A DNA stretch of 64,000 nucleotides from Acidimicrobiia bacterium (GTDB lineage: Bacteria; Actinomycetota; Acidimicrobiia; Spongiisociales; ZC4RG35), in the NCBI GenBank assembly GCA_035462175.1, contig DATHUP010000025.1:12447-76446 (forward strand), written 5' to 3'. Under the pieces are notes generated by a model. That model had not been told where the DNA came from. It saw only the letters and a list, made by a program, of their open reading frames with translations, and searched no databases. Below are positions 1 through 64,000 of this stretch, piece after piece. Numbering within the stretch: position 1 is the first letter of the stretch; every line of letters starts with the position of its first letter. The position numbers and the translations under genes were made by a program.

Positions 1-1835
1 TGGGCGCGGTGAGCGACATCGACCTGACCCAGCTGTACGACGAGGACAAGTCGCTCGCCGAGGGCGCCATCACCGTGCCCGGCTACAAGGCGGGGGGATG
101 GTCGGTTCGCTACTTCACCGAGTCGGGCTTCCTCGACCCGGACAAGCCGATCCGCAAGTACACCAAGAAGGAGCTCGACGACTTCCTCTACAAGGAGCCG
201 GTGAAGGTCAAGATCAACGACCTCAACCTGACCTACGAGGGCTTGGTCCCGCAGATCCAGAAATCCTTCCTCTCCAAGGACGTCGACGCGCTTCAGCCGC
301 ACCTCCGAGAGTTCGTGGATAGGGCGGTGGCGTTCAGCCCTTGTCCCGACTGCGGCGGCACGCGGCTCAACGAGGCGGCTCGGTCGTCGAAGATCGCGGG
401 CAAGAGCATCGCTGACGTCTGTGCGATGCAGATCAGCGACCTGACCGAATGGATTCGTGAGCTCGACGAGCCGTCGGCCAAGCCATTGCTCGGTGCGCTG
501 CAGGAGACGCTCGACTCGTTCGTCGATATCGGCCTTGGTTACCTCTCCTTGGATCGGCCGTCAGGCACGTTGTCGGGCGGTGAGGCACAACGCACCAAGA
601 TGATTCGCCATCTCGGCTCTCCGCTGACCGACGTCACCTACGTCTTCGACGAGCCCACGATCGGCCTGCACCCGCATGACGTGCAACGCATGAATGACTT
701 GCTGTTGCAGCTGCGCGACAAGGGCAACACGGTGCTCGTGGTGGAGCACGAGCCGGAGATCATCGCGATCGCCGACCACATCGTCGACCTGGGCCCCCGT
801 GCCGGGTCGGCCGGTGGCGAGGTGGTGTTCGAAGGCACCGTCGATGAGTTGCGGGGCAGTGACACGCTGACCGGCAAGCACCTCGACGACCGATCATCTG
901 TCAAGTCCGAGTTCCGAACCTCGACCGAGAGCCTCGAAATTCGAAATGCAAATCAGCACAACCTGCAAGACGTGGATGTGGACATCCCACTCGGGGTGCT
1001 TGTCGTCATCACCGGCGTCGCCGGGTCGGGCAAGAGCTCACTGATCCAAGGTTCGATACCGGACGAAGCGGGTGTCGTCTTGGTGGATCAGACCGAGATT
1101 CGCGGGTCGCGGCGCAGCAACCCGGCGACGTACACCGGGATGCTCGACTCGATCCGAAAGGCGTTCGCCAAGGCCAACGATGTGAAGCCGGGGCTGTTTA
1201 GCCCCAACTCCGACGGTGCCTGCCCCAACTGCAACGGCGCCGGTGTCATCTACACCGAGCTGGGCTTCATGGACACCGTGGCCACCACATGCGAGGTGTG
1301 CGAGGGCAAGCGCTTCCAGGCCGAGGTCCTGGAGTACGAGCTCGGTGGCAAAAACATCAGTGAGGTTTTCGAGATGTCGGTCACCGAGGCCGAGGGGTTC
1401 TTCGCCGAGGGTGAGTCGAGGGTGCCGGCCGCCCACGCCATCCTGGAGCGGATGTCCGCGGTGGGACTCGGCTACCTGAGCATCGGTCAGCCTCTGACGA
1501 CCCTCTCCGGTGGCGAGCGTCAGCGGTTGAAGCTGGCGATCCAAATGGCCCAGAAAGGTGGCATCTACGTGCTCGACGAGCCGACGAGCGGGCTCCATCT
1601 CGCTGATGTCGAGCACCTGCTCGAACTGCTCGACCAGCTCGTGGACTCGGGCAAGTCGGTCATCGTGATCGAGCACCACCAGGCTGTGATGGCCCATGCC
1701 GACTGGATCATCGACCTCGGTCCCGGCGCCGGGCATGACGGTGGCCGGGTGGTCTTCGAGGGCACCCCGGCCGATCTGGTCGCCGATGGTTCCACCCTCA
1801 CCGGCCAGCATCTCGCCGAGTACGTGAGCACCTGA
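1..1835 (+). CDS. UvrA-family ABC ATPase paralogue (excinuclease ABC subunit A-like); 5' end lies outside the window
   Basis: ORF 9..1835 is open to the window edge. Motifs: LSGGEAQR and VFDEPTIGLH (NBD1 signature and Walker B), GVAGSGKSS (NBD2 Walker A), CPNCNGAG..CEVCEGKR zinc module, LSGGERQR, VLDEPTSGLH. The first Walker A is missing, so the N-terminus is upstream. Confidence 0.85.
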   Translation, partial: GAVSDIDLTQLYDEDKSLAEGAITVPGYKAGGWSVRYFTESGFLDPDKPIRKYTKKELDDFLYKEPVKVKINDLNLTYEGLVPQIQKSFLSKDVDALQPHLREFVDRAVAFSPCPDCGGTRLNEAARSSKIAGKSIADVCAMQISDLTEWIRELDEPSAKPLLGALQETLDSFVDIGLGYLSLDRPSGTLSGGEAQRTKMIRHLGSPLTDVTYVFDEPTIGLHPHDVQRMNDLLLQLRDKGNTVLVVEHEPEIIAIADHIVDLGPRAGSAGGEVVFEGTVDELRGSDTLTGKHLDDRSSVKSEFRTSTESLEIRNANQHNLQDVDVDIPLGVLVVITGVAGSGKSSLIQGSIPDEAGVVLVDQTEIRGSRRSNPATYTGMLDSIRKAFAKANDVKPGLFSPNSDGACPNCNGAGVIYTELGFMDTVATTCEVCEGKRFQAEVLEYELGGKNISEVFEMSVTEAEGFFAEGESRVPAAHAILERMSAVGLGYLSIGQPLTTLSGGERQRLKLAIQMAQKGGIYVLDEPTSGLHLADVEHLLELLDQLVDSGKSVIVIEHHQAVMAHADWIIDLGPGAGHDGGRVVFEGTPADLVADGSTLTGQHLAEYVST

Positions 1836-1850
1836 CCGGGCAGGGGGAGT

Positions 1851-2321
1851 GTGTCGACCACAAGATCGCCTCGCACTATCAGCTGGGGTGATTTCGCCAG
1901 ACGTGAGCCGGAGCTGGCACGGTTCGGGGCAGACAGATTGACCGCGGCACCTGCATATATGGCGACGGTCCGTCGGTCGGGGGCGCCCCGCGTCCATCCG
2001 GTGACACCGATCTTCACAACCGTCGGGCTGTTCCTGTTCATGGAGCCGACCTCCCCCAAGGGGGGAGATCTTCGGGAGCGGGGATGGTTCGCCTTGCACA
2101 GCGGAGTCCCGGACAACGCAGGCTCCGGTGGCGAGTTCAATGCCAGTGGCCGTGGCTTCGCCATCGACGATCCGGACTTGTGGTCCCATGTGGCCGAGGC
2201 GGCGAGCTACACACCGGCCGACCGATACATCCTGTTCGAGATGCAACTGGGCGAGGCCCGCTGCCATGGGTACGGCGACGTGCCCTTGCCCTCCACCCGG
2301 AAATGGTCGCTCGACGGATAG
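1851..2321 (+). CDS. pyridoxamine 5'-phosphate oxidase-like (split-barrel flavin-binding) family protein
   Basis: 156-aa ORF starting 16 nt after the UvrA-like stop. The segment AYMATVRRSGAPRVHPVTP..GLFLFM resembles PPOX-family proteins. Family assignment is from recall only. Confidence 0.45.
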   Translation: MSTTRSPRTISWGDFARREPELARFGADRLTAAPAYMATVRRSGAPRVHPVTPIFTTVGLFLFMEPTSPKGGDLRERGWFALHSGVPDNAGSGGEFNASGRGFAIDDPDLWSHVAEAASYTPADRYILFEMQLGEARCHGYGDVPLPSTRKWSLDG

Positions 2322-2354
2322 GCGTGAGGAGGCTTACTGCCTCTCAGTTGGCGT

Positions 2355-3560
2355 TCATGGTCGAACCGCCTGGAGAATCCTGATGGGGCTGGCGATTCCC
2401 TTCAAGTCGAACTCGCCGACTTCGATCAGCCGGAACCCTTCTGTCAGCGTGTTCGCCGCCGCGGCCTCGCCGACGAAGACCTGACCCGGCCCGGCTCTCG
2501 AGGCAATCCGAGAAGCGATGTTGACGGTCCGACCGAAGTAGTCACCCTCTTCGTAGATCATCGGTCCTGCATTGACTCCGATGTGGGCCGGAGGTAGCCC
2601 GCGAGATGGGGCGCTCTCGACGATCTCCATTGATGCCCTGATCGCCTCGCCCGCGTCCCTGAAATGGAGGAGCACCCCGTCTCCGAGCAGCTTGACCACC
2701 TCGCCTCTATGCCGAGTCACGGCTTCGCTCACCAGCTCGGCAAGGTTGAGGGAGACACCCACTGCGACCTCATCTCCAGACTCTTCCGTCAACCGGGTGT
2801 ATCCGGAGAGGTCGGCGAACACCGCGGCCTCGGGTGCTCTTGTTGGTCGAGCCCGCACGCCGGCATCATCGAGAGCCGTCTCCACGTGGGCGAACTGATG
2901 CTCGGTCATGAAGACCTCGGAGTGACGGCGAAACAGCCACCCGAGCAGGTCTTCACCGGAGCGGCCGACCCGGAGGCCAACCTCACGGATGGACGCCTCG
3001 AACGCCTCGTTGTCACGAAGCCCCCGACTGCGGAACCGTTCCTCGACCGTCGTGTGGAAGTGATGGGGCACGTATTGGGCGATCCGGCGCACGCTGTCCC
3101 CCCACACCCGCGCCAGGCGGACCACGTCGTCGCCGGAAAGGTCGGCGCCGAAGAGGACGCCGAGCATCCTGAGGGCCTCCATGTCCTCCTCACGGACGCT
3201 CTCCTCCGGCCCGGGACGAGGCAATCCGAAGGCGAGGTAGATCCGTTCCATGGTTGGGAACGGGACCCCCAGCTCCGCGCTGACCTCGGTGAATTTGAGC
3301 TCAGATCGAGGATGCCTCCGGCCGGCGCTCTCGAGGTAGCCCAGAGTGAGGTGACCCGAGACGAGCGCCTTGGAAAGGGCTGCGGCTTTGATCCCGAGCG
3401 AGTCGAGCTGGCCCACCACCCGGACCCGCATGACGTCCTGACGCGAGAACAGGCCTTCCACGGGATGGAGGATCCCGAGGTCGACCAGCTCCCGAATGCG
3501 TTCGATGCTGGTTTCGCACGCCTCGGCGAGCTCTGCTCCGGTCAATCGGCCCGGCGCCAC
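2355..3560 (-). CDS. class III adenylate/guanylate cyclase with N-terminal MerR-like HTH repeats
   Basis: The C-terminal 170 aa carry cyclase hallmarks (FADLSGYTRLTE, LLGDGVLLHF, IGVNAGPMIYEEGDYFGRTVNIASRI). The N-terminus has HTH-like segments (ELAEACETSIERIRELVDLGIL). Confidence 0.8.
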   Translation of the reverse strand: MAPGRLTGAELAEACETSIERIRELVDLGILHPVEGLFSRQDVMRVRVVGQLDSLGIKAAALSKALVSGHLTLGYLESAGRRHPRSELKFTEVSAELGVPFPTMERIYLAFGLPRPGPEESVREEDMEALRMLGVLFGADLSGDDVVRLARVWGDSVRRIAQYVPHHFHTTVEERFRSRGLRDNEAFEASIREVGLRVGRSGEDLLGWLFRRHSEVFMTEHQFAHVETALDDAGVRARPTRAPEAAVFADLSGYTRLTEESGDEVAVGVSLNLAELVSEAVTRHRGEVVKLLGDGVLLHFRDAGEAIRASMEIVESAPSRGLPPAHIGVNAGPMIYEEGDYFGRTVNIASRIASRAGPGQVFVGEAAAANTLTEGFRLIEVGEFDLKGIASPIRILQAVRP

Positions 3561-3570
3561 TGCTCTCGGG

Positions 3571-3720
3571 TCACTCGAGATAGAACGCAGGATCGGCGAC
3601 GAAAGCGTCGTGGCAGGCCTGGGAGCAGAAGTAGTAAGCGGCTCCCTGATGGTCTACGGTCGCCACCGCGTCCTCGCTGTCGATCTTCATCCCACATACA
3701 GGATCGGTAACCATTGCCAT
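3571..3720 (-). CDS. small YHS/TRASH-domain metal-binding protein (49 aa); absent from the ORF track because it is under 60 aa
   Basis: Hand translation gives MAMVTDPVCGMKIDSEDAVATVDHQGAAYYFCSQACHDAFVADPAFYLE, with the DPVCGM..YYFCS..C pattern of YHS/TRASH. A GGAGGA Shine-Dalgarno sits 5 nt upstream. The stop is 10 nt before the cyclase start. Confidence 0.7.
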   Translation of the reverse strand: MAMVTDPVCGMKIDSEDAVATVDHQGAAYYFCSQACHDAFVADPAFYLE

Positions 3721-3865
3721 CACATCCTCCATCTCGTGAGTCGGCCACAATGACAGCCGAGTCCTACCCGGATACGCCGGTGGCGAACCCGACCCGACTC
3801 CTCTCGACGTCGTGTCGCAAACTAGCCCCAGTGCAGGATTCGGATCTCAATAGGGAGGTGTGTAG

Positions 3866-4531
3866 ATGAGAGACAAGAGAACCACCGCCCGCGCGTTTCA
3901 CGACGCAGGCGGCGTAGATGATTGGCGGGTCCTGTTTTGGGGCGCCTACGCCTACTACCGGGTTGGGTCCTTCGCGGAGGGGGCGAGATTCGTCACCGCG
4001 ATCGCCGAGGTCGCGGAGGCGATGGGACACGCTCCCGACGTCGACCTGCGTCCGGACGGAGTGACGGTCCGCACCTTCTCACGTGAGGACGGGGCCTTGA
4101 GCGAGCGCGACGTCGAGTTCGCCCGGAACACCTCGGCCGCGGCACGGGAGCTGGGGCTCGAGCCCGACCCGACCCAGGTGCAATGCGTAGGCATCGCGGT
4201 AGCACAGGACGCCGACATGGATGTTCGTCCGTTCTGGGCCGCTGCCTTCGGATACAAAGACCTCGGCGCCGAGGATGCCATCGACCTCCACCGACGCAAC
4301 CCGCACCTGTGGTTCCACGAACTCGAGCCGCCCAAGCCGGGTCGGGGCCGTGTTCACATCGACGTCAGTGTGCCCGCCGATCAAGCCGAGGCGCGGGTCG
4401 CCGCCGCAGTCGGTGCCGGCGGCCGTATCGCGGACGACTCGCACGCACCCGAGTGGTGGACGCTCGCCTCTCCGGACAACCACGGTGTCGACATCGCGGC
4501 ATGGCCCGACTTCGAGGACTACGAGAGTTGA
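3866..4531 (+). CDS. pterin-4a-carbinolamine dehydratase-like domain fused to a VOC/glyoxalase-like domain
   Basis: 221-aa ORF with a GGGAGG SD. The N-terminal half (WRVLFWGAYAYYRV..HAPDVDLRPDGVTVRTFS) is PCD-like. The C-terminal half (RVHIDVSVPADQAEARVAAAVGAGG) is glyoxalase-like. Confidence 0.55.
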   Translation: MRDKRTTARAFHDAGGVDDWRVLFWGAYAYYRVGSFAEGARFVTAIAEVAEAMGHAPDVDLRPDGVTVRTFSREDGALSERDVEFARNTSAAARELGLEPDPTQVQCVGIAVAQDADMDVRPFWAAAFGYKDLGAEDAIDLHRRNPHLWFHELEPPKPGRGRVHIDVSVPADQAEARVAAAVGAGGRIADDSHAPEWWTLASPDNHGVDIAAWPDFEDYES

Positions 4532-4827
4532 GCCGGCTGGTCGTCCTAACCAGGAATCTCATGGACCTGTCGCTCGTGCAGACGGCCGTTCCCGGTGCCA
4601 TCGCTGCCCACACCGTCGAGGACGAGGAACTCGCCGGCGCCGACCTCATCCTGCTCGACCTCGCTACAGGGCTCAGCCCCGAGGCCGTAGTCTCGATCGG
4701 GCCACCTGTGGTCGCCTACGGACCCCACGTCGACGCTCGGGCACTGGAAGCAGCCGTCGAGGCGGGCTGCCGGGAAGCACTGCCCCGATCACAGGTTTTC
4801 CGGCGTCTCCCGGGGCTGCTCGGCTGA
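4528..4827 (+). CDS. hypothetical protein (about 99 aa)
   Basis: A TTG start overlaps the upstream stop (TTGA). The reading frame is open inside track ORF 4183..4827 and the codon usage looks coding. No recognisable domain. Confidence 0.35.
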   Translation: MSRLVVLTRNLMDLSLVQTAVPGAIAAHTVEDEELAGADLILLDLATGLSPEAVVSIGPPVVAYGPHVDARALEAAVEAGCREALPRSQVFRRLPGLLG

Positions 4828-4908
4828 AGCGCCGAGCATGCCTCAGGCATGTCCCGGTCGGCCGATGCGCTCCTGGCCCACCTGGCAGGTAGGAGCTGAG
4901 GCGAGCGT

Positions 4909-5556
4909 TCAGCTGGCTGCTTCGTCGTCCCCGATGTCGACCATGTCGGGAGCGAACTGCGCCAGCGCCATCTGGGTGGCGGCGGCGATTTCCTCGGCGG
5001 TGGCGGTGCCGGACGCCTGCACCACAGCGCGCCACGCATCCACCGATTGCCTGGATAGCTGCTGGCCCTCCGGGGAGTTGGCTGCCGCCACCCGATCGTC
5101 GCTGATCTCGCCACGCAGGTACAAGTCGAGCGCCACGAATCCGCCGTCCCAGCCAGGTCCGACGTAAAGCGATCCCGCGCTGCTTTGGGCGATCTCGATG
5201 GGGACGGTGTGCTCGAGCTCGAGCCTGGTGCGCTCCTCGCCTTCGGGCGACAACCGCAGCTCGACCAGGCTGGTCGGCCCGCCGAAGCTCACCTCGAGCA
5301 GACGAGGTGGCTCGCAGCGCAGGATGTCGCCGGCGGCGTTGCCCTCGAGTTGGAAGGAGCCACCCACCCGCAGATCGCCACTGATGGGGAAGAACCAGCG
5401 CTTCATCCGATCCGGGTCGGTCAACGCCTCCCATACGTCCGCGACCCCGGCGTCATAGGTCCGGCGGATCAGGACGCTGACTTCCTCGCCGTGCGGCCCG
5501 TGGCGTCTGGTGACTTCGCGATCGATGGCGTTGATCTGGGTTGCGATGTCGATCAT
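4909..5556 (-). CDS. SRPBCC/AHSA1-family protein
   Basis: 215 aa. VWEALTDPDRMKRWFFPISGDLRVGGSF..LEH is typical of Aha1/START-like proteins encoded downstream of ArsR regulators. Its start overlaps the ArsR stop by 4 nt. Confidence 0.75.
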   Translation of the reverse strand: MIDIATQINAIDREVTRRHGPHGEEVSVLIRRTYDAGVADVWEALTDPDRMKRWFFPISGDLRVGGSFQLEGNAAGDILRCEPPRLLEVSFGGPTSLVELRLSPEGEERTRLELEHTVPIEIAQSSAGSLYVGPGWDGGFVALDLYLRGEISDDRVAAANSPEGQQLSRQSVDAWRAVVQASGTATAEEIAAATQMALAQFAPDMVDIGDDEAAS

Positions 5557-5918
5557 GTGTCTTCCTTCTCGTTGACTGGTGGTTTGCTGGTAGGTGCGGC
5601 GCTGTCGGCGCCGCTCAAACGGCGTTCTCGCTTGCCTCGTGCGAGCTCGGTGGCCAACGCGTCCAGAGAGTGGTCCCAGAAGTGGCGGAAGCGATCCAGC
5701 CAGGTCTCGACCTCGTGCAACGCCGCCGTTTCGATGGCGTACAGACGCCGAGTGCCGTCGGCGCGGACGGTCACGAAGCCGTTCTCTCGCAGCACGCGCA
5801 AATGTTGTGAGCCTCCCGGCTGGGAGATCCCGAACTCATCCTGGAGGACCGAGGTGAGGGCGCCGGACGTCTGCTCGCCGTCGGCCAGCAGCTCCAGTAT
5901 CCGGCGCCGTACCGGAAT
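5553..5918 (-). CDS. ArsR/SmtB-family HTH regulator with an anomalous 5' end (no canonical start codon before the HTH)
   Basis: The frame reads (stop)AVVIPVRRRILELLADGEQTSGALTSVLQDEFGISQPGGSQHLRVLRENGFV..., a clear ArsR wHTH. The first ATG/GTG/TTG is at 5801, inside the recognition helix. The only possible start is ATT at 5918. Confidence 0.55.
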   Translation of the reverse strand: MPVRRRILELLADGEQTSGALTSVLQDEFGISQPGGSQHLRVLRENGFVTVRADGTRRLYAIETAALHEVETWLDRFRHFWDHSLDALATELARGKRERRLSGADSAAPTSKPPVNEKEDT

Positions 5919-6938
5919 GACAACCGCTCAGCTCAACCTCACCCGGCTGCAGATCCTCGCCTTTCGACGACGGGTGGGAGCCCTGGACGAGCGGCTTCCC
6001 CCGGGTCGGCGTTCGCTGCGGCGCGCCGCGTGGGCGGGTCTGCAGGACAGCATGCCCCGAGCCGCCCTGCTCTCGATTCACGCCCGTGTCGAGAAGACCG
6101 AGCCGACTACTTGGGAGGACCCCTCGCTCGTTCAGATCTGGGGCCCGCGTTACAACGCCTACGTCGTGGCGGCCCGGGATCTCGCCGTCTTCACGCTCGG
6201 GAGGTTGCCCGACGATGCAGGCGACCGGCAGCTCGCCGAGGACCGCGCCGCACGTCTGGATGCCTTCCTCGGCGGGGCGAGGATGACCACGAGAGAGGTC
6301 GGGCGAGCGCTCGGTGTGCACCCGGGTAGCCACAGGTACGCCGCACCCACCGGGAGGGTGTTGATGCGGTGGGACGGGGCCGCACAGCCCGTCATCTGGA
6401 CCATCCCTCCACCCGAGGTCGATCCGGGGGATGCTCGCCTCGAGCTGGCACGTCGTTACCTGCACATATTCGGTCCGACCACGCCCGAATCGTTCGCCGA
6501 GTGGGCGGGGATCTCCCGCCCACAGGGCAGGGCGGCGTTCACCGCGCTGCGCAGGTCACTGACCCCGGTGCGGACACCGGTCGGGGAGGCGTGGATTCTC
6601 ACCCGTGACGAGCGCGAGTTCCGCGCCGCCCGGGGCCGGTTGCGCCCGCCCGGCTGATCCCGAGCGGGGACGCCTACTTCCTCCTCCAAGGCGATGATCG
6701 CCGGCTCCTCGTTCCCGACGAAGATCGTCGACGCGCCCTCTGGACGTCTCGGGTCTGGCCGGGCGCGATTCTCGTCGAGGGCCACATCGTCGGGACTTGG
6801 CGGCGCTCGCAGGACATTGTGACCATGCAGACCTGGCGCCGTCTCTCCCGCGCCGAGCACGATGCGGTCGAGCGGGAAGCGGCGTCGTTGCCGGTGCCCG
6901 GCGTCAAAGGCCAGATCCGGGTTCGCTGGGACGACTGA
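5917..6938 (+). pseudogene. AlkZ/YcaQ-like winged-helix DNA glycosylase homologue, apparently frameshifted
   Basis: ATG 5917 gives MTTAQLNLTRLQILAFRRRVGALDERLP..., ending at 6657. Family homology resumes in another frame: ARLIPSGDAYFLLQGDDRRLLVPDEDRRRALW..GAILVEGHIVGTWRR, ending at TGA 6936-6938. Confidence 0.6.
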
Positions 6939-7010
6939 TCCGCCCGGCTCTGGTCGTACGCTGTTCGCAATGACGCCGTTCATCTGCTCCGAGCCCGAGG
7001 GCGCATCGGT

Positions 7011-7958
7011 ATGAGGGCGGTCGTCTACGATCGGTATGGCCCTCCCGACGTGCTGAGGGTCGAGGATGTCCCGACGCCGTCTCCGGTTGCGAACCAGGTT
7101 CTCGTCGCGGTAGCCGCGACGTCGGTCAACCTCTCCGATTGGGAGTGTCTGCGCGGGAGCCCGATGTACGCGCGGATCGGGGGGCTGCGCGCCCCGGCGC
7201 ATCGGACGCTCGGCTCCGACATCGCCGGGCGGGTCGAAGCGGTCGGCCCGGGCGTGACTCGGTTCCGTCCCGGCGATGAGGTGTACGGCGAGATTCGCAT
7301 GGGTGGTTTCGCCGAATATGCGTTGGCACGCGAGTCGGCGTTGGCTCTCAAACCGGAGAAGCTGATGTTCGACGAGGCCGCCACGCTGCCTCAATCGGGT
7401 GCGATCGCACTGCAAGGAACCACAGGCATTGGCCCCGGTCAGCGGATCCTGATCAACGGTGCCGGCGGGGGCTCGGGGTCGTTCGCAATCCAGCTCGCCA
7501 AGCGCGCCGGGGCGCACGTCATCGGGGTCGACAATGCCGGAAAGCTCGAGTTCATGCGATCAGTCGGCGCTGACGAAGTCGTCGACTATCGAAGTCAGGA
7601 CTTCACCAAGGTCGAGCCGGTCGACCACGTGCTCGATTTCGTTGCCGACCGATCGGTGTTCGCCTACCGAAGGGCGCTGGCTCCGGGCGGTCGGTACCGC
7701 TGCGTCGGCGGGACCGCACGGGCGCTGCTGCGAGTGGTGACGATCGGGGCGGTCCTCGGCAGGCTCACAGGTCGCCGGCTCGGAGTCCTCGTCGTGAAGC
7801 CAGGCCCGGCGCACTTCGAGCCCCTCGCCGAGCTGTGTCTCTCCGGTGAAGTCCAGATCCACATCGGTCGAAGGTTCGGGCTCGACGAGGTGCCCCAGGC
7901 GCTGGCCCATGTCGGTGAAGGACGCGCCCTTGGCAAGGTGGTCGTCGAGATCGTCTGA
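7011..7958 (+). CDS. MDR-superfamily NAD(P)H:quinone oxidoreductase / zinc-type alcohol dehydrogenase-like protein
   Basis: 315 aa. MRAVVYDRYGPPDVLRVEDVP, NGAGGGSGSFAIQLAKRAGAHVIGV (Rossmann motif), and a C-terminal GRALGKVVVEI. Confidence 0.8.
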   Translation: MRAVVYDRYGPPDVLRVEDVPTPSPVANQVLVAVAATSVNLSDWECLRGSPMYARIGGLRAPAHRTLGSDIAGRVEAVGPGVTRFRPGDEVYGEIRMGGFAEYALARESALALKPEKLMFDEAATLPQSGAIALQGTTGIGPGQRILINGAGGGSGSFAIQLAKRAGAHVIGVDNAGKLEFMRSVGADEVVDYRSQDFTKVEPVDHVLDFVADRSVFAYRRALAPGGRYRCVGGTARALLRVVTIGAVLGRLTGRRLGVLVVKPGPAHFEPLAELCLSGEVQIHIGRRFGLDEVPQALAHVGEGRALGKVVVEIV

Positions 7959-7978
7959 TCAGGTGTGCCCGGCGGGCG

Positions 7979-8008
7979 TTGACAGGAAACCATTTAGTTT
8001 CCTATTGT
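7979..8008 (+). promoter_or_regulatory. promoter with embedded ArsR-type operator for the 8016 gene (probably leaderless)
   Basis: TTGACA (7979-7984), 18-nt spacer, TATTGT (8003-8008). The perfect inverted repeat AGGAAAC-cattta-GTTTCCT (7984-8003) fills the spacer. The GTG start at 8016 is 7 nt after the -10. Confidence 0.55.
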
Positions 8009-8015
8009 CCGCCTT

Positions 8016-8774
8016 GTGGAGACAGTGTTCAAGGCGCTAGCCCACCCGACCAGACGGGAATTACTCGACTCGCTGTTCGCACACGACGGCCAGACGCTGA
8101 CCTCGCTGACCGCCGGTCATGACATGACACGGATCGGGGTCGCCAAGCACCTCCAGCTCCTGGAGGATGCAGGTCTCGTGGTGACCCGGCGTCGCGGCCG
8201 GGAGAAGCTGCATTTCTTGAATCCGGTCCCCATCCGTCTCATCCACGACCGTTGGGTGAGCAAGTACACCGAGCCCTGGGCCGCTGGTCTGGTCGACCTC
8301 AAAGGAGAGTTGGAGGAAGCGATGGAGAAGGTCTTCGAGATATACATCCGCACCACCCCGGATCGGCTGTGGGCGGCGATCACCGACCCGGCGATCCGAG
8401 CCCGGTACCACTTCGGTGCGGGCGTCGACTCGACTTGGACCCCTGGCTCGAAATGGATGCTGGTACACCCCGGTGCCGATGGCGCGCTGGCCGAGGGTGA
8501 GAACCTGGTGGTGGATCCACCGCATCGACTCGTGCAGACCATGGACGTCTCCTGGAGTGAGGATGCAGTGCGGGAAGGGACCTCCCGGGTGACCTGGGAG
8601 ATCGAACCGATCGGTGACTCTTGTCGGCTGACGGTCATCCACGACCAGCTCAGGGACGACGCCCCCGCCGAGCTGTACGGAGGCTGGCCCATGATCCTGT
8701 CGGGACTGAAGACCTGGCTCGAGACCGGGGAGACCCTCACAACTCCGGGCTCGCTCATGTACGGCAACACCTGA
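8016..8774 (+). CDS. ArsR-family HTH fused to an SRPBCC/AHSA1 domain
   Basis: [48 protein letters not shown] is the wHTH. It is followed by [23 protein letters not shown] (START-like domain). Confidence 0.8.
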
Positions 8775-8789
8775 ATTGGAGGAGAGATC

Positions 8790-9170
8790 ATGCCATCGAC
8801 CACCATCACCGATGTTCGGACCGTAGGGATCGGGGTCCGAGATCAGGACGCCGCGGTTGCCTTCTACGTCGGCACCCTCGGATTCGAAAAGCGTCTGGAC
8901 GCGCCGATCAGCCCGGAAATGCGTTGGATCGAAGTCGCACCCCACGGGGCAACAACGTCGGTAGCGCTCAACCCAACCGAGAGGCCGGCCGGGGTCACAA
9001 CCGACACCGGGATCCGTTATGTGGTCCCCGACGTCGCCGCCGAGCATGCGGCAATGCGCAGTCGAGGGGTCGATGTCGGGGACGTGATGCGTTGGGAGGG
9101 TGTCCCCCCGATGTACAGCTTCGACGACCCCGACGGGAACCGCTTCTACATCGTGGAGGAAATCCGATGA
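8790..9170 (+). CDS. VOC (glyoxalase/bleomycin-resistance/dioxygenase) family protein
   Basis: 126 aa. [23 protein letters not shown] and [12 protein letters not shown] are typical VOC motifs. Confidence 0.8.
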
Positions 9171-9466
9171 CTACGAGCCATCCGGTCTTCGAGAAGCTCG
9201 ACAAGACCTTCACCGCCATCCTGGAGAAGAGCTCTGCCCGGGGCGGATGGACCTACGTCGTCACCGACTGGACCGCGGAGTTCTTCGGCACACGGGGGCT
9301 GGTCAAGGTGTCCGGGACGGTCGACGGCTACCCCTTCCGTAGCTCCTTCATGCCTCTCGGTGACGGCACCCACAAACTCCCGGTCAAATCCGACCTCCGC
9401 GCCACTATCGACAAGAGCGAGGGAGACAGCGTCGCCATCCATCTCGCGGCACGGCACCGGAAATAG
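9167..9466 (+). CDS. DUF1905-family protein
   Basis: ATG 9167 overlaps the upstream TGA (ATGA). [46 protein letters not shown] matches the DUF1905 pattern. Confidence 0.7.
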
Positions 9467-9550
9467 CAGCGCCGGTCGTCGGAGTGGTGGTCGGCGGAAT
9501 GGTCTAGCCTCTCCGGCCGGAATCCGCCCCAACCTACGTGGAGGAAACCT

Positions 9551-10690
9551 GTGACTGTGATGGATTGGCTGCTCGATTCAGACCCCGCGATCCGGTGGCA
9601 GGTGATAAGGGATCTCACCGACGAGCCCGCGGAAGTCGTCGCCGCCGAGCGCGCCAAGATCGCCACCGAGGGGTGGGGGGCACGGCTGTTGTCACTGCAG
9701 GGCGCAGACGGTCAATGGGGCAGAGACGTGCTTCCTGCCTCGAGTCAGGGGGCGGGCGACGACCTCCCCGACGTCGGCACTCGAAAGCTCCTGCTCGAGC
9801 TGCACGATGTCTCCTTGGACCGGCTCGCCCAGTACTTGGACCTCGACACCGAGACCCTCTCCGCCTGGGAGAACGACCCGCAACCGAACCCCGAAGACGA
9901 AGGCTTCGACAAGTACCGGTCTGTGCTGAATTGGATGAGAAACGCCATCGGCACCTTGAAACCATCCTGGACCTCGACGACCTACACCCTGATGCTGCTC
10001 TGTGACATGGGCCTCGAGCCCGCCAGTGAGCAGGCTCGCCGCGCGGTAACACTGGTCCGGGACAACAGCAGGTGGGACCACGATGGCCAGCGCTTCTTCG
10101 ACGGAGAAGTCGAGCCGTGCATCAACGGCAAGGTTGTGGCGCTCGGTGCCTACTTCGGCCAGGACGTCGACGGTGTCGTCGAACGACTCCTCGGTGAGCA
10201 GCTCGACGACGGTGGGTGGAACTGCGAGGCGGAGAACGGCTCGGTCAGGTCGTCGTTCAACACGACGATCGCGGTTCTCGAAGGCCTGCTGGAGTACGAG
10301 GCCGCCAACGGACCTTCTCCGAACGTGAGCGCCGCCCGTCTCGAGGCCCAGGAGTACCTTCTGGAGCGACGCATGTTCCGCCGTCTTTCAACCGGCGAGA
10401 TCGCCGATCCCGCCTGGACACAGTTTTCGTACCCAACGTATTGGCACTACGACGTCTTGCGAGGACTCGACTACCTCCGGAGCGCCGGCGCCCAACCGGA
10501 TGAGAGGTGCGCCGAGGCGATCGCGCACCTGGAGAGCAAGCGGGACTCTGAGGGACGATGGCCCTTGGAGAACACCCATCCCGGTCGGGTTCACTTCGAG
10601 ATGGAGGAGGGCGACGGCAAGCCGAGCCGGTGGAACACGCTGCGCGCCATGCGTGTGTTGGAATGGTACGGAGGTGAGCCAGACCAATAG
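9551..10690 (+). CDS. alpha/alpha-toroid (prenyltransferase / squalene-cyclase-repeat-like) protein
   Basis: 379 aa with repeated QxxDGxWG-like motifs (LQGADGQWG, QLDDGGWNCE, RDSEGRWPLE), as in terpenoid-cyclase/prenyltransferase-fold proteins. Confidence 0.55.
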   Translation: MTVMDWLLDSDPAIRWQVIRDLTDEPAEVVAAERAKIATEGWGARLLSLQGADGQWGRDVLPASSQGAGDDLPDVGTRKLLLELHDVSLDRLAQYLDLDTETLSAWENDPQPNPEDEGFDKYRSVLNWMRNAIGTLKPSWTSTTYTLMLLCDMGLEPASEQARRAVTLVRDNSRWDHDGQRFFDGEVEPCINGKVVALGAYFGQDVDGVVERLLGEQLDDGGWNCEAENGSVRSSFNTTIAVLEGLLEYEAANGPSPNVSAARLEAQEYLLERRMFRRLSTGEIADPAWTQFSYPTYWHYDVLRGLDYLRSAGAQPDERCAEAIAHLESKRDSEGRWPLENTHPGRVHFEMEEGDGKPSRWNTLRAMRVLEWYGGEPDQ

Positions 10691-10729
10691 GTGTTGTCGT
10701 CTCACACCCACCCGGAAGACCGAGTTTGC

Positions 10730-10945
10730 CTAGAACGTGACGACCTTGTCGGCCCAGATCGTCCAGTTGCCGAGCTCTTCCCGTGTTGATCGGTGGACGC
10801 CCTCGACCAGCAGGTTGTCCGTGATTCCTCTCGCATCTAGGCAGGTGGTGCAGGCACCGATCAGGACGTCTCGCCGGACCAGTGAGGCAAGCATGCGATC
10901 GAGGTTGTAGCACCTTCGTCGCTGACGTGGTCTGCTGCCTTTCAT
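10730..10945 (-). pseudogene. YchN/DsrE-family sulfur-relay protein; C-terminal half only (5'-truncated remnant)
   Basis: YNLDRMLASLVRRDVLIGACTTCLDARGITDNLLVEGVHRSTREELGNWTIWADKVVTF aligns with the last 60 aa or so of E. coli YchN (GYNIQQML..CKTCTDGRGI..ADKVLTF). Only 57 nt separate it from the upstream MFS stop, and there is an in-frame stop just upstream. Confidence 0.6.
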
Positions 10946-11002
10946 CGAGGGTTGCGTTCATGAGTCATATGACAATGCCAGGAGCCGCAGGCAGGTAGAG
11001 GC

Positions 11003-12274
11003 TTAGCTCCTATCTGCAGGGGAGGTCCTCGGAAGGGTCTCTCTCAGCCTGACGATCACGTCGAGACCGCTGGCCGCGGTGATGGCTGCGACGGCCACGA
11101 TGGCTGTCTCGATCGAGTAGAGATCGGCCAGCACACCTGCAAGCACCGCACCGACGGCGAATCCGACATCTCGCCACAGGCGGTACACGCCGACAGCGGC
11201 GCCTCGCCACGTGGGGTGGGCAACGTCGCTCACGGCGGCGATGAGAGTGGGATACGCCATCGCGGTCCCGGCCCCGAAGAGCACACTCCCGGCCACCCAG
11301 TACCCGATGCTTCCACCCGCCGCGATCAGAAGAAGCCCGGCCGCCTCGGTGAGCTGGCCGGCGGCTATGAGCCATTTACGGCCGATCCGGTCGGAAAGGG
11401 CTCCGGTGCCGAGCTGGCCGATTCCCCATACGGCGGGGGCGATGGCGATGAGTGCGCCGATGGTGGAGAGCTCGAGCCCGGCGCCGGCATAGAGGAGGGG
11501 GAGCAGCCCCCAGGCCATGCCTTCGTTGAGGTTGTTGACCAGCCCGGCCTGGGAAGCGGATGCCAGGGTCCTGTCTCGCCAGCTGGTGAGGGCGAATACT
11601 TGTCCCGGGGTGAGGTCTCCTGCCCGGGCATTCGGATCCCGGGCAAAGGCGGCGATTTCGTGAACAGCGTGATCTCTGGTCTCTCTGACGAAGAGGGCCG
11701 AGAGCCCCAATCCGAGCGCGGCGAAGGCGATGCCAAGGAAGAACGGCGCCGGCCGGAGCCCGGCGGTCTCGGCGATGGCGCCCGTGGCCCATGCGGCCAG
11801 GGCCACTGCGCCGTACCCGGCGGCTTCGTTGAACCCCATGGCGGTGCCCCGACGACGCGGGCCGACCAAGTCGATCTTCATGATCACGGTGACGGACCAG
11901 GTCAGGCCCTGGTTGACCCCGAGGAGGATGTTGGCGGCGATGATCCATCCCCAGGTCGGCGCCCAGATGAGTAGCAGCGGGACGGGCAGGGCGATCAGCC
12001 ATCCGGCGACGAGGACCGGCCTACGCCCATACCGGTCGGCGAGCCGGCCGGCGAAGTAGTTGACGACGGCCTTGGTGATACCGAAGGCGGCGATGAAGGA
12101 CAGCATCCCGGTTCGGGCCGTCATCCCGAACTCCGACTCGGCGAGGAGGGGCACGACGGTTCGTTCCTGACCGACCATCCCGCCGACCAGGGCGTTCACC
12201 GCCACTAAGAGCAGGAACTGGGGGAGATTCTCCTTGAGCCCCATGTTGACCGATTGGTCTCTGGGACGAGTCAC
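11003..12274 (-). CDS. MFS transporter
   Basis: 423 aa with about 12 hydrophobic segments and the MFS loop motif GRLADRYGRRPVL. Its GTG start overlaps the upstream stop (GTGA). An alternative ATG lies at 12244. Confidence 0.8.
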   Translation of the reverse strand: MTRPRDQSVNMGLKENLPQFLLLVAVNALVGGMVGQERTVVPLLAESEFGMTARTGMLSFIAAFGITKAVVNYFAGRLADRYGRRPVLVAGWLIALPVPLLLIWAPTWGWIIAANILLGVNQGLTWSVTVIMKIDLVGPRRRGTAMGFNEAAGYGAVALAAWATGAIAETAGLRPAPFFLGIAFAALGLGLSALFVRETRDHAVHEIAAFARDPNARAGDLTPGQVFALTSWRDRTLASASQAGLVNNLNEGMAWGLLPLLYAGAGLELSTIGALIAIAPAVWGIGQLGTGALSDRIGRKWLIAAGQLTEAAGLLLIAAGGSIGYWVAGSVLFGAGTAMAYPTLIAAVSDVAHPTWRGAAVGVYRLWRDVGFAVGAVLAGVLADLYSIETAIVAVAAITAASGLDVIVRLRETLPRTSPADRS

Positions 12275-13611
12275 CCTTCCGTGGCCAGACTACCCAGCCG
12301 GCCGGGCTCTCCTGCGAACACGGCAGTGTCTGAATGGCCGGCACGAGCGAGGAGGCTGGCGGCAGTCATCGCCCGCTCACCGCGTCCACAGTGGACCAGC
12401 ATTCCGGTGCGGGGCAGATCATTGGCCGCCTCAGCGATTTGGCCTAGCTCGATGTGGATTGCTTCCGGCAGGTGGCCGGACCGATGCTCGGAGCTCTGGC
12501 GAACGTCGAGGATCGCTCGGGCTCCGACGGGATGGTCGATGATGGGGATCCGAGAGACTTGTCGTCCCGCCTGCCTCCATGCGTCGATCCCGCCGGCCAA
12601 CTCGCCGAGGACATTCTCGAATCCCACGGTCAAGGCGGCCCACACCAGGTCCTGGCGATCCACCTCGTCGTCGGCGATGAAGACCAGAGGGGTGCCTCGG
12701 GGAACCAGCCACCCCAGCCAGGTGGCGAACTGACTTCTCCAAGGATTCGACAGTGCTCCTGGCACGTGGCCATCGGCGAAGGCCTCGATGCCTCGGACAT
12801 CGACCAGCTCGGCTCCGTCGGAGATCGCTGTATCCATCTCGGCGACGGTCAGCCTGGGAAGAGGCGACAGCGGCGTCCCATGGACCCGGGCGCCTTGCCG
12901 GTTCACCTCCCGCAACTCGAGGAAGTAGGGCGGAAAGGACCCATAGCCTGCGAGCAGTCGCGCCACGAACGTGTCTTCGTCGGGATCGCCAGCGAACAAC
13001 GGATTGGACCGCCGCTCGACTCCGATGGTCGTGGTCCGTTCCGAAGCCGAGCCGACCGAACAGAATGAACCGGCGCCATGGGTGGGGTAGACGGACAGAC
13101 TCTCGGGGAGGGTGAAGAGACGCTGCTTGATCGATCGGTACGCGGCACGAGCCAGCGGCTCGGTCTGGTCGACGGAGAGTAGATCGGTGCGGGCCACTCC
13201 GCCGGTCATGAGCGTCCCCCCTGAGAAGAGGGCAACCGGCGCGGAGCCGTCCAGGAGCAGATAGGAGAGATGCTCGGGAGTGTGTCCCGGGGTGGCGATC
13301 ACTCTCAGCGTCAATCCTCCCAGGTCGATCTCGTCTCCGTCGTGGAGGCGTCGATGCGGATAGGCGAGATCCGACCCGGCCGGCGCCCACAGCTCGGCGC
13401 CCACGGCGCTCAGCTCCCGGCCACCGGAGACGAAGTCGGCGTGGAGATGGGTCTCCACCACGAACCGGGCCTCCAGACCCAGCCGATCCAACTCAGACAG
13501 ATAGGGGCGAGGGTCCCGCTCCGGATCTACCACGAGAGCTCCACCGTCGCCGAGATCCACCAGATAGGAGCTGTTGCCCAGGCCCTCATCGACTACCGCA
13601 TTCACCGACAT
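12271..13611 (-). CDS. MBL-fold hydrolase (persulfide-dioxygenase-like) fused to two rhodanese domains
   Basis: Starts at ATG 13611 (MSVNAVVDEGLGNSSYLVDL). Contains THLHADFVSG and ATPGHTPEH metallo-beta-lactamase motifs, then two rhodanese-like domains. The last one has the active-site loop HCGRGERA. The track ORF extends upstream, but that part is antisense to the ArsR gene. Confidence 0.8.
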   Translation of the reverse strand: MSVNAVVDEGLGNSSYLVDLGDGGALVVDPERDPRPYLSELDRLGLEARFVVETHLHADFVSGGRELSAVGAELWAPAGSDLAYPHRRLHDGDEIDLGGLTLRVIATPGHTPEHLSYLLLDGSAPVALFSGGTLMTGGVARTDLLSVDQTEPLARAAYRSIKQRLFTLPESLSVYPTHGAGSFCSVGSASERTTTIGVERRSNPLFAGDPDEDTFVARLLAGYGSFPPYFLELREVNRQGARVHGTPLSPLPRLTVAEMDTAISDGAELVDVRGIEAFADGHVPGALSNPWRSQFATWLGWLVPRGTPLVFIADDEVDRQDLVWAALTVGFENVLGELAGGIDAWRQAGRQVSRIPIIDHPVGARAILDVRQSSEHRSGHLPEAIHIELGQIAEAANDLPRTGMLVHCGRGERAMTAASLLARAGHSDTAVFAGEPGRLGSLATEG

Positions 13612-13623
13612 CGAGACCACCTT

Positions 13624-13687
13624 CTCAAGCCATCGTTTGAGTATGCTGCCGTGGTCTGGCAGGATAATCAAGGCGACGCTTGAATAT
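13624..13687. promoter_or_regulatory. divergent control region with two inverted repeats (candidate ArsR/BigR-type operators)
   Basis: CTCAA-N8-TTGAG at 13624-13641, and ATAATCAAGG-cgac-GCTTGAATAT (8 of 10 arm matches) at 13664-13687. Both lie in the 75-bp gap between the MBL-rhodanese and ArsR-rhodanese genes. Confidence 0.4.
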
Positions 13688-14391
13688 TGGCACGCGCAGG
13701 GAGTGGATTGAGGACTCGGGATAGGCGAAAGGCCAAAGACGCCCTTTTCGAAGGGTTCGCCGCCATGGCCGCTGCGATGGCCTCTGGTCGCCGTGCCGAG
13801 ATCGTGGAGGTGCTTGCTCAGGGAGAGCGGACGGTCGAGGAGACGGCTGATGCGATCGGCCAGTCTTTGGCCAACACGTCGCATCATCTCCGCACTCTGG
13901 CCCGGGCCGGACTTGTCGCCACCCGCCGTGAGGGCACCCGCATCTATTACCGGTTGGCCTCGGATCAGGTGTTGGACTCCTGGCTTGCCCTTCGCCGGCT
14001 GGCAGCCGAACAACTCGACGACATCGAGGATCTGGCCCGCGCCTACCTGGGCGACCGCAACGACCTCGAAGTGATCAGCCGTGCCGAGCTCGAGCCGAGA
14101 CTCCGGGATGGGGACCTGGTCCTCATCGACGTTCGACCCGAATCGGAGTACGAGGCGGGACATCTACCGGGAGCCATATCCATCCCGCCGGATCAACTCG
14201 AAGATTTGGACCACCTCATGTCCACCATCCCCCCCGACCAGGAGATCGTCGCATATTGTCGGGGCCCCTACTGCGTCTTCGCCGACGACGCCATCCGGCA
14301 TCTGGCGGGCCAGGGCCGGTCTGCCACCCGGCTGGTGGAAGGCGTTCCCGAGTGGCGTCGGGGGGGCGGTGAGGTCGAGACAGGGAGATGA
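13687..14391 (+). CDS. ArsR-family regulator fused to a C-terminal rhodanese domain
   Basis: RRAEIVEVLAQGERTVEETADAIGQSLANTSHHLRTLARAGLV is the wHTH. It is followed by LIDVRPESEYEAGHLPGAISIP..AYCRGPYCVFA (rhodanese with catalytic Cys). Start is uncertain: TTG 13687 or TTG 13708. Confidence 0.8.
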   Translation: MARAGSGLRTRDRRKAKDALFEGFAAMAAAMASGRRAEIVEVLAQGERTVEETADAIGQSLANTSHHLRTLARAGLVATRREGTRIYYRLASDQVLDSWLALRRLAAEQLDDIEDLARAYLGDRNDLEVISRAELEPRLRDGDLVLIDVRPESEYEAGHLPGAISIPPDQLEDLDHLMSTIPPDQEIVAYCRGPYCVFADDAIRHLAGQGRSATRLVEGVPEWRRGGGEVETGR

Positions 14392-14394
14392 AGG

Positions 14395-15807
14395 ATGACG
14401 GAAGAGTTCGACGTGGTGATAGTCGGGGTTGGAACCGCCGGTGAGGACCTGGCCCTGCAACTGCTCGACGCGGGATTGGAGGTAGCGGGCGTCGAGCCTC
14501 AGCTAGTCGGCGGCGAGTGCCCGTATTGGGCTTGCATCCCCTCCAAGATGGCGATCCGCGCCGCCAACCTCCTCGCCGAAGCCCGGCGGGTCGACGGTGT
14601 CGCCGGCCGGGCGCAGATCACACCTGACTGGTCGCAAGTGGCCACACGGATCCGGGAGGAGGCCACGGCAAACTGGGACGACAGCGCCGCCGTCACCCGG
14701 TTCGAGGGCAAGGGGGGCCGGCTGGTTCGAGGATGGGGCCGGTTGACGGGGCCACGATCCGTAGCCGTCGGTCAGCACACCTTTCATGGACGGCTCGGAG
14801 TGGTCATTGCCACCGGGTCGAAACCGGCGATCCCGCCGATACCTGGTCTCGCCGATGTTGCCCACTGGACGACCCACGAGGCCATCGCCGCCGACCCGTT
14901 GCCGGACTCGATGGTCGTCCTCGGTGGCGGGGCCGTCGGCTGTGAGCTTGGCCAGGTCTTCTCCCGTTTCGGCGTCGAGGTGACCATCGTCGAAGGCCGG
15001 GATCGAATACTTCCTTTGGAAGAGCCGGAAGCGTCCCTGCTGATCGGATCCGTGCTCGAGAGCGAAGGGATCGAGGTCCGCACCGGTATGCGGGTCGAGA
15101 GTGCCGGCGGGGCCGATGACGACGTGGAACTGATTTTGGAGGGAGGAGCGACTGTCCCGGCGAATCGGGTTCTCGTGGCCACCGGGAGGACGGTGGACCT
15201 CTCGCAGCTGGGTCTCGACTCGGCCGGGGTCGCCACGAACGGTCGTTTCATAGACGTCGACGACCGGATGCGCGCCGGTGACGGCACTTGGGCAATGGGC
15301 GACATCACGGGGAAGGCAATGTTCACCCACGCCGCGCTGCAGCAGTCGGCGATGATCGCGGGCGACATCCTGGGGCGTGACCAATCACCAATCCGTTACG
15401 AGGCGATGCCCAGGGTCACCTTCACCGACCCCGAAGTCGGATCGGTCGGGCTCAGCGAAGCACAGGCCAAAGAGCGGGGGCTCGACGTCGCCGTTGCGGT
15501 CAAGAACGTCCCATCGACATTCCGCGGCTGGCTACACGACACCAACATCCAGGGCCTGATCAAGCTGGTCATCGACACCGGAGCGGGGACATTGGTCGGG
15601 GCCACCGTGGTCGCTCCCAGCGGGGGAGAGGTGCTCGGGCTACTCAGCCTCGCCGTTCACGAGCGAACACCGATAGACGCTCTTCGCAACATGACCTACG
15701 CCTTCCCCACCTTCCACGGAGGTATCGGTGAAGCTCTCGGCGCCTACGCCCGAGGCACGGGCAAGGTGATCGACCCTGCGTACGAAATGAGCGGGCACCT
15801 CGTTTGA
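14395..15807 (+). CDS. class I pyridine-nucleotide disulfide oxidoreductase (dihydrolipoamide dehydrogenase / mercuric reductase family)
   Basis: FDVVIVGVGTAGE (FAD motif), redox-active GGECPYWACIPSK, a second Rossmann motif VVLGGGAVGCE, and a dimerisation motif FPTFHGG. Confidence 0.8.
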   Translation: MTEEFDVVIVGVGTAGEDLALQLLDAGLEVAGVEPQLVGGECPYWACIPSKMAIRAANLLAEARRVDGVAGRAQITPDWSQVATRIREEATANWDDSAAVTRFEGKGGRLVRGWGRLTGPRSVAVGQHTFHGRLGVVIATGSKPAIPPIPGLADVAHWTTHEAIAADPLPDSMVVLGGGAVGCELGQVFSRFGVEVTIVEGRDRILPLEEPEASLLIGSVLESEGIEVRTGMRVESAGGADDDVELILEGGATVPANRVLVATGRTVDLSQLGLDSAGVATNGRFIDVDDRMRAGDGTWAMGDITGKAMFTHAALQQSAMIAGDILGRDQSPIRYEAMPRVTFTDPEVGSVGLSEAQAKERGLDVAVAVKNVPSTFRGWLHDTNIQGLIKLVIDTGAGTLVGATVVAPSGGEVLGLLSLAVHERTPIDALRNMTYAFPTFHGGIGEALGAYARGTGKVIDPAYEMSGHLV

Positions 15808-15816
15808 TCCGAGGGA

Positions 15817-15839
15817 GGAGGGTCGTCCTGAGACCCTCC
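15817..15839. terminator. stem-loop between convergent genes (possible bidirectional terminator)
   Basis: GGAGGGTC-gtcctga-GACCCTCC is a perfect 8-bp stem. There is no U-tract. Confidence 0.35.
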
Positions 15840-15872
15840 GGCCGGCCCGTCGGGCGCAAGCGGACCAAGGTC

Positions 15873-16955
15873 TCAGAGACCGGCGATCTCCAGGCCGAGC
15901 CAGGCGGCCAGGTCTTCGATCTCGGCGTGCACCGCACTTCTGGTCGCCTGGTCGAACGGCACGTCCTCGTGGATGGCGTGCACCTGGAGGATCCCGCTCT
16001 TGCGGTCAGCCCTGGCATCGAGTTTCCCGACGAGCCGATCCTGGTGTAGCACGGGCAGGGCGAAATATCCCCAGCGGCGCTCCGCCTTCGGCTTGTACAT
16101 TTCGAGCACGTACTCGAAGTCGAACAGCTCGGCGGCGCGCGCCCTGTTGTGCACCAGCCGGTCGAACGGGGAGAGCAGGGCCGTGCGCCCGGAGAAGGGC
16201 TGTCCCAATGCGTCGGGATCGACTCGCCACGTCCCGGGCAACCCTTCGACGATGGCCGGCTCACCCACCGCGCCGACGTCATGCGGCTCGAGGGGCACGG
16301 CCTGCGCCTTGTCACGGGCGATGCCCAGGGATTGGAGTCGTCGCTCGTTCCTGACCCGGCTTGCTTCCTCGGCTGGGATCGCAGGCACGTCGGGGTACAC
16401 CCGTTGTGCCAAGTCCCACCGACGTTGGCGGCCCTGGCGACCGGCGATGGCGACCTCGCCGCGCATCATGAGGAACTCCAGCATCTGGGTGACGTTGCGG
16501 TCGTTGGTCCAGCCGCTCGATCCCCACGGCACCACGCTGGTGTCGGGTATGTCTCTGGATAGGAGCGGCCCGGCCTCGCCGAGCCGTTCCAGGACGTCGC
16601 GGCGGAAGCTCTCGTTGTCTTCGAGCCACCGCCGGGGACGCTCGCGGGTGGGCGAGGCGGCCATGCCGGCGAGGAAGAGGCCCAGGTCGGCCATAGGCCG
16701 GATCATGGCGTTTTGCTCGAACAGGGTCCGATCGCGTTCGAGGGCTTGTTGGAGTTGCTCGGGCCGATAGGAGGAGCCGATCCGGCTCCAGGCGACGAGG
16801 TCGGCGCTGGGGGCGATGGCGGCGGTGGGGTCGATCTGCACCAGGGTCAGTCGCTGCACGACATCGACCAGATCGGTGGGTCGGGGGGAGTCGAGTAGCT
16901 GGGCACGGACCGCGATGCGCCGCGCCTCGACGAGATCGAGATGGTGGGTCTCCAC
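15873..16955 (-). CDS. YcaQ/AlkZ-family winged-helix DNA glycosylase-like protein (DUF1006)
   Basis: 360 aa. ARRIAVRAQLLDSPRPTDLVDVVQRLTLVQIDPTAAIAPSADLVAWSR and the C-terminal YFALPVLHQDRLVGKLDARADRK match the family. Confidence 0.75.
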   Translation of the reverse strand: METHHLDLVEARRIAVRAQLLDSPRPTDLVDVVQRLTLVQIDPTAAIAPSADLVAWSRIGSSYRPEQLQQALERDRTLFEQNAMIRPMADLGLFLAGMAASPTRERPRRWLEDNESFRRDVLERLGEAGPLLSRDIPDTSVVPWGSSGWTNDRNVTQMLEFLMMRGEVAIAGRQGRQRRWDLAQRVYPDVPAIPAEEASRVRNERRLQSLGIARDKAQAVPLEPHDVGAVGEPAIVEGLPGTWRVDPDALGQPFSGRTALLSPFDRLVHNRARAAELFDFEYVLEMYKPKAERRWGYFALPVLHQDRLVGKLDARADRKSGILQVHAIHEDVPFDQATRSAVHAEIEDLAAWLGLEIAGL

Positions 16956-17050
16956 GGTCGGAGGCTAGATGCTCCTGATCGGGGGCGTTCCTCCAGCGAC
17001 GGGCGCCAGACAGGTGTGACCCTGGTTGCGGTCGGCTCCGGGCCGGCGGG

Positions 17051-17371
17051 TCAGACTCCGCGCTTCGAGATGGTCCGCTGGGTGCGCTGCTCCACCCACT
17101 GAGGTGAGAACACAGGGACGATCGTCGCCACGACGTGAACGACGAGCCCGATGACCCAGATCAGCAGCGGCCACCAGAACCACCACGTGCCGTTGTCGCC
17201 CCGGGTCGCCCAGTTGATGGCGACCAGACCGGCATTGATCACAAAGAACACCAGCAAGTGGATGTACAGCCCCTGAACCATCTCGGCCCGCTCCCGGGCC
17301 TGCCGGTAGGCCTCATCTGGGAGGCTTTCCGTTGTCGCTTCAGTCGAAGCAGTGAGATCGGTATCCATCAT
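17051..17371 (-). CDS. 2TM-domain membrane protein
   Basis: Starts at MMDTDL. RERAEMVQGLYIHLLVFFVINAGLVAINW..WWFWWPLLIWVIGLVVH is typical of the 2TM family. Confidence 0.6.
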   Translation of the reverse strand: MMDTDLTASTEATTESLPDEAYRQARERAEMVQGLYIHLLVFFVINAGLVAINWATRGDNGTWWFWWPLLIWVIGLVVHVVATIVPVFSPQWVEQRTQRTISKRGV

Positions 17372-17542
17372 GATGACGACCATATGACAGGCGCATGCCT
17401 GCATGTAGGGCCATATGGCCCGAACCGCCACCCTCGACTTTCCTCGAACACGAGCCGACATCGACAGGGGCTAACGGCTCTACCCAATCGCCACCTCGAG
17501 GACTGACAATGTCAACGCGGACAAAGGGGGACGTCCGCAGGA

Positions 17543-17935
17543 ATGGAGGTGGACGCAATGGAGTGGGATCTCGGGTTGCAAGGATTGGCTGTGCTCGCAG
17601 CGATGTCACTCGCCTTTGGTGTCATCGCCCAACTCTTCTTCGGAGAGACGACGACACGCTGGCTCTGGGCCATCGTCGCGACCGCACATTTCCTTGGTGG
17701 CCTTCTCATCAGCGAGGTCTGGTTTGGGTGGGCGACCGAAGAGGAACTGCAACCGAACATCGACGGGCTGTCGTTCGACGAAGTGCTCCTCATCGGGTTG
17801 ATCCCCGTGGTGCTGGCCGTTCTCGCCACCTGGTACTTCGCACATCGGCATCGTCGCGCGACCGCGGCCGGCGCTCCGGATGATGGCGAGTCGGCGAGCA
17901 CGCCCTCGTCAGACTTCGAACTCGACCGGCGCTAG
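17543..17935 (+). CDS. hypothetical integral membrane protein
   Basis: 130 aa with 3-4 hydrophobic segments. An alternative start is at 17558. No family recognised. Confidence 0.45.
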   Translation: MEVDAMEWDLGLQGLAVLAAMSLAFGVIAQLFFGETTTRWLWAIVATAHFLGGLLISEVWFGWATEEELQPNIDGLSFDEVLLIGLIPVVLAVLATWYFAHRHRRATAAGAPDDGESASTPSSDFELDRR

Positions 17936-17993
17936 ACCACTCGATGGAATAGGCGGGACTCTGTTTGGGTAGCCGTCGAGAGCCCGGTGTGGA

Positions 17994-18968
17994 TCAGGTT
18001 CCCTGCATGAATGACGTGATGTGGCTACGGACCAGGTCGGGGAATTCGAGATAGCTGAAATGACCACCTGGAAGCACGCTCAGACATCCTCGTCGCATCC
18101 CTTCTGCCACTCTGGCTGATGCCCCGATGGGAACGAAGTCGTCGTCTCCGTGGAGGACGAGGGTGGGAATGTCGAGTCGGCTCAACGCCGGGACGAGGTC
18201 GTAGTCCGGGGATGACCAGGTCTGGTCATATAGGCGGTACTCGATCGCCCGAGCCTTGCGGACCGACTCGTTGTCGAAGTGAGTGCGGAGACGACCGATG
18301 ACCAATTCGACATGGTCTGCAGTCTGCACGGCCGGCCGGTAGTGGATCCGGTAGTACTCCGCCTCGGCATCGAGGTCCCCGTCCTGATAACGATCGGTCG
18401 ACCTGATCGACTCCATCCGCTCGATATCCCCAGCCGGTCGGATGCGGCCAAGATACTCGCGGAACTGCAAGAGGTCCTGGTGCGAGGCGGGTGCGGTGTT
18501 CATGAGGATGAGTTGGGAGACATGATCCGGATGGCTGATGACGTACTCCATGGCGAGGATCCCACCCCATGAATGGCCGAGGACGGCGAACGAATCCAAG
18601 TCGAACCAGCGGCGGATCGACTCCAGGTCCTCGACGTCGGAGCGAATGCCGACTTCCTCGGCCTGAACACCTTCGGCCGATCTGCCACGTCCCCGCTGGT
18701 CGTAATAGATGAGACGGAACGAATCGGCCAGACGGTCCATCTCGGGGAGCAGGTAGCAGTGGTCGAAGTCCGGCCCGCCGTGGAGGATGACGATGGGCAT
18801 GCCCTCGCCGATGTCCCGGTAATACAGCCGCGCACGCCTGACCGGGATGTGGCCCTCACGGGCGCCGGGGAGATCCAACGCTTTGGTGCTCACTGTGGCG
18901 CAATCTCCGGTGACTGCATGTCCACCGAGCAAAGCTACTACCGGTATACGCGAGGCCGACCAAGCCAT
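17994..18968 (-). CDS. alpha/beta hydrolase (proline-iminopeptidase-like)
   Basis: IVILHGGPDFDH, YYDQRGRGRS, and the nucleophile elbow LGHSWGG. The true start may be the internal GTG (VSTKAL). Confidence 0.75.
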   Translation of the reverse strand: MAWSASRIPVVALLGGHAVTGDCATVSTKALDLPGAREGHIPVRRARLYYRDIGEGMPIVILHGGPDFDHCYLLPEMDRLADSFRLIYYDQRGRGRSAEGVQAEEVGIRSDVEDLESIRRWFDLDSFAVLGHSWGGILAMEYVISHPDHVSQLILMNTAPASHQDLLQFREYLGRIRPAGDIERMESIRSTDRYQDGDLDAEAEYYRIHYRPAVQTADHVELVIGRLRTHFDNESVRKARAIEYRLYDQTWSSPDYDLVPALSRLDIPTLVLHGDDDFVPIGASARVAEGMRRGCLSVLPGGHFSYLEFPDLVRSHITSFMQGT

Positions 18969-18993
18969 ACCTCCGTCCCGTTAATCTCCGCCG

Positions 18994-19626
18994 GTGCCCA
19001 CGGAGTTCTGGTCGTTCGTCGCGGTGGCCACTGTCATCGTGATCGTGCCCGGGGCGGACATGGCGCTGGTGGCTCGGAACACCCTCAAAGGAGGCCGGTC
19101 CGCCGGGCGAAGGACCGCCACCGGCACGCTTCTCGGTCTCGGCGTCCATGCCGGCGCGGCGTTGATAGGGCTATCTGTTGTGATCGCGGCTTCGGCGACC
19201 GCGTTCAACGCGGTCAGACTGGTCGGCGCCGCATACCTGGTTTGGTTGGGATTGCAGACACTGTGGAGGGCCCGCAATCGGCCGCCCGGGGTGATCCCCG
19301 ATGAGCCCGACACGAAGTCGTCGCCCCGTCATGCTCCCCTCGTGCAGGGCATCCTCACCAACGTCTTGAACCCGAAACTGTCCGTGTTCTTTCTGTCGTT
19401 CCTACCTCAGTTCGTCGATGGTTCCAGGCCCGCCACCCCCCAGATCCTGGTGCTGACCGGAACCTTCATCGCATTGGGGGCGATCTGGCTCGGCACCTAT
19501 GTCGTCGCCGTCGACCAGCTATCAGGCGTGCTGACCCGACCAGTGGTGAAGCGCTGGCTCGACCGCGTCATCGGCACCACCCTCGTCGGGGTCGGCATTC
19601 GTCTGGCCGTTGCCAGAACCGACTGA
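18994..19626 (+). CDS. LysE/RhtB-family amino-acid exporter
   Basis: 210 aa. FVAVATVIVIVPGADMALV..NPKLSVFFLSFLPQF matches the LysE family. Confidence 0.8.
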   Translation: MPTEFWSFVAVATVIVIVPGADMALVARNTLKGGRSAGRRTATGTLLGLGVHAGAALIGLSVVIAASATAFNAVRLVGAAYLVWLGLQTLWRARNRPPGVIPDEPDTKSSPRHAPLVQGILTNVLNPKLSVFFLSFLPQFVDGSRPATPQILVLTGTFIALGAIWLGTYVVAVDQLSGVLTRPVVKRWLDRVIGTTLVGVGIRLAVARTD

Positions 19627-19860
19627 GCCGGCACCCGCTTCAATCGTCTCCGCCGGTGTCCGGCCCGGGGGGAGAAGAGGTCGGGATGGCACCGGGGTCT
19701 TCGCCCCCGATGTCGAGTCGAAAACGCTGGGGACTCTCTCGCATCAGCGCGGTGTAGGCCCAGACCCGGTACACCTAACGGTTGAGCCACCGCTTCACCA
19801 GCAACAAGCCCCGGGACAGCTGCTCCGGCTAGGCGACGTTGAGCCGAGCCGGGTGGTCGA

Positions 19861-20559
19861 TCAGGCGGTGTGGAGGAGTCGGTCCAGACCGTCGAGAAGC
19901 AGGTCGAGGCTGAACTCGAACTCGGCCTGGTCGTCGCACCAGCCGAGAGTGGAGTCGGGGTCGTCGTGGCTGATCTCCATCAGCATCCCGGTGAGATAGG
20001 GAAGCTGCTCGGCGAACTGCTCGAGCATCTCACCGGATTGGTCGGGCTCGTCGTTGCCCGGGTTGAACAACTCCTGGCTGAAGCCCAGGGCCTTGCTCCC
20101 CAACGCATGCATGGCGTGATGAGCCAGGTCGTAGGAGAAGCCCCCTTCTCGGAAGATCCCGAGCAGACCCTCGAAGTAGAGCATGATCGCCGGGCTCATG
20201 TTGGTGCGCTGCTCGATCACATCGGGCGCCCAGGGATGGGCCAGCATCACATCACGTGCGGCCAGGATCCGCATTCGCATCGCCGACTTCCAGTCGTCCT
20301 CGGGGGTGGGTCCGTCGATCGAGTCCACCACCTCGTTGATCTCGCTGACGATCACGTCGACCACGCCGTCGAGCACCGCCTCCTTGTTGGCCACGTGGTA
20401 GTAGAGCGACATGGCCTCGACTCCCACCTCGTGAGCGAGGTTGCGCATGGTGAGCGACTCGAGCCCGGCTCTGTCGGCGAGCTCGACCGCGGCGCGCAAC
20501 ACCCGCTCTTTGCTCAGGGGTATCCGGGACTCGGTCCTCCGCTCGGTTTCCGTGGCCAT
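19861..20559 (-). CDS. TetR-family transcriptional regulator
   Basis: SKERVLRAAVELADRAGLESLTMRNLAHEVGVEAMSLYYHVANKEAVL is the TetR HTH. ATG 20559 is preferred over the track TTG at 20565. Confidence 0.85.
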   Translation of the reverse strand: MATETERRTESRIPLSKERVLRAAVELADRAGLESLTMRNLAHEVGVEAMSLYYHVANKEAVLDGVVDVIVSEINEVVDSIDGPTPEDDWKSAMRMRILAARDVMLAHPWAPDVIEQRTNMSPAIMLYFEGLLGIFREGGFSYDLAHHAMHALGSKALGFSQELFNPGNDEPDQSGEMLEQFAEQLPYLTGMLMEISHDDPDSTLGWCDDQAEFEFSLDLLLDGLDRLLHTA

Positions 20560-20585
20560 GTTCAAACCACCTCGGCCTCATCTTA

Positions 20586-20656
20586 TCGTACGAGGTAAGG
20601 GCTTGACAGCCTTACGTTGTATAAGTACCTTACGCCATACGACTTACAGCGTACGA
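20586..20656 (+). promoter_or_regulatory. TetR/oxidoreductase intergenic promoter with three copies of a 15-bp motif CCTTAC-NN-CRTACGA
   Basis: One inverted copy at 20586-20600 (TCGTACGAGGTAAGG) and two tandem direct copies at 20628-20642 and 20642-20656. TTGACA lies at 20603-20608, and TACCTT lies 17 nt downstream. Confidence 0.45.
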
Positions 20657-20670
20657 AGGAGATGGAGAGG

Positions 20671-21705
20671 ATGCCTGAAGCCAAGCGACTCGATGGGGAT
20701 GGTGTTGGTGCGGGCCTAGCCGCAAACGATCAGACGGACAGGATGAAGGCGATCGTCTATCACCGGTATGGATCGCCCGAGGTCCTCGAGTTGCAGGAAG
20801 TCGCCAAGCCGGTGGTCGAGGACGACGGGGTCCTGATCCGGGTCCGCGCTGCTTCGATCAATCCGTACGAGTGGCACTACATGAGAGGCGAGCCCTATCT
20901 CGCCCGGCTCCAAATGGGTCTGAAACCGAAGACCGGCCGCCTCGGAGTGGATGTTGCGGGCATGGTCGAGGCGGTGGGAAGAAACGTCACCCTGCTCCAG
21001 CCCGGCGCCGAGGTTTTCGGCACCTGCGACGGCGCGTTGGCCGAGTACGCGGTCGGAAGCGAGTCCTCGCTGGTGTCGAAGCCGGCCAACGTGAGTTTCG
21101 AGCAAGCAGGTGCGGCGGGCATCGCCGCTTTCACTGCGATTCAGGGTCTCCGCGATTTCGGGCAGGTAGAGGCCGGACAAAAGGTCTTGATCAACGGTGC
21201 AGCGGGAGGGGTGGGGACCTTTGCCGTGCAATTGGCCAAGACGTGGGGGGCCGAGGTCACCGGAGTGTGCAGCACCCGCAACGTCGACATGGTCCGATCG
21301 ATCGGAGCCGACCATGTCATCGACTACACCCGAGAAGACTTCACGCTCGGCGCCAAGCGATATGACTTGATGCTCGACCTGATTGGCAATCACTCACTGA
21401 CGAGCTGCCGGCGTGCCCTGACCTCTAGTGGGACCTTCGTCATGCTCGGTGGGCAGAGCGGTCGGTGGATCAGACCCATGGACCGGGTCTTCAAGACGCT
21501 GCTCTTTTCACCGTTCGTGAGCCAGAGACTGGTTCTGGGCAGGGCGGTCTGGAGCAGGGACGACCTTCTGGTCATGCAAGAGCTGCTGGCGACCGGGCTG
21601 GTCGCCACCGTGATCGACCGCACCTACCCGCTGAGCCAGGTTCCCGAGGCAATTCGCTATCTGGAAGAGGGGCACGCCCGGGGCAAGGTGGTCATCACCG
21701 TCTGA
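20671..21705 (+). CDS. MDR-superfamily quinone oxidoreductase / alcohol dehydrogenase-like protein (paralogue 1)
   Basis: MKAIVYHRYGSPEVLEL.., GAAGGVGTFAVQLAKTWGAEVTGVCS, GHARGKVVITV. The start is ambiguous: ATG 20671 follows a GAAGGAG SD, while ATG 20743 gives the canonical N-terminus. Confidence 0.8.
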   Translation: MPEAKRLDGDGVGAGLAANDQTDRMKAIVYHRYGSPEVLELQEVAKPVVEDDGVLIRVRAASINPYEWHYMRGEPYLARLQMGLKPKTGRLGVDVAGMVEAVGRNVTLLQPGAEVFGTCDGALAEYAVGSESSLVSKPANVSFEQAGAAGIAAFTAIQGLRDFGQVEAGQKVLINGAAGGVGTFAVQLAKTWGAEVTGVCSTRNVDMVRSIGADHVIDYTREDFTLGAKRYDLMLDLIGNHSLTSCRRALTSSGTFVMLGGQSGRWIRPMDRVFKTLLFSPFVSQRLVLGRAVWSRDDLLVMQELLATGLVATVIDRTYPLSQVPEAIRYLEEGHARGKVVITV

Positions 21706-21736
21706 GGCGTCGAAGACGCGGAATGAGAGGAACACA

Positions 21737-22780
21737 GTGGAACTGTCGGAAGAGTCGAAGACTGGGTCGCCCATCACCTCCCCGATCGGCAACGGAATCG
21801 ACCGTCACCCAATGATGCGGGCCATCGTCCAGGATCGTTACGGGCCACCCGAGGACGTCCTGAGGCTGGATTTGATCGACAGGCCGGTGCCGGGCGACGG
21901 GGAGGTGCTGGTGCGGGTTCGGGCGGCCGTGGTCGGAGGGACCGACTGGCACCTGCTTAGGGGATTGCCCTACGCCGCCCGTCTCGTGACCGGTCTGCGC
22001 AAACCGAAGAACACGGTGCCCGGGCTCGAGTTGGCGGGAACAGTCGAGGCGGTGGGCAAGGACGTCGAGTCGCTGGAAGAAGGCGCCGAGGTGTTCGGCT
22101 GGTGCGACGGATCCTTCGCCGAGTACGCCGCGGTGCCCGAGGACCAGTTGTTGCCCAAGCCGGCCAGCCTTACGTTCGCACGGGCCGCGGTCGTGCCGAT
22201 CGCTGCCTTCACCGCGTTGCAGGGTGTTGGCCTGGGGCGCATCCAACCCAGGCAGAAGGTCCTGATCACGGGTGCGTCGGGAGGGGTCGGCTTCTACGCG
22301 GTGCAGATCGCCAAGCTGTATGGGGCGGAAGTCACCGGCGTGTGCAGCACGCCGAAGATGGACCTGGTCCGCTCGCTCGGCGCCGACCACGTCATCGACT
22401 ACACCGAGGAGCACTTCACCCAGAGCGGCGAGCGCTACGACGTCCTCATCGACCTCTACGGGAACCCGTCGCTGTCCGACTGCCGACGGGCACTCAAACC
22501 TCGAGGGACACTGGTGCTCATCGGGGGAACCGGTGGCAAGTGGTTCATGGGCGTCGACCGCTGGATGCGCAGAATGCTGATCGCCCCGTTCCTGCGTCTC
22601 AAAGTCCGGCCCCTCATCCACAAGGACAGCCGGCAAGACCTGGCGACGATCAGGGAGCTGATCGAAGGCGGCAAGCTCGCACCTGTGGTGGACCGGGCGT
22701 TCCCGCTGGCGAGCGTGGCCGAGGCCGTCCAATTCGTCAGAGAAGGCCGTGCCCACGGGCAGGTCTCGATCACCATCTAG
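21737..22780 (+). CDS. MDR-superfamily quinone oxidoreductase / alcohol dehydrogenase-like protein (paralogue 2)
   Basis: MRAIVQDRYGPPEDVL.., GASGGVGFYAVQIAKLYGAEVTGVCS, GRAHGQVSITI. GTG 21737 has a GAGAGGAA SD. An alternative ATG is at 21812. Confidence 0.8.
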   Translation: MELSEESKTGSPITSPIGNGIDRHPMMRAIVQDRYGPPEDVLRLDLIDRPVPGDGEVLVRVRAAVVGGTDWHLLRGLPYAARLVTGLRKPKNTVPGLELAGTVEAVGKDVESLEEGAEVFGWCDGSFAEYAAVPEDQLLPKPASLTFARAAVVPIAAFTALQGVGLGRIQPRQKVLITGASGGVGFYAVQIAKLYGAEVTGVCSTPKMDLVRSLGADHVIDYTEEHFTQSGERYDVLIDLYGNPSLSDCRRALKPRGTLVLIGGTGGKWFMGVDRWMRRMLIAPFLRLKVRPLIHKDSRQDLATIRELIEGGKLAPVVDRAFPLASVAEAVQFVREGRAHGQVSITI

Positions 22781-22790
22781 CACCATCTAG
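22771..22790. repeat. perfect 10-bp tandem duplication CACCATCTAG x2
   Basis: Seen directly in the sequence. The first copy supplies the TAG stop of the + strand oxidoreductase and the stop of the - strand response regulator. Confidence 0.9.
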
Positions 22791-23307
22791 GCAGACGGAC
22801 AAGGTCGATCCGCGGCAGGGAGAGGTCCATCAACCCGCCTTCGTAGGCCATGACCACTGCTTGGACGCGGTCTCTCGCCTCGAGTTTGGTCAGGACCCTC
22901 TTCACGTGTGTCTTCACCGTGTTCTCCGATATGAAGAGAGTTTCGGCGAGCTCCTCGTTGGAGAGTCCACGCGCCAGCTCGATCAGGACCTCCCGTTCCC
23001 TTTCGGTGAGGTCGGCAAAGCGCGGGTTCTGATGACGTTCCGGCCTCTCCGCAAACTCGACGATGAGTCGCCGGGTCACCGAGGGGGAGAGAAGTGCGTC
23101 GCCGGCCGCCACGGTGCGAATCGCCTCGATCAACTGCTCGGGCGGGCTTCGCTTCAGGATGAAGCCGGAGGCTCCGGCCTGGAGGGCGCTGAACACGTAT
23201 TCGTCGAGCTCGAAGGTGGTGAGGATCAGGACCCTCGGGTCTTCACCGGCCATGGTGATCTGTCTGGTGGCCTCGATCCCGTTCATGACCGGCATCCTCA
23301 CATCCAT
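22777..23307 (-). pseudogene. NarL/LuxR-family response regulator lacking the first 50 aa or so of the receiver domain
   Basis: Homology starts abruptly at MDVRMPVMNGIEATRQI (the phospho-acceptor Asp region) and continues through the LuxR HTH (LTEREREVLIELARGLSNEELAETLFISENTVKTHVKRVLTKL). Upstream residues are antisense to the DHFR-like gene. Confidence 0.65.
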
Positions 23308-23835
23308 GCCCTCGACGGCTTCTTCGAGGGACCGAACCACGAGCTCGACTGGCACGTCGTCGACGACGAGTTGCTCAGCTATTTCAACGACGTGCTGGCG
23401 ACGATGGGTGCGTTTCTCTCCGGAAGGGTCACCTACGAGCTGATGGCCGACGTCTGGCCCACGGCCGACGCCGACCCGGCGAACACGGGACCGATGTTCG
23501 AGTTTGCACCGATCTGGCGGGAGATGCCCAAGATCGTCTACTCCTCCACCCTGGAGCAGGCCGGGTGGAACACCACGATCAAGCGGGATGTCGTCCCTGA
23601 GGAGGTTTTGGAGCTCAAGGCGGAGCCCGGCGGAGACCTGGTGCTCAGCGGGGCAGACGTTGCCACTGCCTTCATCCGCCACGACCTGATCGACGAGTAT
23701 CGGCTGTATGTCCACCCGGTGGTGATCGGTGCGGGCAAACCGACTTTCCCGGGGGGCGCCAGGATCGATCTCCAACTCAGCGAGACCCGGACCTTTGGCA
23801 ACGGGGTCGTCCTTCTCCGTTATCTCACCAACTGA
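23308..23835 (+). pseudogene. dihydrofolate-reductase-family (RibD C-terminal domain) protein lacking its first 9 codons or so and its start
   Basis: ALDGFFEGPNHELDW..YRLYVHPVVIGAGKPTF matches the family from about residue 10 onward. The nearest in-frame start is ATG 23032, deep inside the antisense response-regulator gene. Confidence 0.6.
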
Positions 23836-23856
23836 CGCGGGGCGAGGGGGCGAAGG

Positions 23857-24420
23857 TCAGCGTCTCACGATCGCAAACAGCCAGAGAACGAAGCCGGCGA
23901 TCAGGGAGAGACCTGCGATCGCAAGACCGGCGAGGACACCGGGGAGGGCAATTCGTGAGAAGCTCTCGCCGATCGTGATCTGGCCGGTATCCACGCCGCT
24001 CACCTCGACCTGGTAGGCCCCGATCCCGTCGGCCTCGAAGGAGGCGATTGCCCGTCCCGGGGTGAGATTGGTCGTTTCGTAGATCAGCTCCCCTTCGAAC
24101 GGAGCGACGGTGAGGGTCGCGCCGGCAGGGTCGACGATGCCAATCAACAGGTCGTCGATGACGACGGTCTCGGCTCCCTCGAAGTAGACGACCTGTCGAC
24201 CCGGTTCGCCGACCTGCACGGTCATCGTCCCCGGGACCGGCATCCGGGCGAAGGTGTCGATCTGTTGCTGTGAGTCCTGGTAGCTGGTGATGCCGAAGGC
24301 GGTCCCGGAGACCAGACCGACTGCAGCGACGCCGATCCCCAGCCAGAACCAGGGTCTCGAGGATCGGCCCTGAGTGGGCGGTGCCGAGGTGGCGATTGCG
24401 GGTTGGACGTCGGTTCTCAT
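23857..24420 (-). CDS. hypothetical bitopic membrane protein (N- and C-terminal TM segments)
   Basis: ATG 24420 gives MRTDVQP..PWFWLGIGVAAVGLVSGTAFGI and a C-terminal GVLAGLAIAGLSLIAGFVLWLFAIV. The remainder of track ORF 23857..25023 is non-coding shadow. Confidence 0.5.
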   Translation of the reverse strand: MRTDVQPAIATSAPPTQGRSSRPWFWLGIGVAAVGLVSGTAFGITSYQDSQQQIDTFARMPVPGTMTVQVGEPGRQVVYFEGAETVVIDDLLIGIVDPAGATLTVAPFEGELIYETTNLTPGRAIASFEADGIGAYQVEVSGVDTGQITIGESFSRIALPGVLAGLAIAGLSLIAGFVLWLFAIVRR

Positions 24421-24658
24421 GTGGACATCACCTCTTCGTGTCGACCATCGCGGGCGATCGTCCTCTCGCCGACGCGAACTCGGTTCGAAGGTAGAGCTGG
24501 TCGACTCGAGCTGACCAGGGCCATTGGTCCCCTTGCCGGCACGTCTGTCGGGTAGACCAAAAGAGATGGGACGATCCTCGTGGTCGACGGGGCCTTTCTG
24601 CCCTAGCCGCCGGAGACCGTCTCCATCACGGTTGAGGAAACACGGAACAGGAAGGTTC

Positions 24659-26227
24659 ATGGCTGGCATCAATGTGCAGGTCGAGGCGCCCCGCTCCTCC
24701 GGGGCAGCCAGTGAAGAGGCACCGGCTCCACCGAATGGAAAGGTCGAGGCGATGCTGGACTTCTTCTGGTCGGACTGGCGTGTCTCACTCGCCGTGGTGG
24801 TCGTGCTGGCCGCGGCTGCGGGCCTGCTCGGCGCCTGGCTGACCCCCCGAGGTCCGATAACGACCGCGGAGGCGTTGACTTCGCTGGGGGCAGCCCTATT
24901 CGTCGGTCTGGCCGCGGGGCTGGTGATGGGCAGTCGCTGGAGCATCCTCGCGACACCGGTTGTCTTCGTGGTGGTGTTCGAGCTGGCCCGGATGGGGACT
25001 GTTGGGCCCACGGTGGACGCCATCGACCTGGGCGGCTTCTACGGGATTGTCGCCTTCGTCCTGGGACGGGTCTTCCACGGTTTGCTGGTCCTCGCCCCGA
25101 TGATCCTGGGGTCGATGTACGGGGTGTGGCTGGCCGGCCGTCTCGGCAGCGTCTCCTCGGCGGCAATGGGCGGTCTCGCTTGGACCTTCACCGGAGCGCT
25201 GACTCTGGCAATGATCGTCGTTGCCTTCTCAATCGCCCGTCCCGCCACGACCGCGCCCATCGTCGGCCCCGATGGGGAGACTCTGCCGGGCAGCGTGGCG
25301 GAGCTGGTCACCGTCCCGATCGGAGGGCACGATCAGACGATGTTGATCAGGGGGAGAAGTGCCGACAATCCGGTCCTGCTCTACCTGACCGGGGGCCCGG
25401 GGGGCACCGACATCGGAGCACTCCGCCGCGATGTCACCCTGGAGCAGGACTTCACCGTCGTCGCCTGGGATCAGAGGGGTGCCGGCAAGTCGTACTCGGC
25501 GCTCGATCCGGTCGACACCTTCACCGTCGATTCGCTGGTCGCCGACACCATCGCAGTGACCAACTACTTGCGCGACCGGTTCGACGAAAGCAGGATCTAC
25601 CTCGTCGGGCAGTCCTGGGGATCCACTCTCGGCGTGCTCGCCGTCGAGCAGCATCCCGAGCTCTACCACGCTTTCGTCGGGGTCGGTCAGATGGTCAGCC
25701 AGCGTGAAACAGACATCATGTTCTGGGAGGACGCTCTGGCCTGGGCAGACGAAACGGGGAACACCGGGCTCGCCGAGACGCTGCGTCGCAACGGGCCCCC
25801 GCCCTATCAGGACCTGATGCTCTACGACCCGTTCATCGCCAGCGAGCACGACTGGAACGTCTATCCCGAGTTCGACCCGAACACCGAGATGCCGGCGATC
25901 CTCTTCGTCCCCGAGTACAGCTGGATGGATCGGATCAACGCCTTCAAGGGCTTCCTCGACACCGCCGGGACGCTGTACCCACAACTACAGGACCTCGACT
26001 TTCGTCGGGATGTCACACTGCTCGAAGTGCCGGTCTACATGGTCCTCGGCGAGCACGAGGCGAGGGGCCGCGCCGTGATCGCACGGGAGTGGTTCGAGCT
26101 CCTCGAGGCGCCGTACAAGGAGGGCATCGTCTTCGAAGGCGCCGGGCATCGTGCCCACTTCGACCAGCCGGGCAGATTCTCCCGGGTCATGACCGATATT
26201 CTCGAAGACACGTTCACTCGAGGCTGA
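24659..26227 (+). CDS. membrane-anchored alpha/beta hydrolase (proline-iminopeptidase-like)
   Basis: GGAAGG SD followed by ATG 24659. About 6 N-terminal TM segments, then LLYLTGGPGG, WDQRGAGKS and the nucleophile elbow GQSWGSTLG. Confidence 0.7.
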   Translation: MAGINVQVEAPRSSGAASEEAPAPPNGKVEAMLDFFWSDWRVSLAVVVVLAAAAGLLGAWLTPRGPITTAEALTSLGAALFVGLAAGLVMGSRWSILATPVVFVVVFELARMGTVGPTVDAIDLGGFYGIVAFVLGRVFHGLLVLAPMILGSMYGVWLAGRLGSVSSAAMGGLAWTFTGALTLAMIVVAFSIARPATTAPIVGPDGETLPGSVAELVTVPIGGHDQTMLIRGRSADNPVLLYLTGGPGGTDIGALRRDVTLEQDFTVVAWDQRGAGKSYSALDPVDTFTVDSLVADTIAVTNYLRDRFDESRIYLVGQSWGSTLGVLAVEQHPELYHAFVGVGQMVSQRETDIMFWEDALAWADETGNTGLAETLRRNGPPPYQDLMLYDPFIASEHDWNVYPEFDPNTEMPAILFVPEYSWMDRINAFKGFLDTAGTLYPQLQDLDFRRDVTLLEVPVYMVLGEHEARGRAVIAREWFELLEAPYKEGIVFEGAGHRAHFDQPGRFSRVMTDILEDTFTRG

Positions 26228-26245
26228 ATCCGGCCATACCGGCGA

Positions 26246-26698
26246 TCACTCTCCCTGCAGATCGGCGATCAGTGCCTTCATCTCGTCGATCTCTCGACGC
26301 TGGGATTCGATGATCTCATCGGCGAGCTCTCTGACTCTCGGGTCCGAGATCTCGGCCCTTTCGCTGGTCAGGATGGCGATCGAGTGGTGAGGGATCATGG
26401 CCCTCATGTATGAAACGTCCTGGACCGTCTCCTGGCTTCTCGCCAGGAACAACCCCCCGGCGACGACCACCGCGGCCCCGATGACGATGCCCACATTGGT
26501 CTTGTTGTTCGGGTACATCTTCCACATGAACCCCAACATCACGATCGCCATGACGGCCCCCATGTACAGCGCCATGTAGGACCTGGTCTCGCTCCATGTC
26601 ACGTGATCGAGCGCATAGACCGTGGAGTACATCAGACCGAACATGATCACGGTTGCCGTTCCGATCATGGCCGCGAAACGGCCGTAGGACATCTTCAT
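26246..26698 (-). CDS. DUF305-family protein with an N-terminal membrane domain
   Basis: MKMSYGRFAAMIGTATVIMFGL.. gives three TM segments. This is followed by MIPHHSIAILTSERAEISDPRVRELADEIIESQRREIDEMK, with the DUF305 HH motif. Confidence 0.7.
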   Translation of the reverse strand: MKMSYGRFAAMIGTATVIMFGLMYSTVYALDHVTWSETRSYMALYMGAVMAIVMLGFMWKMYPNNKTNVGIVIGAAVVVAGGLFLARSQETVQDVSYMRAMIPHHSIAILTSERAEISDPRVRELADEIIESQRREIDEMKALIADLQGE

Positions 26699-26789
26699 GG
26701 TTTCCCTTTCGTCAGCTCTCCCTGGCCCCATACCCTGATGTCCGCGCGGGCACACATCCGAGACCGGCCACGTACCGGCCTCGACCTCG

Positions 26790-27920
26790 CTAGAAGCGGG
26801 TGATGGCGACGAAGACGTGACCGTCGACCGGTGTCTCCGTGGTGGCTACCGGTGCGCCGGTGAGCATCGCGTGAACGGCAAGGCGGTCGAGGAGATCGAC
26901 GTCGAAGACCTCTTGTTCGTCGTGAAAGGTCACGTCGAGGTTGGAGGGGTCGAACCGGCCCCAGATCGGAGAGGCCTCCCGATGGATCAACAGGCGAGAC
27001 ACCCGGCCGGACACGGCCGCGATGAGACCTTCGGTGAGTTCGGTGATGGCGTTCCCGGTTCCGAGTTGCTCGCGAGCTAGCCCCAAATGCGTTCCGTGCT
27101 CCACGGCTTCGTGGTCCTCAACCACCTCGGCCGCCTTCTCTTGGACCTCCCTGACGTCGTCGACGTCGCCGATTCCGCTGTTCGGGGGAGAGATCATCTC
27201 GTGGTCATGGACGTTCTCGAAGTGGGCCACGAGATTGTCGTCGCCTAGCACGACCAGAGGCCGCAGGGGATCGGCTTCGGGCAGCCCGGCGCTGACTGCG
27301 CGCAGGAACCGATCCAGATCCTCGCCCTCGGAGGCCGACGGATCGTGGCCGTGGCGGGATCGTTTCGAACCGGCGCGGTCGGCATGTTGCTGACGTTGCT
27401 TCTCACGATCGACGAACCAGTTGACATCGTCTACGGACTTGGGCAGATCGGCGTCCACCGGGTAGGCGTCATGGCTGGATGCCGAATACAGCCGCACGCC
27501 GTGTCGGGTGAGGACCAAGACCGGGAGCCGGGTTGGCTCGATCGAGGGGATGGTGGGACGGAGATGGAAAGATGCCGCCAGGACTGCGCGTTTCTCGACC
27601 GGACCGGTCAGCGCCACCGGCGTCGGCTCGCCCTCGTCGTCGATGAGGACGGCGAGCCCAGGTCTCTGGTGCTCCCAGAATTCCTGGTCGTCGAGAAGAG
27701 CGTGGGCCACCTCGAGACGCTCTTCTCTCACCCGGGGCTTCCAGCCGACATCCTCCAGCCACCTGTCAACCTGGGCGATTCCGTTCTTCAGCAAGATCCG
27801 GCTCTGATCGATCTCGGCCCCCCTGACAGGGGTGGGCAGGTATATCGAGATCAATGCCTCGCCGCTCGCCGCGGCGAGGCGATCGAAGAGCTCGCGGTCG
27901 GGTTGGGTTGGTCTAGTCAC
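26790..27920 (-). CDS. bacterial archaeo-eukaryotic release-factor-like protein (baeRF3/baeRF7-like, eRF1/Pelota-related)
   Basis: 376 aa. ISIYLPTPVRGAEIDQSRILLKNGI..LLDDQEFWEHQRPGLAVLI..VLVLTRHGVRLY matches my recollection of baeRF-family N-terminal and central regions. Confidence 0.55.
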   Translation of the reverse strand: MTRPTQPDRELFDRLAAASGEALISIYLPTPVRGAEIDQSRILLKNGIAQVDRWLEDVGWKPRVREERLEVAHALLDDQEFWEHQRPGLAVLIDDEGEPTPVALTGPVEKRAVLAASFHLRPTIPSIEPTRLPVLVLTRHGVRLYSASSHDAYPVDADLPKSVDDVNWFVDREKQRQQHADRAGSKRSRHGHDPSASEGEDLDRFLRAVSAGLPEADPLRPLVVLGDDNLVAHFENVHDHEMISPPNSGIGDVDDVREVQEKAAEVVEDHEAVEHGTHLGLAREQLGTGNAITELTEGLIAAVSGRVSRLLIHREASPIWGRFDPSNLDVTFHDEQEVFDVDLLDRLAVHAMLTGAPVATTETPVDGHVFVAITRF

Positions 27921-27975
27921 TGCTCATGGGTACCCAGCGGGTCGCCGTTGATACCAAGTGAGTCACCCCCGTCGA

Positions 27976-28851
27976 TCAGGTCCGCCTCCTCCGACGATAC
28001 AAGCTTTCGGAGGCGCCCGGCCGAAAGCCACAGGTGAGATAGAGATTCCCGGCCGCCGGGTTGGTGGATTCGTAGCTGACCTTGACTCGGGAAGCCCCGA
28101 GCGAGACGAGACGCTCGAGACCAGCGGTGAGCACATGACGCGCCAGCCCCAGGCGCCAGTACCTCTCCTCGGTTCGCATCGGCTCGACGAGCCCGACGCC
28201 GGTGGCGGGATCGAACCAGAAGAGCCCGTAGGCGGCGACTTGGCTCTCCGCGTCTTCCACCCAGAGGTCGAGGTCCGGCCGGTACAACGATGTCTGGGAC
28301 AACCGCTCTTCGACCCGATCGCCGTTCCTGACCACCATGTGATGGACGCGACCCTGACCTTCGCGCCGATCATGGAGGCTGAATCCATCGACCAGCGCCG
28401 CGATCGGGGGGACTTCGGCGGCCCTGATCCATGTGGGAACGAAACGTGCTTCGTCCGATAGAGAGAACCCCGACTCGATCACCAGCGCACGTAGTGTGTC
28501 ATCTTCGTCCCTCACCGCGATCTCGACATCGTCGACAGGAATCTCGTCCATCCGCTCCAGGGCGCGCGACCAGATGCCGGGCAACAGATCCTCGGCCCTG
28601 CTGGGAAGGACCACCGGATCGCAACCCCAGGTTGTGCCCCAATCGGTGAAGACGATGGCGGCTTCGGGCGCACCGGAGGTGTCGTTCCAGAAGAGCTGGG
28701 TGAACTCGTCGGAGGCACGCTCTCGACGCCACCACCATTGGAAGTCGGCGGCCTCCCAGATACCGGCGGTCGGATCTTCGATCCGAACCCGATTGGCGAG
28801 CCGGGTGATCAGGCGGAGATATTCGAGCCCTGTTGCGGTCGTCTCGTCCAC
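27976..28851 (-). CDS. GNAT-family N-acetyltransferase (two-lobed)
   Basis: 291 aa. The C-terminal ERYWRLGLARHVLTAGLERLVSLGASRVKVSYESTNPAAGNLYLTCGF is a GNAT acetyl-CoA motif. Confidence 0.7.
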   Translation of the reverse strand: MDETTATGLEYLRLITRLANRVRIEDPTAGIWEAADFQWWWRRERASDEFTQLFWNDTSGAPEAAIVFTDWGTTWGCDPVVLPSRAEDLLPGIWSRALERMDEIPVDDVEIAVRDEDDTLRALVIESGFSLSDEARFVPTWIRAAEVPPIAALVDGFSLHDRREGQGRVHHMVVRNGDRVEERLSQTSLYRPDLDLWVEDAESQVAAYGLFWFDPATGVGLVEPMRTEERYWRLGLARHVLTAGLERLVSLGASRVKVSYESTNPAAGNLYLTCGFRPGASESLYRRRRRT

Positions 28852-28899
28852 ACATGCAGTCTGGCCGGGGGATCGACAAGATCCCTAATCTCGTCCCCG

Positions 28900-29493
28900 G
28901 TGACTTCCCAAACCGCCGATGTCGAGCGCTGGTCCTCGCTGAAGGTCTGGCTCTTCTCCCTGTTCAACCGCGATCCGAAGAGCAATCTCGCCGCGGTGGA
29001 ACTACTCTCGCTAAAGCCCGATGACCGGTTCCTCGACCTCGGTTGTGGTCTGGGGGCAGCGTTGGAGCATGCGGACGCAACCGGCGCGGAGACGGCGGGC
29101 ATAGATCCGAGCCCAGCGATGGCGGACCGTGCCGCGAGGCGGGTCCCCGGCGCCGAGGTGAGGGAAGGTTCGGCGGAGTCCATCCCGTTCGACGACAACC
29201 GGTTCACCGCGGCTCTGGCAGTGTCGACATACCACCATTGGGCCGACCCCGAGGCAGGTTTGGCCGAGGTCCGGCGTGCGCTCGTACCGGGAGGGCGTCT
29301 CCTCATATTCGAGAGGAAGCTGAAGAAGAGCAGCGGCCACGGTATCGATGCGACCGGTGCCGATCGGGTCGCTCAGATGCTCACCGGCCACGGGTACGTC
29401 TCCGCCGAGGTCGACACTGTTCGAGTCGGTCGAGTGGACTACTTGACGGTGTCTGCGGTCAAGCCCCGAGGTGACGAGCAGGGCATCTCGTAG
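28900..29493 (+). CDS. class I SAM-dependent methyltransferase
   Basis: FLDLGCGLGAAL (motif I), VPGGRLLIFE. A GTG start at 28900 is chosen, because the upstream part of the track ORF is antisense to the GNAT gene. Confidence 0.7.
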   Translation: MTSQTADVERWSSLKVWLFSLFNRDPKSNLAAVELLSLKPDDRFLDLGCGLGAALEHADATGAETAGIDPSPAMADRAARRVPGAEVREGSAESIPFDDNRFTAALAVSTYHHWADPEAGLAEVRRALVPGGRLLIFERKLKKSSGHGIDATGADRVAQMLTGHGYVSAEVDTVRVGRVDYLTVSAVKPRGDEQGIS

Positions 29494-29521
29494 CCGACTC
29501 CGAGGACGCGCCTTGCTCTCC

Positions 29522-29740
29522 TCAAGAGCGGTCTGATGATGCCAACCGGCGGCCGCTCAACACCGCCGCCAGGGACCCGAAAGCCAGTGCGGTTGCCATG
29601 GCAACCACCGGGCCCACCGGTTCCTCCCAGATCATCTCGGCCACTCGCGCTCCGACCAGCCAGGTGACCATGAACACCAGCAGACCGATGCCGATCCCGG
29701 TGACCCGGGCGGCGATCACCTCCGCCGTCCTAATACTCAC
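29522..29740 (-). CDS. small membrane protein (72 aa)
   Basis: The GTG start overlaps the upstream stop (GTGA). Two TM segments (VTGIGIGLLVFMVTWLVGA, VVAMATALAFGSLAAVL). Confidence 0.45.
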   Translation of the reverse strand: MSIRTAEVIAARVTGIGIGLLVFMVTWLVGARVAEMIWEEPVGPVVAMATALAFGSLAAVLSGRRLASSDRS

Positions 29741-30117
29741 GCGAAGGCGAGAAAGACCGGTGGGAAGGTCAATATCCCACCCAAGACGCCGAGGACCACC
29801 CCGATCCAAAAGACCCGCTTGATGTCCATCTCCTTGCCCCGCCAGATTGCGGCAAGGATGAGCCAGGCGATCAGCCAGGCGATGACGGCGACGATCGTCT
29901 TGCCGGCGAGTGGACCGACACCCCGTCCCATCTCGAAGGACTGCAGCCAATCGTGCAGGCCCTCTGAGACCTCGTTGAGGGTGGTCATGAGACCGAGGAC
30001 GAAGATGCCGATCCCGGCGGCGAGCATCGCCGCCGCACCCGGACCGTCGGGCTTGGCGGGGAGATGCAGCCTCTCGAGCTCGGGGGCTATCCGCTCATCG
30101 TGATGAATGTCGGCCAT
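29737..30117 (-). CDS. hypothetical membrane protein (126 aa)
   Basis: ATG 30117 (MADIHHDERIAPELE..), followed by 4 predicted TM segments. It lies 10 nt downstream of the preceding membrane-protein gene. Confidence 0.5.
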   Translation of the reverse strand: MADIHHDERIAPELERLHLPAKPDGPGAAAMLAAGIGIFVLGLMTTLNEVSEGLHDWLQSFEMGRGVGPLAGKTIVAVIAWLIAWLILAAIWRGKEMDIKRVFWIGVVLGVLGGILTFPPVFLAFA

Positions 30118-30127
30118 GACACCTCTC

Positions 30128-30703
30128 CTAGACGATCGGGGCGACCTTGTTGAGGAAGGCACCAAATGCCCCTCCAACAACAGCGGCGCCGAATGCGGCG
30201 ACAAACATGACGATGACGGCGGTCCGCAACCACGGGCGAGCCATCAGCCTTGGCCCGTAGTACGTGACCAGGAAAGCCGCGGCGGTGGCGAGAATCGGGG
30301 CCGCCCAACCAACATGTTCCTTCCACTCCATACCCAGCTCATGCCAGGTCTCGGTTTGCCCGGAGACATCAGACAACAGGAATTCGCGGGGGGAGCAGGT
30401 CTCGTTGGGGAGGATGGCCCCGGCACAACCGGCATATCGGTCATCGCCGACCTCTGACAGGTTGGCCCGGTACCACGGATATACGATCCACGTGCCCGTG
30501 ATGACCGTCGCCCATGCCGCCCCGGCCATGACCCAGATTCCCCAGTAGAGACGTTTCATCCTCTCTTGGATCCCGGCTGTCGTGATCAAACCCGGGCGTA
30601 GGCTCCACAGCCCGGCTAGACCACCGGCGAAGGCCAACAGGAAAAGGGTCCCCAAAACCAGACCGTGGATCACGGTCCATGCCTCTCGTGTGCTGAGTTC
30701 CAT
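30128..30703 (-). CDS. hypothetical membrane protein with a Cys pair in an external loop
   Basis: 191 aa with 4-5 TM segments. The loop is YAGCAGAILPNETCSPREF. A GGAGAAGAGG SD lies upstream. Confidence 0.55.
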   Translation of the reverse strand: MELSTREAWTVIHGLVLGTLFLLAFAGGLAGLWSLRPGLITTAGIQERMKRLYWGIWVMAGAAWATVITGTWIVYPWYRANLSEVGDDRYAGCAGAILPNETCSPREFLLSDVSGQTETWHELGMEWKEHVGWAAPILATAAAFLVTYYGPRLMARPWLRTAVIVMFVAAFGAAVVGGAFGAFLNKVAPIV

Positions 30704-30935
30704 TTGGGCCTCTTCTCCGGCTAGGGGTTTCTAGGCACCGTACGGACTAGCGCCAAGGGCCCATTGACCAGGCGTGCTCGAGCCGGCCGAAAGCCTCTGG
30801 GTCTGGAGGCATCAGGTCCTTCCGGTTCCCATCCGCCGAACAGTAGTGATGGCGACGGTGGCGATGAGGGTCAGACCGGCCCCTCAGTTGGGAGTGGACG
30901 ATCGTCGCCACCCATTCCCTCTCCACCGGTAGGCG

Positions 30936-32432
30936 TCACGCGTTTCGTGCTGCGGCGGTCCGGTGGAAGACGGCAGCTGCGGCGACGGTGATGCCTACCA
31001 ACCAGCCCAATGCCAAGAGCAGACCAGTGGTTTCGTCGAAGCCCGGTGTGAAGGCGCCGTCGATGAGGACTCGGACCGTGCCGTGGGCCGGCATCCATGC
31101 CGCCCACGGCGGGGGAGCGGCGTCGAACATGACGTTCTGGGCGAGGCCGACGTCGAGGAAGGGCAACAGGAACATCAGGTAGAGCCCCCCGAGCCGCCCG
31201 ACGAGAGGGCCGATGACGACGCCGATCATGGCGTAGGTGACCGCCACGGCGAACGTGGCCAGGACGAAGGTGAGCCACACCTGTGGCTGGAAGCTCCCTA
31301 CATAGACCGCCACTGAGACGACGGCGGTGACGATGGCGGCCGCCAGGGTGATCACTCCGAGTCGGGCGGCGAGGACTTCACCCGGTCGAAAACCGGCGAG
31401 GACCAGGCGGCGGTCCCCTTCCGCAGATCCGAGCACGACGAACAGGCCCGCCAGCCCGGCGAGGAAGGCCACCGTGATCGGGACCATGATGGCGCCGTGG
31501 ACGTCGATCATGGACAGGATGGAGATCGTGCGGACACCGTTCTCGACGAGCTCCACCGGAGCGGGATCATCGGGTGTGACCGCGAGCGATAGCGAGATGA
31601 AGAACAAGGGGAGGCCGATCAGCAGTACCCAGAGTGCGGTATTGCGCCGGTATTCGCGCCAGGCAAAGCGGAGTCCGGTTCGAACCCGGGCCCACGCACC
31701 GACGACGCGACGGGGACGGCCGGAGCCGGCGGGACGGGTGGTGGAGAAGAGAGCGACCACCGCCACTGCCAGCGCTCCGAAGGTCCAGGCGAGGGAAGCC
31801 CCGAGATCGCCGAGCGGGCCGGCGTGAGTGGTGGTCGCGTCCAGCATGACCTGGGTCGGAAAGTGGGCCGGGAAGAAACGGATGATGAGTGACTCGGTGC
31901 GTCCCATGGCGGGGCCGAGGAATACATCGAACATCCAGATGAAGATGATGATCAGCGACCCGTTGACCTCGGAGCGAACCAGGGCTCCGACGGCGACTCC
32001 GATCGCCAGGTAGATGAGGGCGAACATGGCTGTGGCCCCGACGGCACGACCCACGTCGACCAGGTCGGTACGGACCGCGAGGGCGGTCAACGCTCCGACT
32101 GAGGCGACGGCTGCCAAGGCCAGGGAGGAACTCACCCGCGCCGCCACCACCTTGGCGGTGGCGGCGCCTGCCGCAGCCAGGCGCCGGTCGGGTTCCCTCG
32201 ACCCGGTGACGTGGAAGAACCCGGCCACTCCGGCGAGGAATGCCGCAGCCCAGCCGGCGGTTGCGGCCTCCAACTGACCGAAACTGGCTTCCCCCCCGAG
32301 GATGCGGGCGAAGTCTGCAATGGCGCCCGCCGACAGAGCCACGAATACGACCGGGACCACCGCCAACAGGACCAGATTCAACGGTCTCCGGGCGTACTCA
32401 TTGAGATAGCGGCGTGTGAGCAGGGTGGTCAT
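30936..32432 (-). CDS. ABC-2-type transporter permease
   Basis: 498 aa, very hydrophobic, about 12 TM segments. Its start overlaps the ATPase stop by 4 nt. Confidence 0.7.
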   Translation of the reverse strand: MTTLLTRRYLNEYARRPLNLVLLAVVPVVFVALSAGAIADFARILGGEASFGQLEAATAGWAAAFLAGVAGFFHVTGSREPDRRLAAAGAATAKVVAARVSSSLALAAVASVGALTALAVRTDLVDVGRAVGATAMFALIYLAIGVAVGALVRSEVNGSLIIIFIWMFDVFLGPAMGRTESLIIRFFPAHFPTQVMLDATTTHAGPLGDLGASLAWTFGALAVAVVALFSTTRPAGSGRPRRVVGAWARVRTGLRFAWREYRRNTALWVLLIGLPLFFISLSLAVTPDDPAPVELVENGVRTISILSMIDVHGAIMVPITVAFLAGLAGLFVVLGSAEGDRRLVLAGFRPGEVLAARLGVITLAAAIVTAVVSVAVYVGSFQPQVWLTFVLATFAVAVTYAMIGVVIGPLVGRLGGLYLMFLLPFLDVGLAQNVMFDAAPPPWAAWMPAHGTVRVLIDGAFTPGFDETTGLLLALGWLVGITVAAAAVFHRTAAARNA

Positions 32433-33172
32433 CTTGGCACCGCCTTGCCCTCGACCAGGTCATAGATGCGGTCGAATCGTTCTGCGTCGGTGATGAAGTG
32501 GCTGATGATCAGAAGGCTCCGCCCGGCGTCACGCCGCTCTCTGGTGAGCTGCCAGAACCGCTGGTAGGTATCCCAGTCGAACCCGGCGTAAGGCTCGTCG
32601 AGCAACAGCAGGTCGGGGTCGGGCAAAAGAGCCAGTCCGAGATTCAGTTTGGCCTTGGTCCCTCCCGACAATTCCTCGACCCGCGAGTCACGCCATTCGG
32701 CGAATCCGAGAGTTCGGTAGATGTGATCTCGAGCGCTGTCGACGTCGATCTCGTTCATGCCGTACGCCCTGCCGAAGAGCTGGAAGTGCTCGTCACAGGT
32801 CAGACGCTCGTAAAGGATCGGCTCTTGAGGGCAGTACCCGACCGAGCCGGACTTGGATACGGTGCCGCCATCGCGTTCGATCCCGCCGACCAGGATCTTC
32901 ATCAGGGTCGACTTTCCCGAGCCGTTCTCACCGACCAGTCCCACGATCTCCCCGGATCGCAGTCTCAGATCGGCACCGCGGAGCACGTCGAGACGTCGTC
33001 GTCTTGGCCAGACCCCCCTCGTATAGGTCTTGATGATTCCGGTGGCGTCGAGCACGTCGGTCGCGGCGTCGCCACCCAGATGTCTGCCGGTGGACTCGAC
33101 GTCGAGATCCTCTGAGAGTGGGAGGCTGCCCACCGTCGGTGCGCTCGATTCTGTCGTTGGTGGGTGCATCAT
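32429..33172 (-). CDS. ABC transporter ATP-binding protein
   Basis: GENGSGKST (Walker A), LSGGTKAKL (signature), LLLLDEPYAGFD (Walker B). Confidence 0.85.
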   Translation of the reverse strand: MMHPPTTESSAPTVGSLPLSEDLDVESTGRHLGGDAATDVLDATGIIKTYTRGVWPRRRRLDVLRGADLRLRSGEIVGLVGENGSGKSTLMKILVGGIERDGGTVSKSGSVGYCPQEPILYERLTCDEHFQLFGRAYGMNEIDVDSARDHIYRTLGFAEWRDSRVEELSGGTKAKLNLGLALLPDPDLLLLDEPYAGFDWDTYQRFWQLTRERRDAGRSLLIISHFITDAERFDRIYDLVEGKAVPR

Positions 33173-33205
33173 CGCCTCTTTCCTTGATCCCTTCCGTCAC
33201 TTGAC

Positions 33206-33237
33206 AACCTACGCCTTCCAGCCGACTGGAAGGTCAA
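33206..33237 (-). promoter_or_regulatory. MerR-type promoter-operator, copy A (drives the ABC exporter operon)
   Basis: Minus strand reads TTGACC-TTCCAGTCGGCTGGAAGGCG-TAGGTT, with a 20-bp spacer. The palindrome has one central mismatch. The ATG at 33172 lies about 27 nt downstream of the predicted TSS and has a GGAAAGAGG SD. Confidence 0.65.
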
Positions 33238-33427
33238 TAGGGTCGAAAGTCCCGGAGAGCGGCCCGCGGGGATCTATCTGCGTGACGTGGACGCAGAGCT
33301 CGTCGAAAACCGGGGCTCCGCGCTCACCAGCTGCTCAGTGGCCATGTTCTCCCAACGTCCGCCCGTCCGAGCCACCCCGGGATCGCGTTGTGTCTCGGCG
33401 TCCGTCAACCGTCGCGCAACTACAAGA

Positions 33428-33841
33428 TCACGATTCAGAAGCGTGCTCGCTCAGTGCGTCCACCACACGCTGCAATCGCACCAGGGCTTCGCTGGCCACA
33501 TGCTCCAAAGCTGGGTTGTTGGTCAGGCTGACCATCGTCGAAGGGTCGAGCACCGCAACCACGGTGCTCGTGCCGTCCTCATACACCACGACGTTGCAGG
33601 GCAGCAACAGGCCCACGTCTGCCTCTTTCTCCAAGGCTTCGGCAGCGAGGTGGGGGTTGCACGCTCCCAGGATGCGGTAGGGGCCCCGGGTCAGACCAAG
33701 CTTCGCTCGTAGGGTCTCGGCGACATCGATCTCGGTCAGGATTCCGAAACCCTCGTTGGTCAGAAGCTCTCTGACTCTGGCCTCCGCGGCCACCACGTCG
33801 AGGGTTGTCCTCGTCTTCAATCCGTATGCTGGCTGTGCCAA
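33428..33841 (-). CDS. DUF302-family protein
   Basis: 137 aa. LLTNEGFGILTEIDVAETLRAKLG..YRILGACNPHLA..LLPCNVVVYE matches DUF302. Confidence 0.75.
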   Translation of the reverse strand: MAQPAYGLKTRTTLDVVAAEARVRELLTNEGFGILTEIDVAETLRAKLGLTRGPYRILGACNPHLAAEALEKEADVGLLLPCNVVVYEDGTSTVVAVLDPSTMVSLTNNPALEHVASEALVRLQRVVDALSEHASES

Positions 33842-34089
33842 TGCGATTCCTCCTCAGCGGCTGCCGTGCGGCCGCTCAGACGCTCGGTCTCATGTTCGGC
33901 TCGTCGGTCGAACCACAGCATCATCATCACCATGCCAAGACATATCGCCAAGGCGAGACCGATGATGACACGGGGGATACTGCCGTCGAGCCGGAACAGA
34001 GCGATGGCACCGGCGGTCATCACCACCACTCCGACCCAAATCCAGAACAGGCCGGTCGGTCCAGACGCGAGGCGTTCGGTGGATCTCAC
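33817..34089 (-). CDS. small two-TM membrane protein with a His-containing tail (90 aa); not resolved by the ORF track
   Basis: The GTG at 34089 overlaps the cupredoxin stop (GTGA). Sequence: VRSTERLASGPTGLFWIWVGVVVMTAGAIALF..VIIGLALAICLGMVMMMLWF..EEESHWHSQHTD. Confidence 0.5.
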   Translation of the reverse strand: MRSTERLASGPTGLFWIWVGVVVMTAGAIALFRLDGSIPRVIIGLALAICLGMVMMMLWFDRRAEHETERLSGRTAAAEEESHWHSQHTD

Positions 34090-34457
34090 GACACCACCAC
34101 TTTGCCCCGAAGCATTCCCATCTGGCAGGCGAACTCGAAGACGCCGGCTTTGTCCGGCGTGAACTCGATGGGCACATTGGAGCCCTGGGGCAGCTCGGCA
34201 GAGACACCGAAGGTGTCGAAGACGACCCGCTCCGAGCAGGGGTCGGCCTCCTGGCGGTTGAAGATCAGCCGCACCGGCCGTCCCGCGCTGACCCTGATCG
34301 TGTCCGGGCTGTATCCACCTTTGACAACGACGAAAGCCTCCTGGGTCCCATCGCTGGTGACACCGGCGACGGTCCCTGTTGGCTTGGAGAGCCAGAAGTA
34401 CCAGACGATCAGTCCGATCAGGGCCAGGCCCCCCAGATTGACCAATACGACGTCCAT
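34086..34457 (-). CDS. membrane-anchored cupredoxin-like domain protein
   Basis: 123 aa. An N-terminal TM segment, then a cupredoxin_1-like core (VVVKGGYSPDTIRVSAGRPVRLIF..GVFEFACQMGMLRGKVVV). Its start overlaps the copA stop (TGATG). Confidence 0.7.
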   Translation of the reverse strand: MDVVLVNLGGLALIGLIVWYFWLSKPTGTVAGVTSDGTQEAFVVVKGGYSPDTIRVSAGRPVRLIFNRQEADPCSERVVFDTFGVSAELPQGSNVPIEFTPDKAGVFEFACQMGMLRGKVVVS

Positions 34458-36928
34458 CAGGAAACCTCCTCACGGTGGGTGGGTTTGAAGCGGCGGAGCC
34501 GATTGGCATTGGTGACCACGGTGACCGAGGAGAACGCCATGGCCGCCCCGGCGATCAGCGGGGAAAGCAGGATTCCCAGGGCCGGGTAGAGCACACCGGC
34601 CGCAACCGGAATGCCCAGGGTGTTGTAAGCGAACGCGCCCACCAGGTTCTGGTGGATGTTGCGCATCGTCGCCTGGGAAAGCTCGATGGCGGTGGCCACT
34701 CCGGTGAGCGACCCCTTGACCAGAGTGATGTCGCCCGACTCCATGGCGACGTCCGTGCCGGTGCCCATGGCCAGACCGACGTCGGCCTGGGCGAGAGCGG
34801 GGGCGTCGTTGATCCCGTCACCGACCATGGCCACCACCTTTCCTTCGGCTTGGAGGAGCTTGATCTGGGTCGCCTTCTCGTCGGGGAGCACTTCGGCCAG
34901 CACTCGATCGATTCCCACGCTTCGGGCGATGGCGGCTGCTGTGCGGTGGTTGTCCCCGGTGAGCATGACTACCTCCAAGCCGAGACGGTGAAGCCGGGCG
35001 ATGGCTTCGATCGAGTCGTCCTTGAGGGTGTCGGCGACCGCCACCGCCCCGGCGGGCTCGCCGTCGACGGCGATGACCATCGCAGTCTTCCCTTGTTCGG
35101 CAAGCGACTCGAGCTGGGACTCGGCAGGCCCGGCCGCGATTCCCCGATCGGCCATCAGCTTCAGAGTCCCCAGAACGACGTTGCGGCCGTCGACTCGGGC
35201 TTCGATCCCGTGGCCCGGCACCGCCGAGAACTGGTCGGGATCACTCAAGGCAAGCTCACGGTCGAGTGCAGCTCGTACGATCGCCTCTCCGAGTGGATGC
35301 TCCGAACCTCTTTCGGCGGAGGCGGCCAGCCGCAGGACTTCGTCTTCGGTGTAGCCCTCAAAGGCAGTGATATCGGTCAGGGACGGTTCACCGCGGGTGA
35401 TGGTGCCGGTCTTGTCCACCACAACCGTGTCGATACGGTGGGCAGTCTCCAGGGCGTCACCGGAGCGGATCAAGATCCCGTTCTCGGCGCCCTTCCCGAT
35501 CCCCACCATCAGCGAGGTCGGTGTGGCCAGACCGAGGGCGCAGGGGCAGGCGATCACCAGCACAGTGACCATCGTGATCACCGCGTACACGAGGGCCGGA
35601 GAAGGGCCGAAGGTGTACCAGGTCATGAAGGTGGCCACGGCCACGATCATCACCGCGGGGACGAAATACCCCGACACCTTGTCGACGGTGCGCTGGATCG
35701 GAGCTTTGGAGCCCTGGGCGTCGCGAACCATGCGAATGATCTGAGCCAGCATCGTCTCCTTGCCTACCCGGGTGGCCCGGAATCGGAAGGTGCCGGTGCG
35801 ATTGATGGTTGCTCCGATCACGGTGGCGCCTTCACCCTTCTCCACCGGGATCGGTTCCCCGGTGACCATCGATTCGTCCACGGCAGACGACCCTGAGACC
35901 ACCTGGCCGTCCACCGGGACCTTTTCCCCAGGGCGGACCACCACCACGTCCCCAACCACAACCTCATTCACCGGGATGTCGACCTCGCTCCCGTCACGTA
36001 CCACGCGGGCGGTTTTGGCCTGGAGACCGATCAACTTTTTCATCGCCTCCGAAGTGCGGGCCCGGGCGCGCAGTTCGAGCGCCGTACCCAACACCACCAG
36101 GGCGGTCACCACTGCGGTCACGTCATAAAAGACATCACGCAGCATCTCGTCGGGGAAGAACCCAGGGAATACGACCGCCGCCGTGGAGTACAACCAGGCG
36201 GCGGAGATCCCGGTGGCGATCAGGGTGTGCATATTCGCCGAGCGGTGTTTGAGAGCGCCCCACGCCCCCGTGAAGAACTGCGATCCGGACCAGGCCAGCA
36301 CCGGCAGGGTGAGAACACCCATCGCCAGCCAGATCCACCACAACGCAGTCGAACCCTTCGCCGGTATTCCGGGGAAGACCTCCGGATAGGAGAAGTAGAT
36401 CACCGGCAATGACACGATGGCAGCGAACCAGAACTTACGCATCAGCAGCCGGTAGCGGCGCTCCGACTCGACCCGCTCGGTGTCCGAAGTGTCGACGTCC
36501 CCTTCGATCGCCTCCGCCTGATAGCCGGCGCTGGCCACGGCCTCGGTCAGCACCGAGGCCGGCACCTCGTGGGCGGTGTCCACGGTGGCGGTGTTGGCAG
36601 CGAAGTTGACCCGGGCGTCGATCACCCCCGGTACCGCGCTCAAGGCGGTCTCCACCGTCGACACACACGAGCCGCAGGTCATTCCGCTCACGGACAGGTG
36701 GATGGCCCCGATCACTTCGGTTCGAGCGGAGGGAGGCTGGGCTGTGTCGTCAGTAGACGTGGCTGCCGTGTAACGCTCCGGGTCGGCCAAGAAGCTGCCT
36801 CGGCAGTGCTCCGAGCAGAACCCGAGCTCTGGATGCCCATCCGCGCGCAGCGCGGTGGAGCTCACCCTCATCCCACACACCGGATCACTGAGCTCGACGT
36901 CCTTCGATTTCGTGTTCATCACGTTCAT
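34457..36928 (-). CDS. copA: Cu(I)/Ag(I)-translocating P1B-1-type ATPase with N-terminal TRASH/YHS and HMA domains
   Basis: Starts at ATG 36928 ([26 protein letters not shown] = TRASH). GMTCGSCV is the HMA motif. Also present: [21 protein letters not shown], the YN-x4-P signature (AYNTLGIP) and the MxxSS signature (MAFSS). The track ORF extends to 37441, but that part is antisense to merR. Confidence 0.9.
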
Positions 36929-36934
36929 GTCGCC

Positions 36935-36966
36935 ACCGTACGCCTTCCAGTCGACTGGAATGTCAA
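36935..36966 (-). promoter_or_regulatory. MerR-type promoter-operator, copy B (PcopA, divergent from the regulator gene)
   Basis: Minus strand reads TTGACA-TTCCAGTCGACTGGAAGGCG-TACGGT. The copA ATG begins 7 nt after the -10, so the transcript is probably leaderless. On the + strand, TAAGAT (36971-36976) lies 6 nt before the merR ATG. Confidence 0.75.
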
Positions 36967-36982
36967 GGGGTAAGATGAACTC

Positions 36983-37444
36983 ATGAGAATTGGAGAACTG
37001 GCTAGACGCACCGGCGTGCCCACCAAGACGATCCGCTATTACGAAGAGGTCGGGGTGCTGCCCGCCCCGGAACGGTCGGCCAACGACTACCGCGACTATC
37101 CAGAAGAGGCCGTCGATCGTCTCGGGTTCGTGCGCGACGCCCAGGCCACGGGTCTCACCCTGGCCGAGATCGCCTCCATACTTGACCTTCGTGGCCAGGG
37201 TGAGGCCACTTGCCATCACGTCATCGAACTGCTCGAGGGTCACCTGACCGCCCTCGATCGACACATCCAGACCTTGCGTGAGACACGTAAGAAGTTGACC
37301 GCCCTCACCGAGCAGGCTCGAAGTCTCGACCCCTCCGAGTGTCGCGATCCCAACCGGTGTCAGACCATCACCGGAGAGATGAAGTTGAAGACCCGACATG
37401 GGGGACAGCACCTCCACACCGCTCCGGTAGGCCATAACCACTGA
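36983..37444 (+). CDS. MerR-family heavy-metal-responsive transcriptional regulator
   Basis: [26 protein letters not shown] is the HTH. Candidate metal ligands are Cys77-His78-His79 and Cys120-x5-Cys126, plus a His-rich tail ([15 protein letters not shown]). Confidence 0.9.
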
Positions 37445-37486
37445 ACAGGTCCATGGTGAGCTCGTAGTCGATTAGCGACGGGCATG

Positions 37487-37518
37487 TTGACATTCCAGTC
37501 GACTGGAAGCTGTACGGT
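37487..37518 (+). promoter_or_regulatory. MerR-type promoter-operator, copy C (drives the dehydrogenase gene)
   Basis: Plus strand reads TTGACA-TTCCAGTCGACTGGAAGCTG-TACGGT. It lies 43 nt after the merR stop and 35 nt before ATG 37553. Confidence 0.7.
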
Positions 37519-37552
37519 GACCAGGAAGGCCTCACCGAGAAGAGACGAAGCG

Positions 37553-38935
37553 ATGGGAAGTCTCAGAGCCATACCCGACATGACGACGACCATCCAGAAC
37601 GATTCGGTGCCGGTGAGCCCAGCAGTGACCCGGCCGGAAGGGGAACGCTGCCGGAACTCGCTGCACTCTCACGGCAACCCGCCGGTCACGTCCGAGGGTG
37701 GGGGTCTGCTCGATTGGGAAGCGGAGAGATTTCAGCGGGCCGCGCACCGGCTCGGGCTCGAACCAGCCTTGACCTGTGCCTTGCATTGCGCCAACCGGTC
37801 GGTGGAGGTGGAGATCCCCCTGAGACGGGACGATGGCAATCTCGAGGTCTATTCGGGCTATCGGGTGCAGCATTCCCGCGCTTTGGGCCCGGCCAAAGGC
37901 GGACTCCGTTATCACCCTTCGGTCACCGCCGGTGAGGTGACCGCCCTGGCCCGGTTGATGACCTGGAAGACCGCGCTGGCCGGGCTGCCTTTCGGCGGCG
38001 GCAAGGGCGGCATCCCGTGCGACCCGGGCAGTTTCTCAAAGGGGGAGCTGCGACGGCTCACATATGCCTACACCGAGGGAATCCTGCCTGTGATTGGCCC
38101 CGACACCGATGTGGTCGCCCCCGATGTCGGTACGGGTCCCGAGACGATGGGCTGGATCCTGGCTGCGGCCCACCAGGCCGGACAGGGCGACCCTCGGCTG
38201 GTCACCGGCAAGCCGGAGAATCTCGGCGGCAATCGCTTCCGAGCCAAGGCGACCGGTGTAGGCGTCGCCCATCTCGCCGAACTTGCCTACCACCACATCG
38301 GCGGCAGAGTGGATCGAGCGCGGGTGGCAGTGGAAGGCTTCGGGTCGGTGGGCCGCTGGGCCGCCCTGGAGCTCGCGGAACGGGGCGCCAGCATCGTCGC
38401 CGTGGCCGACGTGAGCGGCAGCATCTACTCCCCATACGGCCTCGACGTTTCATCCCTGATCGACTGGACAGCCGGGGGCGGCCCCCTGCTGGGGTACCCA
38501 AAGGCGAACATCTCCGAGGCGAGCGTCCTCGAGACTCCCTGTGACATCGTCATCGCCGCCGCCATGGAAGGAACCCTCACCACTGCGGTCGCTTCCCGGG
38601 TCACCGCCCGTCTGGTGGTGGAAGGGGCCAACGGACCCACCACCCCCCAAGCCGAAACCAGGCTTCATGAGTTGGGTGTCTCCGTGGTCCCTGACCTGGT
38701 CGCCAACGCCGGCGGGGTGATCTCGTCGTACTTCGAATGGGCCAATAGCCAACCGGGTCAGGCTTGGACCGAAGCCGAGGAAAGGCGCCGGGTCCTGGAT
38801 CGTCTCGGCCACATGTGGAGTCTTGTCGCCAACGAGGAGCCGGGCCAGTGGCGTGTGTCGGCGTTGACCCAGGCGATCGTCAGGGTTGTTGACGGTATGA
38901 GGGCCGCGGGGATCATCCAGCGGGCTTCGGGTTGA
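37553..38935 (+). CDS. Glu/Leu/Phe/Val dehydrogenase family protein (glutamate dehydrogenase-like) with an N-terminal extension
   Basis: YSGYRVQHSRALGPAKGGLRYHP..MTWKTALAGLPFGGGKGGI is the catalytic Lys/Gly-rich motif. VAVEGFGSVGRWAA is the Rossmann motif. The start is uncertain (ATG 37553 or 37580). Confidence 0.85.
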   Translation: MGSLRAIPDMTTTIQNDSVPVSPAVTRPEGERCRNSLHSHGNPPVTSEGGGLLDWEAERFQRAAHRLGLEPALTCALHCANRSVEVEIPLRRDDGNLEVYSGYRVQHSRALGPAKGGLRYHPSVTAGEVTALARLMTWKTALAGLPFGGGKGGIPCDPGSFSKGELRRLTYAYTEGILPVIGPDTDVVAPDVGTGPETMGWILAAAHQAGQGDPRLVTGKPENLGGNRFRAKATGVGVAHLAELAYHHIGGRVDRARVAVEGFGSVGRWAALELAERGASIVAVADVSGSIYSPYGLDVSSLIDWTAGGGPLLGYPKANISEASVLETPCDIVIAAAMEGTLTTAVASRVTARLVVEGANGPTTPQAETRLHELGVSVVPDLVANAGGVISSYFEWANSQPGQAWTEAEERRRVLDRLGHMWSLVANEEPGQWRVSALTQAIVRVVDGMRAAGIIQRASG

Positions 38936-39086
38936 GCGCCCACCCGCGGCGGCGGGCACGGACGGGAGGATTGGAAGGGTGAGATCCTGATTCGACTTCC
39001 GATTCTAGGGTTGTTCGTAGCATCAGCTGCGGGGCTGACGTTTAGGGATCGGCGTCGACCAGGGCTCTGAGTTGGGGCAGCGGTGT

Positions 39087-39395
39087 TCAGCCACGGGCGA
39101 GCATCCGGTCGATCTGGGCCTGGTACTGCTCCTGGGCCCGAATCATGTCCGGGTCGACCCACATCGGATCGGCCTCGATCATGGTGTTCATCGAGGAATG
39201 GGCGGTGACCCGCATCCGTTCCAGCATCCTGATGTCTCCGTCGAGCATCTCGACCTCCCCCGACTCGGTCACCATGGGAGCACGGGAGGACGGCTGGGCC
39301 GAACCAGGTGTGAAGCTCCCGCTCAATGCCGCCGCGGTCACCAACACTGCGATGAAAAGGACCCAGCTGGCTGTCGCGATCTTGAGGAACCTCAT
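39087..39395 (-). CDS. small secreted Met-rich protein (102 aa), candidate Cu(I)-binding
   Basis: Signal-peptide-like N-terminus (MRFLKIATASWVLFIAVLVTAAALSG). The mature part has 9 Met in about 75 aa (PMVTESGEVEMLDGDIRMLERMRVTAHSSMNTMIEADPMWVDPDM). A GAAAGG SD is present. Confidence 0.65.
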   Translation of the reverse strand: MRFLKIATASWVLFIAVLVTAAALSGSFTPGSAQPSSRAPMVTESGEVEMLDGDIRMLERMRVTAHSSMNTMIEADPMWVDPDMIRAQEQYQAQIDRMLARG

Positions 39396-39422
39396 GACGA
39401 ACCTTTCTATGGCTCTGTTGCG

Positions 39423-39454
39423 ATCGTACGCCTTCCAGTCGACTGGAATGTCAA
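39423..39454 (-). promoter_or_regulatory. MerR-type promoter-operator, copy D (drives the Met-rich protein gene)
   Basis: Minus strand reads TTGACA-TTCCAGTCGACTGGAAGGCG-TACGAT. It is identical to copy B across the -35 and spacer. Confidence 0.7.
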
Positions 39455-39516
39455 GGGACGGCCGCTACTCACGAGCTCGTCCCGACGGGCACTCTCGATC
39501 GAGAGGAATCCGGTGG

Positions 39517-39840
39517 TCAGTGATCGTGGTCGTGGGTGGTCGTCGTTACCGAAGAGAGCTCCGGTGGGGCCGTGCTCTCACCTGTGAGCAGAGGGCCGAT
39601 GTAGAGCGAGGAGAGCGTATAAGTGAGGGCGAAGACCAACATTGCGATCGCAGGCGCCGCCCAGGTGCCGAACCGTCGGTAGAGACGGATCAGCATTGGG
39701 GTGGCCAGCCCCATCCCGATCACGAAGAACAGGACCTGTCCTCCGGCCCCGGCGAGGATCGCGGCTCCGGCCAGCGGCCCAACATGGTGTAGGACGTGGG
39801 GAGCGACACCACTCACCGCTCCCCAGACCGCGGTGAGCAC
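39517..39840 (-). CDS. small membrane protein with a C-terminal HDHDH tail (107 aa)
   Basis: GTG 39840. Three TM segments (GAAILAGAGGQVLFFVIGMGLATPML; AAPAIAMLVFALTYTLSSLYIG). The tail is TTTHDHDH. The upstream part of track ORF 39517..40245 is shadow. Confidence 0.45.
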   Translation of the reverse strand: MLTAVWGAVSGVAPHVLHHVGPLAGAAILAGAGGQVLFFVIGMGLATPMLIRLYRRFGTWAAPAIAMLVFALTYTLSSLYIGPLLTGESTAPPELSSVTTTTHDHDH

Positions 39841-39887
39841 GTGACGGAGACGGCCCCTCTCATCGGATCTCGGCGTGGTGGCGGTGG

Positions 39888-40756
39888 TCAGGTCCTCGTC
39901 CCTTCTGTGGCTGCCAATGTTGCCATGGCGACCCCTTCGGTCGGGCTGCGACGTCCCAGTCTCCGGTACATGGCGATGCCAAACAACCCGGCAACCAGGC
40001 CGCTCAACTGGTTCCAGCTGAGCGGGCCGATGGCGGCGTCGCCGACCCGCAGGAAGTCGAGCAGGAAGCGTTGCAGCCCGTACCACGCCATCCACAGGGC
40101 GAAGAGTTGACCGTCTTGCATCGGGACGCGTCGTGCCCATACGACGAGAGCAATGAGCAAGACAGCGGCACCAATGAGGTCGTAAGCCGCCACCGGTTGA
40201 TAGACCCCGCACAGCCCGTCCGCTCTCGCCTGTGCCACGGTGCACTGGAGAGAGTTGTGTGCCGGGGCCACGCTGTACCCCGCCACCAACCCATAACCCC
40301 AGGGCAGCGATGTTGGTCTGCCCAGATGCTCAACTATTGCTAGACAGCCGAGTCTGCCGATCACGGTGCCCAGGGCGAGACCGTAGGTGGAGACATCGAG
40401 AGTGGGCAGGACAGGCATACCTAATGCCCTGATTCGCCACAGCCCGACCAGGATTCCGCCGGTGAATCCGCCGAGGATCGAGAAGTTCCCCGAAAGTGGG
40501 CTCAGCGCTGACCAGCCGGCGCCGTCCAACAAGGCGGCCGGGGCGGTGAGGTAGCGGCTCCGAGGAGGGCGCCCACCAAGGCCCAAGACACGACCGACTG
40601 GTACTTGTCCACGTCGCCGCCGGCTCGAGCGAGATGCCGTGAAGCCAGCCAGGCTCCGGCGAAGATACCGAGGGCGATGAAAAGCCCGTGGACCGACAGC
40701 TGGATCGGACCGAGATGGATAGGACCCAGCGGCGGGTAGGAAATCACAGCAATCAT
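39888..40756 (-). pseudogene. lgt: prolipoprotein diacylglyceryl transferase, split by an apparent 1-nt frameshift near 40555-40565
   Basis: The N-terminal 65 aa (MIAVISYPPLGPIHLGPIQLSVHGLFIALGIF..VSWALVGALLG) are in one frame. The remainder (SRYLTAPAAL..GNFSILGGFTGG..VIGRLGCLAIVEHLGRPTSLPWG) is in another frame, as track ORF 39888..40766. Confidence 0.7.
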
Positions 40757-40781
40757 GGACGTTCACGTACCGCGGGGTGGC

Positions 40782-41369
40782 TCACGTCCCCAGGGCGGCG
40801 TCGAGCTCATCGAGCAGCGACTCGGCGGGTACGAACATCTCGGCGTAGTGGCGAACCCAGGCGATCTCGCCGCTCTGCCTGACCAGGGCGAAGCTGTGGC
40901 TGGGTCGGTCGCCGTGGCCGTAGATACCGACCATGCCGTATGCGGCCGAGACTTCGGCTCCCGGATCGATGAGGATTGGACCGTCGATCCCGAACCTTGC
41001 CGCCTCGGCGGCGACCAAGGTTGCCGGGTCGATCATGATCGGGACCAGGCTCATTCCGCGTTCGGCCACCGCTGTGTCGAGCTCGGGGATCTGGGCGAAG
41101 CACCCGTCGCAGCCCACCCCCATGGAGAAGTAGAGGAGAGCGTCTCCTTGGGCGAGCGTCTCGTCGAGGGAAACGATCTGACCGTCGGCTGCGCTCAACT
41201 CGAACGGAATAGCCTGATCTATCTCGGCAGCGTCGGTCTCCGATAGGACGGACACGGCGACGAGCACCGCCAGAGCGAGGGGTGCGACGGCGAAGCCGAC
41301 CCACCTCCAGGGTGATCTCGGCCTGGGTTTGCGGCTACGCCCGCGTGGTGGCTGGATGGTCTTGGTCAT
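40782..41369 (-). CDS. membrane-anchored thioredoxin-fold redoxin (AhpC/TSA/TlpA-like)
   Basis: ATG 41369. An N-terminal TM anchor, then the CxxC motif in YFSMGVGCDGCFAQ. It is 25 nt upstream of lgt. Confidence 0.7.
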   Translation of the reverse strand: MTKTIQPPRGRSRKPRPRSPWRWVGFAVAPLALAVLVAVSVLSETDAAEIDQAIPFELSAADGQIVSLDETLAQGDALLYFSMGVGCDGCFAQIPELDTAVAERGMSLVPIMIDPATLVAAEAARFGIDGPILIDPGAEVSAAYGMVGIYGHGDRPSHSFALVRQSGEIAWVRHYAEMFVPAESLLDELDAALGT

Positions 41370-42258
41370 GACAGCTCCGTTCGTCTGTTTCTTCGTTCTC
41401 GAGGCGGCGATGCCGCCGCCGGGTCGACAATGCGATTGCGGCCAGTGCGACCGCGATGAGGAACAAGCCGATGACCGGGTCGGGGATCCAGGCAAGACCA
41501 TCGAGCACGGGAGTGAGGAACCCCTCGATTCCGGTGCCCAGGCTGGCGCTGAACGAGGGTGCCAGGGACGATCCTGTCACCGCAACAACCGCCAGCACGA
41601 CGGCCATGACCAGGAACATCACCGCCGCCACCAGACCGGCGGTAGTCGTCGCCACGCGCAGGAAACCCACATTGAAAGCCACCGGCCTGGACCCGATCTG
41701 GACCCGATCAGGCCCCAGTCGGTCCCAGAGCAGGGTGAGGATTATCAGCGGGAACACCATCCCGAACACGTAGGCCAACCCGATGCCGACCCCGGCGGCG
41801 ATGCCGGGCGACACTGCCGACAGCGTGAGGACGCCGGCGAGGACCGGGGCGCAACAGGCGCTGGCGGCACCCGAGAACACTCCGAGGGCAAAGATCCCGG
41901 CCGAGTCGGTTCGAGAGATGTCGGGGGATCCCCTGAGGAAGGGAAGTGACCAGGTGCCCCCGCTCAATGAGACGACTGCGAGTACGAGCAGGAGGGCGGC
42001 TCCGAGACCGTATACCGCGGTGTGATAGCGCAGCAGGCTCTCGGTGAGGAGGCTGAGCCCGAGTGTCACCGGGATCAGCACGAGGGCAACCCCGGCGGCG
42101 AACACGAATGCCAGCGGGACCAGACGCCAACGGTGATTGCGGACCGAAGCCGCCAGGAAGGCGGGGAACATCACGACTATGCAGCATGGAGCGAACAGAG
42201 CCACCGACCCGGCCACAAAGGCCGCGAGCAGGGATCCTCCGAGGAACAGACCTTCCAC
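41335..42258 (-). CDS. DsbD/CcdA-family transmembrane thiol-disulfide transporter-like protein with vicinal Cys-Cys motifs
   Basis: GTG 42258 lies 1 nt after the glutaredoxin-like stop. 6-8 TM segments. LFAPCCIVVMFP and GAASACCAPVLAG lie in TM helices. Confidence 0.65.
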   Translation of the reverse strand: MEGLFLGGSLLAAFVAGSVALFAPCCIVVMFPAFLAASVRNHRWRLVPLAFVFAAGVALVLIPVTLGLSLLTESLLRYHTAVYGLGAALLLVLAVVSLSGGTWSLPFLRGSPDISRTDSAGIFALGVFSGAASACCAPVLAGVLTLSAVSPGIAAGVGIGLAYVFGMVFPLIILTLLWDRLGPDRVQIGSRPVAFNVGFLRVATTTAGLVAAVMFLVMAVVLAVVAVTGSSLAPSFSASLGTGIEGFLTPVLDGLAWIPDPVIGLFLIAVALAAIALSTRRRHRRLENEETDERSCHDQDHPATTRA

Positions 42259-42259
42259 C

Positions 42260-42535
42260 TCAGACCGCCACGTCGTTGGATAGCTGGGCCAGATGTTCTT
42301 CCAGTTTGCGGCGGGAGATGCGCCCGTATCCGAAGAACGCGTCATCCACCAGGAGGATCGGTGGGAAGGGGACCTGATGACGCACCAACAGCCCGAGACC
42401 TTCTTCCGAGGAGAGCGGCACCGTTCTCACCGTGAGCGGCGTCACTGTTCCCAGCTCGGCGAGCAGTCGGTCGACTTCCTCGCAGAAGTGACAGCCCGGA
42501 GCGTTGACCAGGACGATGTCAACCGGATCGGTCAT
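42260..42535 (-). CDS. glutaredoxin/thioredoxin-fold small protein (CHFC)
   Basis: MTDPVDIVLVNAPGCHFCEEVDRLL.., 91 aa. Its ATG overlaps the csoR stop (ATGA). Confidence 0.7.
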   Translation of the reverse strand: MTDPVDIVLVNAPGCHFCEEVDRLLAELGTVTPLTVRTVPLSSEEGLGLLVRHQVPFPPILLVDDAFFGYGRISRRKLEEHLAQLSNDVAV

Positions 42536-42852
42536 ACCCCAGCCTCGGCGGTTGCCGTTACGGGGAGGCAATGGTGTGCCTCGCCGTTATGGGGCGCCGA
42601 GCCAAAGGCGGCTGTCAGCAGCTCGTCGACTATGTCCTCGATGCGTCCCTCGGCCACCGCCTCGGGCACACAGCCACGCAGATGAGCTTCGAGCACTTCA
42701 CGACGCACTCGTTCCAGCGCCCCTTGCACCGCCGACAGCTGGTGGAGCACGTCGATGCAGTAGCGATCGTCGTCGACCATGCGGATCACCCCGTCGAGAT
42801 GCCCGCGTGCGGTACGCAGACGGAATGCGACGGACGAGGCCGCAGCCCTCAA
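42532..42852 (-). CDS. csoR: CsoR/RcnR-family metal-sensing repressor with the Cu(I)-type C-H-C signature
   Basis: RLRTARGHLDGVIRMVDDDRYCIDVLHQLSAVQ..EAHLRGC gives Cys-x24-His-x3-Cys. Its TTG start overlaps the SHOCT stop (TTGA). Confidence 0.85.
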   Translation of the reverse strand: MRAAASSVAFRLRTARGHLDGVIRMVDDDRYCIDVLHQLSAVQGALERVRREVLEAHLRGCVPEAVAEGRIEDIVDELLTAAFGSAPHNGEAHHCLPVTATAEAGV

Positions 42853-43088
42853 GAGCCGGTCCGACGAGACTCGACGAGGATCCGCTTCCGCTCCTCGAAC
42901 TCCTCCCTTTCGATCTCCCCACCGGCATATCGGCGTTCGAGAACGCTGAGAGCGTCTGGTGTGGAGCTACCGCCGGTCGTCGTTGCTGATCGAACGGCCC
43001 AAATGAGCAGGGCGATGATCGTCCCCCAAAACAGGATCATCATCGTCCAGCCGAAGAACCCCATCGTGTTCCAGTCAAACCACATCAT
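42849..43088 (-). CDS. SHOCT-domain membrane protein
   Basis: 79 aa. An N-terminal TM segment, then LSVLERRYAGGEIEREEFEERKRIL (SHOCT motif). A GAGGTG SD is present. Confidence 0.75.
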   Translation of the reverse strand: MMWFDWNTMGFFGWTMMILFWGTIIALLIWAVRSATTTGGSSTPDALSVLERRYAGGEIEREEFEERKRILVESRRTGS

Positions 43089-43114
43089 CTGATATCACCT
43101 CGATGGAGATCATG

Positions 43115-43131
43115 CCCCACCCCGGGTGGGG
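43115..43131. promoter_or_regulatory. candidate CsoR operator (G/C-tract palindrome)
   Basis: CCCCACCC-C-GGGTGGGG has perfect 8-bp arms. It lies 27 nt upstream of the SHOCT-csoR operon start codon. Confidence 0.55.
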
Positions 43132-43301
43132 TAGGGCAGAGGCGAAAGTCCCTATCGGGCGAGAGGTGAGGCCGGGACGCTCTCCTGTGTGGGCAGCTTC
43201 GGAGAGCGGTGGCGTCGAGGTGATCTAGCGTCCCCGGCAGTCGAGACACCTGGTGGTCAGGAGCTGGGTTACCGCCGAGTGTTCCGGTCCGGGTTCTGAT
43301 A

Positions 43302-43750
43302 GTGGGACCCGTCGCCTACGCCTCGATGGTGATCCTGCTCCGGGTGTCCGGAAAGAGGACGCTGTCGAAGATGAATGCGTTCGACCTGGTGGTGACGATC
43401 TCACGGGGTCGGTTCTCGCCACCGTCCTGACCGACCGGACATTGGCGCTGCTGACCGGCGTCACCGTGATCGCAGTGCTGATCGCCTGCCAGTTCGTCAT
43501 CACCGCGCTTTCGGTTCGTCTTCCCGCGGTAGAACGCTTCGTCAAGGCAGAGCCGAGTCTGCTGGTCCGCGACAGCCGGCTCCTCCTAAAGGCGATGAGG
43601 CAATCCAGGGTCACAGAAGGAGAAGTGCTGGCGGCGGTTCGTGAAGCTGGAATCGCCTCGTTAGCGGACGTCGCCGAGGCGGTGCTCGAGACGGATGGCT
43701 CCGTGACCGTCGTTCAGGCTTCAGCCCGTTCGAAGGACGAGGCGAGCTGA
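43302..43750 (+). pseudogene. DUF421 (YetF-like) membrane protein, apparent 1-nt frameshift near 43400-43406
   Basis: Frame A reads VGPVAYASMVILLRVSGKRTLSKMNAFDLVVTIS, then hits a stop. Frame B continues TGSVLATVLTDRTLALLTG..EPSLLVRDSRLLLKAMRQSRVTEGEVLAAVREAGIASLADVAEAVLETDGSVTV. Confidence 0.6.
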
Positions 43751-43792
43751 AAGGCTCTCGGCCGATGGTGGTCGGTGCGGCCCGGGTGTCGG

Positions 43793-44443
43793 TCAGCCAG
43801 ACAAGTCGGCCGCGATGGCGGCAACCTCCGACGGCTCGGCCCGACGACGGTGGTTGAGGTCCACGAATGCGTAGCGGATCATGCCCTTGCGATCGATCAC
43901 GTATGTGGCCGGAATCGGCAGCTCCCACTTCCCGGTGCCGTTCAACGTCCCGATGTCACGGCCATGGTCGAGATACATCTCGATGTTCTCGGGGATCATC
44001 TCGTAGACGAGATTGAACTGCTTGGCCACCAGGTTGTCGTAGTCGGAGAGGACCGGGAACTCGAGCTCGAGCTTCTCGACCGTGCTCATGGTGACGTCCG
44101 GCGTATTGGGCGAGATCGCCACCAGGGTGGCCCCCGCCGACTCGACTTCGCCGAGCGCGCGCTGCAACCCGCGCAGCTCGAGGTTGCAGAAAGGGCACCA
44201 TTGACCGCGATAGAAGGAGACGATCACCGGGCCTTTCTCCCGCAGGTCGGCCAACCGGACCGGGCGGCCCATCGCGTCGGGAAGTTCGAAGTCGGGGGCG
44301 GTGTCTCCCTCCCGAAGCACCCGTTCTTCGATTCCGGACGCCTCGAGAGCTTCGGCTGCCCTCTCGTACATGGCCCGACGCTCCGGAGGGAGATCGGCCC
44401 AACCCTGTGACGCTCGCTGTGCGAGCTCTTCGGCCAGACTCAT
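43793..44443 (-). CDS. peroxiredoxin-like (AhpC/TSA family) protein
   Basis: GDTAPDFELPDAMGRPVRLADL..GPVIVSFYRGQWCPFCNLEL. Confidence 0.8.
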   Translation of the reverse strand: MSLAEELAQRASQGWADLPPERRAMYERAAEALEASGIEERVLREGDTAPDFELPDAMGRPVRLADLREKGPVIVSFYRGQWCPFCNLELRGLQRALGEVESAGATLVAISPNTPDVTMSTVEKLELEFPVLSDYDNLVAKQFNLVYEMIPENIEMYLDHGRDIGTLNGTGKWELPIPATYVIDRKGMIRYAFVDLNHRRRAEPSEVAAIAADLSG

Positions 44444-44530
44444 CCCGCCAGGTTAAGCCATGACATTCGCCTCTCCCGCCAGGACTCTGAAATGCGTCTC
44501 CGCCAACTGATAGTGGACACCGAGCCCCTG

Positions 44531-44890
44531 ATGGCGGTGCTGGGCGGAGGTTTGGTCGGATCTGCCGCCCGGGCCGGGATCGGCCAGGTCTTACCGACCG
44601 CGCCAGGTGCGTTTCCCGTCGCCACCTTGATGGTGAATCTCATCGGGTCGCTTTTCCTCGGCGTCTATCTCGCCCGCAGGGAACGCGCCGCGACGATCCG
44701 TTGGTCGCTTCAGTTCTGGGCGATCGGAGTGCTGGGATCGTTCACGACCTTCTCCGCCTTCAGCCTCGACGTCGTTCATCTCCTCGATGCCAATCGGCCA
44801 ATGCCGGCCCTCGGCTACGTGACTGCCTCCGTCATCGGAGGGCTGCTCCTCGCTCTGACCGGCCAAAGACTCGGCTCGAGCTTCCGATGA
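44531..44890 (+). CDS. crcB: fluoride channel CrcB/FluC, subunit 1
   Basis: MAVLGGGLVGSAARAGIG..ATLMVNLIGSLFLG..GVLGSFTTFSAFS. The track start at 44492 is probably too far upstream. Confidence 0.85.
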   Translation: MAVLGGGLVGSAARAGIGQVLPTAPGAFPVATLMVNLIGSLFLGVYLARRERAATIRWSLQFWAIGVLGSFTTFSAFSLDVVHLLDANRPMPALGYVTASVIGGLLLALTGQRLGSSFR

Positions 44891-45237
44891 CGCTTCTGCT
44901 CGCGACACTCGCCGGTGCTGTCGGGGCGGTATGCCGATATCTCCTCTCCGGATGGGTGCAGCAGCAAACGCGGTCGGATTTCCCGCTGGGAACACTCGCC
45001 GTCAACCTGGTCGGAGCGTTCCTCCTCGGTCTCCTCGCCGGGACCGAGGCGCTTCAGTCGGCGGCGGCTCTGGCCGGTGCCGGATTCCTCGGAGGTTTCA
45101 CCACCTTCTCGACATGGATGATCGAAACCATTCGACTCGGCATCCCACCCCTCAGAGGGAGAGCCGTGGCCAACCTCGCCCTCACCTTCCTCGCCGGCGT
45201 CGCGCTCGCCGCAGTCGGCTATAGCCTGACCAACTGA
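44887..45237 (+). CDS. crcB: fluoride channel CrcB/FluC, subunit 2
   Basis: Its ATG overlaps the upstream TGA (ATGA). LAGAVGAVCRYLL..LAVNLVGAFLLG..FLGGFTTFSTW. Confidence 0.85.
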   Translation: MTLLLATLAGAVGAVCRYLLSGWVQQQTRSDFPLGTLAVNLVGAFLLGLLAGTEALQSAAALAGAGFLGGFTTFSTWMIETIRLGIPPLRGRAVANLALTFLAGVALAAVGYSLTN

Positions 45238-45246
45238 CGGGAGAAA

Positions 45247-45597
45247 ATGATGGACCAACAGTCAGACGCCCGGTTGCTCCGGATCTTCATCGGCGAGTCC
45301 GATACCTACGACGGACGCCCGCTCTATCAAGCCATCGTCGAGACTCTTCGGCGGGAGGGTCTGGCCGGAACCACGGTTCTCAGGGGAATCGAAGGTTTTG
45401 GCAAATCCAGCCGCCTCCACACCGCCCACATCCTTCGCCTCTCCGAGGACCTTCCCATCGTCATCGAATGCGTCGACACGGGCGACAAGGTCGAGGCCGT
45501 GCTCCCCGCCCTCGACGAGATGATCGGTGATGGCCTGGTCACCCTGGAACGAGTCGAAGTCCGCGTCTACCGGGCCGGTACAGACGACACCAGCTGA
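45247..45597 (+). CDS. DUF190-family (PII-like) protein commonly linked to crcB
   Basis: LLRIFIGESDTYDGRPLYQAIVETLRREGLAGTTVLRGIEGFG. Confidence 0.8.
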   Translation: MMDQQSDARLLRIFIGESDTYDGRPLYQAIVETLRREGLAGTTVLRGIEGFGKSSRLHTAHILRLSEDLPIVIECVDTGDKVEAVLPALDEMIGDGLVTLERVEVRVYRAGTDDTS

Positions 45598-45613
45598 GCT
45601 CGCCACCGGGATC

Positions 45614-45638
45614 GGCGGGTTTATGTCGGCAACCCGCC
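45614..45638 (+). terminator. stem-loop after the crcB-DUF190 operon
   Basis: GGCGGGTT-tatgtcggc-AACCCGCC is a perfect 8-bp stem, followed by TT. Confidence 0.4.
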
Positions 45639-45657
45639 TTACGATCGGGGCCAGACA

Positions 45658-46497
45658 GTGACCCGCCCGACCCGAGCCCACCCCGACAGAGAGCCACGTT
45701 TCCAGGGAAACAGGGCGGCCGCCCGGCTCGTGCTCCTGCTGATTGTCGTGTTGGCCGGTGCCTGTCAGGACGCCGCGGGCGAGGGAGAGGAGGTCCTCGA
45801 CTTCGCCCAGATCGCCGAGGCGGGACCGACCATCGAGACGAGTCCGAGCGGGATCAGTGCCGTCCTCCAAGTGACCACCACAATCGACGCGGTTTGCGCA
45901 GTGGCCTATGGCGAAACCGAAGCCCTGGGCAAGCTGGCCACCGACCAGGAGATGGGGGCGGGCGGCCACTCCGACCACGAGGTACTTCTCACCGGTCTCG
46001 CACCCGACACCGAGCACTTCTACCGGCTGCAGGGGGTGGGGGCGGACGGACGGCTCTACCGAAGCGAGATCCTCACCTTCAGGACGCCGCCAGCCTCCGA
46101 GGTACTCCCAGGGCGGAATGCGGCGGTCGACTCCGAGGTGGTCGAGGTCAGCTCGCAGTTCTCCGAGGATTTCTCCGCGGTCAACGCCATCGACGGCGAT
46201 CCCGCCACGGAGTGGTCAACGGCGGGCGATGGTGACGACGCCTACCTGGTCATCGACCTGGGTCGGGAGGTCGAGGTCATCGCAGTCGGCTTCCATACCC
46301 GGTCCATGTCCGATGGGAGCGCCACCGCCGAGACCTTTACCGTGACGGTCGACGACACCGCCACCCATGGCCCCTTCCCGGCGGGCCGTGCCGATATCTC
46401 TTTTGTCGGACAGGTGATCCGATTCGAAGTGGACTCCTCCACCGGAGGCAACACCGGAGCTACCGAGATCGAGGTGTTCGAGAGCTCCTCATCATGA
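45658..46497 (+). CDS. secreted (possibly lipoprotein) FN3-like plus discoidin/F5-8 type C domain protein
   Basis: Signal peptide with ...VVLAGAC. HEVLLTGLAPDTEHFYRL is FN3 / purple-acid-phosphatase-N-like. AVNAIDGDPATEWSTAGDGDDAYLVIDLG is the discoidin motif. Confidence 0.65.
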   Translation: MTRPTRAHPDREPRFQGNRAAARLVLLLIVVLAGACQDAAGEGEEVLDFAQIAEAGPTIETSPSGISAVLQVTTTIDAVCAVAYGETEALGKLATDQEMGAGGHSDHEVLLTGLAPDTEHFYRLQGVGADGRLYRSEILTFRTPPASEVLPGRNAAVDSEVVEVSSQFSEDFSAVNAIDGDPATEWSTAGDGDDAYLVIDLGREVEVIAVGFHTRSMSDGSATAETFTVTVDDTATHGPFPAGRADISFVGQVIRFEVDSSTGGNTGATEIEVFESSSS

Positions 46498-46564
46498 CGA
46501 TCCGGCTGGCAGGGGCCGACCCTGGGTTGAGTCTCTTCGCCTCGCCCGGCGACTGGCAGCCGAT

Positions 46565-47638
46565 TTAGGTGGCCAACGAGTCGAGTCTTCGATCGTAGGT
46601 CGGAGCCAGCCGGTCCCACGAGTAATGCCCCATCGCCGACGGCAGACCCGGCGGCGCGGTCGGATCGGCCAGGGCTGTCGTGAGAGCCTCGACCAACCCG
46701 CCGTCGCGGTAGAGCACGTCATCGTGGTACTCGTCGGGGATGAGCCAGGGATAGGAGAGCCGATAGGGCAGCACCGGCCTAGAGCCGGCGGCGATGGCTT
46801 CGACCACCGAGACGCCGAAGAACTCTTGGAGGGCGGTGGATACGACCACGTCGCAGCTCGAGAGCAATTGGCGGTATAGGTCCAATGGCGCCTTCGCGTC
46901 GTGGACGATCCGGGACCCGGCGATCTCCCGAATGCGGGTCAGCGCCGGTGGGGCATGGGGAGGGCGCGGCCCGAGCAACACGAGCTCGAACTCCAGCTTC
47001 GCCTCGATCAGTCGTCCGACGGCATCCGCGAAGGAGTCGGGGTCCTTGTCGTGGTCCCAACGGTGATTCCAAAGGATTCGGGGTGGACCCTCCGGTGCGG
47101 GGCGCTGCCCGATCCAGGAGAGGTCGACCCCGACGGGGAGGACTTCACTGCGAGCGGCGACTTCCTCGATGAGATGTTCGTGGGTGAGGTCAGGGAAATT
47201 GCGTAGCAACCTCGGGAGGGAGTCGAAGAACACGTCGAGGTGGTACACCGAGTTGAAGAAGACGTGGTCGGCGGAGTAGGCGGAGAGCCAGTTGGTCAAC
47301 GAATAGGACAGATCGGGCTCACTCCCGTTCGATGCCGGGTAGGTGAGTTGGGACTCATGGAAGTACAGAGCGGTGGGCACCTCGCCGACGAAAGGCCGGG
47401 CGAAGGTGCGGAACTGGGCCAGATCCACCATGTCCGTGGCCAGGATCAGATCCGGCTGCCAACCCTCCAACCCGGCAAGCGACCGGGCCAGGGTGAGAGC
47501 CGATCCCCGCATTCGCCACTTCCACCATCGACCCGGATGCGACACCAGCCTCACCTCGTGTCGGGAGCGGGCGGCGTATCCCAAGGCCCAGGAGCGATGG
47601 GAGCCGGTGAAGTAGGGCTCTACGAGCAAGATGTTCAA
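46565..47638 (-). CDS. DUF3524-containing group-1 glycosyltransferase
   Basis: TTG start. NILLVEPYFTGSHRSWALGY is the DUF3524 N-terminus. The C-terminal EFFGVSVVEAIAAG is the GT1 motif. Confidence 0.7.
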   Translation of the reverse strand: MNILLVEPYFTGSHRSWALGYAARSRHEVRLVSHPGRWWKWRMRGSALTLARSLAGLEGWQPDLILATDMVDLAQFRTFARPFVGEVPTALYFHESQLTYPASNGSEPDLSYSLTNWLSAYSADHVFFNSVYHLDVFFDSLPRLLRNFPDLTHEHLIEEVAARSEVLPVGVDLSWIGQRPAPEGPPRILWNHRWDHDKDPDSFADAVGRLIEAKLEFELVLLGPRPPHAPPALTRIREIAGSRIVHDAKAPLDLYRQLLSSCDVVVSTALQEFFGVSVVEAIAAGSRPVLPYRLSYPWLIPDEYHDDVLYRDGGLVEALTTALADPTAPPGLPSAMGHYSWDRLAPTYDRRLDSLAT

Positions 47639-47745
47639 TGTGGCCAGGTAACTCTCCCCTTACGTTAGAGTAGGGTACCTAGACCTGTCCGCTTGCCCGA
47701 TCGGGCCCCGCCACGACAGGAATCCCCGGTTCCCTAGGAACATCG

Positions 47746-48138
47746 ATGATCGACAACCATTTTCAGATTGGCGAGGTGGCCGAGAGCCTCGGCTTGTCGC
47801 TGCGCACCATCCGCTACTACGAGGAGATCGGCCTGGTCACTCCCTCGGGCCGGACCGAGGGCGGGTTCCGGCTGTACACCGACGCCGATATCGAGCGCTT
47901 GCGTTTGGTCAAGGCGTTGAAGCCCGTAGGGATGTCCTTGGGGACGTTGGGCGAGTTGATCGAATGCGTCGATCTTCTTCGCGACGGCGCCCCGGCCGAG
48001 GCCGGCGAGGCGGAGAGACGTCTCGAGGGTGTCATCGCCTTGGCTTTGGACCGCTGTGACCAGATGGAGGAGCTTCTCGGCGCGGCTCGGGACACCCTCA
48101 ATCGGCTCTCGGTCCGTGGAGCACGGGCGAGCCGATGA
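47746..48138 (+). CDS. MerR-family transcriptional regulator (no metal-binding Cys pair)
   Basis: FQIGEVAESLGLSLRTIRYYEEIGLVTPSGRTEGGFRLYTDADIERLRLVKAL. Confidence 0.85.
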   Translation: MIDNHFQIGEVAESLGLSLRTIRYYEEIGLVTPSGRTEGGFRLYTDADIERLRLVKALKPVGMSLGTLGELIECVDLLRDGAPAEAGEAERRLEGVIALALDRCDQMEELLGAARDTLNRLSVRGARASR

Positions 48139-49706
48139 CCGCATCGATCCAGGCGGAGGCCGACCGTCGTCGCACTTTCGCCATCATCTCCCATCCCGAC
48201 GCCGGGAAGACAACCCTCACCGAGAAGCTCCTGCTCTATTCGGGAGCCATCGCCGAGGCCGGTTCGGTTCGGGCTCGGGCCGGGCGCCAGCGCGATGTGA
48301 CCTCCGATTGGATGGATTTGGAGCGGCAGCGGGGCATTTCGATCAGCTCGACGGTTCTTCAGTTCCCCCATGACGGTCTGGTGTTCAACCTGTTGGACAC
48401 ACCGGGTCACCGTGACTTCTCCGAGGACACATATCGCGTGCTCTCGGCGGTCGACGCCGCGGTCATCGTCATCGATGCGGCCCGTGGTATCGAGTCTCAG
48501 ACCCTGAAGCTCTTCCAGGTTGCCCAGGCCCGTGGTCTGCCTCTGATCACCTTTGTCAACAAGATGGATCGCCCCGGGCTCGGCCCGCTGGCGCTGATCG
48601 ACGACATCGAGGCCCGGCTCGGGATCAAGGCAACCCCGGTCACCTGGCCGGTCGGGATCGGCCCCGAATTCGAGGGAGTGGTCGATCGGCGGGACGGTTC
48701 ATTGTGGAGGTTCGAGCGGACTGCCAGGGGCGGAAGCATTGGCGACGAGGACCGTGCCCGGCTCGACATGGTGGAGACGAGCCCGAATCGGGGCCAGGCA
48801 GTCCAGGAGCTGGGACTGCTCGATGCGGTGGAGGCCGATCACGACCAGAAGCGTTTCCTCGCCGGGGAGTCGACGCCGGTGTTCTTCGGATCGGCGCTGT
48901 GGAATTTTGGGGTGCGTCTCCTCCTCGACGCCATCGCCGAGATCGCCCTCGCCCCCCAAGCGCGGACCGTGATCGGAGGCGAGCCCAAACACCTCGATGA
49001 CGGATTGTCGGGCTTCGTGTTCAAGATCCAGGCCAACCTCGACGCCCGCCACCGCGACCGTATCGCTTTCATGCGGGTCTGCTCGGGTCGATTCGAACGC
49101 GGCATGACCCTTGTCAACCAGCGGACGGGTCGCGGCTTTTCCACCAAACATGCCCACCAGGTTTTCGGCAGAGACCGGGAGACGGTCGATGTGGCCTACC
49201 CGGGAGACGTGGTCGGCCTGGTCAATGCGGCCGATCTCAAGATCGGGGACAGTCTCAGCGTCGACGGCAGGGCGCTGTTCCCGCCGATCCCGACATTTGC
49301 CCCCGAGCACTTCAGGATCGCCCGTAACTTGGACACCGCCCGGTACAAGCAGTTCCGAAAGGGGATCACCCAGCTCGACGAGGAGGGTGTGATCCAAGCC
49401 CTGAACACCTTCGAAGGCGGGGAACGGGAGCCGATCCTCGCCGCCGTCGGTGAACTCCAGTTCGAAGTGGCCCTGCACCGGCTCCGCAACGAGTTCGGCG
49501 CCCACCCCCAGTTCGATCCTGCTCCCTATTCGGTGGCACGTCGCACCGACGGGCAGGGAAGATCAATCCTGGCCGGACGGAGGGGCGTGGAGATAGCCAC
49601 CCGCTCCGACGGAACCATCCTCGCCCTGTTCACCGGGCAGGGTTGGCTGGACGGGATCCGCCGCGACCACCCCGAGTTGACCCTCGACCCGATCGTCGGG
49701 GTTTGA
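48135..49706 (+). CDS. prfC: peptide chain release factor 3
   Basis: RTFAIISHPDAGKTTLTEKLLLYSGAI.., LLDTPGHRDF, FVNKMDR. 523 aa. Its ATG overlaps the MerR stop (ATGA). Confidence 0.9.
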   Translation: MTASIQAEADRRRTFAIISHPDAGKTTLTEKLLLYSGAIAEAGSVRARAGRQRDVTSDWMDLERQRGISISSTVLQFPHDGLVFNLLDTPGHRDFSEDTYRVLSAVDAAVIVIDAARGIESQTLKLFQVAQARGLPLITFVNKMDRPGLGPLALIDDIEARLGIKATPVTWPVGIGPEFEGVVDRRDGSLWRFERTARGGSIGDEDRARLDMVETSPNRGQAVQELGLLDAVEADHDQKRFLAGESTPVFFGSALWNFGVRLLLDAIAEIALAPQARTVIGGEPKHLDDGLSGFVFKIQANLDARHRDRIAFMRVCSGRFERGMTLVNQRTGRGFSTKHAHQVFGRDRETVDVAYPGDVVGLVNAADLKIGDSLSVDGRALFPPIPTFAPEHFRIARNLDTARYKQFRKGITQLDEEGVIQALNTFEGGEREPILAAVGELQFEVALHRLRNEFGAHPQFDPAPYSVARRTDGQGRSILAGRRGVEIATRSDGTILALFTGQGWLDGIRRDHPELTLDPIVGV

Positions 49707-49809
49707 GAACTCTGCAAGATCACGAAAACGGCGGACAGGCGCCGAACCATCCTTCCCTGTCGACTTTCGCCGGCTCCACCGGCCATATGAAGAGACGAAT
49801 CGAGACGAC

Positions 49810-50313
49810 ATGACACGACAAAGACCGAAAAACCGAATCGACGAGAAGAATCGCACTCCGATCCGGCTGAACCTGGCCATCGAGATTCCAGAAGCTCGGG
49901 AGGAGGTGTTCTCGTATCTGTCCCATTTGGAGAACAACCCTCACTGGAACTGGGCAGTCCTGGCCACGACACCTCTCGACGGCCCACCCAGTCGCGGAAC
50001 CCGGTACATCCAGCACCGAACCTGGCCCCGTGCCGGCAGCGACCTGCTCGAAGTAACGACCTATGAGCCCCCGCGTCTTCTCGCTGTCAGCGGGGCGCTG
50101 GACGAAGGCGAAGTTCGCTACCACTATGAGTTGACCGACATGACACCGTCGCGAACTCGACTCAACATCACGGTGGAACTGGACTCCGAGATCCCAGAAC
50201 GGGGAGCCAACCTCTATACGGCCCGGCTCGGCGCCGCCCTCTCCACGAACCTGGAGGCCCTCAGGTCGATCCTCACAGGGGAACGACTGTCGAGCGTCGC
50301 CTCGACAGGATGA
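49810..50313 (+). CDS. SRPBCC (polyketide-cyclase/START-like) family protein
   Basis: 167 aa. IEIPEAREEVFSYLSHLENNPHWNW..YELTDMTPSRTRLNITVEL. Confidence 0.6.
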   Translation: MTRQRPKNRIDEKNRTPIRLNLAIEIPEAREEVFSYLSHLENNPHWNWAVLATTPLDGPPSRGTRYIQHRTWPRAGSDLLEVTTYEPPRLLAVSGALDEGEVRYHYELTDMTPSRTRLNITVELDSEIPERGANLYTARLGAALSTNLEALRSILTGERLSSVASTG

Positions 50314-50427
50314 GCGGTACCACCGGCCGGATTGAGGGATGATCCCTGCAAATCCCTGGCAAAGGTGACTTTCTCCCCTGGCGGCGACAACCCAAACAAA
50401 CGAACGTTTGTGGGGAAAGGAGCCGCA

Positions 50428-50820
50428 ATGGACGACTACATCCTCTTCGACATACCCGGGGGAGTCGAGCCTGCCGACGGCGGGTTCCTGGAGCAATTGG
50501 GACACCGGGTGATGGTGTGCCCGGGGCCGGCATCGGGGACGCTTTGCCCCATCCTCAGCGGGGAAGGATGCGAGCTGGCCGAGTCGGCCCACGGGATTGT
50601 CTTCGAGCTCGATCTGGAGCGGGCGCAACATCGAGCCATCCTCGCCAAGTACAAGGAGAAGTTGCGTAGCGACGTGCCGATCCGGGTGGTGGTACGGCCC
50701 GGTCAGGCCGAGAAGTACCCGGAGCTGATCAAGGGTCTCAAGCTGTGGACGCATACTCCGGTGGCCGGGGATCTCGACGCCCTGGCAGCAGAGGTCGAGG
50801 CGGCAGACCGCAGCGCATGA
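50428..50820 (+). CDS. hypothetical Cys-containing protein (130 aa)
   Basis: GGAAAGGAG SD followed by ATG 50428. Contains VCPGPASGTLCPILSGEGC (C-x9-C-x7-C). No family recognised. Confidence 0.5.
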   Translation: MDDYILFDIPGGVEPADGGFLEQLGHRVMVCPGPASGTLCPILSGEGCELAESAHGIVFELDLERAQHRAILAKYKEKLRSDVPIRVVVRPGQAEKYPELIKGLKLWTHTPVAGDLDALAAEVEAADRSA

Positions 50821-50848
50821 ATCGGATCTGACCGCATTCAATGCCGGG

Positions 50849-50894
50849 CTTGACTGCTTCGGCGCCGTCTTATACAGTACCCCCCTAGGGTATA
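50849..50894 (+). promoter_or_regulatory. promoter and candidate CsoR operator of the csoR-copB operon
   Basis: TTGACT (50849-50854), 17-nt spacer, TACAGT. The pseudo-palindrome TATACAGTACCCCCCTAGGGTATA (50871-50894) overlaps the -10 region. It contains TACCC-N5-GGGTA and outer TATAC/GTATA arms. Confidence 0.6.
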
Positions 50895-50913
50895 GGACGG
50901 CGAAGGAGCGATC

Positions 50914-51198
50914 GTGCGCGGCTACGAGATCAACAAGGACGACTATCTGAAGCGTCTGGCCCGGATCGAAGGTCAGGTTCGTGGTCTGCAACGGATGATC
51001 AACGAGGACAAGTACTGCATCGACGTCCTCACCCAGGTGAATGCGGTCTCGGCGGCGTTGAAGGGCGTCGCCGTCGGCCTCCTCGACGAGCACGTTCGTC
51101 ACTGCGTGAGGGAAGCCACCGATGCCGGCGACCGAACCACCGCCGACCAGATGGTCAACGAAGCGACCAAGGCAATCGAGCGGCTGGTCCGCTCCTGA
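50914..51198 (+). CDS. csoR: CsoR-family Cu(I)-sensing repressor (second copy)
   Basis: LKRLARIEGQVRGLQRMINEDKYCIDVLTQVNAV..DEHVRHC gives Cys-x24-His-x3-Cys. GTG start with a GAAGGAG SD. Confidence 0.85.
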   Translation: MRGYEINKDDYLKRLARIEGQVRGLQRMINEDKYCIDVLTQVNAVSAALKGVAVGLLDEHVRHCVREATDAGDRTTADQMVNEATKAIERLVRS

Positions 51199-51218
51199 GC
51201 ATCGGAAAAGGAGGACCC

Positions 51219-53330
51219 ATGTCAGGTCACGACCACCACGATGACAATTCGCACTCCCAAGGATCCGAAGCGACAGGCTCGACGGTGAGCACCGAGCGTG
51301 CACCAGACGGATCCGGGGACCATGGTGACCATCCCGCCGCCGATTCCGGCCACGGGGGTGCTCACGACAAGCACGCGGGTCACAGCATTGCCATGTTCCG
51401 GGATCGTTTCTGGCTATCGCTGCTGTTGACCCTTCCCGTCGTCTTCTTCTCGGAGATGATCCAGGAATGGTTCGGCTACACCGCCCCCACCTTCCCAGGC
51501 TCGGATTGGGTGGCGCCGGTGCTGGGGACGTTCATCTTCGTATACGGCGGCTCGCCTTTCCTCAAGGGGGCGGTAGGGGAGCTGCGCGACCGCCAGCCGG
51601 GGATGATGCTGCTGATCGGGATGGCGATCGTCGTCGCCTTCGTCGCCTCGGCTGCGACCACATTTGGCTGGTTCGATCTCGAGTTCTGGTGGGAGCTGGC
51701 GGCGTTGATCACCATCATGCTGCTCGGTCACTGGATGGAGATGCGCGCCATCGGGCAAGCCCGGGGGGCGCTGGCCGCCTTGGCCGAGCTGTTGCCCGAC
51801 GAGGCGGAGCGGATCACCGGGGGAGAGACGGAGACCGTATCGGTGGCCGAGTTGAAGGTGGGGGATCTGGTGTTGGTCCGGCCCGGGGGGCGAGTCCCCG
51901 CCGACGGGGTCATCGCAGAAGGCGAAGTTGAGATCGACGAGTCCATGGTCACCGGAGAGTCGAAGCCCGTTGCCAAGACACCGGGTGACCGGGTAGTGGC
52001 CGGCACGGTCGCCACCGACTCGGCGATCAGGATCGAGATCGACGCGGTGGGGGAGGACACCGCCCTGGCCGGCATTCAGCGACTGGTGGCTCTCGCCCAG
52101 GATTCGAAATCGCGGGCTCAGGTTCTCGCCGACCGTGCTGCTGCCATCCTCTTCTATGTGGCGGTGGCGGCCGCGGTCATCACCGTGATCACCTGGCTCA
52201 TCGTGGAACAACCCGATCAAGCGATAGTGAGGACGGTGGCGGTGCTGGTCATCGCCTGTCCCCATGCTCTCGGGCTGGCGATACCTCTGGTCATAGCCAT
52301 CTCGACCTCGATGGCCGCGCGGAACGGGATCCTGGTCAAGGACCGTCTCGCCCTGGAGCGGATGAGGAGTGTCGACATCGTTCTCTTCGACAAGACCGGG
52401 ACACTGACCAAGGGAAGTCACCGGGTGAGCGCAGTGACAGCTGTCGACGGGGACCAGGCCGGTCTGCTTGCCGTGACCGCCGCTGTCGAGTCCGACTCGG
52501 AGCACCCCCTGGCTCGTGCCATCGTCACTGCGGCGAGAGACCAGGGCGATGTGCCCATCGCCACCGAGTTCAGGTCGATGAGCGGTCGTGGAGTGGAGGC
52601 GAGCGTCGACGGGGCCAGGGTGGCGGTCGGTGGCCCGGCGCTGCTCCGGGAACGGGATCTGGACGTGCCGCCCGTCGTGGGGGAGTCGACCGAGGGCTGG
52701 ATCCAGCGAGGTGCCGCAGTGCTCTACGTGATCAGTGACGGGTCGGTTGTCGGAGCGTTGTCACTCGAAGACGAGATCCGTCCCGAGTCCAGGGCCGCGG
52801 TCGATCAGCTCCACCAGCTCGGAGTCCAGGTGGCGATGATCACCGGCGACGCCCGGCAAGTGGCAGAGGCGGTCGGCTCCGAGCTCGACATCGACGAAGT
52901 GCTGGCCGAGGTCCTCCCCGAGGACAAGCACTCGAAGGTTGCCGAGCTTCAGCAACGAGGTCTGAAGGTGGCGATGGTCGGCGACGGGGTGAACGACGCC
53001 CCCGCTCTGGCCCAGGCCGATGTCGGCATCGCCATCGGCGCCGGCACCGACGTGGCCATCGAGTCGGCCGGGATCGTTCTCGCCTCCGACGACCCCAGGG
53101 GAGTGGTGGGGATACGCAGACTGTCCCAGGCCGGCTATCGCAAGATGGTGCAGAACCTGGTGTGGGCCGCGGGATACAACGTTGCCGCGATCCCGCTCGC
53201 TGCCGGTGCGCTGGCCTGGGCCGGGATCGTCCTCGCCCCCGCCGCAGCGGCGGTTCTGATGAGCGCCTCGACCGTGATCGTCGCCATCAACGCCCAGTTG
53301 CTGCGTCGGGTCGACCTGAGACCGGTCTGA
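51219..53330 (+). CDS. copB: P1B-3-type (CopB-like) copper ATPase with a His-rich N-terminus
   Basis: N-terminus MSGHDHHDDNSHSQ..GDHGDHPAADSGHGGAHDKHAGH. TM motif ACPHALGLA (CPH). DKTGTLT, GDGVNDAPAL, MSASTVIVAINA. Confidence 0.85.
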   Translation: MSGHDHHDDNSHSQGSEATGSTVSTERAPDGSGDHGDHPAADSGHGGAHDKHAGHSIAMFRDRFWLSLLLTLPVVFFSEMIQEWFGYTAPTFPGSDWVAPVLGTFIFVYGGSPFLKGAVGELRDRQPGMMLLIGMAIVVAFVASAATTFGWFDLEFWWELAALITIMLLGHWMEMRAIGQARGALAALAELLPDEAERITGGETETVSVAELKVGDLVLVRPGGRVPADGVIAEGEVEIDESMVTGESKPVAKTPGDRVVAGTVATDSAIRIEIDAVGEDTALAGIQRLVALAQDSKSRAQVLADRAAAILFYVAVAAAVITVITWLIVEQPDQAIVRTVAVLVIACPHALGLAIPLVIAISTSMAARNGILVKDRLALERMRSVDIVLFDKTGTLTKGSHRVSAVTAVDGDQAGLLAVTAAVESDSEHPLARAIVTAARDQGDVPIATEFRSMSGRGVEASVDGARVAVGGPALLRERDLDVPPVVGESTEGWIQRGAAVLYVISDGSVVGALSLEDEIRPESRAAVDQLHQLGVQVAMITGDARQVAEAVGSELDIDEVLAEVLPEDKHSKVAELQQRGLKVAMVGDGVNDAPALAQADVGIAIGAGTDVAIESAGIVLASDDPRGVVGIRRLSQAGYRKMVQNLVWAAGYNVAAIPLAAGALAWAGIVLAPAAAAVLMSASTVIVAINAQLLRRVDLRPV

Positions 53331-53363
53331 CTCGGAAGCCGTTGATGGAACGCCCTCCGTCTG

Positions 53364-54329
53364 ATGTCGAAGCTGGATCGGGCAATGGCCCGAGGGTCAG
53401 CAAGAACAGATCCGATGGTTCCGGACCGATCCGAGGCCGAGCTGGAAGAGCTCGACAACCTTGTCGATGAGATCGCGGGCTCGTTGGGCCGGGCCACAGT
53501 CGTGCCGATCGACGTTGCCGTAGCCCCTGAATTCGAGGGCTTCGGCGGTCTGCCCGCGGTGGTTCTGACCGAAGAGGTCGAACCTGGGCTGAACCGGATA
53601 CTGACCTATCTCTACGTCGCCAATCCCGAGATTCTCGAGCACTACGGGGCCGACCTCGACACGATCGGCCCTGAGACCGAAGTCTTGACCGTCGAGAGCG
53701 GCGAGCTCTTCTTCGAGCCGATGAGCCCGGAGCTGGTCGACAACCCGGTGCCTCTTGCCCAAGGCTTCACCTCCCTTCCCGACTCATTCATCACACCAAC
53801 CGCGTTGGGGATGCGGGGCTGGGACTCGGCCAGGGCGGCTTGGCTGGTCGAAACGGCCACCCCCATCACGGACGATCAGTTCGCTGGGAGCCGAGAAGCG
53901 GCCGCGGCCGCCGGGATAACTGTGGAGAGGCGCAACGACCAAGCCGACCTGGCGGCACTCCGCACGGGTACCGCCGCGGTGGGCATGCTCCTCGCCCTTG
54001 GCATCCTGGCCACGACCGTCGGACTGATCCGTAGCGAGTCAGCCGGTGACCTCCGCATCCTCACCGCCACAGGAGCCGGCTCGAGGATCCGCCGCAGACT
54101 CACCGCGGCCACGGCAGGTGGTCTCGCCGCCATGGGCGCCCTGCTCGGCGTCGGCGGCGCATACCTGGCGTTCTTGACATTTCACCTCGAGGATCTCGGC
54201 TCCCTCTCCCCGGTGCCGGTGGCCCATGTCGCCATGCTCGTGCTGGGAGTCCCGGTAGTTGCCGCTGGGGCCGAGTGGGTGTTGGCGGGGAAACAGCCCG
54301 ATTCGATCACCCGACATCCGATCGAGTAG
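53364..54329 (+). CDS. FtsX-like permease C-terminal-domain protein, possibly a 5'-truncated remnant
   Basis: The last 130 aa or so (LRTGTAAVGMLLALGILATTVGLIRSESAGDLRILTATGAGSRIRRRLTAATAGGLAAMGALLGVGGAY) look like the final FtsX TM bundle. There are no N-terminal TM segments and no partner ATPase nearby. Confidence 0.4.
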   Translation: MSKLDRAMARGSARTDPMVPDRSEAELEELDNLVDEIAGSLGRATVVPIDVAVAPEFEGFGGLPAVVLTEEVEPGLNRILTYLYVANPEILEHYGADLDTIGPETEVLTVESGELFFEPMSPELVDNPVPLAQGFTSLPDSFITPTALGMRGWDSARAAWLVETATPITDDQFAGSREAAAAAGITVERRNDQADLAALRTGTAAVGMLLALGILATTVGLIRSESAGDLRILTATGAGSRIRRRLTAATAGGLAAMGALLGVGGAYLAFLTFHLEDLGSLSPVPVAHVAMLVLGVPVVAAGAEWVLAGKQPDSITRHPIE

Positions 54330-54343
54330 GCCGAACCGGTCGA

Positions 54344-55429
54344 TCACTCCGTCTGCAGGATCTCGGGACGAACGGTGCGGATCATCTCCGCACTTATGGC
54401 GATGAAGGGCACGGTTACGAATGCGCCGACGATGCCACCGATGACGAACCCGGCGGTGATCCCGAAGAGTATCAGGAGCGGGTGCAGCGCCACGGCCCGT
54501 CCCAGGACCAGGGGAGCGATCAGGTCTCCCTCCAACTGCTGGACCACGATGACGACTACGGCCACGATCACCGCGTCGGTGAGGCCGTTGGTGGCCAGGG
54601 TGGTGAGGGCGATGACCGACCCGGAGACGATGGCACCGATCAGCGGGAAGAAGGCGCCGAGGAACATCAGGATGGCGAGTGGGATCACCAGGGGGACGTC
54701 GAGTATCAAGAGAGTGATGGCCACTGCGGTGCCATTGACCAGTCCGACCGCTGCGGTGCCGTAGAGGTAGCGCCGAAGCGTGACCCAGGCCGCCGCCCCG
54801 GCAACTGCCAGCCTCTCCCGGTCTCCGGCCGGAGTCTTCGACAGGAGCCAATGCCAGAAACGCTCCCCGTCCTTGACGATGAAGAAGGCGACCACGGCGG
54901 TGAGGAACAAGCCGGTGATCGCCTCGGTGGCGGTGCTGAAACCGCTGGTCACTTGTTGCCCCAGACCCCCTTCCCCGGTACCGCCGTTGGCGAACATCTG
55001 CTCCAGGAGGTCGGGGATGCTCTGCCCACCGAAGACCTGGACCGAAGCCAGCCATTCCTGGAGTTGCTCCCAGGCGTCGGTCAGGGCGGTCGACATCTCA
55101 TCGGCCGAGCCCTGGATCTCGGCCACCAGGAACCATCCCAACAGGAACACGACGATGGCAAAGCCCAGGGCCACGATCCATGTGGCGAGAAGCCGTGGCA
55201 AGCCCCGGTTGTCGAGCCAACCCACGGCGGGGGTGCCAATGCTGGCGGCAAACGCACCCAACATCAGGGGGATCACCACCAGCTTCACCTGATAGAGAAG
55301 GAACACGACGACTGCGATCAGGGCCAGGACCCGCAGGATGTCCCATGAGGTCTGGCCCCAAACCCTCAGCCTGTGCCGTGGCGGCGGGACGGACCCGGTC
55401 ACGCCGTCGGGTGGTCTCTGGTCACTCAT
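54344..55429 (-). CDS. AI-2E family transporter (PerM/UPF0118)
   Basis: 361 aa with about 8 TM segments. LGAFFPLIGAIVSGSVIAL..VVQQLEGDLIAPLVLGRAV is the family motif. Confidence 0.8.
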   Translation of the reverse strand: MSDQRPPDGVTGSVPPPRHRLRVWGQTSWDILRVLALIAVVVFLLYQVKLVVIPLMLGAFAASIGTPAVGWLDNRGLPRLLATWIVALGFAIVVFLLGWFLVAEIQGSADEMSTALTDAWEQLQEWLASVQVFGGQSIPDLLEQMFANGGTGEGGLGQQVTSGFSTATEAITGLFLTAVVAFFIVKDGERFWHWLLSKTPAGDRERLAVAGAAAWVTLRRYLYGTAAVGLVNGTAVAITLLILDVPLVIPLAILMFLGAFFPLIGAIVSGSVIALTTLATNGLTDAVIVAVVVIVVQQLEGDLIAPLVLGRAVALHPLLILFGITAGFVIGGIVGAFVTVPFIAISAEMIRTVRPEILQTE

Positions 55430-55573
55430 TCAGCCACCCATCCAGACAAGGGGGGATCCCTTAGCTGGGCTCGGGGATGAAACAGGGAACTCCCGGATTG
55501 GCTGCCGCATTGGTCTTTGCTCAACTGAGGACATGGCTCACAGACACACTTCATTCTCGCAGGGGAGTCGGCC

Positions 55574-55840
55574 ATGGTGATGCCACTGCTCTCGGTCACA
55601 GCCATCGGCGTCATCGTCGGGATGGTCGCGGGAGCGGCGACGGGGAAGATCGGGCGCCGCTCGATCGAAGGAGTGGTGGCCGCCTGGCTCGGGTTCCTCG
55701 CGGGTGCGATCCTGGGGATCCTGTTCGACATCCTCGCCGGCACCGGGTCGATGGTCGCCTGGCTCGGACATGCCGCCGCTCTGGCAGGCGCGGTGGCGAC
55801 TTTCACGGTGGGGCCGTTTAGGCCGAGAACGAGCGTCTAG
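55574..55840 (+). CDS. small Gly/Ala-rich membrane protein (GlsB/YeaQ/YmgE-like)
   Basis: 88 aa with 3 TM segments (IGVIVGMVAGAATG, WLGFLAGAILGILFDILAG). Confidence 0.4.
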   Translation: MVMPLLSVTAIGVIVGMVAGAATGKIGRRSIEGVVAAWLGFLAGAILGILFDILAGTGSMVAWLGHAAALAGAVATFTVGPFRPRTSV

Positions 55841-55916
55841 ATCGACCCCGGCATCCTCGTCTTTCCCACCTACCGTTGAGGAGGTGCCTGACCAACCGTC
55901 CCAGCGGGTCGAGAAG

Positions 55917-56100
55917 GTGCGCGCGGCCGAATTGGCCGCGGCCCTCTCCCTGGCGACCGATCTGGGCATGGGTTTTCCCTTCGAGCACGGTCTCCACGCC
56001 ACCCTGATGACGATGTGTCTCGCCGAGCTCCTCGAGGTGGACCAGGACACGGCGTGGGAGAGGTTCTATGCGTCCCTCCTGATGTACGCCGTGGGCGCGA
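55917..56100 (+). pseudogene. N-terminal fragment of an HD-domain phosphohydrolase-like gene
   Basis: VRAAELAAALSLATDLGMGFPFEHGLHATLMTMCLAELLEVDQDTAWERFYASLLMY resembles the N-termini of actinobacterial HD proteins. Homology is lost near 56100, and the region then overlaps the OsmC gene. Confidence 0.3.
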
Positions 56101-56143
56101 CGCGGGCGGGATCGCCGATGCCGGCGTCGCCGACCAAGTCGAT

Positions 56144-56632
56144 TCAGACCGTGTGGACCGGGGTCGGGTCGGCATCGACGTGCGCGGTCGATGAATCTCG
56201 GGCGCGACGGGCAACCATCTCCCCGGTCAGCTCGCAGGCTGCGGCGAGGGTGTTGGTGATGGTCCCGTACTTGCGGATGTTGCGATGGAGCAGATCGACC
56301 CTCGCCTGTGGCTCGTCGGTGATGATCTCGATTCGGTAGCGCATCCGGGTCATCTGTGGCGGCGTCTCCCGGCGCTCTGCCTCCACGTCGATCGAGGCAG
56401 CCTCGTACTCAAAGGGAAGCAGTTCGGAGTATCGCTCGATGTTCTTGAGTAAACACGCGGCAAGCGAGGCGCAGAGCAGCTCGGCGGGTCCGGGGCGGAA
56501 GCCGTCGGAGACCGACCCGGTGTCGGCCTTGACAACGGTGGCTCCACAGTGAATGCGGCCATGCCCACCGGGACGGCTCACCCCACGGACGCGGTAGGCC
56601 GTCGTCTGGCGCGGATCCGGCGTCGGGCTCAT
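56144..56632 (-). CDS. OsmC/Ohr-family peroxiredoxin-like protein
   Basis: GPAELLCASLAACLLKNI and YGTITNTLAAACEL carry the two conserved Cys. There is about a 20-aa C-terminal extension. Confidence 0.75.
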   Translation of the reverse strand: MSPTPDPRQTTAYRVRGVSRPGGHGRIHCGATVVKADTGSVSDGFRPGPAELLCASLAACLLKNIERYSELLPFEYEAASIDVEAERRETPPQMTRMRYRIEIITDEPQARVDLLHRNIRKYGTITNTLAAACELTGEMVARRARDSSTAHVDADPTPVHTV

Positions 56633-56651
56633 GTCATCCTCGCGGCCAACC

Positions 56652-57590
56652 TCATGTGGTGCGGCCCTTCAATCCCCCGGTGAGCAGGGCGACGAGAAGA
56701 GCCTGTTCGGTGTGCATCCGGTTCTCGGCTTGGTCGCCGACGACCGAGTTCGGCCCGTCGAGGACGGCGGCGACGACCTCGTCACCCCGATGAGCGGGCA
56801 GACAGTGCATGAAGATCGCCGTCGGTGCCGCGACCGACATCAATTCCTCGTCGACTCGATACGGCGCCAGCAAGCGGCGTCGCCGCTCCTGCTCCTCGGG
56901 CGGGTCGCCCATGGAGAGCCACACGTCGGTGTAGACCACGTCGGCCTCCTTGACGGCTTCGAGTGGATCGACGACGACCGAGACCGAACCGCCGGTGCGT
57001 CCGGCTTCCTCCGTCGCCCCACCCACTATCCCGGCGTCAGGGGCGAGACCCGGCGGAGTCGCCGCCACGATGCTCATCCCGCTCAGGGCGGCGCCCTGGA
57101 TCAGGCTGTGGCACACATTGTTTCCCGCTCCCACATAGGCCAGTCGCAGCCTCTCGAGACGCCCGAATCTCTCCTTGATGGTGAGGAGGTCGGCCAGTGC
57201 CTGACAGGGATGGTGCAGGTTGGTCAATGCGTTGATCACCGGGATCGAGGCTGCAGAGGCGAATCGGGTCACGTCGTCATGCTCGAAGGTGCGGATGACC
57301 GCGGCGGCGGCATACCGGGAGACGACCATGGCCGTGTCCTCGATGGTTTCGCCTCGATCCAGCTGGAGCTCCGCAGGCCCGAAGAACTCGGCTTCGCCAC
57401 CGAGATGGGAGATGGCGGCGGCGAAGGAGACCCGTGTCCTCGTGGAGGGCTTGGAGAAGTAGCAGAAGACGATCTCGTCCTCGAGCAGCCCGTCCCGCAG
57501 ATGGGGCAGCTCCCGCGCCTCGACGGCCAGATCGAAGAGATGGCCGAGATCGTCAGGGGTGAGATCCAGGACCTCGAGGTAATCCTTCAT
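56652..57590 (-). CDS. argF: ornithine carbamoyltransferase
   Basis: SKPSTRTRVSF (STRTR), HPCQALAD, DVWLSMG (ornithine SMG loop), HCLPAHRGDEV. Confidence 0.9.
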   Translation of the reverse strand: MKDYLEVLDLTPDDLGHLFDLAVEARELPHLRDGLLEDEIVFCYFSKPSTRTRVSFAAAISHLGGEAEFFGPAELQLDRGETIEDTAMVVSRYAAAAVIRTFEHDDVTRFASAASIPVINALTNLHHPCQALADLLTIKERFGRLERLRLAYVGAGNNVCHSLIQGAALSGMSIVAATPPGLAPDAGIVGGATEEAGRTGGSVSVVVDPLEAVKEADVVYTDVWLSMGDPPEEQERRRRLLAPYRVDEELMSVAAPTAIFMHCLPAHRGDEVVAAVLDGPNSVVGDQAENRMHTEQALLVALLTGGLKGRTT

Positions 57591-57730
57591 GTGGCCACCT
57601 CCGTATTTGGTGACACGTAGACCGTACGTCTGCCGCCCGGTCCGGGACCAGCATCGGAGTGCCCGCGAACAAGGGACCTAATGCTCTTGTCACCGTGGAG
57701 ACGGGTCTGGACCATTGGGACAGGAGCAAC

Positions 57731-59092
57731 ATGAGAAACATCGTGATCATGGGTGCCGGTGGCCGCGACTTCCACGATTTCAACGTGGTCTTCCGCGACG
57801 ATCCCGACACCAGGGTCGTCGCCTTCACCGCAGCCCAAATACCTGGAATAGGCGGGCGGGTCTATCCGCCTGAGCTCGCCGGTGCGTTGTATCCGGAAGG
57901 GATCCCGATCGTCGACGAGTCCGAGCTCCCCGATCTGATCGAGCGTGAGCACATCGATCAGGTGGTCCTTGCCTACTCCGACCTCTCCCACGCCGACGTG
58001 ATGCACAAAGCCTCGCTGGTACTGGCCAGTGGGCCGGACTTCGCCCTCATCGGGCCGGCGCGGAGCATGCTGGTGAGCATCAAGCCGGTGGTGGCAGTCT
58101 GCGCGGTGAGGACCGGATGCGGCAAGAGCCAGACCAGCAGGTTGATAGGGCGGATTCTGGCGAGATCCGGGCTCAGGGTTTCGCTGATCAGACATCCGAT
58201 GCCGTACGGGCACCTGGAGCGGATGAGGGTCCAGCGCTTCGAGACCCTGTCCGACATCGACGCTTCCAACCCGACCATCGAGGAGCGGGAGGAATACGAG
58301 GAGCCGGTTCGCGAGGGATTCCTGGTGTGGGCGGGCGTCGACTATGCCGAGATACTGCATGATGCCGAGCAGGAGTCCGATGTCATCGTCTGGGACGGCG
58401 GGAACAACGACTTTCCCTTCTATCGGCCCGATCTCTTCGTCACCGTGCTCGACCCTTTGCGCCCTGGCCACGAGCTGGAGTATCACCCCGGTGAGGTCAA
58501 CCTGCGCATGGCCGACGTCGTGATCGTCAACAAGGTCGACGTGGCCAACCCCAATGACGTCGTACACACCATCGACAATGCCCGTGCCGTCAACCCTGAG
58601 GCCACCGTCGTTCAGACCGCATCCCCGGTGCATCTCGAGCCGGGCCCGGATCTCGCCGGCAAGAGGGTGCTGATCGTCGAGGACGGGCCCACCCTCACCC
58701 ATGGCGGGATGCCCTTTGGGGCGGGCATGGTCGCTGCCCGGCAGGCCGGAGTGGGGTCGATCGTCGAGCCACGGCCCTACGCCGTCGGGTCGATAATCGA
58801 CACCCTTCAGAAGTACCCGATGCTGGGTCCGGTGCTGCCGGCCATGGGATACGGGGAGGAGCAGCTCGCAGATCTGGAGGCGACGATCCGGGCCGTCCCC
58901 TGCGATGTCGTCGTCACCGGCACGCCCATGGACCTGACTCGCATCATCGAAATCGGCCATCCGGTTCGCCATGCGGCATACGAATCCGTCGAGGTCGGCG
59001 AGCCGCAACTGGAGAATCTCCTCGCCGGAGTGATCGAGGACGCTTGGGCACAGAGGCAATCGGCAGAATCGATCGAGATCGTTGCCGGCTGA
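57731..59092 (+). CDS. P-loop protein of the cyclic 2,3-diphosphoglycerate-synthetase-like family
   Basis: GGGACAGGAG SD followed by ATG 57731. MRNIVIMGAGGRDFHDFNVVFRDD.., P-loop VRTGCGKSQTS, VNKVD. Family assignment is from recall. Confidence 0.6.
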   Translation: MRNIVIMGAGGRDFHDFNVVFRDDPDTRVVAFTAAQIPGIGGRVYPPELAGALYPEGIPIVDESELPDLIEREHIDQVVLAYSDLSHADVMHKASLVLASGPDFALIGPARSMLVSIKPVVAVCAVRTGCGKSQTSRLIGRILARSGLRVSLIRHPMPYGHLERMRVQRFETLSDIDASNPTIEEREEYEEPVREGFLVWAGVDYAEILHDAEQESDVIVWDGGNNDFPFYRPDLFVTVLDPLRPGHELEYHPGEVNLRMADVVIVNKVDVANPNDVVHTIDNARAVNPEATVVQTASPVHLEPGPDLAGKRVLIVEDGPTLTHGGMPFGAGMVAARQAGVGSIVEPRPYAVGSIIDTLQKYPMLGPVLPAMGYGEEQLADLEATIRAVPCDVVVTGTPMDLTRIIEIGHPVRHAAYESVEVGEPQLENLLAGVIEDAWAQRQSAESIEIVAG

Positions 59093-59145
59093 CGATGCTC
59101 CATGTCTCCGGGTGTCCCCTCGAGCATCGGGCTTGAATCGAGACA

Positions 59146-61437
59146 ATGACGTCTGAGCGATCGACACGCTGGATGCTCGCGCTGGGTGCTCTCGGCCTGG
59201 CCGTGGGTGGCGTCCTGGCGCTTTCCGACCAGGACACCGCATCCGGGTTGGTGTTCATCGCGGTGGCGGTGGCTCCGGTCGTGCCACTCGCCCGGGAGAT
59301 CTTCGACAAGCTGCGCCGACGTGAGCCCGGCGTAGACATCATCGCCGTGATCGCGGTGGCGGCTGCCCTCGCACTCGGCGAGCTCCTCACCGCGGCGATC
59401 ATCGGGCTGATGCTCGCCACCGGGCGATTCCTCGAGGAGTATGCCGCGGGTCGCGCCGAGAGGGAGCTGACGGCCCTTCTCTCTCGAGCACCCCGGCAGG
59501 CGCACCGGGTGCGCGACGGAGAGATCGAACTGGTCGATGTCGGCGATGTAGGGCCGGGCGACCGATTGATGATCAAGGCAGGCGAGGTGGTCCCGGTCGA
59601 CGGTGTCGTCCTCGGGGGCGCTGCCCTGGTCGACGAGTCGGCGTTGACCGGTGAGCCGCTCCCCACCGAGCGTCAACCCGGGGATCTGGTCAGTAGCGGC
59701 GCAGTGAATGCCGCAGATGTTTTCGAGATCCTCGCCACCGCAGACGCCGAGCACAGCACGTATTCCGGGATAATCAGACTGGTCCAGGAGGCGCGGAAGT
59801 CCCGGGCGCCGTCGGTTCGGCTGGCAGATCGCTGGGCCGGTTGGTTCGTGCCTGTCGCCCTCGGCACGGCGGCTCTGGCCTGGGCGGTCTCCGGGGATCC
59901 GGTGCGAGCTCTGGCGGTCCTGGTAGTAGCCACACCGTGCCCCCTCCTGCTCGCAGTCCCGATCGCGGTCGTGTCGGGCATCTCGCGGGCCGCTCGACGA
60001 GGCATTGTGTTCCGAGGTGGCGGCGCCCTGGAGACCCTGGCCCAGATCCGAAACCTCCTCATCGACAAGACAGGCACGGTCACGGTCGGACAGCCGACCC
60101 TGCGGACGATCGTCTCGTTCAATGACCACATCCCCGACGAGGAGATCCTCCGACTCGCCGCATCCGTCGACCAGACCTCGAACCATGTCCTGGCCCGGGC
60201 CATCGTCGACGCCGCCCGTCGCCGCCGGCTCGACCTCGAGATACCCCTGAACGTCGCCGAAGTCCCCGGGGCGGGGGTCTCGGCGAGTGTGAGCGCAAAG
60301 AGGGTCTCGGTGGGCAAGCTCGAGTGGATTCTCGACGGGCGACCCGAGCCGGCCGAGGTCGGCGACGCACGCCGCCGGCTCATGAGGTTCGCGCCCCTGT
60401 CGGTGTACGTCGCCGTAGGGGGAGAGCCGGTGGCCGCACTCACCTTTGACGACACCATCCGACCCGATGCGGCCAGCACCATCCGATCCCTCCGCCGGCT
60501 CGGGGTGGAGCGAATCGTCATGGCGACCGGCGATCACCCGGTCGCGGCTCGGTCGGTGGGGATGGCGATCGACGTCGACCTGATCCTGGCCCAATCGACT
60601 CCCCAGGAGAAGGTCGAAGCCCTGGAAGAGCTGCGCGGCCGGGGCATCACGGCCATGGTGGGCGACGGGATCAACGATGCCCCGGCCCTCGCCGCGGCCG
60701 ACGTGGGGGTGGCGATGGGGGCGCGGGGGGCGACCGCCTCCTCCGAAGCGGCGGATGTGGTGTTGATCGTCGATCGTCTCCAGCGCTTGGTCGACGCGAT
60801 CGGGATCGCCAAGAGATCGCGCAGCATCGCGGTGCAGAGCGTCGTGATCGGGATGAGTTTGTCGTTGGCAGCGATGGTGGCTGCCTCGTTCGGTCTGCTG
60901 GTCCCGATCGCAGGAGCGCTCCTCCAGGAGGCGATAGACGTCATCGCCATCACCAACGCCCTCCGGGCACTGGTCGGAAGGACGCCGTCTCAGAGCGGTC
61001 CCAAGCTTTCCCCCGAGCTTTCGGCTCATCTTCGCGAAGAGCACGAAGAGCTGATACCGAAGCTCGACTCGATTCGGGATGCGGCAGACCTCTTCGATAT
61101 AAATGGGGCGTCTGAGACGTTGAGCTCGTTGACACGGGTGCGCTCTTTGTTGGTCGACGAGATACTTCCCCACGAGGCCGCGGACGAGAGGATCATCTAC
61201 CCGCAGGTGTCAGCCGTGCTGCCAGGCGAGGATCCGATGGCGTTGATGAGCCGCACCCATCGTGAGATCTTCCATCTGGTCGACGTCTTCGAGCGACAGT
61301 TGGCAGCGATTCCCGAGAGCGGCCCCGACCCCGCCGACCTGTCCGAGCTGCGTCGGACGTTGTATAGCCTCCACGCCATCCTCCGTCTCCACTTCGACCA
61401 GGAGGAGGAGCTCTACTTCACCCTGCAGGACACCTGA
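59146..61437 (+). CDS. P1B-5-type heavy-metal ATPase (TPCP motif) with a C-terminal hemerythrin-like domain
   Basis: No N-terminal metal-binding domain. TM motif [30 protein letters not shown]. The C-terminal 125 aa or so have hemerythrin-type His/Glu/Asp spacing (HLREEHEEL, PHEAADE, HREIFHLVD, HAILRLHFDQEEE). Confidence 0.85.
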   Translation: MTSERSTRWMLALGALGLAVGGVLALSDQDTASGLVFIAVAVAPVVPLAREIFDKLRRREPGVDIIAVIAVAAALALGELLTAAIIGLMLATGRFLEEYAAGRAERELTALLSRAPRQAHRVRDGEIELVDVGDVGPGDRLMIKAGEVVPVDGVVLGGAALVDESALTGEPLPTERQPGDLVSSGAVNAADVFEILATADAEHSTYSGIIRLVQEARKSRAPSVRLADRWAGWFVPVALGTAALAWAVSGDPVRALAVLVVATPCPLLLAVPIAVVSGISRAARRGIVFRGGGALETLAQIRNLLIDKTGTVTVGQPTLRTIVSFNDHIPDEEILRLAASVDQTSNHVLARAIVDAARRRRLDLEIPLNVAEVPGAGVSASVSAKRVSVGKLEWILDGRPEPAEVGDARRRLMRFAPLSVYVAVGGEPVAALTFDDTIRPDAASTIRSLRRLGVERIVMATGDHPVAARSVGMAIDVDLILAQSTPQEKVEALEELRGRGITAMVGDGINDAPALAAADVGVAMGARGATASSEAADVVLIVDRLQRLVDAIGIAKRSRSIAVQSVVIGMSLSLAAMVAASFGLLVPIAGALLQEAIDVIAITNALRALVGRTPSQSGPKLSPELSAHLREEHEELIPKLDSIRDAADLFDINGASETLSSLTRVRSLLVDEILPHEAADERIIYPQVSAVLPGEDPMALMSRTHREIFHLVDVFERQLAAIPESGPDPADLSELRRTLYSLHAILRLHFDQEEELYFTLQDT

Positions 61438-61499
61438 TTCGCCGGTGAGATGACCACCGCTACTCCCCGAGACCGAGGCGGGCCGGAAATGCCGCCGGG

Positions 61500-62513
61500 A
61501 TGACGTCTTCGCCCGCCCTGTGGGTGCTCGTCTTGGTGGTGAGTGCGGTCGCACTCGTCTGGTTCGGAACCCGGCTGGCGCGTTCTGCCGACGAGATCGC
61601 AGAGCGGGCAGGACTGTCCCGGCTCTTCGTCGGGATGATCTTGGTCGCCGGCGCCACCTCACTACCCGAGATCGTCACCGATGTCAGTGCCTCGCTGGCC
61701 GGGGCACCGGACCTTGCCGTGGGTGACCTCTTCGGCAGCAGCATGGCCAACATGGCGATTCTGGCGGTGGTCGATCTCCTCCATCGCCGACGTGTCTGGG
61801 CGCGTGTCGAGATAGGGCATGCCCGGGTGGCATCGGTGGCCATTGCCTTGACCGCTTTCGCCGTCATCGGGATCCTGGTCAGCCCCAACGTCCGCATTGG
61901 ATGGATCGGCATCGACACTCTCGCCATCGCCGCCGCCTACGTGTTCGCGGTGGCATGGATGCGACGTTCACCCGACAGTCGCTTCCTCGATGGTCAGGTG
62001 CTCCCGGTTCCGATCGGGTGGGGGGACAGACGGGAGCGAGGACTCCGTCCGGCGGTGACGAGGTTCAGTCTGTCGGCAGTTGGCATATTGGTGTCGGCTC
62101 CGTTTCTCGCCTACTCGGCACGGGAGATCGCTGCGGCGACCGGAGTGGGCGAGACCTTCGTCGGCACCACCCTGCTCGCACTCGCCACTTCCTTGCCCGA
62201 GCTGATCGCGGCCGTGGCGGCGGTCCGCATCGGTGCCCAGGATCTGGCGGTGGGCAACCTCTTCGGGAGCAACTGCTTCAATATGGCAGCCCTGCTCTTC
62301 GCAGATTTGGCGTACGTCCCAGGGCCCCTGTTGGGGGCCGTCCATCCCGGTCAGGCGGTGGCAGGGGTCAGTGCCGTGCTCCTCATGTCACTGGCGCTGG
62401 CCGCGATAGTGCACGGCACCGAGACCCGTGTTGCCCGACTCGAGCCCGATGCCATTCTCCTCCTGCTGGTGTACCTCGGTGGCCTGGGCGCGGTGTGGAT
62501 GGTCAGCGTCTGA
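61500..62513 (+). CDS. CaCA-family cation:calcium (Na+/Ca2+) antiporter
   Basis: Two alpha-repeats: GATSLPEIVTDVSA..GDLFGSSMANM and LATSLPELIAAVAA..GNLFGSNCFNM. Confidence 0.85.
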   Translation: MTSSPALWVLVLVVSAVALVWFGTRLARSADEIAERAGLSRLFVGMILVAGATSLPEIVTDVSASLAGAPDLAVGDLFGSSMANMAILAVVDLLHRRRVWARVEIGHARVASVAIALTAFAVIGILVSPNVRIGWIGIDTLAIAAAYVFAVAWMRRSPDSRFLDGQVLPVPIGWGDRRERGLRPAVTRFSLSAVGILVSAPFLAYSAREIAAATGVGETFVGTTLLALATSLPELIAAVAAVRIGAQDLAVGNLFGSNCFNMAALLFADLAYVPGPLLGAVHPGQAVAGVSAVLLMSLALAAIVHGTETRVARLEPDAILLLLVYLGGLGAVWMVSV

Positions 62514-62551
62514 TCACAGGAGGGCGCGGTCCGCCGGCCGGGGCGGCAATG

Positions 62552-63286
62552 TCATCTGTCGATCTCAGGCGGAGGCGTCCACGGCGACGGCTGCGACGCG
62601 GGATCGAGATAGGTCGGTATCTCCAGCCCGAACGTAGGTGTCAGTTGATCCCTGGGGCGGAGATACATCCTGGACCAGGCGTGCTCCGGGACCGTGACGT
62701 GCCAGATGACCCCCATCTCCCACTCCTCGGAGAAGAACAGGTAGTGCATCACCACCAGGATCTGGGGCTTGGTGATCGTCGGCGTCCATTCGGTATCGGT
62801 CGAAATGCCCAACTCCGGATACTCCTGCTCCAAGTGGTTCACGAATCGATCACGCAACTCGGTGGCCAGGGGGCCGATGTCATCGGGCCAGTCCACCACC
62901 TCGAGGTTCAGCGAGTGGGTCCTTTCGACGCTCCCGCTTTGCGCAGTCAGATCCACCGTGATGCTCCCGCCGACGCTCTCCGGCATGGCGACCACCGTTA
63001 ACTCGGCGACATCACCGGGCTCGAGCGCGAGTTTCTGAGGCTCGACGTTGGCCGCGCCCGACACCGATGCCGAGACGACTATGGGTGCCTCGCCTCCAAT
63101 CGAGGAAACCAGCACCACGAATAACTGCCCCGGTGTCACAGGGAAGAACTCGGTCGGTTCCACGATCAATTCGAAGGAGGCGCCTTGCCCCTGGTCCAGC
63201 GTGGTGGTCGTCATCTCATGACGCTCGCCGGCACAAGCCGTGGCCAACAGAGCCAGAGTCGCCGCCATGGCAAGCCGCCGTCGCAT
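62552..63286 (-). CDS. hypothetical lipoprotein
   Basis: MRRRLAMAATLALLATACAGE (signal peptide with a lipobox-like ATAC). 244 aa. No family recognised. Confidence 0.6.
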   Translation of the reverse strand: MRRRLAMAATLALLATACAGERHEMTTTTLDQGQGASFELIVEPTEFFPVTPGQLFVVLVSSIGGEAPIVVSASVSGAANVEPQKLALEPGDVAELTVVAMPESVGGSITVDLTAQSGSVERTHSLNLEVVDWPDDIGPLATELRDRFVNHLEQEYPELGISTDTEWTPTITKPQILVVMHYLFFSEEWEMGVIWHVTVPEHAWSRMYLRPRDQLTPTFGLEIPTYLDPASQPSPWTPPPEIDR

Positions 63287-63427
63287 GACTCGACTGTTCC
63301 TCGGCCGGCAGCCGTTGACCAGGGTCGAACGTTGGTACCTGCTGGGCAGGATGAAAGTTGACCGGACAGGGGGATATCTGCTCTATCCGTGACCCGGGCC
63401 GGGGAGTAGACAAGAGATGAGCCAACG

Positions 63428-64000
63428 ATGACAGCTTTCGGTCGGCGAGGGCAGGTTCGGCTCGCCCTCGCCGGGGACACCATGTTGGGCCGACAAGTGG
63501 GCGAGGCTTTGCTGCACCGGCCACCCGACGCCTTGTTCTCCGATGGCGTCGTCGCCGCATTGGGCGAGGCTGACCTCGTCATCCTCAATCTCGAGTGTTG
63601 TGTCTCCGCCAGGGGGGCGCGTTGGCCCGACCCGCTGAAGCCCTTCTTCTTCCGGGCCCCACCTCAGGCGGTGGGCGTGCTTTCTCACCTTGGTGTGGAC
63701 TGTGTCACCCTGGCCAACAATCACGCCCTCGACTACGGCCCGGTTGCTCTGCTCGACACCCTCCTCCTTCTCTCCGAGGAGGGGATAATCGTGGCTGGTG
63801 CCGGGCCGAGTCTCGGGCAGGCCCGTCGCCCGGTGACTCTCGAGCACAACGGCTTTCGACTCCGCGTGGTCGCTCTGACCGATCACCCCCGCGAGTTCCA
63901 GGCAGGGCGCGATGAGCCGGGGGTCGCCTACGCCGACCTGGGGCAGGGCCTGCCCGGCTGGGTGTTCGATGCGATGGGCCACGACGGTGCCGACGCCGTC
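63428..64000 (+). CDS. CapA-family (poly-gamma-glutamate synthesis / metallophosphatase-like) protein; 3' end lies outside the window
   Basis: Hand translation gives MTAFGRRGQVRLALAGDTMLGRQV..ADLVILNLECCVS..GVDCVTLANNHALDYG. The frame is open to the window end. It is not in the ORF track. Confidence 0.7.
   Translation, partial: MTAFGRRGQVRLALAGDTMLGRQVGEALLHRPPDALFSDGVVAALGEADLVILNLECCVSARGARWPDPLKPFFFRAPPQAVGVLSHLGVDCVTLANNHALDYGPVALLDTLLLLSEEGIIVAGAGPSLGQARRPVTLEHNGFRLRVVALTDHPREFQAGRDEPGVAYADLGQGLPGWVFDAMGHDGADAV

Follow-up and report, generated by a model that had tools for sequence, protein, structure and literature searches.

The window analyzed in this study, 64 kb of DNA from the metagenome-assembled genome (MAG) of an uncultured Acidimicrobiia bacterium, contains four copies of the element TTGAC(A/C)-TTCCAGTCG(A/G)CTGGAA-N4-TAnnnT, all with a 20-bp spacer. 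Promoter-operator A (33206-33237, minus strand; TTGACC TTCCAGTCGGCTGGAA GGCG TAGGTT) is predicted to drive an ABC-2 exporter. Promoter-operator B (36935-36966, minus strand; TTGACA TTCCAGTCGACTGGAA GGCG TACGGT) overlaps a divergent merR promoter and is predicted to drive a copA operon. Promoter-operators C (37487-37518, plus strand; TTGACA TTCCAGTCGACTGGAA GCTG TACGGT) and D (39423-39454, minus strand; TTGACA TTCCAGTCGACTGGAA GGCG TACGAT) are predicted to drive a glutamate dehydrogenase (GDH) and a Met-rich protein, respectively. Each 32-mer encloses a 22-bp inverted repeat, (A/C)C(A/C)TTCCAGTCGACTGGAAGG, with CueR-like half-sites (ACCTTCC) and a dyad center 8 bp past the −35, between the −35 and −10 hexamers, in all four sites. 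The four elements, their common spacer length, the palindrome (perfect in B, C, and D, with one central mismatch in A), the identity of B and D across the −35 and spacer, and the correct orientation of every copy before a gene had all been described in an earlier note, and were found here as described. With up to three mismatches allowed, the 16-mer palindrome has four matches in the 64 kb against 0.45 expected, and none of 100 shuffles reached four, excluding a chance origin of the four 32-mers. No fifth copy exists in the 64 kb even at four mismatches or fewer to the 16-mer. The sequences around the four 32-mers show no relation from copy to copy, and these are therefore not copies of a longer repeat.

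A predicted metal-sensing regulator of 153 residues is encoded on the plus strand at 36983..37444, divergent from operator B, and matches the Pfam models MerR_1, MerR, and MerR-DNA-bind (HTH and dimerization-helix domains), as expected from its earlier assignment as the single MerR-family sensor of the locus. Its ATG lies 6 nt past a −10 hexamer, TAAGAT (36971-36976), and the overlap of this leaderless promoter with operator B implies autoregulation. The protein carries C77, H78, H79, C120, C126, and a His-rich C-terminal tail. C77, H79, C120, and C126 are kept across 27 clade members at 67–87% identity, and on this alignment the regulator is assigned to a distinct clade marked by conserved C77, H79, C120-x5-C126, and the His-rich tail. 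It falls under every NCBIfam metal-sensor equivalog cut-off, the best matches (score/cut-off) being CadR-PbrR (101/151), CueR (86/147), and MerR (84/151). The nearest solved structures by sequence are Bacillus MerR, CadR, PbrR, and CueR.

Behind operator B, copA (34457..36928, minus strand) begins with an ATG 6 nt past the −10 and encodes a Cu(I)-type P1B-1 ATPase with an HMA domain and an N-terminal YHS domain (Pfam, NCBIfam). The protein passes TIGR01511 (ATPase-IB1_Cu) at 614 bits (cut-off 397), has PRK10671 CopA as its best match, and carries the CPC, N-x6-YN-x4-P, and M-x2-SS motifs. The copper-type ATPase proposed earlier at this site is thus confirmed, and its operon extends to three further minus-strand genes: a cupredoxin-like protein (34086..34457; Pfam Cupredoxin_1, E 2.5e-20), a 90-residue membrane protein recognized by reading the sequence (33817..34089), whose GTG start overlaps the cupredoxin stop codon, and, last, a DUF302 protein (33428..33841; Pfam DUF302, E 2e-24). 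Sites orthologous to operator B occur in relatives L004, L009, L011, L100, L106, and others; copA–cupredoxin synteny recurs in L002, L004, L009, L011, and L100, and in L060 and L106 the cupredoxin gene is followed by a homologue of the 90-residue protein. In several relatives the copA operon instead opens with DUF302, right behind the operator.

The exporter behind operator A comprises an ABC transporter ATPase (32429..33172, minus strand; Pfam ABC_tran) and a fused ABC-2 type permease of 498 residues (30936..32432, minus strand; Pfam ABC2_membrane_3), so that Pfam bears out both genes of the unit proposed earlier. The ATPase ATG lies 33 nt past the −10 and is preceded by GGAAAGAGG. An orthologue of this ATPase stands behind the operator at nine further sites, and sites orthologous to operator A precede it in L002, L009, L013, L051, L071, L090, L100, and L109. 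Permease orthologues (78–80% identity) come after the ATPase gene in L004, L009, and L109, and in L004 and L115 the ATPase gene is merged into the copA gene string.

The Met-rich gene previously placed behind operator D was confirmed at 39087..39395 (minus strand), and its product is a membrane-anchored protein of 102 residues with neither Cys nor His. It has no match in Pfam or NCBIfam. The family forms 30 clusters with eight conserved Met residues, and the model (pLDDT 75, pTM 0.30) comprises a transmembrane helix, a disordered linker, and a helical hairpin. Homologues stand behind the operator in four further contigs (L002, recovered also as L003; L031; L062; L100). Extracytoplasmic Cu(I) binding is its probable role.

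The gene behind operator C (37553..38935, plus strand; alternative start 37580) encodes a protein matching Pfam ELFV_dehydrog_N and ELFV_dehydrog, in agreement with its original reading as a Glu/Leu/Phe/Val dehydrogenase; the NCBIfam GDH models match it only under their cut-offs. In the alignment of its subfamily, extra N-terminal Cys/His motifs, GERCRNSLHxH and CALHC, are present. Among nine sampled contexts, the operator precedes the GDH unit in six (the window, L111, L035, L112, L113/114, and L117), one GDH lies inside a copA-cupredoxin-MTase-ABC-ABC2-GDH string (L115), and one belongs to a YHS-GDH-CsoR operon (L118/119). No operator was found within 5 kb of the remaining member, L116 (58% identical). 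Judged by gene context, the subfamily is thus copper-linked in eight of nine cases, one of them under CsoR. The L111 orthologue of the GDH has upstream of it an operator with the GCTG spacer of site C, as do a Met-rich gene and a GDH remnant in L100. The GDH gene is absent from the closest named relative contig, L062+L060, whose MerR is 84% identical, and decayed in L100 and L107. In a passage of PMC13618251 citing Djoko 2017, copper excess is reported to damage the Fe-S glutamate synthase. By analogy with Escherichia coli physiology, the GDH would most plausibly supply glutamate without Fe-S clusters once Cu(I) inactivates this enzyme; alternatively, its Cys/His-containing N-terminus may itself coordinate copper.

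A scan of 185,579 species genomes (596 Gb) for the operator yielded 98 stretches in several phyla, nearly all before copper-handling genes or adjoining a MerR homologue. The search pattern took in positions 1–20 only. Although the −10 lay outside it, TAnnnT is found at the exact 20-bp spacing in 123 of 148 TTGAC-oriented sites. A long ORF begins exactly 6 nt past the −10 in 36 of 120 unique sites, forming a sharp peak, and start codons at this position imply leaderless mRNAs. The first gene behind the operator elsewhere is a CopA-type ATPase at 60 sites and DUF302, as first gene of copA operons, at eight; CopZ-like HMA proteins, a multicopper oxidase, thioredoxins, an IscA/HesB-like Fe-S protein, and a possible CopC/CopD-like sequence (judged without a Pfam scan) are also seen. 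Footprinting of orthologous upstream regions leaves the 32-mer as the sole conserved part. The co-occurrence of sites and targets in other genomes, proposed earlier as a test, is positive for the ABC-2 exporter, the Met-rich protein, and the GDH.

Taken together, it is likely that the adjacent MerR-family regulator, itself most likely Cu(I)-responsive, co-activates all four units through the 32-mer promoter-operators. The 32-mers would act as sigma-A type promoters that, their 20-bp spacer being too long, would not fire alone. By analogy with MerR, CueR, and ZntR, a regulator dimer would occupy all four operators constitutively; on binding metal, most likely Cu(I), it would under-twist and kink the spacer, aligning the hexamers for RNA polymerase. 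The metal ligands would probably be C120 and C126 together with C77 of the partner subunit. We infer that the regulator binds and activates at all four sites and that Cu(I) is its effector, whereby the copA operon (copA, cupredoxin, small membrane protein, and DUF302, on a putative leaderless mRNA), the exporter, the GDH, and the Met-rich protein would be switched on together.

The over-long spacer, the dyad between the hexamers, and the divergent regulator gene all uphold the reading of these elements as MerR-type promoters. As in E. coli CueR, a Cu(I)-responsive activator of PcopA and PcueO, one MerR-family dimer would serve several over-long-spacer promoters with the half-site ACCTTCC/GGAAGGT; a Cu(I) P1B-1 ATPase is the main target, and the recognition-helix Lys (K15) is conserved. 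In contrast to CueR, the half-sites lie 1 bp wider apart (22-bp site and 20-bp spacer here, 21 and 19 there), the regulator has C77 rather than S77 and a C-x5-C rather than C-x7-C loop, its effector-helix region is approximately eight residues longer with a His-rich tail, it scores under the CueR equivalog cut-off, and the targets include the GDH, ABC-2 exporter, and Met-rich protein instead of CueO. MerR (Tn501, Bacillus megaterium), CadR, and PbrR likewise have a third Cys where the dimerization helix begins, aligning with C77, a 22-bp site with a 19–20-bp spacer, and a divergent regulator gene with overlapping promoter. However, the dyad differs from theirs, copper genes rather than mer, cad, or pbr are regulated, and the regulator scores far under their equivalog cut-offs. 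A true mercury-type MerR paralogue in L004, paired with merA, has a like architecture with another dyad, TTCAAGTGTACTTGAA. Cytoplasmic Cu(I) response and control of copZA-type genes are features shared with the CsoR regulons of Actinobacteria and Firmicutes, but CsoR represses until Cu(I) releases it and does not activate by distorting DNA. CsoR genes adjoin merR in several relatives; none was found in the scanned part of the window.

Extended CueR/GolS-type regulons in Pseudomonas, Salmonella, and other Proteobacteria also include chaperones, additional efflux systems, and copper-binding proteins of the periplasm, each with its own MerR-type promoter, and the present regulon similarly reaches past the ATPase. 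No report of a GDH or ABC-2 exporter as a member of such a regulon was found in the open-access papers searched. MerR/‘HMRTR’ sites, including those of Actinobacteria, are 22-bp palindromes centered 8 bp from the −35 3′ end with 19–20-bp spacers (PMC5045206). The site length, centering, spacer class, and CueR-like Lys–base contacts of this subfamily (PMC5045206) are shared by the window regulator, which probably belongs to it. Korostelev et al. 2016 covered complete genomes only, with 52 actinobacterial transcription factors, so that Acidimicrobiia MAGs fell outside, and kept only sites adjoining the transcription factor gene or before heavy-metal-resistance genes (PMC5045206); GDH or ABC-2 exporter targets would have been discarded by this filter. 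The description of the regulon as non-canonical in the earlier note therefore stands for its target-gene set and the metal-site residues of its regulator, and not for the promoter architecture, which follows this published pattern (PMC5045206). The locus is probably a real MerR-type copper regulon with a known mechanism and new conserved members, copper being the presumed metal.

That the operators belong to the adjacent MerR-family protein while its effector is Hg, Cd, Zn, Pb, or several metals is unlikely. Position 77 is Ser in Cu(I)-specific CueR, and Cys there is reported (Changela 2003) to be typical of sensors for divalent metals or mercury; no characterized sensor is known to match the C-x5-C loop. 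Together, C77 and this loop suggest that the effector could be broader than Cu(I), or another metal. Bacillus MerR, CadR, and PbrR also match better than CueR by structure and sequence, C77 lines up with the additional Cys found in MerR and CadR, the geometry is of MerR rather than CueR type, and E. coli PzntA presumably has the same central GTCGAC. Against this, the genes behind the operator are overwhelmingly copper-specific (Cu-type P1B-1 ATPase, cupredoxin, multicopper oxidase, CopZ-like, and YHS proteins), ACCTTCC is the CueR half-site, and L004 has, in addition, a mercury-type MerR/merA pair whose dyad is different. It is distinctly unlikely that only operator B (copA/merR) works, with A, C, and D as leftovers or fortuitous duplicates before genes that are not co-regulated. 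The order of the genes flanking merR is variable, the GDH is missing or decayed in the relatives named above, and the GCTG spacer common to site C and the L100 Met-rich site suggests promoter capture by rearrangement. However, the site–target pairs each recur in several genomes with the 32-mer alone kept amid diverged upstream regions, TTGAC and TAnnnT at exact spacing are retained in all sites, and the GDH subfamily is copper-linked in all but one sampled context, even under CsoR.

A co-activated copper regulon also accounts better for the data than a dispersed repeat or mobile-element end devoid of regulatory function, which is effectively refuted. Four copies within 6.3 kb, and an element found in several phyla, would fit such a repeat, but the flanks differ between copies, plasmid matches are limited to ATPase gene fragments, GC content is uniform, the copies face genes productively with start codons at the predicted transcription start, and a mobile repeat would be expected in far more places than approximately 98 stretches in 596 Gb. 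The generic-repeat test set out in the earlier note thus fails to support a repeat, given where these stretches lie. Finally, it is highly improbable that the regulator is of NmlR/SoxR type and senses redox or thiol stress instead of a metal. One homologue is named ‘hypoxia response transcriptional regulator’ in its source, targets in other genomes include thioredoxins, glutaredoxin-like proteins, and DsbD-like proteins, relatives have peroxiredoxin genes close to merR, and the conserved Cys residues may have redox activity. Nevertheless, the NmlR and SoxR models score below the metal-sensor models, the copper ATPase is by far the dominant target, and the C-terminal-loop Cys pair together with C77 is arranged as in the metal sites of MerR, CadR, and PbrR.

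The four 32-bp promoter-operators of the proposed MerR-type regulon lie, exact to the base, where the earlier note had placed them, as established by sequence reading and a 16-mer search. Site A (33206-33237, minus strand) reads TTGACC-TTCCAGTCGGCTGGAA-GGCG-TAGGTT; site B (36935-36966, minus strand) TTGACA-TTCCAGTCGACTGGAA-GGCG-TACGGT; site C (37487-37518, plus strand) TTGACA-TTCCAGTCGACTGGAA-GCTG-TACGGT; and site D (39423-39454, minus strand) TTGACA-TTCCAGTCGACTGGAA-GGCG-TACGAT. In all four the -35 and -10 hexamers are 20 bp apart, with the dyad centre 8 bp past the -35, and each has the layout of a MerR-type operator (a dyad between the hexamers, 19-20-bp spacer). The chance expectation for the 16-mer at up to three mismatches, estimated from shuffles, is 0.45, none of 100 shuffles attained four, and the 64 kb contains no extra site at up to four mismatches. 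DNA surrounding the 32-mers shows no similarity among the copies, so the conservation is promoter-sized and not that of a longer repeat. A generic sigma-70 scan detected none of sites A-D because it accepts spacers of 16-18 bp only.

Pfam and NCBIfam searches also upheld the gene calls of the earlier note. The ATPase behind site B (34457-36928) contains YHS and HMA domains and scores 614 bits against the copper-type model TIGR01511 (cut-off 397), with a lower score of 414 for the Cd/Zn model TIGR01512. Its translation displays the motifs CPC, N-x6-YN-x4-P, and P-x6-M-x2-SS-x5-N, which we take to be marks of Cu specificity, and it has the features of a P1B-1 Cu(I)/Ag(I) ATPase (CopA). Beyond copA, the operon encodes a cupredoxin (34086-34457), a 90-aa membrane protein (33817-34089), and a DUF302 protein; GC3 analysis and synteny placed the first two of these genes where a 230-aa ORF (33817-34509, minus strand) had been considered, and that ORF was dropped. 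Site A is followed by an ABC ATPase and a fused ABC-2 permease, site C by an ELFV-family dehydrogenase (GDH), and site D by a 102-aa Met-rich protein without a family match. Two membrane proteins past the permease (30128-30703 and 29737-30204) have no homologue in any fetched locus and are thus excluded from the regulon parts. A plasmid search with the 9.9-kb region matched only short fragments of the ATPase gene and gave no evidence of a known mobile island; GC content is flat. The window gave no hit in either the Rfam or the tRNA scan.

The copA ATG lies 6 nt past the -10 of site B. On the opposite strand, the ATG of the regulator gene merR (36983-37444, plus strand) lies 6 nt past a TAAGAT that overlaps operator B. 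Given these short distances, both mRNAs are probably leaderless, and the overlap of the TAAGAT promoter with operator B suggests that merR is probably autoregulated, as the regulator is in classical mer operons. An extra 16-mer, GGGACTTTCGACCCTA, is present directly 5' of the TTGACC of site A (33238-33253, minus strand). It recurs at exporter-type sites of six related-genome stretches fetched for comparison (L002, L009, L051, L071, L100, and L109) and is absent from the sites serving copA, the GDH, and the Met-rich gene. Possible identities are an UP-like element and the site of a second factor.

The 153-aa regulator comprises a MerR-type winged HTH (residues 1-68; Pfam MerR_1 E 2e-19, MerR E 9e-16) and a dimerisation helix (MerR-DNA-bind, PF09278, residues 44-108, E 1.6e-16), and its residues 1-129 align with CadR and MerR structures. 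In an alignment of 28 sequences (27 clade members and E. coli CueR), C120 is invariant within the clade, C77, H79, and C126 each reach at least 90% conservation, and a C-terminal tail of the form HLHxAPxGHxH is likewise conserved. C77 lines up with a Cys of MerR and CadR, and the C-terminal loop carries the Cys ligands characteristic of the metal-sensing MerR subgroup. On these features the regulator is predicted to act as a metal-sensing MerR protein. It scores well below the cut-offs of the CueR models TIGR02044 (85.8 bits, cut-off 147.4) and PRK10227 (62.8, cut-off 244), as well as those for CadR-PbrR (TIGR02047; 100.7, cut-off 151.5), MerR (TIGR02051; 84.4, cut-off 150.9), and ZntR (TIGR02043; 72.5, cut-off 168.0). 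By sequence comparison it is not assignable to CueR, CadR, ZntR, or MerR proper. Among solved structures, Bacillus MerR, CadR, and PbrR are the nearest by sequence, with CueR next. Homologues at 65-93% identity all derive from Acidimicrobiia MAGs or metagenomes; the window itself lies on a 92-kb contig. CueR reportedly binds Cu(I) in a linear S2 site formed by a C112-x7-C120 loop, with Ser at position 77, whereas the present regulator has Cys77 and C120-x5-C126. To our knowledge, the combination of C77, H79, a C-x5-C loop, and a His tail matches no characterised MerR-family sensor. The regulator represents a new, uncharacterised clade inside a known kind of switch.

Operator geometry also differs from that of CueR, whose site spans 21 bp and is centred 7 bp from the -35 (PMC5045206), compared with 22 bp and 8 bp here, although the half-site ACCTTCC is CueR-like. 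HMRTR/MerR sites are 22 bp long with their centre 8 bp from the -35, and the actinobacterial HMRTR branch makes CueR-type Lys contacts to the half-site C/G (PMC5045206). On site and residue features, the geometry and conserved K15 match the HMRTR type (CDD HTH_HMRTR), and a branch with CueR-like Lys-base contacts would fit both the ACCTTCC half-site and K15. That survey discarded sites lying away from both the TF gene and metal-resistance genes, so targets such as the GDH would have escaped report.

The operator was followed across one genome from each of 185,579 species with the pattern TTGACMTTCCAGTCGRCTGG, which covers positions 1-20 only. Ninety-eight stretches matched, most from Acidimicrobiia and the remainder from other Actinomycetota, Armatimonadota, Chloroflexota, Trueperaceae, and Gemmatimonadota; twelve loci fetched via regulator homologues completed the site pool. 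Carriers of the site include complete Acidimicrobiales chromosomes, for example OZ244195.1, OZ244202.1, and CBDCFR010000013.1. Although the -10 lies outside the search pattern, TAnnnT occurs at the exact 20-bp spacing in 123 of 148 TTGAC-oriented sites. Of 120 unique sites, 36 have the start of a long ORF at precisely 6 nt past the -10, a sharp peak that leaderless transcription would predict and which argues independently for genuine promoters. Footprinting of orthologous upstream regions showed only the 32-mer to be conserved. The first downstream gene is a CopA-type ATPase at 60 sites, DUF302 (which leads copA operons) at eight, the orthologous ABC ATPase at ten and the Met-rich protein at six (both including the window), and a MerR paralogue at four. 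Other first genes encode CopZ-like HMA proteins, a multicopper oxidase, thioredoxin/glutaredoxin-like, DsbD-like, and IscA/HesB-like Fe-S proteins, an FAD oxidoreductase, DUF4396, SHOCT, and one product with a possible CopC/CopD-like sequence, judged without a Pfam scan. This predicted gene content points to copper. It also bears on the possibility, raised in the earlier note, that the 32-mer is a generic dispersed repeat, which the scan refutes, as the sites mostly precede copper genes; the four-promoter regulon predicted from sequence alone survives comparison over approximately 100 genome stretches.

Two further proteins recur in these neighborhoods. A 208-210-aa protein with no Pfam match, the motifs DVDVVAV and EVKRGEA, and a possibly nuclease-like character is first after the operator in two phyla (L035, ~2700-3330; L023, ~790-1420), and precedes the GDH gene in L035. 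A metabolic-looking gene encoding a GAPDH-like protein (~390 aa, Gp_dh_C only) lies directly 5' of a heavy-metal ATPase in the copper neighborhoods of L117 (3151-6724) and L112 (354-2581), and in L117 is located behind a second operator.

The window GDH contains both ELFV domains (Pfam E 1e-49 and 2e-54) and has the sequence hallmarks of an ELFV glutamate dehydrogenase: the catalytic Lys of GGGKGG, the substrate Lys of GPxKGG, and GxGxxG are invariant in the subfamily alignment. Its score against NCBIfam GDH equivalogs (364, cut-off 620) indicates a divergent subfamily, and database homologues fall into two sets, subfamily members sharing 52-92% identity and ordinary GDHs, none of which exceeds 48%. 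All sampled members share a CALHC motif, and those of at least ~60% identity an N-terminal GERCRNSLHxH, both of which ordinary GDHs lack. The region holding the two motifs (37553-37830, GDH residues ~36-90) could form a metal site.

A metagenome scan with the GDH query returned one relative only (L111), and sampling was widened from contigs encoding subfamily homologues to give nine contexts. The operator stands immediately 5' of the gene in the window (100% identity) and in L112 (72%), where a YHS gene follows 3'. It is separated from GDH by a 48-aa Met-rich remnant in L111 (79%), by a 100-aa gene in L113/L114 (69%; YHS follows, and merR-copA is 3 kb off), and by a Met-rich remnant in L117 (67%; an FAD oxidoreductase follows). 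In L035 (63%) a merR-divergent operator precedes a 208-aa gene and GDH, and in L115 (61%) GDH is the final gene of a copA-cupredoxin-methyltransferase-ABC-ABC2-GDH string. L118/L119 (69%) carry a YHS-GDH-CsoR operon with no MerR operator, and in L116 (58%) an operator is absent within 5 kb. Decayed GDH fragments follow the Met-rich gene in L100 and L107, and GDH is missing from the closest named relative (L062 and L060), where the Met-rich gene is convergent with merR. Taken from gene context, GDH is copper-linked in eight of the nine cases, under two predicted sensor types (MerR and CsoR), and the sampled contexts together with the decayed and absent copies mark it as a recurrent but dispensable member of the predicted regulon. 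The YHS-GDH-CsoR operon adjoins a serine recombinase (L118, 1801-3712; L119, 1766-3677), and this form of the subfamily, wired to a different copper sensor, may be mobile.

The other two non-classical targets are likewise conserved. The orthologous ABC ATPase has an A-type site (TTGACC) in front of it in L002, L009, L013, L051, L071, L090, L100, and L109, and L004 and L115 carry the exporter within the copA gene string itself. Met-rich homologues lie behind the operator in L002, L031, L062, and L100; the family consists of 30 clusters only, all annotated hypothetical; eight Met residues are conserved in it, and Cys and His are absent. In the AlphaFold model, of moderate confidence (pLDDT 75, pTM 0.30), a TM helix at the N-terminus leads through a disordered linker to a helical hairpin; the soluble domain spans residues 43-102. 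The hairpin may reasonably be supposed, though not more firmly, to bind Cu(I) outside the cytoplasm.

On the reading with the strongest support, a MerR-type copper regulon, a regulator dimer would occupy the 22-bp dyad, 8 bp past the -35, in the four 20-bp-spacer promoters, and metal binding by the dimer would distort the DNA and activate all four units. It is very likely that the four sites constitute one metal-responsive regulon. The regulon content makes copper the probable effector. A metal site of the C77 type would still allow the regulator to respond more broadly. Copper has been reported to damage the Fe-S glutamate synthase of E. coli (Djoko 2017, as cited in PMC13618251), and the most economical rationale for the GDH would be replacement of the damaged enzyme. 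Such a GOGAT bypass is a tentative assignment, with which the IscA/HesB-like Fe-S protein and thioredoxins behind the operator elsewhere would fit as parts of a damage-compensation arm. Alternatively, the Cys/His motifs of the GDH may bind copper directly, instead of the enzyme replacing GOGAT. The two ideas can be joined in a copper-stress isozyme that restores glutamate synthesis and whose Cys/His N-terminus binds Cu, regulating or protecting the enzyme, a proposal that is itself rather doubtful. If true, the GDH would join the co-regulated ABC-2 exporter, the EamA exporter seen in L112, and the Met-rich anchor protein to make up a damage-compensation arm of copper homeostasis, of which no description was found.

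Switching of this kind is textbook MerR biology, and the promoters as such are therefore not new; the novelty is the regulon membership and its conservation. The searched literature held no relevant report of GDH under MerR, CueR, or CsoR control, nothing relevant on copper regulation in Acidimicrobiia, and no mention of the GDH subfamily, the ABC-2 exporter, or the Met-rich family as conserved regulon members. Previously undescribed are a copper-linked GDH subfamily bearing additional Cys/His motifs, the conserved ABC-2 exporter, the unannotated Met-rich membrane-anchored family of 30 clusters, and a sensor clade with unmatched metal-site residues. Were the GDH link physiological, it would provide a natural, genetically encoded case of copper toxicity acting via Fe-S nitrogen-assimilation enzymes. 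The regulator, four operators, and enzyme offer testable parts from an abundant, uncultured actinobacterial class, and the operator, being short, near-invariant, and phylum-spanning, is a handy metagenome probe for copper regulons.

Several neighboring genes deserve mention. Lgt (prolipoprotein diacylglyceryl transferase) and a redoxin-family protein lie just past site D (39888-41501, minus strand). In the window we found no redoxin / 307-aa / 92-aa / CsoR / SHOCT cluster, which is the usual merR neighbor in relatives. Genes for a CrcB fluoride channel (44492-44890, plus strand) and DUF190 (45247-45597, plus strand) lie close to each other, and the Rfam scan gave no fluoride riboswitch. A DUF305 protein (26246-26755, minus strand), of a family often linked to copper, adjoins a baeRF family 3 (bacterial archaeo-eukaryotic release factor) protein (26790-27920, minus strand), with no operator near.

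A second MerR-family gene in the window (47746-48138, 130 aa) overlaps the start of prfC, encoding release factor RF3 (47746-49706, plus strand, for the pair). It was rejected as the cognate regulator, having 32% identity, no Cys loop, and Arg for K15. In L004 (2860-2900) and L005 (1270-1310), a 139-aa MerR paralogue is divergent from an HMA-fused mercuric reductase. The dyad there, TTCAAGTGTACTTGAA, differs from the copper dyad within a like -35/20-bp/-10 layout, which suggests that dyad sequence alone may separate mercury and copper circuits within one genome.

Follow-up and report, generated by a model that had tools for sequence, protein, structure and literature searches.

Why should a gene for a glutamate dehydrogenase (GDH) stand directly behind the gene of a MerR-family metal sensor, with an operator of copper-pump type in front of it? 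Copper kills bacteria largely through damage to particular metabolic enzymes, and the copper regulons known to us consist almost only of pumps, chaperones and oxidases. The first-pass annotation of this DNA, a stretch of 64,000 nucleotides from an Acidimicrobiia bacterium (hereafter, the window), had placed an operator between merR and the GDH gene and had pointed out that amino-acid dehydrogenases are not standard members of CueR/MerR regulons. The operator is indeed there, as an exact palindrome at positions 37493–37508 with merR upstream and the GDH gene downstream, and the literature searched holds no GDH precedent nor any report of type II GAPDH or class I FBA in CueR, HmrR or MerR regulons. 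The features discussed below are collected in Table 1.

Table 1. Features of the copper island around the GDH gene, in order of their coordinates in the window.
Feature	Position	Strand	Evidence or remark
ABC-2 type exporter	30936..33172	-	Pfam ABC_tran, ABC2_membrane_3
Exporter permease	30936..32432	-	part of the ABC-2 type exporter
Exporter ATPase	32429..33172	-	part of the ABC-2 type exporter
Promoter-operator copy A, ABC exporter	33206..33237	-	1 mismatch to the palindrome
DUF302 protein	33428..33841	-	PF03625; within the copA operon of relatives
Cupredoxin-like protein, co-operonic with copA	34086..34457	-	PF13473, E 2.5e-20
copA, P1B-1-type Cu(I) ATPase with N-terminal YHS and HMA domains	34457..36928	-	Pfam
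Promoter-operator copy B, copA	36935..36966	-	TTGACA-20 bp-TACGGT; divergent from merR
merR-family metal sensor, 153 aa	36983..37444	+	Pfam MerR_1, MerR-DNA-bind, MerR
Promoter-operator copy C, GDH	37487..37518	+	TTGACA, 20-bp spacer, TACGGT
Glutamate dehydrogenase isozyme, 460 aa	37553..38935	+	Pfam, match to 1b26, predicted fold
Small Met-rich protein, 102 aa, N-terminal hydrophobic segment	39087..39395	-	convergent with GDH
Promoter-operator copy D, small Met-rich secreted protein	39423..39454	-	exact palindrome

The palindrome, TTCCAGTCGACTGGAA, occurs in the window in three exact copies (starting at 36945, 37493 and 39433) and in one copy with a single mismatch (33216). At up to three mismatches, these four matches compare with 0.45 expected, and four were reached in none of 100 shuffles. 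All four copies share the architecture TTGAC[AC]-20 bp-TAnnnT, in which the dyad ACaTTCCAG-TCGA-CTGGAAGc lies within an over-long spacer between the -35 and -10 hexamers. Copy C, which carries the perfect 16-bp palindrome in its spacer, begins 42 nt past the merR stop and ends 34 nt before the ATG at 37553, whereas copy B precedes the Cu(I)-exporting ATPase gene copA with the start codon only 6 nt beyond the -10 hexamer, a leaderless-like arrangement. This anatomy supports the placement of the GDH gene under a predicted MerR-type metal-sensor promoter. A generic scan of positions 36800–39600 found no sigma-70 promoter with a 16–18-bp spacer before GDH, an outcome that is expected and uninformative given the over-long spacer typical of MerR-type promoters. 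No terminator was predicted after merR in the same scan, and since both genes are on the same strand, read-through from merR into GDH is possible.

An upstream ATG at 37484 was rejected as the start of the GDH gene: it overlaps the -35 hexamer and the first 23 codons would be the promoter itself, so that it cannot serve as the start if the copy C promoter is used. Furthermore, in a 92%-identical homologue (P0001) the start codon corresponds to ATG 37553, and no Met corresponds to position 37580. Together, these observations define the gene as listed in Table 1 and move its start 23 codons downstream of that of the reading frame annotated earlier.

The arrangement resembles that of the CueR and HmrR regulons of Proteobacteria (copA and cueO; actP-hmrR), in which, likewise, the activator is of the MerR family, the half-sites ACCTTCC...GGAAGGT form a dyad in an over-long spacer, and the sensor gene is divergent from that of a P1B-1 Cu(I) ATPase, the main target. 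Copy C presents such a dyad in a -35/-10 spacer of the 19–20-bp class upstream of its target. The published HmrR and CueR signals, ACCTTCCAG-(3)-CTGGAAGG and ACCTTCCC-(5)-TGGAAGGT, have 19-bp spacers (PMC1526738), and the E. coli PcopA box was confirmed upstream of copA. In the window operator, the spacer is 20 bp and the central gap 4 nt, compared with 3 nt for HmrR and 5 nt for CueR. Unlike the CueR and HmrR regulons of the papers searched, that of the window is predicted to include GDH, and those of its relatives would add type II GAPDH, encoded directly behind the operator, and class I FBA, encoded in copA-like operons.

The sensor has the organization of a MerR regulator: the HTH is N-terminal, a dimerisation helix is present, the Cys pair C120/C126 is C-terminal, and the tail is His-rich. 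Residues C77, H79, C120 and C126 are invariant, the Cys residues having been checked across six orthologues. Nevertheless, the protein scores under every metal-specific equivalog cut-off of NCBIfam, with CadR-PbrR the best (100.7) and CueR (TIGR02044) at 85.8 against a cut-off of 147.4; the closest solved structures are, in this order, those of Bacillus megaterium MerR (4ua1), CadR and CueR. At position 77 the sensor shares a Cys with MerR and CadR in the alignment, whereas CueR has Ser77, and the C-terminal pair is C120-x5-C126 rather than C112-x7-C120 of CueR. Ser77 is the monovalent-ion signature of CueR, and Cys77 is typical of Hg/Cd/Pb sensors. Given Cys77 and the failed CueR cut-off, the inducer could be another thiophilic metal; copper is most likely the metal to which the regulon would respond.

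The genes around merR and GDH are those of a copper island. The copA product scores 614 with the copper subfamily model TIGR01511 (cut-off 397) and contains the CPC, YN and MxxSS motifs. The cupredoxin-like gene is syntenic in three related loci (L007, L009 and L016), and the DUF302 gene is the first after the operator in L001, L007 and L013. In L007, the operator also precedes the ABC ATPase gene, and in L009 the exporter is inside an operon that runs from copA to GDH. The Met-rich protein has no match in Pfam (also at E<=10) or NCBIfam. In L001, L007, L013 and L119 the gene of its homologue immediately precedes GDH in the same orientation, so that in these relatives it heads a MetRich-GDH operon. 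In the window it is inverted relative to this order, yet each of the two genes has retained an operator copy of its own. The island of the window also contains redoxin, CcdA-like and Trx-like genes. The 64-kb window encodes no second GDH and no ORF of the size of the glutamate synthase (GOGAT) large subunit.

The first-pass annotation had proposed to examine by comparative genomics whether GDH paralogues recur next to merR and copA, and they do. In all 14 related Acidimicrobiia loci examined, a GDH with the same N-terminal ERC motif (59–80% amino acid identity) is encoded within a copper island. In 12 of these, the operator-promoter lies upstream of GDH or of the operon that includes it, and in the remaining two (L016 and L019) GDH is downstream of copA-cupredoxin on contigs that are cut inside copA. 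The first gene of the operon varies among the 12 (GDH itself, the MetRich gene or a remnant thereof, other short ORFs, or copA), and merR is not adjacent in most of them; the operator is oriented toward GDH in every case. The orthologous operator sites of the relatives read ACCTTCCAGTCGACTGGAAGGT. By contrast, the control set of 73 generic GDH loci, 780 kb in total, contained neither homologues of CopA, MerR, CsoR or cupredoxin nor the operator. This GDH subfamily is restricted to Acidimicrobiia. When 1.84 billion representatives were searched with a profile, it formed a single 50%-identity cluster distinct from other GDHs, with a score of 653 bits; the next match scored 436. A query with a canonical GDH of Acidimicrobiaceae, which finds close relatives only, matched 22 loci, none of them in the six carrier MAGs, which are incomplete.

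When the exact operator was sought in 185k species genomes, 47 sites in 46 stretches were returned, and at 27 of the 47 a CopA homologue is encoded within 3.2 kb downstream, which identifies the sequence as a copA operator. The CopA-linked sites come from Acidimicrobiia, Trueperaceae, Sphaerobacter and other records of Actinomycetota. No GDH site was returned by this exact scan because GDH-proximal operators usually carry one to three mismatches or a GCTG flank; the pattern required a GG flank, and the window and L119 have GCTG. In two sister loci (L001 and L007), type II GAPDH is encoded directly behind the same operator, and in L006 and L010 type II GAPDH and class I FBA are found in copA-like operons. 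This linkage of other candidate replacement enzymes to the same sensor is seen in relatives and not in the window itself; the placement of GAPDH and FBA fits the theme of copper-induced replacement enzymes.

The enzyme itself contains both domains of the family, the dimerisation domain (PF02812, E 1.2e-49, 167.8 bits against a gathering threshold of 25.3) and the NAD(P)-binding domain (PF00208, E 2.4e-54, 185 bits against 23.4), and is matched by Thermotoga maritima GDH (1b26) at E 7.9e-98. Residues K115, K139, K151, D191 and S392, aligned with those of the T. maritima enzyme, are invariant in 76 sequences. From the numbering of Clostridium symbiosum GDH, we take these to be the catalytic Lys of the GGGKGG motif, the catalytic Asp, and the Lys and Ser that bind the gamma-carboxylate of glutamate. 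This Lys/Ser pair is replaced in Leu, Phe and Val dehydrogenases. The VADVSG motif is present as well. The AF2 monomer model (pLDDT 89.7 overall) was compared by Foldseek with hexameric GDHs, giving TM scores of 0.90–0.94 with 0.94 as the best. Hence the best reading of sequence and model is that the gene product is a catalytically competent, glutamate-specific GDH of the hexameric type. The curated GDH equivalogs of NCBIfam are not reached (GdhB_Halo, 364 against 620; GdhA_Arch, 337 against 750), which suggests a distinct subfamily. The hexameric short-type GDHs (T. maritima 1b26, plant GDH1/2 and those of Thermococcus and Pyrococcus) are about 40–47% identical to the window protein and share with it the two-domain fold, the catalytic Lys and Asp and the glutamate-binding Lys and Ser. 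In contrast to these, the window GDH starts with a disordered arm of 46 residues that contains an ERCxxSxHxH motif and has, in place of the basic loop before strand 1, the motif CxLHC.

An N-terminal extension of about 50 residues with Cys and His had already been noticed, and the alignment with 1b26 confirms it: residue 6 of that enzyme corresponds to residue 52 here, which leaves some 46 extra residues. The arm (residues 1–51) includes ERCRNSLHSH at 31–40, with C33, H38 and H40, and the core contains CALHC at residues 75–79. E31, R32, C33, S36, H38, H40, C75, H78 and C79 are conserved in 32 of 32 sequences, whereas the flanks are variable. In AF2 models built from the 76-sequence alignment and from a clade-only alignment of 32 sequences, the pLDDT of the arm is below 50 (residues 1–47 in the former, which is the model reported here). 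At this low confidence, both models hint at a small hairpin in which residues 31–32 pair with 39–40, and such a hairpin would bring C33 near H38 and H40. The N-terminal 83 residues match no Pfam family at E<=10. We propose that ERCxxSxHxH and CxLHC probably bind a thiophilic metal.

The reading that we favour, with confidence that is evenly balanced, is that this GDH belongs, as a dedicated component, to a CueR/HmrR-like metal regulon, most likely for copper, and acts as a replacement or bypass isozyme at the glutamate node. Its predicted membership of the regulon is well supported by operator, synteny and orientation. A dimer of the MerR-family sensor would sit on the dyad inside the over-long spacer and, on binding metal, realign the hexamers and switch on transcription of GDH, along with that of copA-cupredoxin, the ABC exporter and the secreted Met-rich protein. 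The induced enzyme would then sustain the glutamate/2-oxoglutarate/ammonium node while Cu(I) disables copper-sensitive enzymes, for which the Fe-S glutamate synthase is the prime candidate. Metal binding by the arm and CxLHC might protect the enzyme or provide a second, post-translational level of metal control.

The logic is that of the replacement isozymes of other stress regulons, such as the SoxRS-induced FumC and AcnA (SoxR belongs to the MerR family) and the Zur-regulated zinc-free paralogues, where a stress sensor likewise induces a variant of a vulnerable housekeeping enzyme. The present proposal differs in that the stress would come from a thiophilic metal and that the variant has gained a Cys/His arm rather than lost a cofactor. 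A closer parallel is ybaS-ybaT of E. coli, in which a gene for a glutamate-producing enzyme is also linked to copA. Copper poisons the Fe-S GOGAT of E. coli, and the glutaminase gene ybaS (glsA), a neighbour of copA, is copper-induced and makes up for the inactivated enzyme (Djoko et al. 2017, as summarised in PMC10903455); exogenous glutamate restores growth under copper (PMC10903455; PMC13618251). We confirmed that glsA is divergent from copA in E. coli. However, YbaS is a non-homologous glutaminase that needs imported glutamine, whereas for the window GDH 2-oxoglutarate, NH4+ and NAD(P)H would suffice; ybaST is reported not to be under direct control of CueR (PMC10903455), whereas the GDH gene has its own operator copy. 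This precedent, the operator-linked GAPDH and the class I aldolase in copA-like operons lend circumstantial support to the GOGAT bypass. Copper also mis-metallates GapA (PMC10903455; PMC13618251).

An extension that we regard as possible, although on balance doubtful, is that a lineage of Acidimicrobiia has gained a copper-triggered swap module within its CueR/HmrR-like regulon. In it, a GDH with a Cu(I)-binding arm would act beside a GAPDH of archaeal type and a class I aldolase that needs no metal, and together they would replace the copper-vulnerable steps of central metabolism that depend on glutamate synthase, GapA and class II aldolase. The arm would then bind Cu(I) directly and make the activity or stability of GDH itself responsive to copper. 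The combined wiring of GDH and GAPDH/aldolase points at glutamate supply and lower glycolysis as the limiting nodes under copper stress in these organisms, and a metabolic enzyme with a conserved Cys/His module appears to be tied to a copper-pump operator throughout a lineage. If the arm binds copper, GDH would come under direct metal control. The system consists of defined, clonable parts: a promoter, a sensor and an enzyme that can be used in full or with its arm removed.

The same regulation could serve a catabolic GDH that, under metal stress, converts glutamate to 2-oxoglutarate, NH4+ and NAD(P)H and assimilates no ammonium. The NAD(P)H would then serve the island's thiol-redox proteins or a flavoprotein partner, or the 2-oxoglutarate would act as an antioxidant. 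Although we consider this unlikely, it is the strongest competitor: directly after GDH in five relatives (L001, L010, L013, L017 and L018) is the gene of an oxidoreductase (about 375 aa) that binds FAD and NAD(P), usually followed by that of a small YHS metal-binding protein (L119 retains a fused FAD-YHS remnant), and the oxidoreductase fits supply of reductant at least as well as a bypass. The redoxin, CcdA-like and Trx-like genes of the window would be in line with such a role, as would the rise of GDH in Sulfolobus metallicus under Cu and Cd, described by the authors as oxidative deamination (PMC3595675). However, the window and several relatives are devoid of the flavoprotein and YHS genes, which leaves GDH as the constant element, and the island redox genes are located behind a CsoR gene rather than behind an operator of the copy A–D type.

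The YHS gene also bears on a reading in which catalysis is secondary or metal-switched and the hexamer is a scaffold for six flexible Cys/His arms that, with CxLHC, sequester Cu(I) or pass it to YHS or CopA. The link between the GDH and YHS genes, which overlap stop to start in L006, is compatible with this, as are the invariant C33, H38 and H40 of the arm and C75, H78 and C79 of the core amid variable, disordered flanks and the tentatively modelled hairpin that would bring C33 toward the two His. Still, strict conservation of the catalytic and substrate-binding residues indicates that catalysis matters, the buffering capacity would be small at one to two sites per subunit, and the arm resembles no known metal-binding family in Pfam (E<=10), so that we judge a moonlighting buffer or sensor improbable. 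Far less credible, and already disfavoured, is that an ordinary housekeeping GDH happens to lie beside merR, with the operator serving merR or other neighbours or being an inert duplicated remnant. The immediate proximity of merR on the same strand, the lack of a predicted terminator and the flank of copy C (GCTG, unlike GGTG/GGCG of the copA sites) would agree with such hitch-hiking. Against it stand the recurrence of the operator with GDH in 12 loci of differing neighbours, mostly with no merR adjacent, its constant orientation toward GDH, the empty control loci, the separation of the subfamily as a cluster of its own and its lineage-specific invariant motifs.

A sister clade of GDHs has the CALHC motif only. 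In one of its loci (L115), GDH is divergent from a CsoR/cupredoxin-ATPase operon and the intergenic region contains no recognisable operator; in another (L116), copper genes are absent; and in a third (L117), GDH forms a pair with a methyltransferase gene, with a YHS gene nearby.

Four copies of the palindrome TTCCAGTCGACTGGAA occur in the window at up to three mismatches (exact at 36945, 37493 and 39433; one mismatch at 33216), against 0.45 expected, and none of 100 shuffles gave four. All four sit in the same 32-bp unit, TTGAC[AC]-20 bp-TAnnnT, and every copy faces a gene; an over-long spacer is a hallmark of activator-dependent MerR-type promoters. One of them faces the glutamate dehydrogenase (GDH) gene next to merR, which bears out the operator promoter that the first-pass annotation had placed there. 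The copA ATG (36928) is only 6 nt past the -10 hexamer, and the copA mRNA is therefore probably leaderless or leaderless-like. A generic promoter scan limited to 16-18-bp spacers detected none of the four operator promoters and no terminator 3' of merR; GDH might also be transcribed by read-through from merR.

The published CueR and HmrR signals are ACCTTCCC-(5)-TGGAAGGT and ACCTTCCAG-(3)-CTGGAAGG, respectively, each with a 19-bp spacer (PMC1526738), and in the E. coli sequence, which we checked, the box TTGACCTTCCCCTTGCTGGAAGGTTTAACCT is located 29 bp 5' of copA, with glsA (ybaS) divergent. The sites in the window and its relatives read AC[CA]TTCCAG-TCGA-CTGGAAGG[T], i.e., the HmrR signal plus one central base, with a spacer of 20 bp instead of 19. 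A scan with TTGACNTTCCAGTCGACTGGAAGG against one genome per species (185,579 species) yielded 47 sites in 46 stretches, the majority of them from Acidimicrobiia. At 27 of the 47 sites, including Trueperaceae, Sphaerobacter, Demequinaceae and Haloechinothrix records, a CopA homologue lies within 3.2 kb downstream; several of the others are truncated by the locus end, and those with no CopA detected include Armatimonadota, Chloroflexia and Gemmatimonadota. We therefore class the window operator as a CueR/HmrR-type copA operator.

The merR product, which would recognize this box, scores below all metal-specific NCBIfam cut-offs (CadR-PbrR, 100.7; CueR, 85.8), and its nearest solved structures are Bacillus megaterium MerR and CadR, followed by CueR. 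All six orthologues compared (set A4) retain C77, H79, C120 and C126, and the C-terminal tail is His-rich (HLHxAPxGHxH) in the window and in these orthologues. Cys at position 77 marks sensors of divalent ions or Hg, and CueR carries Ser there; thus, despite its CueR/HmrR-type box, the sensor differs from textbook CueR and shares the three-Cys pattern (C77, C120, C126) with Hg/Cd/Pb sensors. Given the sub-cut-off CueR score and Cys77, we infer copper as the inducing metal from the content of the regulon and not from the sensor.

The surrounding metal island spans 30.9-43.1 kb of the window (65% G+C; nearest relatives, Acidimicrobiia MAGs). No family match was found for the Met-rich protein. 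The SHOCT-to-redoxin block, a second copper-sensor system adjoining the operator-linked genes, is syntenic in the homologous loci L001, L007, L013 and L015, and L009 has the CsoR-to-redoxin part only. A mechanically listed 994-aa ORF (34457-37441) is an artefact that crosses merR on the opposite strand.

Features of the window and of homologous loci from other genomes (L handles)
Feature	Locus	Positions	Strand	Remark
DUF305 protein	window	26246-26755	minus	island flank
eRF1-like bacterial protein (baeRF family 3)	window	26790-27920	minus	island flank
ABC-2 exporter	window	30936-33172	minus	
Promoter-operator	window	33206-33237	minus	before ABC exporter
DUF302 protein	window	33428-33841	minus	
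Cupredoxin-like protein	window	34086-34457	minus	
copA, YHS-HMA P1B ATPase	window	34457-36928	minus	TIGR01511 copper subfamily, 614 vs cut-off 397
Promoter-operator	window	36935-36966	minus	before copA; merR divergent
merR	window	36983-37444	plus	
Promoter-operator	window	37487-37518	plus	before GDH
GDH	window	37553-38935	plus	460 aa
Met-rich protein	window	39087-39395	minus	102 aa; hydrophobic N-terminal segment; own operator copy
Promoter-operator	window	39423-39454	minus	before Met-rich protein
Lgt-like gene	window	39888-40766		after the SHOCT-to-redoxin block
SHOCT, CsoR/RicR-like repressor, Trx-like, CcdA-like membrane protein, redoxin	window	43088-40782	minus	
CrcB + DUF190 pair	window	44492-45597	plus	island flank
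Oxidoreductase (+YHS)	L001	7366-8692		
Oxidoreductase (+YHS)	L013	8387-9637		
Oxidoreductase	L017	3947-5056		
Oxidoreductase	L018	3901-5013		
Oxidoreductase	L010	1844-2989		
Fused FAD-motif-YHS remnant	L119	2001-2321		all that is left
Type II GAPDH	L001	12429-13331		
Type II GAPDH	L007	12760-13241		
GAPDH/aldolase	L006	3354-5581	minus	
GAPDH/aldolase	L010	3216-4397		
Methyltransferase	L009	6984-7730		
Methyltransferase	L016	925-1656		
Methyltransferase	L019	979-1710		
Methyltransferase	L017	6641-7291		
Methyltransferase	L117	6351-7004		
Methyltransferase	L128			

The listed GDH start, ATG 37484, was rejected because it falls within the -35 hexamer and a 92%-identical homologue (P0001) begins at the equivalent of ATG 37553, with Arg at the window's next Met; the latter ATG was therefore adopted. 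The protein carries both ELFV dehydrogenase domains, is closest to Thermotoga maritima GDH (1b26; E 7.9e-98), and its AF2 model (pLDDT 89.7) matches solved hexameric GDHs at TM 0.90-0.94. Among 76 aligned sequences, the GPAKGG, WK and GGGKGG lysines, the APD Asp and the GGVxSSY Ser are invariant, the residues (GGGKGG Lys being catalytic) that we take to make a GDH; the protein falls under every curated cut-off of the NCBIfam GDH equivalogs.

In the alignment with 1b26, residue 52 pairs with residue 6 of the T. maritima enzyme, leaving an N-terminal arm of 46 residues, in line with the Cys/His-containing extension noticed at first pass. No Pfam family matches the arm, which has no hydrophobic signal-like stretch and stays below pLDDT 50 in both AF2 runs, the only hint of structure being a hairpin that pairs residues 31-32 with 39-40. 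E31, R32, C33, S36, H38 and H40 are conserved in 32/32 sequences while flanking residues vary freely, and so are C75, L77, H78, C79 and A80, where the second helix ends, immediately ahead of the first strand. The arm motif, ERCxxSxHxH, occurs in 35 of the best 120 database matches, including every one of at least 61% identity with a long enough N-terminus; among the same matches, CxLHC reaches further, into a sister group at 51-60% identity. Among 1.84 billion representatives clustered at 50% identity (2,982 clusters at E<=1e-30), the subfamily is a single representative (653 bits; next GDH, 436 bits), and in species-representative genomes motif-bearing GDHs were detected only in six Acidimicrobiia MAG species.

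Whether such genes recur beside merR or copA in related taxa, a question raised by the first-pass annotation, was addressed with 14 distinct loci encoding motif-bearing GDHs of 59-80% identity, and all 14 are tied to the copper system. The operator-promoter lies immediately 5' of GDH in L006, L010, L015 and L017, and is separated from it by an unannotated ~700-bp gap in L018, by a Met-rich gene or its remnant in L001, L007, L013 and L119, and by short ORFs in L011 and L120. In L009 (2.29-Mb scaffold), merR and the operator are followed by copA-cupredoxin-methyltransferase-ABC-ABC-GDH on one strand, and the contigs of L016 and L019 start within copA and continue as cupredoxin-methyltransferase-GDH. 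The latter two (DATHZQ010000060 and DATHZQ010000020) belong to the same MAG and may represent a duplication or strain variants. The Met-rich gene is the first gene of the operon with GDH in relatives, whereas in the window it has the opposite orientation and converges on GDH, each having one operator copy. Thus, the operator-GDH link is constant while the neighbours change. In contrast, none of the 73 control loci (780 kb; 56 loci of at least 8 kb), which hold ordinary GDHs drawn from many phyla, contains the operator or a homologue of CopA, MerR, CsoR or cupredoxin, and these are likewise absent from the non-motif Acidimicrobiia GDH loci L002 and L039. Of three loci in the CALHC-only sister group (L115, L116, L117), one has its GDH gene transcribed divergently from a CsoR/cupredoxin-ATPase operon, another lacks copper genes, and in the third GDH is paired with a methyltransferase gene, a YHS gene lying close by. 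The original observation is therefore correct and more general than the window, and the comparative loci make it unlikely that an ordinary GDH is merely hitch-hiking beside merR. Promoter anatomy and conservation support the predicted membership of GDH in this metal regulon well, and we class the system as a copper regulon of the CueR/HmrR type into which a specialised GDH has been drawn.

Other genes travel with GDH in the relatives. An FAD/NAD(P)-binding oxidoreductase of ~375 aa lies directly 3' of GDH in L001, L010, L013, L017 and L018, and L001, L006, L007, L013, L015 and L119 have a gene for a small YHS protein after GDH; the GDH stop is overlapped by the start of the next gene in L006 and L119, that of L119 being the fused FAD/YHS remnant. 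The oxidoreductase is uncharacterised, has an HI0933/geranylgeranyl-reductase-like N-terminus and often precedes a 52-aa YHS protein. Type II (archaeal-type) GAPDH (451 vs cut-off 185) is encoded immediately behind the same operator in L001 and L007, and together with class I fructose-bisphosphate aldolase (645 vs 327) in copA-like operons of L006 and L010, the latter combining both with GDH in one string. None of these four companions is present in the 64-kb window.

GDH requires no Fe-S cluster, class I aldolase requires no metal, and archaeal-type GAPDH and GapA are distinct proteins. The presence of GAPDH and aldolase in sister copper islands suggests copper-induced replacement of glycolytic enzymes and fits a swap-in module; GDH is most economically read as an enzyme that copper induces to replace or bypass a step at the glutamate node. 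In E. coli, glutamate synthase, an Fe-S enzyme, is inactivated by copper, added glutamate rescues copper-stressed growth, ybaS, a Cu-induced glutaminase gene, adjoins copA, and GapA is a known copper mis-metallation target (PMC10903455; PMC13618251); in Sulfolobus metallicus, GDH levels rose under Cu and Cd in a proteomic study (PMC3595675). The bypass mechanism proposed at first pass is thus plausible, on circumstantial support, and our literature searches uncovered no earlier description of a GDH within a CueR/MerR regulon. The recurrent flavoprotein partner would suit a GDH that runs catabolically, supplying NAD(P)H or 2-oxoglutarate, which we consider a minority prospect, and we give still less credence to a moonlighting Cys/His arm that buffers metal or confers a metal-switched role. 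The structural matches include the Bacillus subtilis glutamate synthase-GDH counter-enzyme complex (PDB 7mfm), so a GDH can physically bind glutamate synthase; by analogy, a copper-induced GDH could possibly act on the glutamate node through such contact.

A UbiE/PmtA-like SAM methyltransferase also recurs in these operons, between cupredoxin and either GDH or the ABC exporter. In L117 its gene runs into the start of GDH, and in an Armatimonadota contig it follows the operator.

Follow-up and report, generated by a model that had tools for sequence, protein, structure and literature searches.

Copper-induced reduction of envelope thiols has precedents in bacteria. DsbRS-DsbDEG is an established copper-induced envelope reductase system, the Scs system is another, and in C. 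glutamicum a copper-induced tlpA is under the control of CopRS. ResA is the classical partner of CcdA. Here we describe an operon in a 64,000-nt window (the whole stretch of DNA analysed) from an uncultured actinobacterium, in which an analogous relay can be predicted from sequence. With moderate confidence, we interpret it as a copper-stress operon that has CsoR as its switch and a transmembrane thiol-reducing relay as its payload. Full-text searches of a literature collection found no paper describing the gene set, and a preliminary description of this DNA also did not know it as a described system.

Organization and conservation of the operon

Open reading frame calls place seven co-directional genes on the minus strand (43088 to 39517), in the order SHOCT, csoR, small thioredoxin-fold protein, CcdA-like protein, ResA-like anchored redoxin, lgt and His-rich membrane protein. 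The preliminary description had proposed this seven-gene operon, and the TTGA overlap, ATGA overlap and 1-nt gap that it gave for the junctions are exact. A 35-nt overlap joins the CcdA-like gene to the redoxin gene, and 25 nt separate the latter from lgt. Between lgt and the last gene there is a 47-nt gap if the latter starts at GTG and a 4-nt overlap (CTGA) if it starts at CTG; the orthologous locus L011 has TTGA at this junction.

Three genes form the conserved core, those for the small redoxin, the CcdA-like protein and the anchored redoxin, often with the SHOCT gene alongside. This trio occurs in essentially all of the 86 loci that we fetched from Actinomycetota and Proteobacteria. The csoR-redoxin-CcdA-redoxin synteny that had been proposed as a search target exists and is widespread.

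A predicted thiol-reducing relay

The small redoxin (42260..42535, minus strand; ATG start; 91 aa) has a thioredoxin/glutaredoxin fold and a CHFC motif, as judged from profile and motif conservation, and is predicted to be cytoplasmic (no transmembrane segment). It scores 19.5 bits against the Pfam Glrx-like model, below the cutoff of 26, and its profile matches the archaeal protein disulfide oxidoreductase, small thioredoxins and NrdH. Across 25 sequences the CxxC motif, the cis-proline (P59) and G71 do not vary.

The CcdA-like protein (41335..42258, minus strand; GTG start; 307 aa) is polytopic, with about seven hydrophobic segments. Its profile matches Thermus CcdA (PDB 5VKV, E 3e-6) and describes a small distinct subfamily (960 representatives among 1.84 billion); its homologs number more than 2,700 and carry the source annotation 'cytochrome c biogenesis protein CcdA'. 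Both active-site cysteines are doubled, in FAPCC (C25, C26) and SACCAP (C135, C136), and in the alignment each pair's first Cys falls on an active Cys of CcdA. The preliminary description did not mention this doubling. The cytoplasmic tail carries a conserved S-C-H-D/E motif (C296, H297), which forms invariant columns in the homolog alignment together with the PCC and ACCAP pairs. A Cellulomonas homolog keeps both pairs and the Cys-His tail; the Streptomyces mirabilis homolog keeps both pairs and has CC as its tail instead.

The third member (40782..41369, minus strand; ATG start; 195 aa) is a ResA/TlpA-like redoxin with a CDGC motif (Pfam Redoxin 6e-11, AhpC-TSA 1e-9). It has one N-terminal transmembrane segment (residues 24-42) and no lipobox Cys. 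The best PDB match of its profile is B. subtilis ResA (E 1.3e-15), with Sco at only ~0.01. In alignment A2, C42, C45 and H113 are invariant and P111 is present in at least 90% of sequences. Both soluble partners keep CxxC and the cis-proline, and one homolog (P0278) is a fusion of CcdA-like protein and redoxin. The homologies invoked earlier for an envelope reducing chain are thus borne out: a CcdA homolog, a redoxin closest to ResA and a small CxxC thioredoxin fold with its cis-proline.

In the proposed relay, the cytoplasmic CxxC redoxin would pass electrons to the CcdA-type membrane protein, which would in turn reduce the membrane-anchored redoxin on the outer side. This redoxin may then keep extracytoplasmic cysteines reduced, or restore them, when copper oxidises or caps them. 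Several features count against a pure relay. The CcdA-like protein has no Pfam or NCBIfam match, including to the Pfam DsbD model. Of 78 small redoxin sequences, 70 have the motif as C-H-x-C, and the invariant His of the anchored redoxin lies near the active site in a ...P-S-H-S-F... loop. Neither the doubled cysteines nor the Cys-His tail is needed for electron transfer, and the doubled cysteines are reminiscent of metal paths lined with thiolates; they therefore leave a copper-handling role open alongside electron transfer.

It is possible, though we consider it unlikely, that the trio handles copper and not electrons, under the same CsoR regulation and either alone or alongside a CopA/CopB pump. 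The C-H-x-C protein would then be a Cu(I) chaperone, the four membrane cysteines and the Cys-His tail a thiolate path, and the outer redoxin, with its two cysteines and a His, the receiver or donor of the metal. The invariant Cys pairs and S-C-H-D/E tail would suit such a path; the vicinal cysteines of MerT and MerF provide one for Hg(II). The invariant His113 of the redoxin falls in H-S-F-x-L-V, which presumably resembles the His-ligand region of Sco. In two homologs (P0256, P0305) the CcdA-like domain is followed by a His-rich or YHS-like linker and a CopB-type (CPH) copper ATPase, and these fusions tie the domain more directly to copper transport than to protein repair. CopB-type ATPase genes with their own csoR also lie divergent from the operon in five loci (L005, L006, L010, L018, L019), and there is a precedent for a glutaredoxin serving as a Cu(I) chaperone (PMC7057996). 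Against this, each of the three parts has its best homologs among redox proteins (CcdA, ResA and small thioredoxins), the cis-proline of redox-active thioredoxin folds is kept and the Sco-family matches are weak. A passive thiolate path would also have no obvious energy source for export, and copper import under copper stress makes little sense.

Predicted regulation by a CsoR-family repressor

The genes of the proposed relay are preceded by two others. The product of the first (42849..43088, minus strand; ATG start) is a small membrane protein, 79 aa long, with a single transmembrane segment (residues 11-29); its N-terminus is rich in Met and Trp, and a SHOCT domain lies at its C-terminus (Pfam SHOCT at 28.1 bits, cutoff 27). 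The module begins with this gene in CsoR-headed loci and also in several loci that a MerR-type or two-component regulator heads. The second (42532..42852, minus strand; TTG start) encodes a CsoR-family repressor of 106 aa (Pfam PF02583, E 4e-25), which matches the NCBIfam RicR model at 2.5e-18, under its cutoff. Among solved structures, M. tuberculosis CsoR (PDB 2HH7, E 8e-20) is its closest relative. Alignment to this structure confirms the Cys32-x24-His57-x3-Cys61 signature recognized in the preliminary description and also places the second shell (Tyr31, Glu77); triad and second shell are conserved in the 26 orthologs compared, and the C-terminal tail has a conserved His-His-Cys. The regulator is thus predicted to be a CsoR of the x-C-H-C copper type.

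Directly upstream of the SHOCT gene is a candidate CsoR operator, a G/C-tract pseudo-palindrome (43115..43132, reading ACCCCACCCGGGGTGGGG on the minus strand). The perfect palindrome CCCCACCC-C-GGGTGGGG reported earlier is exact at 43115-43131. It occurs once in the window with up to 3 mismatches allowed, and the same search found no other CsoR-type site there. The window contains 11 perfect palindromes whose arms reach 8 bp or more, against 8.8 expected from first-order Markov simulations, and the palindrome by itself is no rarer than chance; its significance comes from its position and its conservation across species. All 27 related loci whose operon includes csoR have, directly upstream of their first gene, an operator-like site with the near-invariant core ACCCC(A/T)CC-N-GGGGTGGG, in 24 distinct sequence variants. 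One of these loci is from Demequina, whose CcdA-like protein is 66% identical to that of the window. In most loci the proximal end of the site lies 25-65 nt from the start of the first gene, usually 25-29 nt; in the window it is 27 nt from the SHOCT ATG. In L064, where the operon lacks csoR, the same site immediately precedes the small redoxin gene. The likeness to CsoR G/C-tract operators that had been noted is upheld by this conservation and by resemblance to the M. tuberculosis CsoR operator, as quoted in PMC10318464.

The hexamer CATGAT (43109..43114, minus strand) abuts the operator and may be the -10 element; this assignment is inferred, because a consensus promoter scan had no match in this region. 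At the same offset, orthologous loci have TAGCGT, TTATCT or similar, and of the 24 variants 11 share A at position 2 and 16 share T at position 6. A putative Shine-Dalgarno sequence, GAGGTGA, follows at 43095-43101 (minus strand). From what is known of the family, CsoR bound to the G/C-tract operator would block transcription when cytoplasmic Cu(I) is low, and Cu(I) binding at Cys32/His57/Cys61 would release it.

An improbable alternative is that the regulator is a thiol-reactive member of the family, either a CstR-like persulfide sensor or a sensor of another oxidant, and the operon a general response to envelope thiol oxidation or sulfur stress. Two-Cys CsoR-family members do sense persulfides (PMC8643695), a Thermus member controls sox genes adjoining a ccdA (PMC10318464), and this clade has the extra tail Cys of the HHC motif. 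DUF302 and peroxiredoxin genes, which occur in the neighbourhood, would also fit. However, CstR proteins cluster as x-C-x-C (PMC8643695), whereas the His of x-C-H-C and the Tyr/Glu second shell are conserved here, and the operator is of the G/C-tract CsoR type. Sulfurtransferase, SQR and persulfide dioxygenase genes are absent nearby, and copper ATPases, a cupredoxin and other copper regulators dominate the context.

Accessory genes

The sixth gene is an interrupted lgt paralog (prolipoprotein diacylglyceryl transferase; 39888..40756, minus strand), with Pfam LGT matched in two frames. Three-frame translation shows that the N-terminal 84 codons (40756-40502) are out of frame with the C-terminal part (to 39888), and DNA alignment with the intact L011 ortholog shows one C missing from a CCC run at ~40556-40557. 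The split is also called in an independent ENA assembly (ERZ27272640). This copy is a pseudogene with a 1-nt deletion. Within 7 kb of the trio, lgt is found in 12 of the 86 loci, and it adjoins the trio on a Cellulomonas plasmid. The lipoprotein-maturation gene that the preliminary description included in the operon is therefore present, but frameshifted and accessory.

The last gene (39517..39840, minus strand; GTG start, alternatively CTG at 39891) encodes a three-TM protein whose APHVLHHVGPLAGAA motif is invariant and whose C-terminal tail reads TTTTHxHxH. It matches nothing in Pfam or NCBIfam and is a candidate family of 864 homologs, all 'hypothetical' or misnamed and mostly 123-128 aa; in 20 of the 86 loci the gene is downstream of the redoxin or lgt gene.

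Lgt requires a free lipobox thiol. Copper impairs lipoprotein acylation (PMC6538781), and for both reasons an extra Lgt would fit envelope protection, as may the SHOCT protein and the His-rich membrane protein.

Copper neighbourhood and alternative regulators

Outside the CsoR operon, the window encodes a Cu(I)-type P1B ATPase, CopA (34457..36928, minus strand), with Pfam YHS and HMA domains, the motifs CPC, N-x6-YN-x4-P and P-x6-M-x2-SS, and a score of 614 against a cutoff of 397 for the NCBIfam copper-translocating ATPase. A cupredoxin-like protein (34086-34457, minus strand; Pfam) is encoded downstream. The copA gene has a MerR-type promoter in front of it instead of a CsoR site, and is divergent from a gene for a MerR-family heavy-metal regulator with C77, C120 and C126 (36983..37444, plus strand; Pfam MerR_1 and MerR-DNA-bind). 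The NCBIfam CadR-PbrR, CueR and MerR models all match this regulator below their cutoffs, with CadR-PbrR best. It is presumably the reader of the TTCCAGTCGACTGGAA palindrome, which has four sites in the window (33216, 36945, 37493, 39433) against 0.45 expected. A gene for a predicted secreted Met-rich protein of 102 aa with a signal-like transmembrane segment (39087..39395, minus strand) has its own MerR-type promoter (TTGACA, 20 bp containing TTCCAGTCGACTGGAA, TACGAT; palindrome 39433-39448), and L011 has this gene in the same order. A DUF302 gene and a peroxiredoxin gene are found in the same neighbourhood.

In 43 of the 86 loci a CopA-like ATPase is encoded no more than 7 kb from the trio. 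The regulators near the trio are CsoR (36 loci), two-component systems (~31-35), MerR (17) and CopY (8). On annotated plasmids the trio is found behind cueR (Burkholderia), copY/M56 (Streptomyces mirabilis pI) or a two-component system (Cellulomonas), and in L051 and L028 a MerR-type promoter directly precedes the module. The proposal that CsoR controls a thiol module is supported for this locus, which is CsoR-headed with a conserved site, but the module is not CsoR-specific because other lineages use MerR/CueR-type, CopY-type or two-component regulators. Every inferential step of the preliminary description that sequence analysis could test has held.

The source annotation as CcdA and the position of ResA as the redoxin's best solved relative could point to a housekeeping role, in cytochrome c maturation or in CuA/Sco-dependent oxidase assembly, with the metal genes adjoining by chance. 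We regard this as very improbable: no ccsA/ccsB (resB/resC), sco or cox is found among the called genes of the examined loci, the subfamily is small and distinct with doubled cysteines, and the module pairs with four kinds of metal-responsive regulators. It is located on plasmids and in copper islands, with up to four copies in one MAG (L006, L007, L009 and L015, all from SMAG_U14487). Least probable of all is a module for another thiophilic metal, Hg(II), Ag(I) or Cd(II), like the MerT/MerP uptake pair. In its favour, Hg(II) transporters are typified by vicinal Cys pairs in a membrane helix, and the neighbouring regulator has MerR-like cysteines. Against it, the called or annotated genes of the loci examined include no merA or merB, and the sensor within the operon is a Cu(I)-type CsoR. 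The pump nearby carries P1B-1 motifs of the Cu(I) type and scores above the cutoff of the copper ATPase model, and cueR and copY occur in other loci.

The module, proposed to form a reducing relay that copper would induce and whose electrons would flow outward to cysteines of the envelope, occurs in the copper-resistance islands of many bacteria.

Gene content of the operon

The operon consists of seven co-directional genes, all on the minus strand, as ORF listing, translation and family scans agree. It opens with a gene for a 79-aa SHOCT-domain protein with one transmembrane (TM) segment (43088-42849), whose C-terminal domain scores 28.1 bits against a PF09851 cutoff of 27. Genes follow for a CsoR-family repressor (42852-42532, 106 aa, TTG start), a small thioredoxin-fold protein with a CHFC motif (42535-42260, 91 aa), a polytopic, CcdA-like membrane protein (42258-41335, 307 aa, GTG start), an anchored redoxin (41369-40782, 195 aa), a frameshifted lgt (40756-39888) and a three-TM protein with a His-rich tail (39840-39517, 107 aa from GTG). 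The close junctions named in the preliminary description (a TTGA overlap, an ATGA overlap and a 1-nt gap) are all real. The CcdA-like and redoxin genes overlap by 35 nt, and 25 nt separate the latter from lgt. A 47-nt gap precedes the GTG start of the last gene. With the CTG at 39891 as its start, the gene would instead overlap lgt at a CTGA; at locus L011, where lgt is intact, the ortholog of the last gene has a TTGA at the lgt junction, and most homologs are 123-128 aa long.

An lgt gene is present, as first described, but its reading frame is broken: both halves match PF01790 in different frames, with codons 1-84 out of frame with the remainder. Relative to the intact L011 ortholog, one C of a CCC run is absent at about 40556-40557, and the differences in the remainder of the gene are mostly synonymous. 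The identical two fragments are called in an ENA assembly, probably from the same sample, and the sole Logan contig found stops short of the split site. The split thus reflects either very recent pseudogene formation or an error common to two assemblies of probably one sample. An extra Lgt fits a picture of envelope protection, given that in E. coli the acylation of lipoproteins suffers under copper (PMC6538781).

The CcdA-like protein and its two redoxins

The CcdA-like protein gave no Pfam or NCBIfam match at E 0.01-0.1. It has more than 2,700 close homologs, named 'cytochrome c biogenesis protein CcdA' at source, some with weak PF02683 matches. A 17-homolog profile matches Thermus CcdA (5VKV), the only solved relative, from TM1 to TM5 (E 3e-6). 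The proposed CcdA-like identity is supported at the active site, where C25 (FAPCC) and C135 (SACCAP), the first cysteine of each pair, align with the active cysteines of CcdA. The second cysteine of each pair is extra and invariant, whereas canonical CcdA lacks it. A hydropathy scan gives about seven hydrophobic segments and a conserved tail, compared with the six TM segments (3+3) of CcdA. The invariant tail motif, S-C-H-D/E, follows an Arg-rich stretch past the last hydrophobic segment; the tail is therefore predicted, by the positive-inside rule, to be cytoplasmic. An AlphaFold2 model built on a 17-sequence alignment was too poor for use (mean pLDDT 52, pTM 0.38).

When run against 1.84 billion representative proteins, the profile had 960 matches at E<=1e-3 and 111 at E<=1e-30, and the protein belongs to a small, distinct subfamily. 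Natural fusions occur within it. In P0278 the CcdA-like part is followed by a TM segment and then a redoxin; in P0256 and P0305 a linker, His-rich or of the CPMHP type, joins it to a P-type ATPase of the CopB (CPH) type.

The redoxin encoded next to it was correctly described as membrane-anchored, with an N-terminal TM anchor and a CDGC motif; no lipobox was found. A profile of 26 redoxin sequences has as its best match B. subtilis ResA (E 1.3e-15), which classically pairs with CcdA on the outer side; peroxiredoxins score lower, and Sco only about 0.01. The CxxC motif is invariant and mostly CDGC. Pro111, in a position that fits the cis-Pro, occurs in at least 90% of the redoxins and is absent from the Burkholderia and Streptomyces forms; the His of the H-S-F motif two residues past it is invariant, these forms included.

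The small cytoplasmic protein likewise has an invariant CxxC, which reads C-H-x-C, of the C-H-(F/L/Y)-C type, in 70 of 78 sequences. A cis-Pro and a GxGR motif are also present. Among solved proteins, it is closest to an archaeal protein disulfide oxidoreductase, small thioredoxins and NrdH. The label 'Grx-like' did not survive: the Pfam Glrx-like model scores 19.5 bits, below its cutoff of 26, and there is no CPYC-type site. 'Small thioredoxin-fold redoxin' is a better name than glutaredoxin.

The CsoR repressor

The repressor matches PF02583 (E 4e-25, 88.5 bits against a Pfam cutoff of 22.8), and among solved structures it is closest to M. tuberculosis CsoR (2HH7, E 8e-20). The Cu(I) signature noticed at the outset stands: Cys32, His57 and Cys61 align with the Cu(I) ligands of 2HH7 (Cys36, His61 and Cys65) and are kept in 24 of 26 in-operon orthologs. 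In the same alignment, Tyr31 and Glu77 pair with Tyr35 and Glu81 of the M. tuberculosis protein, which we take to be its second shell and part of an allosteric network. The x-C-H-C pattern is the fingerprint of copper sensors, and persulfide sensors have x-C-x-C (PMC8643695). We regard a persulfide-sensing role for this regulator as highly improbable. A separate feature of the in-operon CsoR clade is a conserved His-His-Cys motif in the otherwise variable C-terminal tail (42532-42610). It brings a fourth cysteine to the protein, one that is not known to belong to the classical Cu(I) site.

Known targets of CsoR regulators are copA/copZ operons, to which mycobacteria add other genes for copper. 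The M. tuberculosis cso operon (csoR-Rv0968-ctpV-Rv0970; CsoR/RicR) has in common with the window PF02583, the x-C-H-C ligands, the Tyr/Glu second shell and a C-terminal tail on CsoR. It is autoregulated from a promoter with a G/C-tract pseudo-palindrome, and the window operon has a candidate arrangement of the same kind. In contrast to cso, the window operon encodes neither a P-type ATPase nor CopZ, its csoR comes second after the SHOCT gene, and the CsoR tail carries the conserved motif. The nearest copA (34457-36928), 2.6 kb off, lies behind a MerR-type operator and promoter without a CsoR site. In the literature searched, we found no report of a CsoR heading a CcdA/thioredoxin module.

A predicted operator conserved across loci

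At 43115-43131 the palindrome CCCCACCC-C-GGGTGGGG is perfect, and the 64-kb window holds no other copy. It had first been singled out as noteworthy, but 11 perfect 8-bp-arm palindromes are observed in the window against 8.8 expected. Since such palindromes occur at about chance frequency, we dropped the argument from the palindrome alone. The meaning of the site stems instead from cross-locus comparison, which points to the G/C-tract, CsoR-type operator originally suggested: the predicted site (43115-43132) is kept in all 27 csoR-containing loci that were fetched. Its core, ACCCC(A/T)CC-N-GGGGTGGG, precedes the first gene in 27/27 fetched loci with csoR in the operon, among them Demequina sp. 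SO4-13, whose membrane protein is 66% identical to that of the window. There are 24 distinct sequence variants of the operator across loci. Set beside the operator of M. tuberculosis CsoR (PMC10318464), the window site is similar in sequence. Its promoter-proximal end usually lies 25-29 nt upstream of the first-gene start, and a -10-like hexamer follows directly (CATGAT in the window, TAGCGT or TTATCT in others). At L064, a locus in which csoR does not intervene, the operator stands directly ahead of the small redoxin gene.

The 64-kb window contains no second copy of the CsoR-type site, so that within the window the predicted CsoR regulon is the operon only. A scan of 38900-43400 for consensus sigma-70 promoters found none, and the candidate -10 assignment therefore comes from the cross-locus alignment only; terminator matches there were at chance level. 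A repeat search with a 14-bp minimum reported nothing, and an Rfam scan of the whole window had no matches.

Two further features of these promoter regions were observed. At L018 and L019, two tandem operator copies occupy the shared intergenic region of divergent csoR genes. Also, a conserved stretch (A)GGGnCTTTCGGCCCT(A/G)CC lies just upstream of both CsoR-type and MerR-type promoters in these islands (L007, L009, L012, L014, L020, L023, L028, L051, L064 and the window promoter at 33216), and upstream of the window operon it reads GGGACTTTCGCCTCTGCC (about 43133-43165, minus strand). An UP-like element, a binding site of a third factor and part of a shared promoter cassette are all conceivable.

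MerR-type promoters and neighboring genes

A different 16-bp palindrome, TTCCAGTCGACTGGAA, occurs four times in the window against 0.45 expected. Each copy is inside a TTGAC(A/C) - 20 bp - TA(C/G)G(G/A/T)T promoter (TACGGT, TACGAT, TAGGTT), which by its sequence has the long-spacer geometry of promoters used by MerR-family activators. On the minus strand, the predicted promoters drive an ABC transporter (33216-33231, one mismatch), copA, apparently leaderless, with a cupredoxin gene (36945-36960), and a Met-rich secreted protein encoded immediately past the operon (39433-39448). On the plus strand, one drives glutamate dehydrogenase (37493-37508). The palindrome recurs in 21 related loci. Divergent from copA is a MerR-family gene (36983-37444, plus strand) whose product has Cys77, Cys120 and Cys126; none of the CadR-PbrR, CueR and MerR models reaches its cutoff for it. 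The motifs of the copA product are of the Cu(I) type, and it scores above the cutoff of the copper ATPase model. Because a TTCCAGTCGACTGGAA promoter lies at copA and the CsoR-type site at the operon only, the window is predicted to be a two-regulator island, with the pump under a MerR-type regulator and the thiol module under CsoR.

Several neighbors deserve mention in their own right. Glutamate dehydrogenase (37493-38935, plus strand; real start about 37553), right behind a MerR-type metal promoter, is unexpected in a metal regulon, and homologs adjoin the module at L008, L014 and L023. The Met-rich secreted protein (39087-39395, minus strand, 102 aa) has no family assignment and adjoins the module in 7 loci. 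A DUF302 protein is encoded downstream of copA and the cupredoxin gene (33428-33841, minus strand). On the other side of the operon, two crcB genes and a DUF190 gene (44492-45597, plus strand) form a fluoride-export-type cluster, and no Rfam fluoride riboswitch match was found anywhere in the window. Between this cluster and the operon are an AhpC/TSA peroxiredoxin gene (43793-44443, minus strand) and a DUF421 gene (43253-43750).

Distribution of the module

A scan of one genome per species gave 320 confirmed relatives, of which the best 80 were examined together with six further loci; genes were scored by homology to the window's proteins, and neighbors were counted within about 7 kb. Synteny of the trio extends well beyond the window: in these 86 loci (the best 80 of 320 plus six), the CcdA-like protein is encoded in all 86, an adjoining redoxin gene in 84 and the small redoxin in 82, and in the few lacking one of the redoxins the trio is mostly near a contig end. 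The module is found in copper islands and plasmids of Actinomycetota and Proteobacteria. Its neighbors in the same best 80 of 320 plus six include the SHOCT protein (47/86), a CopA-like ATPase (43/86), CsoR (36/86), response regulators and histidine kinases (35 and 31 of 86), an ABC transporter pair (about 22/86), the His-rich TM protein (20/86), a MerR-family regulator and a cupredoxin (17/86 each), lgt (12/86) and CopY (8/86).

The genes heading the module vary. SHOCT-CsoR is the head in 27 loci among the best 80 of 320 plus six. A MerR-type promoter lies directly ahead of a SHOCT-like gene and the trio at L051 and L028, and a long copA-cupredoxin-ABC-trio string occurs, for example, at L024, L051 and L057. 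CopY with an M56 peptidase heads the module at L034, L052 and on Streptomyces mirabilis plasmid pI, and cueR does so on Burkholderia contaminans plasmids. Two-component systems are the heads at L029, L062, L078-L083 and on a Cellulomonas plasmid, where lgt, DUF305 and P-type ATPase genes also adjoin the module. These true two-component systems were identified by homology; pairs of ~230-aa and 497-aa proteins encoded upstream of the trio, considered as candidates, are ABC ATPase and permease pairs. Four different metal-regulator types are wired to the module, and we regard this wiring as strong circumstantial evidence for a copper function.

Copy number and regulator paralogy also vary. The Acidimicrobiia MAG SMAG_U14487 has four paralogous module copies (L006, L007, L009 and L015). 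Two independent assemblies of the window's own strain (L087 and L088) are interrupted within, or immediately past, the CcdA-like and redoxin genes, which is what a multi-copy or strain-variable region would lead one to expect. A second csoR paralog is divergent from the SHOCT-csoR operon at L005, L006, L010, L018 and L019, and at L010 it is paired with a CopB-type His-rich ATPase.

Relation to known envelope reductase systems

Copper kills bacteria largely through attack on thiols. The envelope reductase systems described so far as copper-induced, Scs and DsbDEG, come to our knowledge from a handful of Gram-negative models alone. The preliminary description likened the operon to Scs in concept, and this stands as an analogy in working: ScsB of ScsABCD (Salmonella, Proteus, Caulobacter) is a DsbD-family electron transporter and is reported to be a copper-induced one that feeds copper-protective envelope thioredoxin-fold reductases (PMC3322552, PMC10907172). 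The window module is, however, not a member of the Scs family, as its membrane protein lacks the soluble periplasmic N- and C-terminal domains of ScsB and its partner is ResA-like, with no DsbA- or DsbG-like ScsC. The module further differs in its Gram-positive-type anchor, dedicated cytoplasmic redoxin, doubled active-site cysteines and predicted CsoR control.

In the Pseudomonas aeruginosa DsbRS-DsbDEG system, which is needed for copper resistance, a copper sensor induces a DsbD-family reductant conduit and envelope thioredoxin-fold proteins. That sensor is a periplasm-sensing two-component system and the proteins are of different subfamilies, although some relatives of the module also adjoin two-component systems. 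B. subtilis CcdA-ResA and S. pneumoniae CcdA-Etrx pair a CcdA of the six-TM type with an outer, membrane-tethered thioredoxin-fold reductase in a Gram-positive membrane. Their electrons come from general thioredoxin, and they act in cytochrome c maturation or for methionine sulfoxide reductase, whereas the module has a cytoplasmic redoxin of its own, one more TM segment and a Cys-His tail, the PCC/ACCAP pairs and a place in copper islands. The C. glutamicum CopRS regulon (cg3286-cg3289) is an actinobacterial copper stimulon with an envelope thioredoxin-like tlpA (PMC3140484). Unlike the window operon, it is under two-component control and lacks CcdA-like and small redoxin genes, and CsoR of that species is tied to the ctpV pump. 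By analogy, the module may work like ScsABCD, DsbRS-DsbDEG, CcdA-ResA, CcdA-Etrx and the CopRS-controlled tlpA.

We found no description of the trio in the literature; the journals were covered in part, so that one may exist. The papers checked on copper responses of Streptomyces mirabilis pI, Kineococcus and Alteromonas do not mention the module.

Electron relay or copper conduit

Comparative sequence evidence supports the overall interpretation of a copper-responsive envelope thiol-redox operon. From what is known of the CsoR family, apo-CsoR would occupy the site abutting the -10 element and Cu(I) would release it. Homology and gene context suggest that the small redoxin then passes electrons to the CcdA-like protein, that this protein could reduce the outer ResA-like redoxin, and that the latter may keep envelope cysteines reduced under copper stress. 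We lean, by a little, towards this electron relay.

The main rival, to which we assign a minor probability, is that the trio moves or buffers Cu(I) itself. A copper hand-off would account for the doubled cysteines of the CcdA-like protein, its Cys-His tail, the invariant His of the redoxin and the CopB fusions, but the proteins keep canonical redox features (CxxC and cis-Pro) and homology to CcdA and ResA, and such transport would have no obvious energy source. MerT, MerF and MerP offer a precedent of sorts, with vicinal cysteine pairs in membrane helices and a CxxC partner on each side of the membrane; in contrast, the module has a CcdA-like fold, with no sequence homology found to these proteins and no mer genes among the called or annotated genes nearby. 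A somewhat slimmer chance attaches to the specific proposal that the PCC/ACCAP CcdA-like protein is an unrecognised copper-handling membrane protein, with a thiolate-lined path for Cu(I) that may be redox-gated. On the inside the metal would be bound by reduced cysteines, to be freed on the outside as disulfides form. Metal would be exchanged with the cytoplasmic C-H-x-C protein as chaperone and with the outer Cys2-His thioredoxin-fold protein as acceptor, and the path could be attached to CopB-type pumps, as the natural fusions suggest.

Other readings fare worse. Cytochrome c maturation as the main function was rejected, given the copper-island and plasmid context and no ccsBA or sco among the called genes of the examined loci; a role in housekeeping maturation has very little probability, as does a response to a metal other than copper.

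The module is distinct, compact and widespread, and in the literature searched we found no study of any member. Its doubled cysteines, Cys-His tail and CopB fusions pose the question of whether it is an electron conduit, a copper conduit or both, and cultivable carriers are available in Demequina, Cellulomonas, Pengzhenrongella, Streptomyces mirabilis and Burkholderia contaminans. The recurrent extra lgt ties copper stress to lipoprotein lipidation in Gram-positive-type envelopes. If the copper path proved true, the CcdA-like protein would count as a novel part of the bacterial machinery for copper export, not as a system for protein repair.
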